This document shows positions 1-38,667 of a stretch of 38,667 nucleotides of DNA, piece after piece. This DNA is from a virus (taxonomy: Duplodnaviria > Caudoviricetes). The translations under genes and the position numbers were made by a program. The notes under the pieces are model-generated. The model made no database searches and was not told the DNA's origin. It worked only from the letters and a program-made list of their open reading frames with translations. The stretch lies in IMG/VR virus record IMGVR_UViG_3300033143_002750, positions 1 to 38,667 of that record; one strand, given 5' to 3'. Every line of letters starts with the position of its first letter. The stretch's first letter is position 1.

Positions 1-777
1 ATTCTGGAAGCCTTGCGTAAATAAATAATCATCTTCCATTATGGTCCCATCCTTAGTAACTAAATCTTCATAAGCAAAACTACCCGAGCTTGTAAAGCCA
101 CCGTACTTGTAAGAAATTCCATTCCACAATATTGCCTCATCTTTTCTCCATGTAATATTAAGAGGAACTTCTGGAAATGTTTCTTGATTTCTATAATTTC
201 TAATATAAGAACCTAATGCAGTACCTTCAGTTAAATCAAAAGTTTTAATTGCAGTACAATTTTCTAATACTTGCTTGGTAAAATTTTCTGAAGTTTGCGC
301 ATCAATAAAATTTTCATTTTGTGTTAATGCCCTATAATTATTAACAGCAGCTGGATCATCTAATCTAAAAATAACAAAAGCCGAAGGTATTTGTTCATTT
401 AACCAAAGCGGTGCCAATGTTCCTAAACTCTCAGGATAAGTTTCAGATGCAACTGATCTAGTCCCTGCACAATAAAACATCTCATACTGATTACCATAAT
501 TAGAAAGAACTGCTGTATTCTCATATTCTTGGAATACCTCATATGCAGCTTCTGCTGGGAATTTACCAAAATCAAAAAATCTAAAAACATCCTGGTCATA
601 GGTACTCGTACCATCAACTTTAAATGCTTTAAATTTCTGAGATGATAATCTAGTATTAGCACTAAATGATTCCAAGTAAATATTAGTACCATCAGATACT
701 ACTTTAACATTACCAGTTAATTTAGGATTTGTTCTAATTAAACTATATGACGCTTTATCAAGCAGTTGTTCAGCCAT
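1..777 (-). CDS. Large putative virion structural protein, N-terminal 259 aa only (runs off the window edge; absent from ORF track)
   Basis: ATG at 777 and frame read by hand is open to position 1 (MAEQLLDKASYSLIRTNPKLTGNVKVVSDG...LFTQGFQN); preceded by AATAAATA motif; follows other structural genes. Confidence 0.85.
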   Translation of the reverse strand, partial: MAEQLLDKASYSLIRTNPKLTGNVKVVSDGTNIYLESFSANTRLSSQKFKAFKVDGTSTYDQDVFRFFDFGKFPAEAAYEVFQEYENTAVLSNYGNQYEMFYCAGTRSVASETYPESLGTLAPLWLNEQIPSAFVIFRLDDPAAVNNYRALTQNENFIDAQTSENFTKQVLENCTAIKTFDLTEGTALGSYIRNYRNQETFPEVPLNITWRKDEAILWNGISYKYGGFTSSGSFAYEDLVTKDGTIMEDDYLFTQGFQN

Positions 778-815
778 TTATCTTTCACTTTTTTTATTTA
801 TTCACCAAAGATAAA
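777..815 (-). promoter_or_regulatory. Late-promoter-like motif (795-802) in the loop of a 9-bp inverted repeat that includes the A of the start codon
   Basis: Minus strand TTTATCTTT-ggtgAATAAATAaaaaaaagtg-AAAGATAAA-TG. Confidence 0.55.
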
Positions 816-836
816 GTTAAAAATAAACTAAGACTG

Positions 837-3800
837 TTACTGAGTTAACGGTCCGAACCCTCCGTCTACATTAGTAAGAGCAATTGATCTTTGAACCTGA
901 GTCTGATTTAAAGAAGGTCTTAATCCTGCAACAACCTTTTCTAAATCAACCAAGCTTTTAGTTACTGTTGCTTTAGGGAAATTATCAATACTTAATCTAT
1001 CCGATCTGTACTTAGCAGAAATTTCAATATCAAATTGTACTGTATCAGAATTTTGAGGATTTAAATCAAAACCTATTCTCTTAGCATAAGTTAAATTAAC
1101 TGTTGATCCAGTAGGATCCCCTCCAATATTACCTAAGCCTGTACCCGTTGTTACACCAAAGTAATCTGTCATTCTATATTGAAAGACTAAAGGTATGCTT
1201 ACTTCATTTTGTTGACCAAAAGGAACAGGTTTTCTAGACTGATTTGCATCGCCATCAACTTGAATATTTTCATGATTATCAGATGATATAAATAAGTATG
1301 ATCCGCACGTTTGCTTTCCTATTAAGAATTGATCAAATCCATCAAATGATGTTTTTGTATTTCTAGAATATCCACCAGGTAATGCTGCAATAGCAGGTAT
1401 ATTATTTAATGACGGGCTAGCTTGTAGAGCTTGTCCTGTAGCAAAGTTAACTATTGGAGAATATGTTGCAGCAAATGTAGTCAAATCAGTAACATTTTCA
1501 TTTAAATAAATATTCTGCTGTAAACCTTTAGATTCAGTAGATTTTAATGGAGCAAATTTAGAATTTCTAAACAAAACTGCACCAGTGCCATTACCTGCAG
1601 CCGAGCAATCAATACCTGCAGCCGGCAATGGATCAGGTAAAGTAGTTATATCTCCAGTTAAAGCTATATAAGCATCTCTATATGCTGTATAATTAGTTAA
1701 GTACGGGTGGGCAATTGAAACTGTTACTACATCAGAATTACCACCTGGAAAGTTTGGTGCTGTTGTAGGCAAACCATTAGTGTCAAACCCACCACCCCAA
1801 ATAAACTCGGTCGTAGGACTACTAACACCAGTGTTATTAAGGCCATTATAAAAGTTTTCAGCTGTATCTAAATTAATAGTAAAATCTCCATCTGGGTTTT
1901 CATAATTATAAAAAGTATTATCATTAGATACATCACTAAATCTACTGTAAATAAATTGACCTCTATTCTGAGTTGATTGGAAAGGTGGTAACGAAACCAT
2001 CTGTCCGTATTTTGTAGTTGCAGTTACATCCGGGTTTGTCAATAAAATTGGAGTAAGATCATATTTTCTAACCGTATTATAATCGGAATCATCTGTTCTA
2101 TATGTAGCCCTACCGTTTGATTGGTTTGCTGCACTGTTATCTAACCATGAATATGTTGCAGGTAAAATAGTAGCCCCACTATCAATTGCACCAACATTAA
2201 TAGGTACAGCAGAATATGAAGCAGGATTTTCGGATTGTTTTACCATTCTTTTTCTACTACCTGCAACTCTTGAAACTAACTGTAATGTAGTTTGTGAGCG
2301 GTTTCCAATTTGAATAAAATAAGTCTTGGATACAACTGCACCTCTAGGATCATCAAGACCTTTAACTTCTTGTCCATAAAATCCAGCAAATATTTTAGTT
2401 ACTGAATTTCTTCTTAATGGGTAAGTATTTCCAGCATCATCAACTAACACGGTAGTTAATTCACCTTGTGCATCACTTAATATTTCAGCAAACAAGTCTA
2501 ATTGATTTTGCATTTCATTTAACTTAGTAAATAAATCAATCGGTGTTTGGTTTTCTGATAAAAAGCCGGATGCAATAACTGGAGTAGAATGAGCAAAATA
2601 AGTTTCATTAGCAGTAAAAGAACTACTTAAATGAGTATTAATTCCTTTGGCTTCTAAATCTTCTTCTAATGCGACCTTTGCTAAATCTTCTTGGTTCTGA
2701 GCTAATATAGATTCAAGAGAACTATCCGAACTTAAGTTTGCTGGAAATTCAACTCTAATTGCTGGACTCCATTCACTCTCTAATGGATTAGATGGCCAAC
2801 CTGCTTCGGATATTGATTTAACTTGTATTTCTACTTGTTCACCTTTTCTAATTGGAATATCCAATTGATTAATATTAACTGAGTCTGCATTATCATCATC
2901 AATAGGTGTCCATTCATATAAGCCAGTTATAGAATTTTTTGTTCTTGGTCTTAATACACTATCTACAATTATATAATTTGAAAATGCACCTTGGCTTGTT
3001 CCACTACCATCAGTAAATGCAAATTGGTCAACTGGGTTTGCTGCACCATCAGCAGAAAGATATCTGTAGCGATATTTAAATTTAACAATATCTTGTAAGC
3101 CTGTATCAGGAGCAGATTTTTCTTCAGGCATTGCCCAAAAACCTCTTACTCTATATTTAGGTGTTATACTACTAACAGAATTATCTGATGCAAAAGAATC
3201 TATTTCAGTAACAACAGATGCATACAGTTTAGCTTGTGATGCTCTCTCAGTTATAAGACCTTGTAAAGCATTCTTATCAGCATCTCTCTCAACCTCAGTT
3301 TTATAATTGGTTGTTTGTATCTTAGTTCTACTTTGTGCTATAGCCACATCCAATTCAGATAATGTAGATTGGATAGTATTTTTTTGATTATTTAAATCTT
3401 TAAGCTGAACTATAGCATCAGAATTACTAATTTGTCCATTTATTAAAGTTACAGAAAAATCATCAGAATTTAAAACTGGAGCATTTGGAGTTAGACCTTC
3501 TCTACTTGTTGGAATCTTATCCTCTGCAAATGATAAAAGATACCTACCAAAGTCAACTGCATTTTGCTGGTAATAATCTGCTAATGTTTGTTGTGTACCT
3601 GCTGCATTAATAGTAGTCAAATCATTAGTATAAAAACCACTACCTGGAGACCAGTTAACTGAAGGTATTTTTGAATCTGGATCAATAGGTTTAATAAATG
3701 TAACACATCTTTCATTAAAACCAACAGTAACTTGGACTTCAACTAAATCATTTAAGTTTGATCCTATTTTTAAAACATCGGCTCCAATTGTAATTGGTTT

Positions 3801-4688
3801 AGATCCTTCTTGTAATCTTACTATAACTGAGTTAGTACTTGAATCAATTTGTGTTACAGTATATCTTGTATCAACAGGGTCTGAAATAACTTCTAAACTA
3901 TCACCAACCTTTAATTGAACCGTATCTGCAAAATCGGCCTCAGAATCAGTATAAAAAATCTTATTAAGTTTATAAAGTTTTTGTACAGTTGTTTGCTCAA
4001 CTCCATTTACTGTTTCTGTTACAGACTCTTCCCCTATTCTTATTACACTAAAGTTACCAGAAAATCTTTTTTCTCTAGGAGGCAAATCAACTACGGCTTC
4101 ATCTAATACATAAGAGATATTCTTTTCAACAATCTCTTGTAAAAAATCATCATAATCAATTTCAGAACTTCCGTTATATCTGTTTTCAAAAAAGTTTATT
4201 TTACTTTGTGTATTTGTGTCTAAAATAAATCTTTGAATTATTGCTCTTTCAGTATCAATAGGAACTTGGCCAGTAAGATCAAATGAAACATAAAGCAAAG
4301 GATTAATTAATTCTTCAAAAAACCAATTAGGCTTAATGTCAAATTCACTAATAGAATTTAAAGCAGTTAAATCATTTGCTTCTGTAGGTAACTTTGCTAA
4401 AACTAATTTTCTAAATGTACCATCAGGTAATCTTATAGAGCTATTAGAGTCATTAAAATTTGTAATAGTATTAATGTTACTATTTAATCTATCAACTGAA
4501 TTCTTTAAAAAGCCAAAGCTTGGAATAGTAATCCTAGAATTAGTTCCATCATTATTTTGTATATTAACAGTAACCGACTCTCGGCTTGATGTAATAGCTT
4601 GATTCACTTTCTCAAAGCTCTCTAGCGAATTGTTAAACAGTCTTAACAGTTCTGGGAGTAAAGTTTGTATCGAATTATTTTCAGCCAT
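837..4688 (-). CDS. Large putative virion structural protein with coiled coils and an FN3/Ig-like segment
   Basis: 1283-aa ORF; heptad stretch LKDLNNQKNTIQSTLSELDVAIAQ; FN3-like EIQVKSISEAG...SEWS; T/S/N/G-rich; late motif at 4709-4716. Confidence 0.7.
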   Translation of the reverse strand: MAENNSIQTLLPELLRLFNNSLESFEKVNQAITSSRESVTVNIQNNDGTNSRITIPSFGFLKNSVDRLNSNINTITNFNDSNSSIRLPDGTFRKLVLAKLPTEANDLTALNSISEFDIKPNWFFEELINPLLYVSFDLTGQVPIDTERAIIQRFILDTNTQSKINFFENRYNGSSEIDYDDFLQEIVEKNISYVLDEAVVDLPPREKRFSGNFSVIRIGEESVTETVNGVEQTTVQKLYKLNKIFYTDSEADFADTVQLKVGDSLEVISDPVDTRYTVTQIDSSTNSVIVRLQEGSKPITIGADVLKIGSNLNDLVEVQVTVGFNERCVTFIKPIDPDSKIPSVNWSPGSGFYTNDLTTINAAGTQQTLADYYQQNAVDFGRYLLSFAEDKIPTSREGLTPNAPVLNSDDFSVTLINGQISNSDAIVQLKDLNNQKNTIQSTLSELDVAIAQSRTKIQTTNYKTEVERDADKNALQGLITERASQAKLYASVVTEIDSFASDNSVSSITPKYRVRGFWAMPEEKSAPDTGLQDIVKFKYRYRYLSADGAANPVDQFAFTDGSGTSQGAFSNYIIVDSVLRPRTKNSITGLYEWTPIDDDNADSVNINQLDIPIRKGEQVEIQVKSISEAGWPSNPLESEWSPAIRVEFPANLSSDSSLESILAQNQEDLAKVALEEDLEAKGINTHLSSSFTANETYFAHSTPVIASGFLSENQTPIDLFTKLNEMQNQLDLFAEILSDAQGELTTVLVDDAGNTYPLRRNSVTKIFAGFYGQEVKGLDDPRGAVVSKTYFIQIGNRSQTTLQLVSRVAGSRKRMVKQSENPASYSAVPINVGAIDSGATILPATYSWLDNSAANQSNGRATYRTDDSDYNTVRKYDLTPILLTNPDVTATTKYGQMVSLPPFQSTQNRGQFIYSRFSDVSNDNTFYNYENPDGDFTINLDTAENFYNGLNNTGVSSPTTEFIWGGGFDTNGLPTTAPNFPGGNSDVVTVSIAHPYLTNYTAYRDAYIALTGDITTLPDPLPAAGIDCSAAGNGTGAVLFRNSKFAPLKSTESKGLQQNIYLNENVTDLTTFAATYSPIVNFATGQALQASPSLNNIPAIAALPGGYSRNTKTSFDGFDQFLIGKQTCGSYLFISSDNHENIQVDGDANQSRKPVPFGQQNEVSIPLVFQYRMTDYFGVTTGTGLGNIGGDPTGSTVNLTYAKRIGFDLNPQNSDTVQFDIEISAKYRSDRLSIDNFPKATVTKSLVDLEKVVAGLRPSLNQTQVQRSIALTNVDGGFGPLTQ

Positions 4689-4708
4689 TATCTAGGTTTC
4701 AATTTTAT

Positions 4709-4716
4709 TATTTATT
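4709..4716 (-). promoter_or_regulatory. Late-promoter-like motif AATAAATA overlapping upstream stop codon
   Basis: Minus strand AAATAAATAATAAAA, 20 nt before ATG at 4688. Confidence 0.55.
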
Positions 4717-6826
4717 TGACTATATCGTAAGTGAAATTTAACACACCTTGTTCTAAACAGATTAAATCAATAATCGGTAAGGTGCTTAAATCAGCATTAG
4801 GAATAGTTGCAGCCAATCTACCATAAGAGCCATTATTTAATCGGCTCGGTGAATCGGTATATATTCTTATATTTCTGGATCCCATAAGAGGAGCATTATT
4901 AAATGTTAATCTAACAGTTTGTCCAGTTCTCCATTGGATATCTGTATCATCAATGAATATTTCTAAATCACCACCTGCTTGATTAATCGTATCTAATCTA
5001 AGCATATTTGTAAATGTTTGTAATTCTACAAATGCTCTTGGGTCAACTACATTTAGATTTAAAGGATTAGTTGCATCTATAGCTAAATCACTAGAATCAA
5101 CTGGTGCCATAAATCTATATTCTTGTACAACATTCTCAATATGAATTTGGTTTGGTGTATTTGTATTTACTGAGATCCCGTTACCTTGTCTAACCACTTC
5201 CGTATTATATTGTAATGTTTGAGAAACATCGCCATTTGCCAACATTTGAATTTCATCAGCATTCTTGGCAATCAAATCCAATAATGTAGTACTGCTTGCA
5301 AATGCTAATGAAGCATTATCTAATTGTGTTTGTAAATTATTAATTTGGCTTTGTAAAAATGCAGATGTACTAACAGAGTTTAAAGTATTTTCTACTGCTG
5401 CTAATCTGAGTTCAAGATTAGCTATTTCTATTTGCTGTCTTTGGAATATTTGAGCAGATGATTGCAATTGAGCAGATGCATCTGAGAATAATCCCATAGA
5501 GAAAGTATTATAATCATTTACTATTGTGTCAATCCCAGCTGTACCAGGAGAAGCATCAAATCTTAAATTAATTTTAAACCCATAGCTATTACCGTTTTGC
5601 CCAGTCGTAAGATTAGGTTTAAACTTTGGATATCTTTGAATGTAACCTCCATCAGTTGTAGGAGTAATATTATCCAATAATAAAAGTCCATAAAGATTGG
5701 TTGTAGTATTATCACTATTACTTAAATCAACCATATCATAATAAACCAGCACTGCATTAAATTCAAAAGACTCAGCTAAGTCAATTCCATTAAATTGTGG
5801 AATAGTACTTATAGTTGAATCAGTAGCAATCTGCTGATAGTCATTAGGATTAAAATCAATACTAATTCCATCTAATTCACTTCTTACATAAGCAGAACCA
5901 GAATAACCTGGAGGGTTATTATAATCAGCAGGATATTTTCTAATATTAGCATTCAATACACTTGTAAAAGTTGTAGGCTCAGTAAAGTAAGCATCAACTG
6001 TAGACGGAGGAGTTGTTTCATCCATCCAATTTGCATTAGGATCTGTATAACCTGCTGGACCAGGACCTTGTAAAGGTTGGTCATAATCATAGAATGCTGT
6101 AATATCTAATCCTTGTGGATGTATAGTTGCAGCATTACGGCCTAAAATAAATTCATCTTTACCTTGAATCTTAAGGTTAGGTTGATAGTTTGCATCAGAG
6201 ATAGATTCAAAGAGGATTGTAGGCGTTCTACCCACTTCCGTTGGTACATTAATATATAATTCTGTATAAGCTTCTCCGGCTTTATCTACATTATTTACAA
6301 TATCAATTTCACCAATATATCTGACTACTCTTCTGTACTGTCGAGTACCTGAGGTTATTTCATCTTCCTCAACAAATCTTGGAGAAGTTAAACCACTAAC
6401 TTGCTCTAAAGCATTAGCTTCACGGAACCTCATAGCTCCAGTTTCCTTTAACCACTTAAAGAATACTCTTTCCGTTACAGATAGGTTTGTAGTGTTATCA
6501 TAATTAACATCACTAATAATTAATTCTTCTAAATTTAGCGCATAATTCTGAAGACTTTCAGTAAAGTTAACATTAGGATCACCTTTTAAACCGCCGCTCC
6601 ATATAGCACCATCAATAGTATCAAACTGCATATAGTTTTCATACTGACTAAATGTTGTTGGATCTAATCTATCAAAATCTGGTAGATTAAGAAGCACAAA
6701 CTTTGAAAAGACTAATTTAAGATCATCATTATTGAGAGTCCTAGATAAGTCTTTTGCTGCTGATGAGAACGTGTAAAAAGTTCCACCATCTGCCTGGGGT
6801 GTCTTTATTAAGGGCGTTGTTGCCAT
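4712..6826 (-). CDS. Putative virion structural protein with central coiled coil and beta-rich C-terminus
   Basis: 704-aa ORF; coiled coil QQIEIANLELRLAAVENTLN...LQSQINNLQTQLDN; baseplate gene context. Confidence 0.65.
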   Translation of the reverse strand: MATTPLIKTPQADGGTFYTFSSAAKDLSRTLNNDDLKLVFSKFVLLNLPDFDRLDPTTFSQYENYMQFDTIDGAIWSGGLKGDPNVNFTESLQNYALNLEELIISDVNYDNTTNLSVTERVFFKWLKETGAMRFREANALEQVSGLTSPRFVEEDEITSGTRQYRRVVRYIGEIDIVNNVDKAGEAYTELYINVPTEVGRTPTILFESISDANYQPNLKIQGKDEFILGRNAATIHPQGLDITAFYDYDQPLQGPGPAGYTDPNANWMDETTPPSTVDAYFTEPTTFTSVLNANIRKYPADYNNPPGYSGSAYVRSELDGISIDFNPNDYQQIATDSTISTIPQFNGIDLAESFEFNAVLVYYDMVDLSNSDNTTTNLYGLLLLDNITPTTDGGYIQRYPKFKPNLTTGQNGNSYGFKINLRFDASPGTAGIDTIVNDYNTFSMGLFSDASAQLQSSAQIFQRQQIEIANLELRLAAVENTLNSVSTSAFLQSQINNLQTQLDNASLAFASSTTLLDLIAKNADEIQMLANGDVSQTLQYNTEVVRQGNGISVNTNTPNQIHIENVVQEYRFMAPVDSSDLAIDATNPLNLNVVDPRAFVELQTFTNMLRLDTINQAGGDLEIFIDDTDIQWRTGQTVRLTFNNAPLMGSRNIRIYTDSPSRLNNGSYGRLAATIPNADLSTLPIIDLICLEQGVLNFTYDIVK

Positions 6827-6848
6827 GTATATTCTTTATCTTTAATTA

Positions 6849-7496
6849 TTAACTTGTTGTATATCCTGTACCACCTGCAATATACCAAACACCAACACCT
6901 GATCCGTTGTCAACGCATAGTAAGTGTACAGTTTGTCCTATACCATTTAAGTTAAGGTTTGTCTGTGCAGCACCAGGTAATACCATGTTATTTGATACAC
7001 CATTGATTGTTACTAATCCACTTCCTGTAGTATACACAAAGAAAATTTCTTGTCCTATACTTCCATTAAACAATGATAATGTTAATGTGTTTGCTACATC
7101 TGAATTTCCGACTCTGTTAATTGTGTATGGAGGAATTGCTGTTGTAGTTCCTACGCTGATAGTAGCCGGCATTGCCTGGCCAGTATCATCTAAAGTAACT
7201 GGGTTAACATCATTTCTAAATACACCTGCACCAGACATATTTAAATTTCCTGTCATCTTAACATTGGTTAAAATATCAAATGTACTTGCATTTACATCTA
7301 ATAATATTGTACTCAATCCAACTCTTAATGCTTCAGTTGAAACATTTGCTAAATTAGTTATGGTACCAGCAGATGGTGCAAAGTAAACTTCCATTGCATT
7401 AATCTCACTGGAGAGAACATTAAAATTATCGTTAATTACAAGTCTTGATCCTGATAAAGAATCAGTTCCTAAAATTTCGGTTACGCTAATTGCCAT
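6849..7496 (-). CDS. Short fibre/baseplate appendage protein
   Basis: 215 aa; N-terminal DSLSGSRLVINDNFNVL resembles the D-x-R-x-IN-x-NF trimer/attachment motif of T4 gp9/gp10-like and fibre proteins; beta-rich G/T/V C-terminus. Confidence 0.55.
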   Translation of the reverse strand: MAISVTEILGTDSLSGSRLVINDNFNVLSSEINAMEVYFAPSAGTITNLANVSTEALRVGLSTILLDVNASTFDILTNVKMTGNLNMSGAGVFRNDVNPVTLDDTGQAMPATISVGTTTAIPPYTINRVGNSDVANTLTLSLFNGSIGQEIFFVYTTGSGLVTINGVSNNMVLPGAAQTNLNLNGIGQTVHLLCVDNGSGVGVWYIAGGTGYTTS

Positions 7497-7497
7497 T

Positions 7498-10400
7498 TTA
7501 TTTTATTTGTTTTATATTTAAGATATTTCTATCCTTTTTATATTTATTCCCATTACTATCGATAAGTTCTAATGTTATCACATACTTTCCTGGGTCTTTA
7601 AAAAGATATGTTAGATACTTACTGTTGAAATATATATCAGCCGCTGATGAGTTAGTAGTATTAGTGATGGTCCATTTAGGTTCATCCTTCCCTACTATTC
7701 TACATTTGTCATATACAAACATAGCCCATGTCATTGGAGGTAATACTTTTCCGTCATTAATAAACTTAGCAGTATTCCAAGTTGGGTTATTAGAAATACT
7801 TTGACTACTTTTATAAATTCTACTTAAACAATCAATGTTTCCACCAATTGGATTATCTTCAAATGGTATATATCCGGACAAGCCACCTGTAGCAAACATA
7901 CTATCTAAAATATCTGTATTAGGTTTTGCTAATAATGTTTGAATATATGTTGTATATAAAGAATGCCCTAATGGGTTTTGATCTTCTACATCAGTAGCAG
8001 TAATAGGAGTCCATTCCGGAGATAAAGATCCACCGCTTATATAAGGAGCAACAAATCCCCATTCAGAATAAATTAATAAGTATAAATACTCCCTCATTAA
8101 TAAGGCATTAAATTCATCATTACTTTCACCAGGTTGTTGTGTATATCCTGAGATATCAAAAACTCCATTATTAATTGCTTCTGACATTGCATTATAAGTT
8201 GGTCCGTATGGAGATGTTTGATTAAATACATTAGGATATGCACCAGGTAAACCGAATGTAGTTATAGTATGTAAAGCATGTTCTAATACTTCAGTTATTT
8301 TATCCTGTGGAGTAACACCATCTAATTCCCAAATAAAATCAACATTAGCATTATCATCATTAGTTTGATCCCAGCCAGCATAAGACTCTAACGGTGGAAA
8401 ATAAGCACCCATTCCTTCATATCCTATTCTCTGAATAGTTTTCTTAGATTGTAATGATTGCAATACTGCTGCTTGTTTATTATAATTAATATTAGGACCG
8501 TCAGGGTCTAATATCATTTCATATACTCGCGCTACCTTTTTTATAAATTCATCTGATACTTTTTCAGTACCACCTAATTCAGGTAACCCTAATAATGTAA
8601 CACCATTAATTGCCAATGATCTATCAAATGGAGGATATAAAACTGTTTCCTCTAATGGGCCACCAACATAATCAGTTGCATTCCCTGTACCATCAGCACA
8701 TATTCTAATTCCATCTACATCAACCATATCAACTGATGTGAAGTCTCCAAAGTGTCCATAATATCTAGCAACTGCTTGCACAAATATTTCACTACTGGCT
8801 GCATTCATTACTAAGTTATAAACATACTTATTTATAATAGGATTAGTACTTACATTTAAAATATCAACGGCATCACCTAAAGTAGTTACAGAAAAATCAA
8901 AGTATTCTTGGCCCGCTGTCCCATACCTATCTACAATTTTTAAATAACTATTTGGAACAACTGTACTGAATTGAAAAAATGCAGGAGTGTCACCTGTAGT
9001 AGCAGTCATATCCCACCATAAGTGAAAACCATTATCCCATGTACAACTTCTATCATTTAAATTCTTCCACTGATACGGTCCACTAAAACTAGCTTTACCT
9101 CCATCTTGAAAGTTTCTAATTTGAAAATCTGTATTAGTTCCTATTCCAAAATTATTAAGAATTGCATTAACTCTATCTAAAGATTCATATAAGCTTGGAG
9201 TTTCTTCATCCCATGTAACAGAAGGCTCTATAGGTAAATTCCACAATGAGCCATAATCATTCCATTTATATTTTCCTTCAGCATCCCATGTATAAGTAGA
9301 TTTTCTAGCTTGATACCATCCAGAATATTCAACCTCTTTTGAATCTACGCAAATTTCTTCCATCTTTACAATAGATGAAATGTTGTTATACATATCAAAT
9401 AGCTTCATCTCTACTGAATAGTCACCTACATAAGGTAACACTATAGGTAATGTATTATACTTTGCAATAGGTCCTCTTATTGTAAAAAAGTATGGTGGAG
9501 AAATGCCAGGAGTTTCATCTTTATAAACAGTCCATTCTATTTCTGCAATATTTCCATAATTAATACCATCCCATGTATATAAAGTTTCACCAGGCTGTTG
9601 AATAAATGTAAACTGCCCACCATTATTTGAATTTGCTAAAATAACAGAAGGTACAAATCGGTTTACATCATTACCATAACATCTTATTGCTGGTCCAATT
9701 ACATTGTCTATTTGAGACCAATCAAACCAGAGCCATGGGTCAGTCTGAGTATTTTTTAATAATACAATTTGATCATACAAAGAAGTGGTTATAGTTTGAA
9801 CAGTATCAGTTGCTAATACTGTATGTGATACACTACTTCCTGTAACTGAATCTGTTAATTGATAAATGTCACCTACATTAGGAGCCTGTATATTAAAATC
9901 AAAAGTAAAGAAATCATTTGCATTACTTAATTGATCCCATGTACTATTTACATTATCCCAAGTAATACCTGCTGTGCTTGTATTATTTAAAGTTATAATA
10001 GCGCCACTTGGAGCACCTGGTTTATCAGGTAATGATTTTGAAGATTCGCCTGGTACAAAGTCAGCTTGTGTTCTATCTAAATCTGGTGCATATCTTGCAA
10101 AATAAGCTAGAAATACGCCAGCGATATCTGACACAGTAACATTTTCCCCACTCTCTAATGCTCCTAATACACTGTTTGTATCTGGGCCTATTGGTGGAGG
10201 TGGTAAAACTTGTCCAGGTACATAATCAATAACCATGTTAGATCCGACTGCTTGTGTACCAGCCCTTAATGGATTAATATAAGCATTACATGATTCAATA
10301 ATAGCTTTCCCAACTATAGCACCTTCTTTTAAACAAAATTCATTAAAAATTCTAAGATCTTCTAAATAAGTACATGCTTTAGGATTAACTTCAAAGTCAG

Positions 10401-11637
10401 CCTTTAAACCTGCTCTAATTGTATTTGTATCATTTCTGCTTATTGTATTTGTTACTTCTAATAAACCGAAAAAATCTGCCTCGGCAGTAATCCCTTTAAT
10501 ATGAGCGTTAAGTGGAAGGTATTCATTTTCTAATTTTCTTTTAAGACCAAATAACTTAATTAAGATTTCTTCAATAGTAAAATCTTGTAACTCTTCAGTC
10601 TTAGGCAAATCCTCATCAGTAAAACTATCAGGTACAATCCTGTTAATTCTATAGATAAGTTCAAACATGCTTGTTTTTCTAAAGTTTTTATTAGGTAAAG
10701 TTATACTCTTATCATCAAACTGTACCGTAGGAGAAAATAAATCTATAGCATTACTTTGAATATAATTTCCAAATTGTGGAGAATTACCATTTACATTTTT
10801 CCAAAACTCTTTAAGCTTTAAATTATCATAACCAAAAAACTTAATTGCATTTATTAAACCTTTATAAGAACCAATAAAAGGGTAAATATTACTACCTTCC
10901 ATCATTATCTCTTTTCTCTTGGTATTAATTTCTACATAATCAGGTAAAGCCTCCTTTAAATTAGTGTCTCTAAATACAGTACTGTCTGAAGCAATAACAC
11001 TATATCCCATGTTTTGAGTCATGACTCTAAGTCTTTCATCTTCTTCAATACTTTCGGCATATACAGTAAATTCTGCTACAACAGTATTTGTACATTTATC
11101 TGTAATGATTAAAGTTCTCTTGTAAGTATTTTCTTGGCTTGATGAAAAGGTAATATTTACTTGTAATGCCAATGATCTAATATCATCGGTAATAATATAA
11201 CCTTCACCATTAACTTTTTGGCTATCATCAAAATCTAGTGGAACAAAAAGTTTATCAACTTTAACTAAAGGTGGACCATCAGGTTCTTGTACTAATGCCG
11301 ATTGAGTACCTGTATCAAAATTCTTGTCAAATTGAAAAAGAAATATTTCTTTTGGCGTATTAGTTTTCCATTCAACCTCCCAACCACATCCACCCTTACC
11401 AGTAGGATCCGCTGTTGAACCGTCTACATAGTCATGTGGAAAGCCAAACTCAAATGCACCAGTTGTAGCATTTATCATTTTTTGTAAAACAAAAATTTGA
11501 CCTACTTCAAATAAATCAATAGAAACCTCAGGAAGAAATATATCACCATACCACTTATCAGCAGTATCGTCATACTTCATATTGTAATTCTTTCCTTGCT
11601 TATCAAAGAAATATAAATGTTTCCAGTTATTAGTCAC
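7498..11637 (-). CDS. Large baseplate wedge-type protein with PKD/Ig-like segments and an inserted zincin-like domain
   Basis: 1379 aa, GTG start; GSYKGLINAIKFFGY resembles the wedge (gp7/P2 gpI-like) motif; PKD-like VGDYSVEMKLFD and FKDPGKYVITLEL; two genes downstream of gp6-like gene. Confidence 0.65.
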   Translation of the reverse strand: MTNNWKHLYFFDKQGKNYNMKYDDTADKWYGDIFLPEVSIDLFEVGQIFVLQKMINATTGAFEFGFPHDYVDGSTADPTGKGGCGWEVEWKTNTPKEIFLFQFDKNFDTGTQSALVQEPDGPPLVKVDKLFVPLDFDDSQKVNGEGYIITDDIRSLALQVNITFSSSQENTYKRTLIITDKCTNTVVAEFTVYAESIEEDERLRVMTQNMGYSVIASDSTVFRDTNLKEALPDYVEINTKRKEIMMEGSNIYPFIGSYKGLINAIKFFGYDNLKLKEFWKNVNGNSPQFGNYIQSNAIDLFSPTVQFDDKSITLPNKNFRKTSMFELIYRINRIVPDSFTDEDLPKTEELQDFTIEEILIKLFGLKRKLENEYLPLNAHIKGITAEADFFGLLEVTNTISRNDTNTIRAGLKADFEVNPKACTYLEDLRIFNEFCLKEGAIVGKAIIESCNAYINPLRAGTQAVGSNMVIDYVPGQVLPPPPIGPDTNSVLGALESGENVTVSDIAGVFLAYFARYAPDLDRTQADFVPGESSKSLPDKPGAPSGAIITLNNTSTAGITWDNVNSTWDQLSNANDFFTFDFNIQAPNVGDIYQLTDSVTGSSVSHTVLATDTVQTITTSLYDQIVLLKNTQTDPWLWFDWSQIDNVIGPAIRCYGNDVNRFVPSVILANSNNGGQFTFIQQPGETLYTWDGINYGNIAEIEWTVYKDETPGISPPYFFTIRGPIAKYNTLPIVLPYVGDYSVEMKLFDMYNNISSIVKMEEICVDSKEVEYSGWYQARKSTYTWDAEGKYKWNDYGSLWNLPIEPSVTWDEETPSLYESLDRVNAILNNFGIGTNTDFQIRNFQDGGKASFSGPYQWKNLNDRSCTWDNGFHLWWDMTATTGDTPAFFQFSTVVPNSYLKIVDRYGTAGQEYFDFSVTTLGDAVDILNVSTNPIINKYVYNLVMNAASSEIFVQAVARYYGHFGDFTSVDMVDVDGIRICADGTGNATDYVGGPLEETVLYPPFDRSLAINGVTLLGLPELGGTEKVSDEFIKKVARVYEMILDPDGPNINYNKQAAVLQSLQSKKTIQRIGYEGMGAYFPPLESYAGWDQTNDDNANVDFIWELDGVTPQDKITEVLEHALHTITTFGLPGAYPNVFNQTSPYGPTYNAMSEAINNGVFDISGYTQQPGESNDEFNALLMREYLYLLIYSEWGFVAPYISGGSLSPEWTPITATDVEDQNPLGHSLYTTYIQTLLAKPNTDILDSMFATGGLSGYIPFEDNPIGGNIDCLSRIYKSSQSISNNPTWNTAKFINDGKVLPPMTWAMFVYDKCRIVGKDEPKWTITNTTNSSAADIYFNSKYLTYLFKDPGKYVITLELIDSNGNKYKKDRNILNIKQIK

Positions 11638-11643
11638 CGTCTC

Positions 11644-11913
11644 TTAATTTATTTTTTGATACCACTTAGGTACAGCAAAGTTAAAATAAATTCTCAAATA
11701 TTTTACACGGTTAATATAAAATACCATAATAGGGCTAAGATAATCTTCTAAGAAAGAACGTAGGTGTCTATTTCTAAACATATATGAAGACATATTATTT
11801 CTTAATAAGTTTAAGCCATAATCATATCCTGTATTTTTTAGCTCCCACCCTCTTTCATATGTAGCTCTGTACATGCTTGGAAACCCTACTCTATCATTTT
11901 TAACTGTTGCCAT
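11644..11913 (-). CDS. Small hypothetical protein, probably baseplate-associated
   Basis: 89-aa ORF tightly packed (1 and 6 nt gaps) between gp6-like and large wedge genes. Confidence 0.65.
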   Translation of the reverse strand: MATVKNDRVGFPSMYRATYERGWELKNTGYDYGLNLLRNNMSSYMFRNRHLRSFLEDYLSPIMVFYINRVKYLRIYFNFAVPKWYQKIN

Positions 11914-11914
11914 A

Positions 11915-13771
11915 TTATTTTCCTTTTAATGCTTTAAGTGTTGGTGTATTTTCTAACCTACCTGTGTTTAAACCTCTGGAGTTAACTCCTGTTGCAATCG
12001 TTGTTCCTCGGTTTCTTTGGACTTGGTTATACTTTTCTTGTTGTATTTTATTATAAAGATTATCAGCAATAGCTTCTTTATAGAATACATTAAGTGAACT
12101 GATTTTATTCTGCTCTGGGATAGGCTCATAAAAAGTTCCATTCCTATCTTCCCAACCACCTCTTATGATTGCTAAGTCATTATTTTCAATAACAATATAA
12201 CCAAAGCTATCTAATCCTAAATTAGGATCTTCACCTTTCTTAAGTACGATCTTTTTATTTTCAATTAAAACTCTTTGATCTGTAACAGGATCTGTTCCAT
12301 AGACAGGCACAAAATAAAAACCATCTCTAATTGCCTTTTCATTTTCTTCTGAGATAAAAAATACATTTACAGAATCAATACCTTCTACGTTTTCAATTAT
12401 TGAAATAATATCCGAACGAGGAATCCTATCTCTTCTATTTACATTTAAGAAATAATCATCTAAGTTTTTTCTTATTTGAATTCTTATTTCATCTTTATCA
12501 AAATTATCAAACCATCTTATTACAACATTGAGTGCATATCTTTTAATAATAGGATCTATGATTCTTGTCTCTGCTGTAACAACTTGTCTGCCACTAGTAT
12601 TTAAAATTTCATATGTCATTTCTTTTTCCTGTGCCGTCATTGTAAACTCATTCTCAGGTATGCTGAAATAATCTAAGTCACTTGTTATTTTTTTCTTTAT
12701 ATCTGGGATTAAGAATAAGTAAATAATATTATCATCATTTAAGTATTCATCATTTTTTGTATTATAAGCATCTATGAAAGACCAGAAGTCATACTTACTC
12801 AAATAGTAAATATAATTATTAGGATTAGCTAAAACAAATGAATTACTTTGATATGGTGCTATTAGCCTTGTGAATTCAGGATCTTCAGTATCAGAACCAA
12901 ACATTGGGTTCCTTACAATATTCATTGCAAGAACTTCATTTAAATCCACCTGTTCACCTGCTTGATTTGTTCCAGGTTCCGAAAATTTAATATCCAATTG
13001 TTTACCACCGATATTACCTACTTGGCCAGCACTTTTAACATAGCTTATTCTAATCCTAGCTCCTAATGCAGGAGGTCTACCAAACTGATTGTTTCCAAAG
13101 AAACAACTAAGACCACCATTAACACTACTTTTTATCATTGCACATTTCTCATTAGGATTCATGTCATACAGTGAATCAACTAATTTCCAAAGTTCTCCAT
13201 CTACATGAACCGATACTAAAAATTGATCAGTAGGATCTTTTGTGGTTAAATTATAACTCTGTAAAGGTAAGCCTGTTCCAGTAAATGACTGTTCATCTTG
13301 TTCTCCTTGTACAACTTCAACATTAACAAACTGCTTATTAGTTTTTTCTAATCTAATGAAGTCACTATTAAATCTTAAAAAATATGTTTGACCATTTTGT
13401 CCAACTTCAAAAGATGACCCATTCATAATCTGAACAAAGTTTCCTTCGACGAGGCTAGCCGCACTTGTATTCAATCGTAATCCAATTATACCTCTTGCAG
13501 AAATACTTCTTGTAGGATCATGACCAGTTAATCTGGATAATCCGTAGATAGATTCAATATTTCTAGCTCGGGATATATTTAATTCTGTAGCTACTGCTTC
13601 AATGTAAAAGAATATTAATTCACCTAAGTTAGCGACTACTGTTAATACTTGACCAAATGGAGAAGCTGGAGTAAAAGTTTCTACGGCCTGGTCATAAGTA
13701 CGTCCAAGATATTCGAATGCATCAGAAAATAATTCCGTTGCCCTAATTCTACTTTTACTAAAAAATGACAT
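11915..13771 (-). CDS. gp6: Baseplate wedge subunit, T4 gp6 / baseplate J-like
   Basis: 618 aa; FTPASPFGQVL...FYIEAVATELNISRARNIESIYGLSRLTGHDP; FGNNQFGRPP...IRISY; follows gp25-like gene. Confidence 0.85.
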   Translation of the reverse strand: MSFFSKSRIRATELFSDAFEYLGRTYDQAVETFTPASPFGQVLTVVANLGELIFFYIEAVATELNISRARNIESIYGLSRLTGHDPTRSISARGIIGLRLNTSAASLVEGNFVQIMNGSSFEVGQNGQTYFLRFNSDFIRLEKTNKQFVNVEVVQGEQDEQSFTGTGLPLQSYNLTTKDPTDQFLVSVHVDGELWKLVDSLYDMNPNEKCAMIKSSVNGGLSCFFGNNQFGRPPALGARIRISYVKSAGQVGNIGGKQLDIKFSEPGTNQAGEQVDLNEVLAMNIVRNPMFGSDTEDPEFTRLIAPYQSNSFVLANPNNYIYYLSKYDFWSFIDAYNTKNDEYLNDDNIIYLFLIPDIKKKITSDLDYFSIPENEFTMTAQEKEMTYEILNTSGRQVVTAETRIIDPIIKRYALNVVIRWFDNFDKDEIRIQIRKNLDDYFLNVNRRDRIPRSDIISIIENVEGIDSVNVFFISEENEKAIRDGFYFVPVYGTDPVTDQRVLIENKKIVLKKGEDPNLGLDSFGYIVIENNDLAIIRGGWEDRNGTFYEPIPEQNKISSLNVFYKEAIADNLYNKIQQEKYNQVQRNRGTTIATGVNSRGLNTGRLENTPTLKALKGK

Positions 13772-13784
13772 TCAATTTATTTTT

Positions 13785-14147
13785 TTAAAAAAGAGCTCCT
13801 ATAACTCTCTGTTCATCTACAAATATATCTACAAAAGCACCATCCCTCTCATCAGTTGAAAAGAATGTAACTTGAGTATCTATTGTATACCCAGCTAGAT
13901 CTGGTAAACAATACGCAGCTATCTGGCTATTAATTTTATTTTGGATTGTACTTTCGTTATTAACAAATGAAAATAACAAGTCTTCCAAATTACAACCCAT
14001 ACTTGGTGCCCCTAAAACATCACCTGTTCTTGTAAAAAGAACATTTTCAATTTTTAAAATTAATTGAGAGATTGAATCAGATACCTCTAAAGTATTATCA
14101 TTATACTTAGGATCTTCAACATCTCTACTATAAATATCTCTAATCAT
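13785..14147 (-). CDS. gp25: Baseplate wedge subunit, T4 gp25-like
   Basis: 120 aa; IENVLFTRTGDVLGAPSMGCNLEDLLF matches the gp25/GPW signature. Confidence 0.85.
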   Translation of the reverse strand: MIRDIYSRDVEDPKYNDNTLEVSDSISQLILKIENVLFTRTGDVLGAPSMGCNLEDLLFSFVNNESTIQNKINSQIAAYCLPDLAGYTIDTQVTFFSTDERDGAFVDIFVDEQRVIGALF

Positions 14148-14184
14148 TAAAGAACACTAATTTTTTATTATATATTCTCTTTAA
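14147..14184 (-). promoter_or_regulatory. Late-promoter-like motif (14169-14176) inside a 7-bp inverted repeat covering the A of the ATG
   Basis: Minus strand TTAAAGA-gAATATATAataaaaaattagtgt-TCTTTAA-TG. Confidence 0.5.
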
Positions 14185-14207
14185 AATTAATAGCTTTCAG
14201 ATTATAA

Positions 14208-15071
14208 TTATCCAGTGAAAAAGTAATCAACACCTTCATCTCCTTTTATTTCTTCAACTATTCTATCTACTTCTTCTCTACCTTCTGATTGAATTAGGTC
14301 ATAATTAATTGTAATGTTACCTGGAAGATTAAACGAGAATGTACCTAGTATTCTAGACAATTGAATTTTTGCTTGTCCAATGACATATCTTTCAAAAGCT
14401 TCATCTTGAAATAATGCACAATCAGAAATTGTTGAAAAGATTTCAAATATAACAGCATTCTTTGGTAGCTCACCCTGAAACCTAAACTTTTTAGTTAGTC
14501 TATTATATGTATATGATATTTGTGGTAATAAAACTTGTCTTGTATTATCTAAGAATAAAGAGTTAACAACATAATACATTAAGTTCTCACTACCTATACC
14601 TGCACCATATACATCACTATATATAAACTTATCAATTGAAAAGTCTACATCGCCAGCATTAAAACTATAATCACCAAATCCACCATCTTCACCACTAAAG
14701 CCACCTATTTCAAAAACATCATTAACGGAATATACTCGGGACGGCATCTGAACAATGCCTCTTGGATTATTTATATTTTTCTTATTAGTGATAGTTTCAT
14801 TATCTTGTCCACTACCATAAGGAACACCTTGTTTAAAATCTGATTTATGCAAAGCGCCGGCAGGTAAAGCAATATACATTTGCTCTACACTATCTTCATA
14901 GATTTTATAAAAATATTTTTTTGCTCTTTGTATAATGTTTGCTAATTCCTTCTTAGGAACTGTGAATGGAATCTGGCATGCTATTGTTAATTCATCATTA
15001 ATTAACTTAATTAATGCGTCTAAACATTCAGCTTCCTCTGGATCATTACAATAAGTATTCTTATTAGCCAT
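14208..15071 (-). CDS. gp13: Neck (head-tail connector) protein, T4 gp13-like
   Basis: 287 aa; C-terminal YVIGQAKIQLSRILGTFSFNLPGNITINYDLIQSEGREEVDRIVEEI...FFTG matches gp13 pattern. Confidence 0.8.
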   Translation of the reverse strand: MANKNTYCNDPEEAECLDALIKLINDELTIACQIPFTVPKKELANIIQRAKKYFYKIYEDSVEQMYIALPAGALHKSDFKQGVPYGSGQDNETITNKKNINNPRGIVQMPSRVYSVNDVFEIGGFSGEDGGFGDYSFNAGDVDFSIDKFIYSDVYGAGIGSENLMYYVVNSLFLDNTRQVLLPQISYTYNRLTKKFRFQGELPKNAVIFEIFSTISDCALFQDEAFERYVIGQAKIQLSRILGTFSFNLPGNITINYDLIQSEGREEVDRIVEEIKGDEGVDYFFTG

Positions 15072-15077
15072 CTTATT

Positions 15078-16370
15078 TTATATTTTTTCTATTTCAATTA
15101 TTTCAGCATTTTCAAATCGTGCTAATTTAGTAGCTCTACCTTTTCTAAATATACCACCTTCCATCTCACCACTAAATACACCTCTTATACCAAAGACATA
15201 TGAATCTTTACATATTACATTTTTGCTAACATATGAATCTTCAATTTTTGAATCTGCAACATCAGTAGATCCAAATAAATTACTTTCTAAAATTGATGAA
15301 TTAATTAATTCAGAACTAAAGATATCACAATTTATAATATTACCTTGTATCTTAGAGTCAACAATGTCAACACCATTAATTTCAAAACACTTCATTAGCT
15401 CAGCATTTTTTATTTGCATTTTACCAGTATCTGCATCATAATTAATTAAAGCCTCAGTTAGTCCAGCTTTAGTCAAAAGATCAAAAAGTTTCTCTCTCAT
15501 TTTAGGATAAAAGGTTTCTATAATTTGATCATAAGTTTTTAAATCTACCATTAAATGAATTTTAGGAAAGTTCTTTTTAAATGTTTGATAATCTCTATAA
15601 GATTCTATAACACTTCTATGGTTTTCTAAAATAGCATCTAATTTTTTAATGTCTTCTTCATTATAGACTGGATCTGTTAAAGTTTCATATAGTGATAAAA
15701 CAAAATGTTCCGTTAAATCCATAATTGTGTTATACTTTTTTTCATAATCCTTACCACCTAAATATCTAAACTCTATATAATTTTTAGGTATCTTTGAAAA
15801 GTTAACACCGTAATATTTTTCAGAAACAAACAAGTAATTTTTCCAGGAGACTTTTTCTGGAGAAGGTTGAGTCATACCACTTAATGGCACAATAAATTTT
15901 ATAGATTTAGCATAAACAGAATCTTTTCTATTTGGAAATGCTTCATAAACTTTATCTTCATCAAAGTTTAAAACAAATTTACCTATGTCTAAACTAGATA
16001 CATTTGTTGGGGTACCTAATTTATGTCCATCAAATGCTACATTAATATGAATAGAGCATCTTTCATTTGTGCTCCCGTTCTCTCTAATCCATTTTAATGT
16101 TTTAGCGATAATTAGTTTAGCCTCTACAAAAGGAAGTGGTCCTGTAACCATTTCAATCATCCCAGTTCCACCCGAATTATCTGGCTCTAGTTTAAAGACT
16201 TCATCGCTTGGAGTAAAATCACTATGAGCCTTTTCTTCTACTCTAATTTGCTTATTTAAAGTTTGGGATAAACCTCTCTTTACTTCATCAAGCCCTTCAT
16301 TGGCAAAGAATTCAAATTCAATACCAATCTTTGAAGCATATATAGCATTAAGTTGTTCGTTAGTGTACAT
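15078..16370 (-). CDS. Putative amidoligase (COOH-NH2 ligase, Amidoligase_2-like) with C-terminal beta-helix-like repeats
   Basis: 430 aa; motifs IGIEFEF, EPDNS, IEMVTGPL, TNERCSIHINV, KYYGVN, IEFRYLGG; C-terminal 5-6 residue repeats IVDSK/IINCD/LINSS/ILESN/IEDSY. Confidence 0.75.
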   Translation of the reverse strand: MYTNEQLNAIYASKIGIEFEFFANEGLDEVKRGLSQTLNKQIRVEEKAHSDFTPSDEVFKLEPDNSGGTGMIEMVTGPLPFVEAKLIIAKTLKWIRENGSTNERCSIHINVAFDGHKLGTPTNVSSLDIGKFVLNFDEDKVYEAFPNRKDSVYAKSIKFIVPLSGMTQPSPEKVSWKNYLFVSEKYYGVNFSKIPKNYIEFRYLGGKDYEKKYNTIMDLTEHFVLSLYETLTDPVYNEEDIKKLDAILENHRSVIESYRDYQTFKKNFPKIHLMVDLKTYDQIIETFYPKMREKLFDLLTKAGLTEALINYDADTGKMQIKNAELMKCFEINGVDIVDSKIQGNIINCDIFSSELINSSILESNLFGSTDVADSKIEDSYVSKNVICKDSYVFGIRGVFSGEMEGGIFRKGRATKLARFENAEIIEIEKI

Positions 16371-16373
16371 GTA

Positions 16374-16407
16374 GTTCCTGATTTGTTTATATATTCAAAC
16401 CAGGAAC
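16374..16407 (-). promoter_or_regulatory. 12-bp stem hairpin with late-promoter-like motif as loop; 3' arm contains AGGA just upstream of the amidoligase ATG
   Basis: Minus strand GTTCCTGGTTTG-AATATATAAA-CAAATCAGGAAC-TAC-ATG; 11 Watson-Crick pairs plus one G-U; no U-tract follows. Confidence 0.75.
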
Positions 16408-16411
16408 GGTG

Positions 16412-17554
16412 TTATGCAATGTTCATTGTAATCTTACGATCACTAACATTCACACTTCCAATTTTTACATTTACAGTATCACCTTTAGATAAGTCAGCAC
16501 CTTTTAATTTAGATTTATGAATTAATCCACTTATACCTTTTTCTAATTCAACAAAAGCACCGTATGAAGTAATCTTAGTAACTTTACCTTCAGTGATCAT
16601 CATAGGTTTATATTTTTCATCAACACCATCCCATAAATCAATCTTAGGTCCTAATTGGCTTAGGATTATTTTTCTATCTGATATAATTTCTTTTACCCAA
16701 AAGTTAATTTCGTCTCCAGGTTTTATTGCTCTATCATCTAAAGTCTTTTGCATTTCTTCGGTTAATTCAGCTTTCGGAATTAATCCTGTTAAGCATTCAT
16801 CAAATTCAGCAAATACACCAAACTTAGTGGTACCTGTAACAAAACCTACTCTAGGTTCTTTGATAGTTTCATTTAACTTTTCGATTGTTGAAGGAATCAT
16901 TGTTCTTAAATATTCTCTATGAGATACTACAATTGTATCCTTTTCATTAGAGAATGTTATTGGCATAACAATAATTTCTTTACCTACTAAAACATTAAAG
17001 TCATGTAATTTATTTAAGCCTCCTAGTGAACCTGGCATAAAACATTTAATCCCTGCTACATCAACCCAATATCCACCATGAATTAATTCTTTAACTTTAG
17101 CAGTAAACCCTACAGCCTTATTTCCAATAGCATCCTTTATTTCTCTAAGCTTAACTTCTTTTATTGCATCAGAGATAGAAGCAATAACATCTCCCGTAGA
17201 TTTGTTGGTTTTAATTTTAACATCAATTTCCATATCAACCTCTAATTGGTCTACAATATAATCTGGTTCTTTAGATAAAGTACAGTGAGCAGTAAATTTA
17301 GATTCGATGTCAATAAGAGCAGTTGTCTTATCTTTAGATATAAATGAAACAATACCTTTTGTTGTATATGCAACATTGTCTTCAATTAATTGAGTTTTTT
17401 GTAATGTATGATCAGTAAGACCGTATAATGCTAAAGCATCAGCAGCATACATTTCATTACACATTAATTTTGTACCGTCAGGGACTTGAACTTTTACTGT
17501 TTTAGTATCAAATGGATCATCACTTAGTTGAATGGTGATTTCTTGTTCGGTCAT
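16412..17554 (-). CDS. rpsA: Ribosomal protein S1 (bS1) homologue, four S1/OB domains
   Basis: 380 aa; GGYWVDVAGIKCFMPGSL...IVVSHR (domain 2), VTGTTKFGVFAEF..LTGLIP (domain 3), EGKVTKITSYGAFVELEKGISGLIHKS (domain 4). Confidence 0.9.
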   Translation of the reverse strand: MTEQEITIQLSDDPFDTKTVKVQVPDGTKLMCNEMYAADALALYGLTDHTLQKTQLIEDNVAYTTKGIVSFISKDKTTALIDIESKFTAHCTLSKEPDYIVDQLEVDMEIDVKIKTNKSTGDVIASISDAIKEVKLREIKDAIGNKAVGFTAKVKELIHGGYWVDVAGIKCFMPGSLGGLNKLHDFNVLVGKEIIVMPITFSNEKDTIVVSHREYLRTMIPSTIEKLNETIKEPRVGFVTGTTKFGVFAEFDECLTGLIPKAELTEEMQKTLDDRAIKPGDEINFWVKEIISDRKIILSQLGPKIDLWDGVDEKYKPMMITEGKVTKITSYGAFVELEKGISGLIHKSKLKGADLSKGDTVNVKIGSVNVSDRKITMNIA

Positions 17555-17586
17555 TTTTTATTTTTTAAGAAGTTAAAATTATAGAT

Positions 17587-17646
17587 TATATATTACTCTT
17601 TATGTATCTAATATTAATTATACATATAAGTTAGTTGTTTGTTTCA
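17587..17646 (-). promoter_or_regulatory. Tandem candidate promoters for S1: TGAAAC-N18-TATAAT (17646-17617) and late-like AATATATA (17594-17587)
   Basis: Both motifs read directly in the 92-nt intergenic region; each recurs elsewhere in the window. Confidence 0.45.
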
Positions 17647-17940
17647 TTATGTGATGGCACCTGTACCAGAACCTGCCTGAGCTGTTGCTGTTCCTACCGT
17701 CGTTACAGTAGTAGATACCAATCCTGATTTTATGTACTTATCAATTTCCAAACCGGCAATTTCACCAAATTTTTCGGCCTGTGCTTCTTCAATTGTAGCG
17801 GCTGAAACTGGCATCTTAAAGGGATCTCCTCCATCTTTTATATGTTCCAGGTTATCCTTTCCTGCTTTTCTACCTGCTTTATTGGCTTCTAACCAGGCTT
17901 TTTCCATTCCTGCCTGAATCTGAGATAATACTAATGGCAT
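17647..17940 (-). CDS. Small hypothetical protein next to gp5, possible spike-associated protein
   Basis: 97 aa; helical N-terminus, G/T/A-rich C-terminal VSTTVTTVGTATAQAGSGTGAIT; late motif at 17965-17972. Confidence 0.6.
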   Translation of the reverse strand: MPLVLSQIQAGMEKAWLEANKAGRKAGKDNLEHIKDGGDPFKMPVSAATIEEAQAEKFGEIAGLEIDKYIKSGLVSTTVTTVGTATAQAGSGTGAIT

Positions 17941-17970
17941 AATTTAATTGTTTGATTTATAGTTTATATA

Positions 17971-18891
17971 TTAGTCAGTTGTATTCTTTGAACTGTATGC
18001 ACCACCTGGTGATGGTACAATAGGTGGACTAGTCGGCGTACCTGATTTACTTGCAACATGTGTATGCCCATCTACCCAAGCTCTAAATGTATCACCTTTC
18101 ATAACTGACTCCGCCGCTGCTTCTCCTAGTTTAATACGTGGTGAATTAACATGAGTTTCAGCAGAAGCATTAATCTTAGCCTCAACACAATTAACAACAG
18201 TGTTAGTTGTAGCATTAATTACAGTATCAGCTCCACTGTTAATTGTAAACTGAGCCGAGTGTGTAAATGTTATATTACCATCATTAAGCATTATAATTGA
18301 ATCTCCGTTTGCATTTATTATTTCAACAGAGTTATCAGGCTTTACATTAACAGTTGTTGGACCTTCGGTTGTAGTATAGTCCATCATTAATCCTTTTTCT
18401 TCTGTAAAGAAAACTTTAATATGTTCACCTTCTCTTTCATTTGTTGCTTCAGATACCCCATCTTCTAATGCACCAGTTAAACCGAAAGCCGTATCATATA
18501 TTAATACATGAGAATTTTGATATGATGCTTCTATCTCCGCTTTTGTTTCATCAGAAGGATAAACATTTTCATGATAAACTGGTTGATAAAAATTTCCGTT
18601 GTCAAACGTGATCCTAACTATTGAGCCTAGTTTAGGAATTTCAAATTTACCACTTCCACTATTACTACCTCCATACATTAACTGATGTGGCCTTGACCAC
18701 GGTAAAGCAGCAGTAGGAATAATAAAAGCACTTTCAGGATCTTCAGGATCTACACGGTCATCCATTTTACCATATACCCTAATCTTACATCTCCCTTCAA
18801 AGATATCATCATTAGTATCTTCAACGATTCCTACCCATTGTGTAGTTCGCAAATCATCGGCATTAAAATTTGCTGGATTAACCTTTCCCAT
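17971..18891 (-). CDS. gp5: Baseplate central spike, gp5/gpV-like, without lysozyme domain
   Basis: 306 aa; OB-fold motifs WVGIVEDTND..EGRCKIRVYG, LPWSRP, IPKLGSIVRITFDNGN..QPVY; beta-helix repeats; C-terminal HTH (HxH) apex motif. Confidence 0.85.
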   Translation of the reverse strand: MGKVNPANFNADDLRTTQWVGIVEDTNDDIFEGRCKIRVYGKMDDRVDPEDPESAFIIPTAALPWSRPHQLMYGGSNSGSGKFEIPKLGSIVRITFDNGNFYQPVYHENVYPSDETKAEIEASYQNSHVLIYDTAFGLTGALEDGVSEATNEREGEHIKVFFTEEKGLMMDYTTTEGPTTVNVKPDNSVEIINANGDSIIMLNDGNITFTHSAQFTINSGADTVINATTNTVVNCVEAKINASAETHVNSPRIKLGEAAAESVMKGDTFRAWVDGHTHVASKSGTPTSPPIVPSPGGAYSSKNTTD

Positions 18892-20333
18892 TAGTTAAAA
18901 ATATTTTCGTTAGTTATAGTTGAATTATTTGGAGGGCCTGATGGACCGAATGCATTACCACCACTAAACTCACTAGGTGGAGTAACAGGATCAAACGCTT
19001 GAGTATTGCCTGCAATAGTTTGGTTAGGTTCATCGGCGGTACCTAATGGATTATCCCCAAGTCTTTGGCTAATATTTTCATTTTGACCAAATAGTTTTAA
19101 ACCATCTTCATTACCTTGAACTGCTGCACCAACTAAAGCATTACGTAAAGCCTGAGGGTTTCCTATACCACCTAAAGTAACTTGTGTCATATCAAACACA
19201 TTTCCTAATTGAACTGGATTTGCAAAACTAACAGCAGCTCTTCTACCTAAATCCAAAGCTCCATCAATAGCTTCATTTACCTGATCTTTTGCAAACGCTT
19301 TTACTTTACCAAAAAATTGATTATCTGTTTGTACTTTACTTGCATCTAATTTATTATCATAACCAGCAAACTGAGAAACATTTTCCATTAATGCATAAGT
19401 CCATTTAATTTCAGTAGTGGTTATTTCACCACCTGAATTAGTTACACCTTCAAATACTTTTCCAGATGCTCTAGGATCCCATTCACAATCAGTAAATTTA
19501 AAACCTACTTGTGATGCGTTTTGATTTACATAAGAATCAGAAGAATTTGTAGTACTAGGGTTTGTTGCCTGTAACCAATTTCTTGTGGTTTTAAATTTTC
19601 TTATTTCTTGAACATAAACATATACATCAAACTTCATTAAATTTTTAGGCAAAATAAATCGCTTGTACATACTATCATACACAGCCATTTTATATAAACT
19701 AAATAATGCAGTTAATTTTAAATCTATTGCTTCTAAACATCCTATAGTAATACCTTCTTCACCGCTACTTCCAGTATAAGGATCAATTGAAAAGTCTGTA
19801 GATTTTTGCCAAGCCTCTTGTATTCCTGCTATGGTTTGAAAATAATAAGGTCTTGTATTGTTAATTTCTTGTATGCCTTGAATAAATGCTTTTAGATATT
19901 TAGCTCGATTTACTTCACCTATGGCTTCTAGGTAACCAATAGCAGATGCACCGCTTGGTGTATTTAAATCTCCACCAGGTTTTTCTTTTGAAGTTTTATT
20001 AAATAATTGACCCGCAGCAGCTATACCTTGATTAACAGTATTCTCAACTGTAAATTCTCCATCGTTTATACCAGATCCAGGTCCTGATGTGGCGCCATTA
20101 AATAATGGTGATGATATATCAAACATTAAACTGAAGCCAAGATAAGTAGGATCATCTAATGAGGTTACTCCGTTAGCACCTGACCCATATGCAGATTTTG
20201 AATTATTAACAAATCTTTTAGCAAATTCATAACTGCTCGGGAAAGATGACCCACCCAAAAGGTTTCCGTAAGGTCCAGCTAACTGAGATACTCCGTTAAT
20301 TCCTGCAGGGCTAGTTAAATCTACTAAAGGCAT
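18891..20333 (-). CDS. Putative tail/baseplate structural protein (possible tube-fold)
   Basis: 480 aa between hub-like and gp5 genes; TAATG coupling to gp5; late motif at 20350-20357. Confidence 0.5.
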   Translation of the reverse strand: MPLVDLTSPAGINGVSQLAGPYGNLLGGSSFPSSYEFAKRFVNNSKSAYGSGANGVTSLDDPTYLGFSLMFDISSPLFNGATSGPGSGINDGEFTVENTVNQGIAAAGQLFNKTSKEKPGGDLNTPSGASAIGYLEAIGEVNRAKYLKAFIQGIQEINNTRPYYFQTIAGIQEAWQKSTDFSIDPYTGSSGEEGITIGCLEAIDLKLTALFSLYKMAVYDSMYKRFILPKNLMKFDVYVYVQEIRKFKTTRNWLQATNPSTTNSSDSYVNQNASQVGFKFTDCEWDPRASGKVFEGVTNSGGEITTTEIKWTYALMENVSQFAGYDNKLDASKVQTDNQFFGKVKAFAKDQVNEAIDGALDLGRRAAVSFANPVQLGNVFDMTQVTLGGIGNPQALRNALVGAAVQGNEDGLKLFGQNENISQRLGDNPLGTADEPNQTIAGNTQAFDPVTPPSEFSGGNAFGPSGPPNNSTITNENIFN

Positions 20334-20355
20334 ATTTTTATTGTTTTTATATTTA

Positions 20356-21840
20356 TTAAGTCGTTGGAGTGTATTCCCTACGCTGTAATTGTAATCTCAT
20401 TCTTAGTGGCCCTGGTTGTGTTAACAAATATTCAATACCAGTTATAACATAAAAGCCACTTAAATATTCATTAAGAATTCCACTGCCTGGACCTTTAGGT
20501 TCATCTTCATCTGACCTTTCTCTATCTTGTGGAGCTGGGTCGCCTGTTTGAGCTACACCATCTCGCTGTTCAGTTAATACAGTTTTAACTGGAGATCCAT
20601 ATTCAAAAATCAAAAGATAAATTCTACTATATCTAGTTAAAGCAGGATTTACAGTATCTAATTCTACTTCCATTCCCATTTTTTCTATTTCAGAATTATT
20701 TTGATAATTTTGAACTACAGCATATTGAAATTCAGGGTGGACATTATCGCCTTGTGTACCTAAATATTTGTATTTAACTTGACTATTTCTAGGGCCTTCT
20801 GGTTCACCGTTTATTACTCTACCTTTTGTTGCTGGTATTGTACCTTCAGTACCATTAGTAAGAGGATCCACAAATTCACTAATCCATTGCTTTGCTTCTA
20901 AATCCCAATACTGAGTATATCTTTTATATCCATTTGCTTTACTTATTTCTCCACTCTTATTAGTAGGTTTATATTTAGATAGATATCTTGCACCACCTTG
21001 CATTTGGATTAAATTAGATAATAGGTTAGGAAACGGAGTTTCACCGGTTGCACCATCTGCTCCATAAGTATCAGATGCATTTGTACTAAAACTTTGGCTT
21101 ACTTCTAACTCAGACTTATCTTGATCAAATAATCTATTAACGTCTACCATTGTTAAGTAATAATATGGATCAATGTAGCTTGTAAAAAATGTTTCGTCAC
21201 TTAAATAACTATTTGCAACTATGTCTTGTATCCAAGTTTCAGTTGTGTCATTAGGATTAGTCCATGTCATTTGATCTGCTGTATCTTCAACATTAGAAGC
21301 ATAACCTATTTTTAATCTTTCTGCTATATTTGATAATGCATCCCAGCTTGTAACATTTTCTTCATATTCAACCTTTTCAGTAAATAAATCAGGAATAAAC
21401 ATTCTACCAAATATGTTATATTCTTTAGCGGTCATTCCACCACCTCCACCAGCTGGAGAACAATCAATAATAGTAAAATCAATTCTTATAGGCTTAAATG
21501 TAGTTTCTTCACCTTGTGACCTAATGTAAAGTTGAATTATATCTCCATCTTTAGGATAATTTCTTGCAGTAAAAAGTCCATCAGTATCAGCAAATCTAAC
21601 TGTTAATGTTGGATAAAACCCAGTAGATTCTAAAGAAAAATATTTAAGCCTATCCATTTGAACTTGGTATTGATTAATTACAATCAAAGGAATGATAGAA
21701 GAAAATTTAGATAATTTTTCTTTCATAGTTACACCGTCAGAATTATCTGTACCACTTTCAGCATCAGGTATAAATAACTCATCTAGTTCAATAGTAGGTT
21801 CTATTATTGTTAATATGTTTCTTTCAATCTGTGTAGACAT
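20356..21840 (-). CDS. Baseplate hub protein, gp27/gpD-like
   Basis: 494 aa; C-terminal YLSGFYVITGIEYLL...MRLQLQRRE is the typical hub ending; position between gp53-like and gp5 genes. Confidence 0.65.
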   Translation of the reverse strand: MSTQIERNILTIIEPTIELDELFIPDAESGTDNSDGVTMKEKLSKFSSIIPLIVINQYQVQMDRLKYFSLESTGFYPTLTVRFADTDGLFTARNYPKDGDIIQLYIRSQGEETTFKPIRIDFTIIDCSPAGGGGGMTAKEYNIFGRMFIPDLFTEKVEYEENVTSWDALSNIAERLKIGYASNVEDTADQMTWTNPNDTTETWIQDIVANSYLSDETFFTSYIDPYYYLTMVDVNRLFDQDKSELEVSQSFSTNASDTYGADGATGETPFPNLLSNLIQMQGGARYLSKYKPTNKSGEISKANGYKRYTQYWDLEAKQWISEFVDPLTNGTEGTIPATKGRVINGEPEGPRNSQVKYKYLGTQGDNVHPEFQYAVVQNYQNNSEIEKMGMEVELDTVNPALTRYSRIYLLIFEYGSPVKTVLTEQRDGVAQTGDPAPQDRERSDEDEPKGPGSGILNEYLSGFYVITGIEYLLTQPGPLRMRLQLQRREYTPTT

Positions 21841-21846
21841 ATCTTA

Positions 21847-22383
21847 TTAATTGTTTCTATTTCTAGTTGGTAAATTAGTTCCTAATTGAATATTTCCACC
21901 TTCATATGTCTTAGCGTCTTGTCCTTGCTGTAGCACGTTTGGTGGTAATGGAGTTTTAACTCCTGATTTTTTTGACTTAGCTTTTTGAGCTAACCTTTGT
22001 ATACGAGATTGATCTTCTACACTTTGAACACCAGTATCAACATAAGGCTTCATAACAGGATTAGGCCTAGATGCAGGGTTTGGTCTTTTATAAACCAAAT
22101 TAATTTCACTTAAATTAGGTATGACTAAAACATCACCTTCTTGTACTGAAAACGGATTAAAGATATTATTAACAATACATAATGCATCAACATATTCACC
22201 TGTTCCAAAATATCTTTCGCATATCTTATCAATTCTACCAGCCTCATCTTGCATAACATAATGTAAAGCCTTAAGACCAGCAGCTTTATCATATTTAAAA
22301 GAAGGAGCAGTTAAATCATAATACTGTTCACCTGTTCTTTCAATACTTAATAAGTTTTTTAAAGTTAATGATTTTATATCCAT
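21847..22383 (-). CDS. gp53: Baseplate wedge protein, gp53-like with LysM-type fold
   Basis: 178 aa; YVMQDEAGRIDKICERYFG...LCIVNNIFNPFSVQEGDVLVIP. Confidence 0.75.
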   Translation of the reverse strand: MDIKSLTLKNLLSIERTGEQYYDLTAPSFKYDKAAGLKALHYVMQDEAGRIDKICERYFGTGEYVDALCIVNNIFNPFSVQEGDVLVIPNLSEINLVYKRPNPASRPNPVMKPYVDTGVQSVEDQSRIQRLAQKAKSKKSGVKTPLPPNVLQQGQDAKTYEGGNIQLGTNLPTRNRNN

Positions 22384-22396
22384 CCTTAATTATTTT

Positions 22397-24247
22397 TTAT
22401 GAATCAATTAGCATACTAACAACACTAGAAACATATTCACCGCTAGTTGCCTCTGTTGCCGGGGATGCGCTTCCAGTTGTCTTTTTAAGATTTGAAATAT
22501 CTTTACTTTTAACCTGACCTGCAGTTGCACCTGACTGAGTTTTTTGAATACTACTAGTTCCTACATTTGGAATAGCACCATATACTTTTATTTCTTTTCC
22601 TGATAAATTTAATATATCTTCAGCCTTATTAGCAGATGCATATATTCTACCTTTACCTGCATTAAACATATTTTCTATATCTCCTTTATCCCTAGGCTTT
22701 CCGTGAGCCATATCTAATTCAAATTTTACCTCCATTGGAAAATCATCATAACCTAATCCTGCACCTAATGTCATATTAGCATTTTTACATATCATATTAC
22801 CCATCATTGCAATCGGATTCAATGGATTACCAATTGTTAAATGCCAATCACCAGTAGGCTCACCACTAATGAAAGCTTTGGTTGCACCAGTACCACTATT
22901 ACCACCAACTTGTCCGCCTAATAAATTACCTAATAAGCCACCTAGATAATTCTTGGCTGTTTCAATCCCACCGCTTATGATTGAATCAAAATCAAATCCA
23001 CCATCAGCATTACCAAATACACTTTTAAATCCACCTTCAATATCATTAACTACACTACCTGCATAACCAGAAAAATCACCTTGTCTTAATTTTGAAATAT
23101 CTCCAAACTGACTAGCTACAAAACCAGCAGATCCATAATACCTATGCCCACCACCAAAGAATGCTCCATTATTAGTTGTCATAGTTAACATATTACTAAT
23201 AATATCAATCATTGCTATTTTTGGATTAACATAAGCTAATGATTTTAATTCATATTCAAAATTTAGTTTAATATCATTAGTAAAGTTTATACCTCTATCT
23301 CTTACTTGAGTTGTATTAACAACATTAATAGGACCTAATACAAAGTTTGCGTAAGTACTACCAAGTCGATCTCCACTCTGTGATCCGTAACCTTGTTGCT
23401 TTCTAAACACATCACCTGAACCTTGCCCTTTAGCTTGATTAGCAATCGCTCTACCTATACCACCAATTTTATTATAAAAAGGTTGCTGAGTATATCCACC
23501 ATCTCCGCCGCCTTCAATTTTTTCCATTTCACCTTTCAGTTCCTTAAAGGTTAAACCAAATGACATATTCATAATGTCCTCTAATTTATTACCAGCAGTT
23601 TCACCCATATAAGTAATTGCAGTTACACCTGCTACTTGTGAAGTATCACCGACTACTATTGGATCTTCTGGTGGTGGTTTTTCACCATCTTTAACTTCTT
23701 GCTTAACTGCCTGTGATTCCGAAAACTTAAATATGTTATCTTTAACTGGCATAGGAAACCTTCTAAGAGTAATTAAATGATTAACTGGTATCTTCTTATA
23801 ATATTTAGAATATAAAAAATTAGAAGCAGTATATCCTATTTTTGGATGTGCTTCATTAAAGTAATTTATTATTTTCATGACAGTAGGTTTGTTACCTGCC
23901 TCTCCACCCATCAGTTTACCAGCGGCTCTTTCAGTATCCATGTAATTACCTTTAAATCCTTGGTCAGTTGCAAAATCTCCATACATTCCTTGGAAGTTAA
24001 ATAGTGCGTACTTATTAGCTATTGAACCTACGATTTTTTTACCTGACATACCTTTAGGGATGGTATCACCTGAAGCTTCTGCTGCATTATCAGCTGAATA
24101 AAAACTAGTTGCAACGGTATCAGCCAAAGATCTAGCAAAGCCTACACTCTCTCCACCAAATACGCCTAATATTTGATCATTATTTTTATTAGGCCCTGGA
24201 AAAATAGAGTCATTTAAGTCTCTTATCTTTTGTCCAAACTTTGCCAT
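22397..24247 (-). CDS. Putative baseplate-tail tube junction protein (gp48/gp54-like)
   Basis: 616 aa; NMICKNANMTLG...DDFPMEVKFELDM resembles tube-fold C-terminus; Gly-rich inserts; directly upstream of gp53-like gene; late motif at 24267-24274. Confidence 0.5.
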   Translation of the reverse strand: MAKFGQKIRDLNDSIFPGPNKNNDQILGVFGGESVGFARSLADTVATSFYSADNAAEASGDTIPKGMSGKKIVGSIANKYALFNFQGMYGDFATDQGFKGNYMDTERAAGKLMGGEAGNKPTVMKIINYFNEAHPKIGYTASNFLYSKYYKKIPVNHLITLRRFPMPVKDNIFKFSESQAVKQEVKDGEKPPPEDPIVVGDTSQVAGVTAITYMGETAGNKLEDIMNMSFGLTFKELKGEMEKIEGGGDGGYTQQPFYNKIGGIGRAIANQAKGQGSGDVFRKQQGYGSQSGDRLGSTYANFVLGPINVVNTTQVRDRGINFTNDIKLNFEYELKSLAYVNPKIAMIDIISNMLTMTTNNGAFFGGGHRYYGSAGFVASQFGDISKLRQGDFSGYAGSVVNDIEGGFKSVFGNADGGFDFDSIISGGIETAKNYLGGLLGNLLGGQVGGNSGTGATKAFISGEPTGDWHLTIGNPLNPIAMMGNMICKNANMTLGAGLGYDDFPMEVKFELDMAHGKPRDKGDIENMFNAGKGRIYASANKAEDILNLSGKEIKVYGAIPNVGTSSIQKTQSGATAGQVKSKDISNLKKTTGSASPATEATSGEYVSSVVSMLIDS

Positions 24248-24273
24248 AGTCGTATCTTATTTTTATTATATAT

Positions 24274-24837
24274 TTAACTTAAGCTTTTTAGATACTTAGT
24301 AATGTCTAAGTTATCTTTTTCAAATTTATCAGACCAGCCTTTTTTATACCTGGCGTCAAATTCGTTAGTGCTATCTAAAGATAAAGGTCCTCTGAAAAAA
24401 GGTCTTGCTGATATCTCTTTAATTTCCTTTAGGTTTTTTGATATCATATAAAACTGAACCTTTTCAAATAATTCAGATAATCCAACTTTAGTCTTTTTGC
24501 ACATTACAGATTCAACTATGACATAAAACCTTTCTCTATCTTTTTCATTTAACCTTTCTTCTAATACCTTTGCAGTTTTATAATCCTCTGCTTTAAGTAT
24601 CATTTTTCTTGCTCGGTTTTCAAACACGTGCCTGAAGTTCATATCAAAGAAATGCTTTTTTAGAAATTTCATACTATCATAAAACTTAATAATACGAATT
24701 TGATAAAGAGGATTAACAGGATCCCATTTAGAGTCTATAATTTTACCCTTAACTGGTAAAAGTATATTAGGGTTGGTGTGTGATGCTAATAAGCAATAGA
24801 CGTTTTGTCCTTTGTTAAATATCCTATGAGTTTTCAT
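24274..24837 (-). CDS. Hypothetical basic protein
   Basis: 187-aa ORF, ATGA overlap with upstream gene. Confidence 0.7.
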   Translation of the reverse strand: MKTHRIFNKGQNVYCLLASHTNPNILLPVKGKIIDSKWDPVNPLYQIRIIKFYDSMKFLKKHFFDMNFRHVFENRARKMILKAEDYKTAKVLEERLNEKDRERFYVIVESVMCKKTKVGLSELFEKVQFYMISKNLKEIKEISARPFFRGPLSLDSTNEFDARYKKGWSDKFEKDNLDITKYLKSLS

Positions 24838-25226
24838 TCAAATTCTATTATGTCATCAAATAGCTCAGCTGTGCCGTTGACCATAATATCAGGTGAATGA
24901 TAAATTTTATAAGTTATAGGTTTAGATGATAATGATTCTACGTACTCCTGTATTCCTCCAACCGTTTCTTTGTTAAGATTACCTAAAACATAAAATATCG
25001 TTGTAGATATATTACGGTTAATTGCATTTTGTAATTGCCTCATTAAGTAAGATGATACTACGGCATCAGATGGCTCAAATTGATAAAAATCATTTTTTGT
25101 AAGCTTATTAAATATATCCATATAATTTATACACTCTATACTTCTAGGTACATTACCTAAAAATGTTTTGACACGCAATGCATCATTAGAGTATATGAAA
25201 TTAAATTCTATATGTTCTTCTTCCAT
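24834..25226 (-). CDS. Hypothetical protein
   Basis: 130-aa ORF overlapping neighbours by 4 and 19 nt. Confidence 0.7.
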   Translation of the reverse strand: MEEEHIEFNFIYSNDALRVKTFLGNVPRSIECINYMDIFNKLTKNDFYQFEPSDAVVSSYLMRQLQNAINRNISTTIFYVLGNLNKETVGGIQEYVESLSSKPITYKIYHSPDIMVNGTAELFDDIIEFE

Positions 25227-25540
25227 TCTTCTAGTTCCTTAAGCTCACTCTTAAGAGATTTAATTTTAAATTCGATATCTTTAGCTGTTGGTTCAAAGTG
25301 AGTTCCCCAGCGTGTATTAATATCTAATACATCTTTATCAAATTTACTACCTGGCTCTAACCCAAGGTCATCGCACAAATCAAAAAAGAATCTTTTTATA
25401 TAACTAAATTGATTCCTGTCATTTTCATTTGATTCATAAACATCAGTTGAAGTAAAATGTTCCCTACCTCCACCATGATTATCATCTATGACTTTTTTGA
25501 TTACGCCATTTCTGGCAGATTCTAAAACTATCTTAATCAT
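25208..25540 (-). CDS. Hypothetical protein with C-terminal coiled coil
   Basis: 110-aa ORF starting immediately after the upstream TAG. Confidence 0.7.
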   Translation of the reverse strand: MIKIVLESARNGVIKKVIDDNHGGGREHFTSTDVYESNENDRNQFSYIKRFFFDLCDDLGLEPGSKFDKDVLDINTRWGTHFEPTAKDIEFKIKSLKSELKELEEWKKNI

Positions 25541-26455
25541 CTATGATCTTTCTTGTAATTTTAATCTTAGTTCTTTTAATGTTTTTCTTGCAACTTTTTT
25601 ATCAGTATGCCAAGTAGATTTATCTTTAACCATTGTCATAGCAAACACTTCTCTTAATTGCTCAATCTCTTTATCAGTATATCCCTCTTCTTTCCACTGA
25701 GACATTTTAATAGATTCTAATTCTTCTAATTTTGCTGATAGCGCTTGGTCTGCATTCTCTAAATTTGCAGTATGAATTTCATTTCCTTTTTCTCTAGTCT
25801 TTTTACAAACTTCAAGCCAATCTTTTAATGATAATTTACTTTTCATTTTTAAAATTCCTTGGTGTTTCATAGCCGCTCTTCTTTGGCGACGATTAGGTAT
25901 AGTTTGATTTGCAGTCTCGCTCATATGATTAATTTTATTATATATTACTAATGATTGTATACTATTATATAAACAGTCTAATATTTCATCTTCAGATAAT
26001 TGATCGTTAATAAATGATTGCAATACATCATTAACTTCATTTCTATCAAAAGAAGTACTCATTAATTCGTAAACGGCTTTTTGTGGAATGTTTACTGGAA
26101 ATTCTAAAAGAAGTTTTACTTTGTTGTTTTTCTTTTGTTTATCAAATAAAACTCTAATAGGGTTTGGTGTAGCATCTAAAGCAGGAATTGAAACCTCAGT
26201 TGGTAGCTTTTGTGCTGCTGATACATTTAACGGATCTGTTTCAGTAGATGTAGGGTTTACAAACTCACCAGCTATATCTTCATCTAATAGTTGAATAAAT
26301 TCATCCTGTAAATCTTTTGCTAATCTACCACCTTCATTAAAGTTTATCCACTTATCATCAGTATCTTTAATAGTAACTACATCACCAGATTTTTCTCCTT
26401 TAATCCATTGATAGTACACCTTCTCTTGTACTTTCTCGGTTTTATCTTTTTGCAT
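25541..26455 (-). CDS. Hypothetical ORF, probably two genes read as one (about 26455-25945 and 25924-25541)
   Basis: Internal late motif (25939-25946), AT-only linker VIYNKINH, in-frame ATG at 25924, abrupt shift from acidic to basic composition. Confidence 0.6.
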   Translation of the reverse strand: MQKDKTEKVQEKVYYQWIKGEKSGDVVTIKDTDDKWINFNEGGRLAKDLQDEFIQLLDEDIAGEFVNPTSTETDPLNVSAAQKLPTEVSIPALDATPNPIRVLFDKQKKNNKVKLLLEFPVNIPQKAVYELMSTSFDRNEVNDVLQSFINDQLSEDEILDCLYNSIQSLVIYNKINHMSETANQTIPNRRQRRAAMKHQGILKMKSKLSLKDWLEVCKKTREKGNEIHTANLENADQALSAKLEELESIKMSQWKEEGYTDKEIEQLREVFAMTMVKDKSTWHTDKKVARKTLKELRLKLQERS

Positions 26456-26471
26456 TTGTTGTCTATTTATT

Positions 26472-26500
26472 ATTATACTTTAAATATAATAATTGTTTAA
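26472..26500 (-). promoter_or_regulatory. Candidate early/middle promoter TTAAAC-N17-TATAAT
   Basis: Identical hexamers and spacing also at 36551-36579. Confidence 0.5.
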
Positions 26501-26506
26501 GATCTA

Positions 26507-29500
26507 TTAATTGTAAACATATTCTATTCGATACTTAATCGACCAAGGTTTATCAGAAGACAATGTAATACCAGTACCTCCAGTATCAACAACTTCAAAG
26601 GCAAATCCTAATTTATAGAACTCCTCACGAGTCAATGTGAGAGTAGCTGTATCTAAAATAAAACTCCATGCATATTCTCCGAATGGTCCAGGAACTGTAT
26701 TAGGTGATATCTGATATGTTTGAGCGTCCATAATTGTACCAGTAGGTTGATCTGTTGGTGTTGCAGGACCAGCAGTATTAGGAACTATATCAAATTTCTT
26801 AATTGCTATTCTAACTCTTCCTAGATAAGTAGGGTTTGATACTTGCTCTTGTAAGTATGCCATTCCAGTTACTCTTATAAATCCTCCAGTTAAATCATCA
26901 GCTGGTGTTGTGTTACCAATAAATGCAGCATCAATTAAATCTTCAGTATCAAAGGTATCTGTTTGAGCCGTCTGCATTTCATAGTATTTTTGAGTCGTTG
27001 CATCCGGTGAACCCCAGTTAGGAGCAAGACCACCTACTGCGTATTTACCACTGATAAAACTTCCATTCCAATCAGGTGCTCCAGTTCTATATCCTGAAAA
27101 CCTATTCATCAATTGTACTGGGGCAGTTGCAGAGCCCGCCGGACCTGTAGCTCCAGTTGCTCCAGGATTACCTTGTGAACCTTGATTACCTATGGCACCT
27201 TTATAACCATTCATACCCCAACCAAATACTGGTTGTGTATATGTTAAAATACCAGCACCACCTATATAAGTACCTTTCGTTAATTCTATACCACCATTAA
27301 CTCCATTTGTAGTACTAATATTATTAGGAGCGAATGAATAATAATTTACTTTATCAGGATCTCCGTATTCCCATACTCTAACGAATGCAGTATTGTCAGA
27401 TGCCGTTATTGTCGCAGTCCATGCAGAGTATACCGTATTACTATTTTGATAATCGATAGGATTACCAGATTGAGGGTCATTACCTGTAGCACTTAAATAC
27501 ATATTGACCTGACCGGCAGCAGGTTTCCAATTAGGTCCATCAATGTTTGCATCATTTGCACTAAAACTTCCAGTGTTAACATTGGCAGAAGTATATATTG
27601 TAAGGAATCCACCATAATCTCCTCGTGTACCTGTTGCACCTTGTTGACCTTGAATCCCAGCTCCCGTTGCACCTGTTGCTCCAGTAGCTCCTAAAGTTAT
27701 ACCAGTAGATCCTTGGACTCCTACTGCACCTTGATTACCAACAACTCCCGTTGCACCCTGCGCTCCTGTACTTCCTTGTACACCGAGTGGTCCTTGATCT
27801 CCAACTTTACCTTGAGCACCTGTTGCACCTTGTTCACCAATAACACCTTGAGAACCAGTTGCACCTTGTTCACCAACGGCACCTTGAGTTCCTGTTGCAC
27901 CTTGTTCACCAACGGCACCTTGTTCACCATTGGCTCCCTGGGCTCCTGTAGCGCCTTGTTCACCAACTGCTCCTTGATTACCTATAGCACCTGTTGCGCC
28001 TTGAGAACCAGTATCTCCTTGAGAACCAGTTGCTCCTTGTTGACCGACAGCACCAGTTGCGCCTTGAGAACCAGTATCTCCCTGAGAACCAGTTGCTCCT
28101 TGTTCACCAACAGCTCCTTGATTACCAATGGCACCTGTTGCACCTTGACTTCCAGTTGCACCTTGATTACCTACAGCGCCTTGTAATCCAGTTGCTCCTT
28201 GTTGCCCAGTTAAACCGCTTGCACCTTGTCCACCAATTGCACCTGTTGCTCCTTGGAAACCTGTTGCACCTTGTTCACCTGCTGCTCCTTGTTCACCGGC
28301 TTTACCTTGAATACCTGTTGCTCCTTGTTGACCAATTTTACCTTGAGTACCTGTTGCTCCCTGTTGACCGAGTGGTCCTTGATCTCCAACTGCGCCTGTA
28401 GCTCCTTGGAAACCAGTTGCACCAGTTGCACCAAGTAAACCACTTGCTCCTTGTTGGCCTATAGCACCCTGTTCACCAACTGCTCCTTGATTACCTATAG
28501 CACCTGTTGCGCCTTGAGAACCAGTATCTCCTTGAGAACCAGTTGCTCCTTGTTGACCGATTGCACCAGTTGCACCAGTTGCACCAAGTAAACCACTTGC
28601 TCCTTGTTGACCAATAGCACCAGTTGCTCCTTGAGATCCAGTAGCACCTTGTTGACCTATAGCACCAGTTCCACCTTGTTGACCAATTAAACCAGTTGCA
28701 CCTGTTGAACCAATCGCACCAGTAGCTCCTTGACTTCCTGTTGCTCCTTGTTGACCGACGACACCAGTTGCTCCTTGTTGACCGACGACACCTGTTGCAC
28801 CAGTTGATCCGAGTAAACCACTTGCTCCCTGTTGGCCTATTGCACCGGTTGCTCCTTGTTCGCCTATTGCACCAGTTGCACCAGTTGATCCGAGTAAACC
28901 ACTTGCTCCTTGTTGACCTATTGCACCGGTTGCTCCTTGTTCGCCAACTGCTCCTGTAGCTCCTTGAGAGCCAGTAGCACCTTGTTGACCTATTGCACCG
29001 GTTGCTCCTTGTTCGCCTATTGCACCAGTTGCACCAGTTGATCCAAGTAAACCACTTGCTCCCTGTTGACCGACGGCACCAGTTGCTCCTTGTTGACCGA
29101 CGGCACCTGTTGCACCTTGTTGGCCAGTTAAACCACTTGCTCCTTGTTGACCTACAGCACCTGTTGCTCCTTGGAAACCAGTTGCACCAGTTGATCCAAG
29201 TAAACCACTTGCTCCTTGTTGACCTATTGCACCTGTTCCACCCTGTTGGCCAATTGCACCAGTTGCACCAGTTGATCCAAGTAAACCACTTGCTCCTTGT
29301 TGACCGACGGCACCAGTTGCACCTTGTTGACCTATAGCTCCAGTTGCTCCTTGTTGTCCTACAGCTCCAGTTGCTCCTTGGCTTCCTGTTGATCCTTGCA
29401 TTCCTGTTGCTCCACTTGCACCTGCACCTGTTGCTCCAATAAATCCAGTTGCTCCAATACCAGTTGCTCCTTGTTGTCCTACAGCTCCAGTTGCACCTTG

Positions 29501-32500
29501 GCTTCCTGTTGATCCTTGCATTCCAGTTGCTCCAATACCAGTTGCACCGGTAAATCCAGTTGCACCGGTAAATCCAGTTGCACCAGTCGCACCAACATCA
29601 CCGTTACCGACAACTTTAGTTAATGTAAAAGATACATTATTCATTGTTATTGTAGATGCAGATGCATTATCAGTTTTAAATCTAACATCTATCACATCAC
29701 CCGCGGCAAATGTTTCTAAACCGTTTATTGAAAAAGATCCACTTGTATTATTAGCAAACGCTCTACTTGTTTCTGTTTGTGCAATGATAACACCATTCTT
29801 AAATACTCCTACTGTTATTTCACGATTAGCACCAGATGTAATAGTATAAATACCACTCATTTTATAAACCCCACCTTCACCTGCATCAATAACTAAAGTA
29901 TCACCCTGTGCACCTCCGCCAGATGAGACATATGACATTTGGCTTATTTCACCTACTGCTGAAGTATCCCAGCCATCAAAAACATTATTCCATCCTGCTA
30001 CTGGGGTAGAACTTAATTCATACATTTCACCGTATGCAATTGATCCGCTTACCACCCCAGTAGCTCCGGTAAATCCAGTTGCACCAACCCCAGTAGCTCC
30101 AGTAGATCCAGTAAATCCAGTTGCTCCAATACCAGTTGCACCGGTAAATCCTGTTGCTCCAGTAGCTCCTTGGCTTCCTGTTGCTCCAGTAAATCCAGTT
30201 GAACCTATACCTGTTGCACCAGAACCTGTTGCTCCAGTAAACCCAATAGAACCAGTAGCACCAGTTGCGCCAGTGGCACCACCGCCACCTCCACCGCTAC
30301 CTTGTAAGTATATACAGTAATTTACATCCTGGTTTGAACCAGAGGTTGGTGTCCATGCACCACCACTTATATAATTCACAGTTAACTCTTCATAATTACC
30401 AGTAGATTGGATATTAGTAACTAAATATGAAGCAGGTCCTGTAGTAGGTGGAGTAAAAACATTTTCTTCAAATGTAATTATATCACCAACGGTAAGTAAT
30501 GTTTGTAAAGGGTGAGCTATGCTACTACCAATATGAAATGTAGTTACAGTAGACATAAGTCCACCACCCCCATTATGACTTATAGTATTAGTGGCAGCAC
30601 TTAAAATATTGTTCCATCCAACCCAATTAGGATCTGTAGAAGAATTAATACATGCACCGCTAACACTAACAATAGAAGCTCCAGTGGCTCCTTGGGATCC
30701 AATACCAGTTGCTCCAGTAAACCCAATAGAACCAGTAGCACCAGTTGCGCCAGTAGCACCAGGAGGTCCACCGCTAGGACCCTGTGGACCAGTTGCTCCA
30801 ACTTCACCAACAGAATTAATTGTTATAGTATCAGCAACCTCATCAATTACAAAAGTTACATTTGTACCTGGTATTAAATCAACATCACTAGTAGCAGCAC
30901 CGTCATCTAATTGAATACTTGCACTTCCATCAGTATTTTCTAATACAGATAAATTATAAGGTGCTAATGAAGCATTCTCCCATTGATTAGTAGTACTATT
31001 ATATACAATAAGATCATCATCTTGTACATTAGTAATAGTAACATCAGTTAATTGTCCTAATGATGTTGCTCCACCACTTCCTCCTGCCTCAACATCAACA
31101 TAACCTCTATATAAATGTCCATTAGCAGAATTAATCCATAATGTTCTTTCTGAAATAGTTCCACCACTAACATCATTACATGCAGGGTTAGCTGCAAGAG
31201 AAGGAAGAACTAATCCACCTTTATCAATATTAACACAGCCTACAAAATAACCAGCCCATGTACCACTATCAGTAATTAAGTCTGTTAAAACTGCTTCACC
31301 ATCATTTTCATTAGGACCAAATGTATCTACTACATTAGAATATAATCCTACTGTTTGTGGGCTACCTCCAGCATCTGCTTCTGTAAAATATATCATTTCA
31401 CCAACAGTGATAGCTAAACTATTTTTATAAGATAAGGATATGTTAGAACCGATATACTTAGTAGCTGCAGGTGTTTCTCCTGGAACAGGATTTGTTATAA
31501 TAGAACTTCCTATATAACGACTAAAATCAATACTAAGAAATTGGCTAAGATTATTACCTTCAGCAACACTATCATATGTCAAACTCATATTTTGAGAATA
31601 ACCTTTAAAGTTAGGGATTGGTGTATACAGCGATTTAATAGTAGATGTAAAAAAGGTAGGTGTTTGATCATTGTAACCAATAATCTGATTTTCTCCAAAC
31701 TGCAATGTTCTTATTCCCCAACCTTGTGCAACATCTTGTGTCTTATAGACTGAACCTCTCCAATTATCATCTGAGTCAAACCTACCAGAAGCTAGAGTTT
31801 GAGAAACCATTGGAACCTTAAAGTCATCAACAGCTGCCATAGTATCTGTTGTTAATTGAGGTATATACAATTCATTATTAGCAGATATCCCTAGCGCATC
31901 TACAGTTAAGCCACCTGGGCTAGCTCCCATTGTAATATAATATGATGGTGGGACACCTATTGCTTTAGCATATACGCCAGTGTTAGCTTTCACAACACCA
32001 GCTAAACTATGCTGTATTCCAGTTACACCGTCTGCTAAAGAATTTCTTAATTGTAATTGATGTTGGTTTGAAAGGTTAGAAATATGAACGCCTGTTCCTA
32101 AATCAGAAGACCTATTAAATTGTAAATTACCAACTGCACCATTTAACCTAACTATCCTATCAGCATCCAAGATTAATGAACTAGTGGTATATATGTTTTG
32201 TTGTCCTAAACTACCTAATGATGTTGGTGCCCATACACCTGAACCTGCATTCCATTGCAAAATATCTAATGGTTGAGGTATAACATCTGATACGTTTGAT
32301 AGCATACCAATTAAAGGTGCACCATCATTTAAATTTGCAAGATTAACCTTTGCCTCATTAAAATTATAAACAATATTGTCCTGTACATTATTAGTACTAA
32401 TTGATAATGCAGTACCTGTAGTATTAGTAGCATCAAATCCTCTAAATTGTAAATTAACACCAGACTTACCTGCATAAACATCTTGGTGAGTTACACCTTG

Positions 32501-33028
32501 CCCTATATTTTCACCGAGGTTAGCTTCACCTGGATTAGAGGCTAATGAATTAATTAATACAATAGATTTAGATGCTAAGTTATATTGAAGCTGCATCCCT
32601 TGTCCAGCAATAAGATTAAAAGTATCATCACCAACAGTGGCTTTCATTAAAGCATTACTTCCATTTTGTAAAGCTCCAGTAGGTAATGTAGAATTTATAT
32701 TAATCTTACCAAAGCCATTTGAACCTGATACACTAATAGATCCAGAACCGACACCACCAATAATATCCCACTCAGAAGTATCAAACACACCTTGTGTAGT
32801 TCTAATGTTAGCTCTCCACCAAACGAGTACCTGATCTTCACCAGTAGTTGTAGGATCATCTATAACTACAGGATGATAAACAATATTACCTATCTCATAT
32901 ATTCTAGACTCTACCCATGGGTTAGATACCATTTGAAAATTAGTATCAACCTCTCTATTGAATAGCTCTCTTCTTACCTCTGTTCTAAAAAGAATATATT
33001 CTTGTAGGTTATTAAATGACGTTGCCAT
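26507..33028 (-). CDS. Giant collagen-like fibre protein (tail or capsid fibre) with C1q/BclA-like and other globular domains
   Basis: 2173 aa; long Gly-X-Y tracts; fibre repeat [30 protein letters not shown]; C1q-like domain at about 29610-30055; N-terminal W..Y..G..V..W motif resembling CBM5/12; late motif at 33047-33054. Confidence 0.85.
27620..29600 (-). repeat. Coding 9-bp-period (Gly-X-Y) tandem repeat with internal higher-order duplications
   Basis: GAT/GQQ/GSQ/GEQ triplets; exact 91-bp duplication 27957-28047 = 28470-28560; near-exact copy with 120-bp offset at about 29341-29404 / 29461-29524. Confidence 0.95.
30228..30754. repeat. 47-bp exact direct repeats (30228-30274 and 30708-30754), 480 bp apart, bracketing a globular domain
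   Basis: gttgctccagtaaacccaatagaaccagtagcaccagttgcgccagt present at both positions. Confidence 0.9.
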
Positions 33029-33070
33029 TGATGTTAAATATTTTTTTATTTATTCTTCTTTCCGATGTCT

Positions 33071-33646
33071 TTATTTTGGAGGATTTTCAACAATAGTTAT
33101 ATCTGAATATGGAAACTGAGATGTGTCTCTACTTGTTGTAAATGCTTCTCTAAATGATTTAAGCCACCAGGTATTTTCGGACCATCCAGGTTCTGCATAG
33201 CACGGTGAGTAAATTCCTGTTATATAAATGTATCTTAGTTCTCTCCAATACTTAAGGTAATCATTTACAGCATTTTTAATTAATTGAATTTGTCTATCAA
33301 TAAATACCTTTCTTCCAGCATTCCTCTGGCGGTCAAAAGCAGACCCAGTCTCTAAAGTAAACTTTTCTGTAACATCAATTGCTCTGTACTCAGTTGTAAA
33401 ATTATAAAGTTCGCTAGTTGCTAAAAAGAATTGTATTGAAACTAAATCACCTAAAAAACAATTGTCAATTGGTTTATAATTATCATCATAATATTTTTGC
33501 ATTGCAGCAACATCGGCAAAATCAATGTATTCATGTTTTACTCTATCAAAAAAATCAACCTTAATACTTGTGCAAGTTATGCGGTTCTTTTTCATGAATA
33601 TGAAAAAGTCTAAAGCTAGTTTAAATGTTATTGCCTCTAAGATCAC
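33071..33646 (-). CDS. Hypothetical protein immediately upstream of the fibre gene
   Basis: 191-aa ORF with GTG start and late motif at 33665-33672. Confidence 0.7.
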   Translation of the reverse strand: MILEAITFKLALDFFIFMKKNRITCTSIKVDFFDRVKHEYIDFADVAAMQKYYDDNYKPIDNCFLGDLVSIQFFLATSELYNFTTEYRAIDVTEKFTLETGSAFDRQRNAGRKVFIDRQIQLIKNAVNDYLKYWRELRYIYITGIYSPCYAEPGWSENTWWLKSFREAFTTSRDTSQFPYSDITIVENPPK

Positions 33647-33676
33647 TGGGATATACTTTTTTTGTATATATTCAGT
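33645..33676 (-). promoter_or_regulatory. Late-promoter-like motif within an imperfect hairpin covering the GTG start
   Basis: Minus strand ACTG-aat-ATATAC-aaaaaaa-GTATAT-cc-CAGT-G. Confidence 0.5.
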
Positions 33677-34145
33677 CTATGATTAGATGGTAGTCTTTAA
33701 TTAAAGAATCAATTGTACCGTATGTGATTTTACACTGCTTAAAAATTTCTAGGTGATCTTGGTTACGATAATCATCAATCCAATATACATGTTTAAATCC
33801 TGCATTAACTAAAATCTTTGTACACATTTTACAAGGTGAAAGAGTTAAAAGTATAATGTAATTATGAGGATCATATTCTTTAAATTTAGCAATCATATTT
33901 ACCTCAGCATGAATAAAGCCACTTTCACCTGGAGTAAGACTGTCTTCTTCTGTACCAGTCTCTTCATTTATACCGGCTCCACTATAAGATCCATTGTAAC
34001 CAAAGCTTGCAATTTTACTGAAGTCTTTTCTTAATGCAATACAACCAACTTTTGTCGTTGATGAATTTGAAAGATTTTTAACATTATCTAAAATTTTAGA
34101 AAATGTATCTATTTTTATTTGAAGTCGCTGAATCTTGGAATCCAT
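33672..34145 (-). CDS. dCMP deaminase
   Basis: KVGC..GYNG, HAEVN and SPCKMC zinc motifs of the cytidine/dCMP deaminase family. Confidence 0.9.
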   Translation of the reverse strand: MDSKIQRLQIKIDTFSKILDNVKNLSNSSTTKVGCIALRKDFSKIASFGYNGSYSGAGINEETGTEEDSLTPGESGFIHAEVNMIAKFKEYDPHNYIILLTLSPCKMCTKILVNAGFKHVYWIDDYRNQDHLEIFKQCKITYGTIDSLIKDYHLIID

Positions 34146-34696
34146 TTACTCTTAATTAGTTTAGCTTTCATTTTAATACCAGGTTCTTTACTTAATGATT
34201 TTGCTAGCTTAATGTTTTCTTCATCATCATCAAAAAAGGTAAAGTCATTAAATCCCATTTCTATAAATTTTCTAAATGCATCCTTTTTCTTTTCTGAAGT
34301 AGATCCTTTAAATCCTAAAGAGGTATCATTAATTGCAAATATGTATTGAGGATTTATATTAATACCATTATGAGCAAGAAATTGTTGAATAAGTTTGGAA
34401 TCATCTCTTGCTGTTATAATCCCAACAGGTTTTCCTTTTTGAATAGTTCTTCTTAAAATAGAAAATACCCATTCAATAATTTTACCAGCTTTAAGAATAT
34501 CTAAACTTTGAAAATCCGAAAAGTCCATCTTATCATTTGGTCTTTGCTTAAAAGTATTAAATTCTTGTGGGGTAAGTTCAGTAGAAAAACCAGTTTTTGG
34601 ATTATGAACTTTAATTTTACTGCGAGTAACCACAAGAGTATCATCCACATCAAATATGGTTATAGACCTTCTTCTATTTGATTCAAATAATCTCAC
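34115..34696 (-). CDS. HAD-superfamily phosphatase
   Basis: Motif I IFDVDDTL, motif II IITAR, K in motif III, motif IV FFDDDEEN; GATAAATA motif variant at 34727-34734. Confidence 0.85.
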   Translation of the reverse strand: MRLFESNRRRSITIFDVDDTLVVTRSKIKVHNPKTGFSTELTPQEFNTFKQRPNDKMDFSDFQSLDILKAGKIIEWVFSILRRTIQKGKPVGIITARDDSKLIQQFLAHNGININPQYIFAINDTSLGFKGSTSEKKKDAFRKFIEMGFNDFTFFDDDEENIKLAKSLSKEPGIKMKAKLIKSKWIPRFSDFK

Positions 34697-34781
34697 TTTA
34701 TTTTATACTTTCTTTTTTCCTTTTATTATTTATCAATAAAATTTATAGAACACATTAGATGTACCTAAAAGGTGTTAGTAA

Positions 34782-36104
34782 TTAACAATCCCTTCCGTTA
34801 GCATAAATATGTTTTACTACAGGGAATCTTAGAGAGTAACCTCCAGTTTGATTTTTACTTTCTTCAAAATATTGGATAGTTACTGTTTTACCTATGATCT
34901 CCTGTGGAAATTCATAATAGTGTTCTCTTTGTTCTTTAGAGAAACCTGATCCTACACTAACTTTACAACCTTTATGTTCAATTATAATACTACTTAAACA
35001 TTCTCTTTCTACTTGTTTACCGTTTTCTGTCCATCGGATATTTCCATTAATTGCATCTAGGACAGTATATTCTGCATCATGGAATTTTTTAACCTTTAAA
35101 AGATTATGGCTTCTTTTACCTTCATAGCCTACATTCTTTCTAACCATGATTCCTTCAAATCCTGCCTCTTCAGCATCCTTTGCCATTTCAGTAAATTGGC
35201 CATCATTTGAAATTTGTTCTTGTTTAAGAAATTCTAACATATCAGAATTAATATCTTCTGGTAATAAATCATAACCATTACGAAGTCTTTCAGTAAGTGG
35301 TGTAGTTCCAACCTTATTATCAAATTCATCTAATGTTAAATAATCAAATATAAAGAATTTAGGATTTTCAATTTGGTGATCCTTCTTTCGGATCTGTTTC
35401 ATAATTCCTTGGAAGTCTTCATTACCATTTTCATCTACTAAACAAATTTCTCCATCTAATATAAAGTCTCCACCTATCTTAGAAATTTCATTTTCTAAAT
35501 TGCCTAGAGTTAAAAATTCTTTACCACTTCTTGAAAAGAATGTTACTGTATTCATTTCCTTTCGGCAAATACAACGTACTCCGTCTAGTTTTCTTGATCC
35601 AAACCAATCTTCATTTTCAAAATCTGTTCTTTTAGGATTATAAGGATTAGCTAAAGCAACCTTAAATGTAGGAATTAAATCTGGGTGTACTGCTTTGTTA
35701 ATTGATGTAGTATTAGCACCCATTTTAAGGTCTCTATCAATCATATTCCAAATGATATCTTCCCATTGTTTGTTTTCTAAAACAAATCGGTTTACATTTG
35801 CAATTGCAGTATGTCCTGTACAAACTCGGTTTTTCAAATCATCCAATAAAGTAAATATACTTCCATAAGTATTTGGATGTCCTACTAAATCTGAATTCTT
35901 TTTACAGTTCTTAGAAGTAACATTATATTTCCAGTATGGATTGTAAGTATATTCAAAAATCTTTTGTAGAAATTCTCTATCTTCATTCTCTTCTGAATTA
36001 TCAGCATACTTTTTAATAGTTGCAATCTTATGATTCCCTGAAGATGAATCTCTCATCTCATTTAAGAATGATTGTAAATAGTTGAGGTTTGTGTAATATG
36101 TCAT
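34782..36104 (-). CDS. lig: ATP-dependent DNA ligase (T4 gp30-like)
   Basis: Motifs RKLDGVR, LDGEI, FFIFD, EGIMVR, LLKVK, SVGSGFS, SLRFP. Confidence 0.95.
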   Translation of the reverse strand: MTYYTNLNYLQSFLNEMRDSSSGNHKIATIKKYADNSEENEDREFLQKIFEYTYNPYWKYNVTSKNCKKNSDLVGHPNTYGSIFTLLDDLKNRVCTGHTAIANVNRFVLENKQWEDIIWNMIDRDLKMGANTTSINKAVHPDLIPTFKVALANPYNPKRTDFENEDWFGSRKLDGVRCICRKEMNTVTFFSRSGKEFLTLGNLENEISKIGGDFILDGEICLVDENGNEDFQGIMKQIRKKDHQIENPKFFIFDYLTLDEFDNKVGTTPLTERLRNGYDLLPEDINSDMLEFLKQEQISNDGQFTEMAKDAEEAGFEGIMVRKNVGYEGKRSHNLLKVKKFHDAEYTVLDAINGNIRWTENGKQVERECLSSIIIEHKGCKVSVGSGFSKEQREHYYEFPQEIIGKTVTIQYFEESKNQTGGYSLRFPVVKHIYANGRDC

Positions 36105-36210
36105 ATTCCGTTTATTTTATTATAATATAAATATAATACATTTAATTGGGAATTGAACTATAAACTCTTGTTTTTTTCAAAAAGTTATTAACAATTTTAA
36201 AACAAAGTTG

Positions 36211-36285
36211 TCGGGATGGCAGGATTCGAACCTGCGACCTCCTCGTCCCAAACGAGGCGCGATAACCGGGCTACGCTACATCCCG
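36211..36285 (-). tRNA. tRNA-Pro(TGG), CCA not encoded
   Basis: Acceptor CGGGATG/CATCCCG, anticodon arm CCTCG-TTTGGGA-CGAGG, T arm GCAGG-TTCGAAT-CCTGC. Confidence 0.95.
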
Positions 36286-36289
36286 TGTG

Positions 36290-36362
36290 TTGTCCCTACA
36301 GGGGTCGAACCTATACTCTTCTGGACCAAAACCAGACGTGTTGCCAATTACACCAAGGGACA
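36290..36362 (-). tRNA. tRNA-Gln(TTG), CCA not encoded
   Basis: Acceptor TGTCCCT/AGGGACA, anticodon arm TCTGG-TTTTGGT-CCAGA, T arm ATAGG-TTCGACC-CCTGT. Confidence 0.95.
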
Positions 36363-36370
36363 GATTAATC

Positions 36371-36538
36371 TTATAAGTCTTTTTTATCTTTAAGAGCTTT
36401 AATAAGCTTATCAAATTGTTTTGAAGTTAATCCTTGGTGGCTTGAAGAAAAAGGTTTCCATTGTACAATAATAGCTAAAAGAAATATGCTACCAATAAAA
36501 TGCCAAAAAGATTGAAATATAAATTCTAATAATGCCAT
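36371..36538 (-). CDS. 55-aa single-pass membrane peptide (below ORF-track cutoff)
   Basis: MALLEFIFQSFWHFIGSIFLLAIIVQWKPFSSSHQGLTSKQFDKLIKALKDKKDL; hydrophobic N-half, basic tail; fills the gap and has a promoter-like motif upstream. Confidence 0.75.
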   Translation of the reverse strand: MALLEFIFQSFWHFIGSIFLLAIIVQWKPFSSSHQGLTSKQFDKLIKALKDKKDL

Positions 36539-36550
36539 AGTGATTTATTA

Positions 36551-36579
36551 ATTATATGGATGATAATGATTTAGTTTAA
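36551..36579 (-). promoter_or_regulatory. Candidate early/middle promoter TTAAAC-N17-TATAAT driving peptide and tRNAs
   Basis: Same hexamers and spacing as 26472-26500. Confidence 0.5.
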
Positions 36580-37157
36580 TATTCAGTGTTAAAGAAAAAT
36601 GTTTGAAATAATCTACCATCATACTTGTCTTTACCAAAGTATTCCATAGATTTATGAAACATATCACCTCTATATAAAACTAACCTATTATAAATATTTC
36701 CAACCATTGCAGTCATTTCCCATGCATCTGCATTATATGCATCAGAATTAATTTTATCCATTTTCTCCTGGTCATAGGATCCGTCTTCACCTCTTGGAGC
36801 AAATTCTAACCCAGTTGGTTTATGTCTATATAATGCAGTTCCTCCATTAGCTGGAGCATTAGGTGTTAAGTAACAAACACCAGCCCATGTTGTTGAATTA
36901 TCAGCATGAATCCAACTAACATCTTTTTCTGTAGTATATTGCCAAGCTGTAGTATAAGCATCTTCAAAATAAGTAATATTTCCACCTGCATGTTGGACTA
37001 TACCTTGTATGACATCTTGTAAACCCCAAGTGTGGCATGGGGCAGTTCTTTGGCCAGGGTAATTACCTCTTACATCAAATTCTTGCTGTAAAACCCATTC
37101 TCTTGTTTCTTCTGGATTATTATAAAAATTATCCGTGATAATTAAATTTGTTTGCAT
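36576..37157 (-). CDS. 2OG-Fe(II) oxygenase-fold protein (DUF6445-like)
   Basis: IITDNFYNNP, YPGQRT, WIHAD (HxD), AGVCYL, GGTALY, YNRLVLY...FH...RLFQTFFF; late motif at 37173-37180. Confidence 0.8.
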   Translation of the reverse strand: MQTNLIITDNFYNNPEETREWVLQQEFDVRGNYPGQRTAPCHTWGLQDVIQGIVQHAGGNITYFEDAYTTAWQYTTEKDVSWIHADNSTTWAGVCYLTPNAPANGGTALYRHKPTGLEFAPRGEDGSYDQEKMDKINSDAYNADAWEMTAMVGNIYNRLVLYRGDMFHKSMEYFGKDKYDGRLFQTFFFNTEY

Positions 37158-37178
37158 ATCTAAATATTTTATTATTTA

Positions 37179-37487
37179 TTAGTTAATTTCAGGAGGCTCT
37201 TCTTCATCATTCCACGGGCCATCTAAAAATAACATCGTTTTTAGTTTTTGTAAATTAGTACATCTTTCATATTGTTCTTCATGTTCAAAATACTTAATAA
37301 GACCGTCTATACTTTCTATTTTACTTTCAATAGAATCTTTTCTTTTTAAAACTGCACTAGGGCTTTGCATCAAAACGTGGTATGATAAATCCATAAATCT
37401 ATCAAAGTCAGTATGTTCTAATGTTAGCAATAAATTTTTTAAGAATTCATCGCTAAAACCTTTTCCTTTTTTAGGATCTTTTGCCAT
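37179..37487 (-). CDS. Small helical protein with UVR (UvrB/C)-like motif
   Basis: 102 aa; [20 protein letters not shown] resembles the E-x-YE-x-A/C coiled-coil motif. Confidence 0.6.
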
Positions 37488-38298
37488 TGTGTTTATTCTT
37501 TATTTTTGTTATTAACATTTTATCTTCATCATCTAAATCTGTAGGTATATCTACGATTATGCTTATAAGTAAATCACTATACTTACCTTCTTGTTTATAA
37601 ATAGGAAACCCTTTTCCTTTTACTCTAAGGACCTTTCCATTAGGAGTACCTGGTGGAATTGTGAAAGAAATAATTTTATCAAAACAATCAATACTTTCCT
37701 TTCCACCTAACAGTGCATCATAAAGACTTATATTTTTTATTGTATGCAATCCTTGATTGTCTAAAAAGAAGTCTCTATCATTTATTACTTCAATAGTCAT
37801 TATTAAATCACCATTAAGTTCTTCAGTCTGGCCACGTTGGCCTAATCCTTTTAATCTTAATTTCTGGCCATTTTTAATTCCAGCTGGAATATCAACCTTT
37901 ATGGTTTTCATTCCAATGCCAACATCTCTGCTTGTACCATAATATGCATCAGCTAAAGATATTCGTAAAATACCACTAGTGTTTCTGCCTTTAGAATTAT
38001 ATCCATACCTTTGATTAAAAGCTCCAGCAAAATTTTGATTTCTTAATAAGTCTTCAAACATACTGCCTGTAAAATCATGACCAAAATCAGCAAAAGGATT
38101 ATTGGCTCTTTGATCATATTGAGCTTTCTTCTGAGGATTGCTTAAAGTTTCGTATGCATCAGCAACCTCTTTAAATTTATCTTCATTACCAGAGCCTTTA
38201 TCAGGATGATACTGTTTAGCTAATTTTCTATAAGCTTTTTTAATCTCACCATCAGATGAATTTTTATCTACTCCTAATATGCTATACGGATCTTTCAT
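37471..38298 (-). CDS. dnaJ: DnaJ/CbpA-type co-chaperone (no zinc finger)
   Basis: J domain DPYSILGV...[15 protein letters not shown]; C-terminal [32 protein letters not shown]; ATG at 38298 (TAATG coupling) preferred over TTG at 38307. Confidence 0.92.
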
Positions 38299-38642
38299 TA
38301 TTTCCAAAAAAGCTGTATACCTATTAGGCTACATGCAAGTGCTAATGATACTATTGTTTTAAGTGTTATACCTTCTCCTAAAAAATACCATGTCAAAAAT
38401 GTGAATGAAATTATACCTGAACCGAAGCCGATAAATCTACCTGGCCATAAAAGACCATCATAATATTCTACAATAAACTTTGTACCATAAATTAATATGT
38501 AACTAATTGCAGTACCAAAAATAATTGATACAGTAAGAGGATTCTTTTTAAACCAAGGCCATACAAATTGACCGTTAGTTTGAATCCAAATTGCAGTTTG
38601 CCCAGTAAAGAACAATAAAAATGCTAAAAGTAACTTATTCAT
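38298..38642 (-). CDS. Small multi-pass membrane protein, SMR/DMT-like
   Basis: 114 aa, about four hydrophobic segments, C-terminal [18 protein letters not shown] typical of DMT/SMR fold. Confidence 0.6.
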
Positions 38643-38667
38643 CTATGTGATATTTATAACCTTGTCT

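What the first reader, a model, noticed from the sequence alone, without database searches (positions are those of the whole stretch)
16412..17646. Phage-encoded four-domain ribosomal protein S1 inside the baseplate/neck cluster, with two promoter types
Seen: a 380-aa S1 homologue with four OB repeats and a divergent N-terminal extension lies between the gp5 region and gp13. It is preceded by both an AAAC..TATAAT-type and a late-type motif. Known: Gram-negative S1 usually has six domains, binds A/U-rich leaders and unfolds mRNA structure, and S1 homologues have been reported in huge phages. Inference: combined with the short A-rich, SD-less late leaders and the start-masking hairpins, this looks like a translation-takeover system where phage S1 replaces host S1 and favours virion mRNAs. 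This is my best candidate for an undescribed system in the window.
Basis: partly seen in the sequence, partly recalled or inferred. Interest (0 to 1): 0.75.

Follow-up and report, generated by a model that had tools for sequence, protein, structure and literature searches.

The report
Phage four-domain ribosomal protein S1
A large uncultured aquatic phage carries, among its tail and neck genes, a shortened four-domain copy of bacterial ribosomal protein S1 that is predicted to dock on the host ribosome and likely boosts translation of phage messages in general; such phage genes and this idea were published in 2020 and remain untested.

Summary
The gene is real. ORF 16412-17554(-) encodes a 380-aa bS1 homologue with four OB folds colinear with E. 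coli D1-D4. It keeps the uS2-contact residues D39/K43, and its first 145 residues are predicted to bind Flavobacterium uS2 (0.80; best control 0.00; possibly by likeness to solved complexes). It is a core gene: 67 of 67 loci picked by gp13 hold it, and it heads an S1/amidoligase-like/gp13/gp25/gp6 unit down to about 26% identity. In 540-735 kb phages it sits elsewhere. Both promoter motifs are conserved (middle-type 85/92, late-type 89/92), but the upstream consensus is KAAACA-N17-TAHAAY.

The host is likely Bacteroidota, whose own S1 has a long N-terminus and whose mRNAs lack SD. The 'extension' is therefore a rebuilt host anchor, and SD-less leaders are a host trait. Virion-gene leaders do not differ significantly from other phage leaders. 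The one hairpin I tested masks the next gene's leader and is opened by a late promoter, as in T4. 'Favours virion mRNAs' is not supported; a general boost to phage translation is likelier.

Phage rpS1 and the takeover idea are published (Al-Shayeb 2020). This scan noted the family on other DNA many times.

The parts
16412..17554 (-). Phage bS1 homologue, 380 aa, four S1/OB domains colinear with bacterial D1-D4
17483..17551 (-). N-terminal beta-hairpin (residues 2-24) with the DDPFD turn; F15-D16 align with the F-D/N-W motif of Bacteroidota S1, without the W; residues 1-23 are not named in the predicted uS2 interface
17381..17485 (-). Anchor segment, residues 24-58: family-typical K-[IVL]-[YLF]-[SC]-x-E-x-Y strand followed by helices; predicted to contact uS2 32-45
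17177..17368 (-). D1 (residues 63-126); D82 and K86 correspond to E. coli D39 and K43, which contact uS2; K86 is invariant in 32 close relatives
16922..17107 (-). D2 (residues 150-211); Y162 and F172 correspond to E. coli F120 and F130; family-specific loop SL(A/G)GxNKL, with N181 (81 of 85) at the place of E. coli R139
16658..16855 (-). D3 (residues 234-299); F245 and F248 kept, the conserved His replaced by P260 in this clade
16418..16597 (-). D4 (residues 320-379); Y331, F334 and H346 kept; no D5 or D6 follows
17617..17645 (-). Middle-type promoter-like motif GAAACA-N17-TATAAT (clade consensus KAAACA-N17-TAHAAY)
17586..17594 (-). Late-type promoter-like motif AATATATAA
17555..17585 (-). A-rich, SD-less, unstructured leader of S1 (predicted dG 0.0; no SD in 92 of 92 relatives)
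16374..16407 (-). 12-bp hairpin (-15.8 kcal/mol) masking positions -15 to -4 of the next gene's leader in read-through RNA, with a late box (16387-16395) in its loop
15078..16370 (-). 430-aa amidoligase-like ORF, the first recognised gene downstream of S1 in 156 of 160 distant loci
14208..15071 (-). gp13-like head-tail adaptor
   Evidence: phrog_211
13785..14147 (-). gp25-like baseplate wedge subunit
11915..13771 (-). gp6-like baseplate wedge subunit
17647..17940 (-). 97-aa ORF, highly variable in size among relatives, no family hit
17971..18891 (-). gp5-like baseplate hub/spike gene (N-terminal OB domain)

Best explanation
The gene encodes a four-domain copy of ribosomal protein S1 that is predicted to dock on uS2 of a likely Bacteroidota host's 30S subunit and would act there as a spare or replacement S1, likely raising initiation on the phage's A-rich, unstructured, SD-less mRNAs in general from the middle phase of infection on. 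Shown: the fold, the D1-D4 identity, kept contact residues, core-gene status and two conserved promoter-like motifs. Predicted: uS2 docking through residues 24-58 and D1. Inferred: (i) a phage sigma70-like factor reads the middle motif and a gp55-like factor the late one; (ii) the hairpin keeps the next gene silent until late, so S1 appears before the virion genes it leads; (iii) host S1 is loosely bound, so phage S1 exchanges into the single S1 site; (iv) any advantage to phage messages comes from their leader make-up against host leaders, not from a virion-specific code.
For: Domains and fold. E. coli S1 lacking D5-D6 is viable, and D1-D3 is the minimal functional protein (PMC3858243, passages). 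D82/K86 correspond to D39/K43; Y162/F172 correspond to F120/F130. uS2 complex: score 0.80, best of 3 controls 0.00; the mark was reached by 116 of 157 solved complexes and 2 of 215 mismatches; runs agree in at least 97% of contacts; partner pLDDT at least 86. Core gene: 67 of 67 gp13-picked loci with gp5 upstream, of 80 examined. Host: the bS21 of a relative is closest to F. johnsoniae bS21 (E 2e-11, against 1.6e-6 for the third-ranked chain). An FDW-type motif is in 78 of 79 Bacteroidota S1, 22 of 85 family members and 0 of 41 other bacterial S1. The closest named records are Prevotella Lak phages. G001 encodes a gp55-like and a sigma70-like factor and shows three promoter classes. Phage leaders are more A-enriched over their coding background than those of a host proxy (0.198 vs 0.09, p 1e-10) and less structured. 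Extra bS1 doubles initiation amplitude on an SD-less mRNA in F. johnsoniae, and bS1 is sub-stoichiometric in purified ribosomes (PMC9976891, passages).
Against: Nothing here measures binding or translation. S1-uS2 complexes are solved, so the pass may reflect likeness, and no host-S1 comparison was folded. The E. coli anchor depends on F5/F9 stacking, while D39 and K43 mutations matter little; the phage anchor is rebuilt and its 30-50 region has pLDDT 56-60 when folded alone. K86 is K or R in only 53 of 85 distant members and P260 replaces the D3 His. The host proxy is one genome (400 kb) with automatic start calls. bS21 is found in only 7 of 15 records searched, several of them fragments. The tree does not place the family inside Bacteroidota.
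Confidence: 0.6

Rival explanations
1. Displacing, host-discriminating S1: it docks on uS2, evicts six-domain host S1 and, lacking D5-D6 and with an altered D2 loop, would fail on structured host mRNAs while serving unstructured phage mRNAs, so it shuts down host translation.
For: Phage leaders are less structured and more A-rich than host-proxy leaders. The anchor strand and the D2 loop are family-specific and conserved. D5-D6 loss makes E. coli cold-sensitive and was proposed to affect specific mRNAs.
Against: E. coli S1 without D5-D6 still supports growth and initiation on structured rpsO mRNA. No host-S1-modifying enzyme was recognised among 149 (Pfam) and 88 (PHROG) of the 214 ORFs called in the 65%-complete G001.
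Confidence: 0.15
2. Off-ribosome RNA chaperone or cofactor, for example of a nuclease or repressor that switches off early mRNAs (as host S1 stimulates T4 RegB) or of transcription.
For: It has a middle-type promoter. Early-promoter leaders carry a tag, ACGGAA, just before the start (6 of 12 early boxes against 0 of 29 late boxes; also in G002-G004). Host S1 has such roles in T4 and Q-beta (PMC10931766, passages).
Against: It keeps the uS2-binding D1 and a predicted uS2 interface. It lacks D5, and RegB stimulation needs D4-D5. RegA, RegB and CsrA families were found in 0 of 5 records each, although the first two searches had no positive control.
Confidence: 0.12
3. One reading: phage S1 replaces host S1 and selectively favours virion (late) mRNAs, including by opening start-masking hairpins.
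For: Late box before S1 in 89 of 92 close and 73 of 120 distant upstream regions. Position at the head of a neck/baseplate unit. A weak trend to higher A enrichment in virion leaders, 0.241 vs 0.188, p 0.08.
Against: No significant leader difference between virion and other genes. Early- and middle-motif genes are as A-rich as late ones (0.62, 0.61, 0.63). The hairpin is removed by starting transcription in its loop. S1 lies away from gp13 in the 634-735 kb phages and among replication genes in Lak.
Confidence: 0.08
4. Virion component or assembly factor, packaged or injected, which would explain its place among baseplate genes.
For: Deeply conserved position in the neck/baseplate block, with no replication genes recognised nearby in 160 distant loci.
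Against: It has its own middle-type promoter. Inversions often break just upstream of S1 (25 of 141 loci). The gene is separated from gp13 by 46 kb or more in four megaphages. It keeps ribosome-contact residues.
Confidence: 0.05

Closest known systems
'Possible rpS1' genes of huge phages (Al-Shayeb et al. 2020, PMC7162821; passages read)
   Same: [quoted passage not shown] Homologues at 33-46% identity lie in GenBank huge-phage records of 462-735 kb and in Lak phages.
   Different: The passages read give no domain assignment, docking model, promoter analysis or synteny, and say that true rpS1 identity is hard to confirm. I did not establish which of their genes these records' ORFs are: supplement searches found no match and two files were too large to read.
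Bacterial ribosomal protein bS1 (rpsA), E. coli and Bacteroidota types
   Same: Colinear D1-D4, kept D39/K43 and F120/F130 equivalents, predicted uS2 docking, remnant of the Bacteroidota FDW-plus-helix anchor (F. johnsoniae residues 1-42 contact uS8 and uS2; PMC13000457, passages).
   Different: No D5-D6; far below every NCBIfam rpsA cut-off; beta-hairpin in place of the uS8-binding helix; family-specific D2 loop; a separate long branch in the tree.
bS21-encoding Bacteroidetes myophages (Chen et al. 2022, PMC9723584; parts 1-2 of 6 read)
   Same: A 30S initiation protein kept within core structural genes of 300-kb aquatic Bacteroidetes phages and linked to late expression, with the same substitution model.
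   Different: Different protein; bS21 there is on the opposite strand in the TerL/portal/capsid block and was shown transcribed. Here bS21 is sporadic and, in G001, lies outside that block.
T4 late-promoter-in-hairpin leaders (genes e, soc, 49, I-TevI; PMC3014915, passages)
   Same: The hairpin after S1 masks the next gene's leader in read-through RNA and holds a late box in its loop.
   Different: It masks an A-rich SD-less leader (-15 to -4), not an SD or the AUG.
PhiMa05 jumbo cyanophage bS1 (PMC13157829, passages)
   Same: Phage-encoded bS1.
   Different: A host-like gene acquired in a cluster with five other ribosomal proteins; not compared with this family here.

Membership tests
Bacterial bS1 (rpsA) | Tandem S1/OB repeats colinear with D1 onward | tested here: met
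Bacterial bS1 (rpsA) | Curated family score (NCBIfam rpsA equivalogs) | tested here: not met
   best 142 bits against a cut-off of 624; TIGR00717 125 against 577
Bacterial bS1 (rpsA) | Six domains, as in Gram-negative and Bacteroidota hosts | tested here: not met
   four domains; Bacteroidota S1 are about 590 aa or longer; D1-D4 suffices for E. coli viability
Bacterial bS1 (rpsA) | D1 residues that contact uS2 (D39, K43) | tested here: met
   D82 and K86; less conserved in distant members
Bacterial bS1 (rpsA) | N-terminal anchor that binds uS2 | tested here: inconclusive
   predicted interface 0.80 vs control 0.00, possibly by likeness to solved complexes; sequence rebuilt relative to hosts
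Bacterial bS1 (rpsA) | Binds 30S and stimulates initiation in vitro or in vivo | not testable with these tools
   needs biochemistry
Bacteroidota-type bS1 | F-[DN]-W motif plus helix before D1 | tested here: inconclusive
   this protein has P-F-D without W; the motif is in 22 of 85 family members and 78 of 79 hosts
Bacteroidota-type bS1 | Branches within or beside Bacteroidota S1 | tested here: inconclusive
   not nested; a phage-plus-Bacteroidota clade is not rejected, p-AU 0.67, log-likelihood 12 higher than the quick tree
Huge-phage rpS1-like proteins | Multi-S1-domain gene in a large phage genome | tested here: met
   T4-like virion genes around it; one side of a 99% branch with the huge-phage and Lak ORFs
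Huge-phage rpS1-like proteins | Genome poor in SD sequences | tested here: met
   0 of 26 window genes tested and 1 of 106 G001 genes have a 5-nt SD

The most novel reading that the evidence does not exclude
A whole lineage of T4-like Bacteroidota phages (about 200-735 kb; some 600 IMG/VR contigs carry the family motif) has kept, since one ancient capture, its own S1 with a rebuilt uS2/uS8 anchor and a fixed new D2 loop at the site that T4 ModB modifies in E. coli S1. It builds phage-specialised ribosomes that out-compete host S1 and discriminate by leader, against structured host mRNAs or against early mRNAs tagged ACGGAA.
Probability: 0.2. Interest if true: 0.75.

Novelty: new member of a known kind. 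Interest (0 to 1): 0.33.

Why it matters
If the protein works on the ribosome, it would extend the tested phage ribosomal proteins (bS21 and bL12; PMC6375957, passages) to the main mRNA-recruiting protein, in hosts that initiate without SD pairing. The idea is published and untested. This analysis adds a testable construct: a predicted uS2 interface with named residues, a likely host group with an in vitro system (F. johnsoniae), evidence that the gene is core to a large phage lineage, and evidence that any selectivity should be sought between phage and host leaders, not between late and early genes.

Tried and rejected
Transcription evidence: RNA-library contigs from 4 runs cover parts of the gene (for example 16483-16840 with no differences, and 17073-17587) at depth 2-5, without strand or ends, so they show neither expression nor start sites. 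A generic sigma70 scan found 28 sites against 27.2 expected and did not call the S1 promoter. The Bacteroidota housekeeping box TAnnTTTG (recalled) is not enriched before genes (11 of 152). Obligate pairing with bS21 rejected: 7 of 15 records, and absent from two records at least 90% complete. Obligate S1-amidoligase pairing rejected: the two lie 49 kb or more apart in four megaphages, and no amidoligase match was found in Lak-B2, which uses another code. RegA, RegB and CsrA: 0 of 5 records each; only CsrA had a positive control. No ADP-ribosyltransferase hit among the G001 ORFs scanned. No antisense partner of the ACGGAA tag was evident in G001: 1 of 13 reverse matches is intergenic. The ESM Atlas gave no informative neighbour for residues 1-62. 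PHROGs has no family for the protein. The careful tree did not finish; the quick tree is reported. The fold of the 430-aa neighbour was not obtained, so its active site is unchecked. Literature searches found no paper testing a phage S1; subscription journals are not covered.

Full report
Observation. The window is a 38.7-kb fragment of a T4-like phage (virus record, estimated 15% complete) with almost all genes on the minus strand. ORF 16412-17554(-) is 380 aa. Pfam gives S1 at E 4e-22. NCBIfam rpsA models cover residues ~64-379, well below their cut-offs. Against the PDB it aligns in one stretch with E. coli S1 residues 11-345 and with F. johnsoniae S1 residues 29-370 (entry 9zcd also holds F. 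johnsoniae bS21). AlphaFold with 32 relatives gives four OB folds and an N-terminal beta-hairpin plus two helices, and Foldseek ranks 30S-bound bS1 first. The domains are D1-D4, not a random set of repeats. The neighbours are gp5-like, a variable 97-aa ORF, S1, a 430-aa ORF, gp13-, gp25- and gp6-like genes. The 430-aa ORF has no Pfam hit itself; its nearest ESM Atlas clusters (score 0.96) carry Amidoligase_2 on 12-29% of members, so 'amidoligase-like' is a lead.

Promoters. GAAACA-N17-TATAAT (17645-17617) and AATATATAA (17594-17586) precede the gene. AATATATAA occurs 6 times on the minus strand, each just before an ORF. In the 181-kb relative G001, 22 of 29 copies lie within 110 nt of a start (expected fraction 0.12). 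Among 92 distinct upstream regions from 144 close loci the late box is in 89 and the middle motif in 85, with spacer 17 or 16; the literal AAAC..TATAAT is in 15. I fitted the middle pattern on these sequences, so that count is partly circular. Independent support is that 5 of its 8 matches in G001 precede starts, among them the uvsX-like and late-sigma genes. It is clade-specific: 4 of 120 distant upstream regions have it, while 73 have the late box. G001 shows a third, early-type box (11 of 12 before starts) and encodes both a gp55-like and a sigma70-like factor. The assignment of classes to factors and to times is inference.

Conservation and position. Of 64 loci picked by S1, 63 have the amidoligase-like and gp13 genes downstream (one contig ends) and 60 have gp5 upstream. 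To avoid selection bias I picked 80 loci by gp13: 67 reach gp5, and all 67 hold S1 between them. In 160 distant loci (157 under 50% identity, near-duplicates included) the first recognised downstream gene is the amidoligase-like one in 156. gp5 is upstream in 101 of 124 loci long enough to tell, and in 25 of 141 the nearest large upstream gene is on the other strand. S1 thus heads a stable unit. The order also holds, with insertions, in a 462-kb record, but not in four 634-735 kb records, where S1, amidoligase and gp13 are scattered, nor in two Lak phages, where S1 lies among replication genes. The position likely reflects conserved gene order and timing, not a structural role.

Host and origin. 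bS21 genes of relatives resemble Flavobacteriia bS21, and Lak phages are assigned to Prevotella, so the host is likely Bacteroidota. Bacteroidota S1 has a long N-terminus with an F-[DN]-W motif (78 of 79) that contacts uS8, followed by a helix that contacts uS2 (PMC13000457, passages). An FDW-type motif is in 22 of 85 family members and 0 of 41 other bacterial S1. In a joint alignment this protein's F15-D16 and L40/L43/Y44 fall on the host motif and helix. The 'extension' is therefore a rebuilt host anchor. A quick tree of 73 rows (29 of 78 family, 22 of 77 Bacteroidota, 22 of 41 other) puts the family on one side of a 99% branch, not inside Bacteroidota. Joining it with Bacteroidota is not rejected. 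Most family rows are unnamed 330-450 aa representatives that I take as phage proteins from length and clustering, without context.

Ribosome docking. D82 and K86 match E. coli D39 and K43, and Y162 and F172 match F120 and F130 of the D2 mRNA pocket. Residues 1-145 folded with F. johnsoniae uS2 scored 0.80 against a best control of 0.00 (mark reached by 116 of 157 solved and 2 of 215 mismatched pairs; runs agree in at least 97% of contacts; partner pLDDT at least 86). K86-T88 sit on uS2 14-20 and 204-209, and K29-C32 on uS2 33-36. S1-uS2 structures exist, so this shows likeness at least and binding at most. Residues 1-23 are not named in the interface. The most fixed family-specific residue, N181 (81 of 85), sits where E. 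coli has R139, a T4 ModB target; Bacteroidota have K there, and I found no such enzyme in G001.

Selectivity. In G001, leaders of virion-module genes (29) and other genes (106) do not differ in A content (0.58 vs 0.56, p 0.34) or folding (p 0.79). Early-, middle- and late-motif genes are alike (0.62, 0.61, 0.63). Late-motif genes exceed all others (p 0.004), which is confounded by the A-rich box itself. With strict starts there is a weak trend (p 0.08). A marine Flavobacterium proxy is equally SD-less, but its leaders are less A-enriched and more structured than the phage's. S1's own leader is unstructured. The conserved hairpin (two pairs with compensatory changes among 18 sequences) masks the amidoligase-like gene's leader in read-through RNA and cannot form from the late box in its loop, as in T4 gene e. 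It separates S1's timing from the next gene's and needs no S1. I did not survey other hairpins in the window.

Mechanism and verdict. Most likely the phage makes its own S1 from the middle phase on. It docks on uS2, exchanges with the loosely bound host S1 and sustains SD-independent initiation on phage mRNAs as a class (0.6). Rivals are a host-discriminating displacer (0.15), an off-ribosome cofactor (0.12), virion-mRNA selection (0.08) and a virion part (0.05). Phage rpS1, its correlation with SD-less genomes and the substitution model are in print, as is the parallel bS21 case. Searches found no functional test. Earlier notes of this scan describe the same family on other genomes. It is a new member of a known, untested kind: interest 0.33.

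Noticed in passing
window 36106-36136 (-), before the DNA ligase gene; G001 105117-105158, 105671-105714, 106123-106158, 109904-109940, 114697-114736, 123955-123992: Early-type box TTATATTTATA followed by an AAAACGGAA tag just before the start codon: 6 of 12 early boxes against 0 of 29 late boxes in G001 (Fisher p 2.5e-6 by gene), also in G002-G004. It looks like an operator or cleavage tag for early mRNAs; CsrA was not found in 5 records, and the RegA and RegB searches were blank without positive controls.
   Followed up: partly
window 15078-16370 (-): 430-aa amidoligase-like protein (ESM Atlas neighbours carry Amidoligase_2), core to the lineage and held silent until late by a hairpin; substrate unknown, fold not obtained.
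   Followed up: partly
window 16374-16407 (-): T4-style late-promoter-in-loop hairpin adapted to an SD-less host: it masks the A-rich -15 to -4 region.
   Followed up: yes
window 17647-17940 (-); L464, L470, L510, L522, L563: The slot between gp5 and S1 holds an ORF that varies from about 80 to 1,690 aa among relatives, possibly a variable spike-tip or effector position.
   Followed up: no
G001 50058-51275 (L158:12058-13272): ATP-grasp protein with a weak hit to a PHROG named ribosomal protein S6 glutaminyl transferase (E 1e-5); bS6 forms part of the anti-SD pocket in Bacteroidota.
   Followed up: no
L070 and L071 (Lak phages), S1 ORFs at about 11600-12717: The Lak homologues keep the FDW motif, match only to the end of D3 and end in an acidic tail.
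   Followed up: partly
window 25541-26455 (-): In relatives this region is two ORFs, and a late box lies inside the window's 304-aa frame at 25946; the window may hold a read-through fusion or an internal start.
   Followed up: no
window 26507-33028 (-): 2,173-aa collagen-repeat tail fibre with locally high GC (45-50%).
   Followed up: no
L065 (LR756500.1) 13295-23730: Many short ORFs beginning with an MKYIxxYEEF-like sequence are inserted in the S1-gp13 block; similar N-termini recur in G001.
   Followed up: no
L043 10001-11139: The S1 gene appears as two frames in this contig: a frameshift or an assembly error.
   Followed up: no
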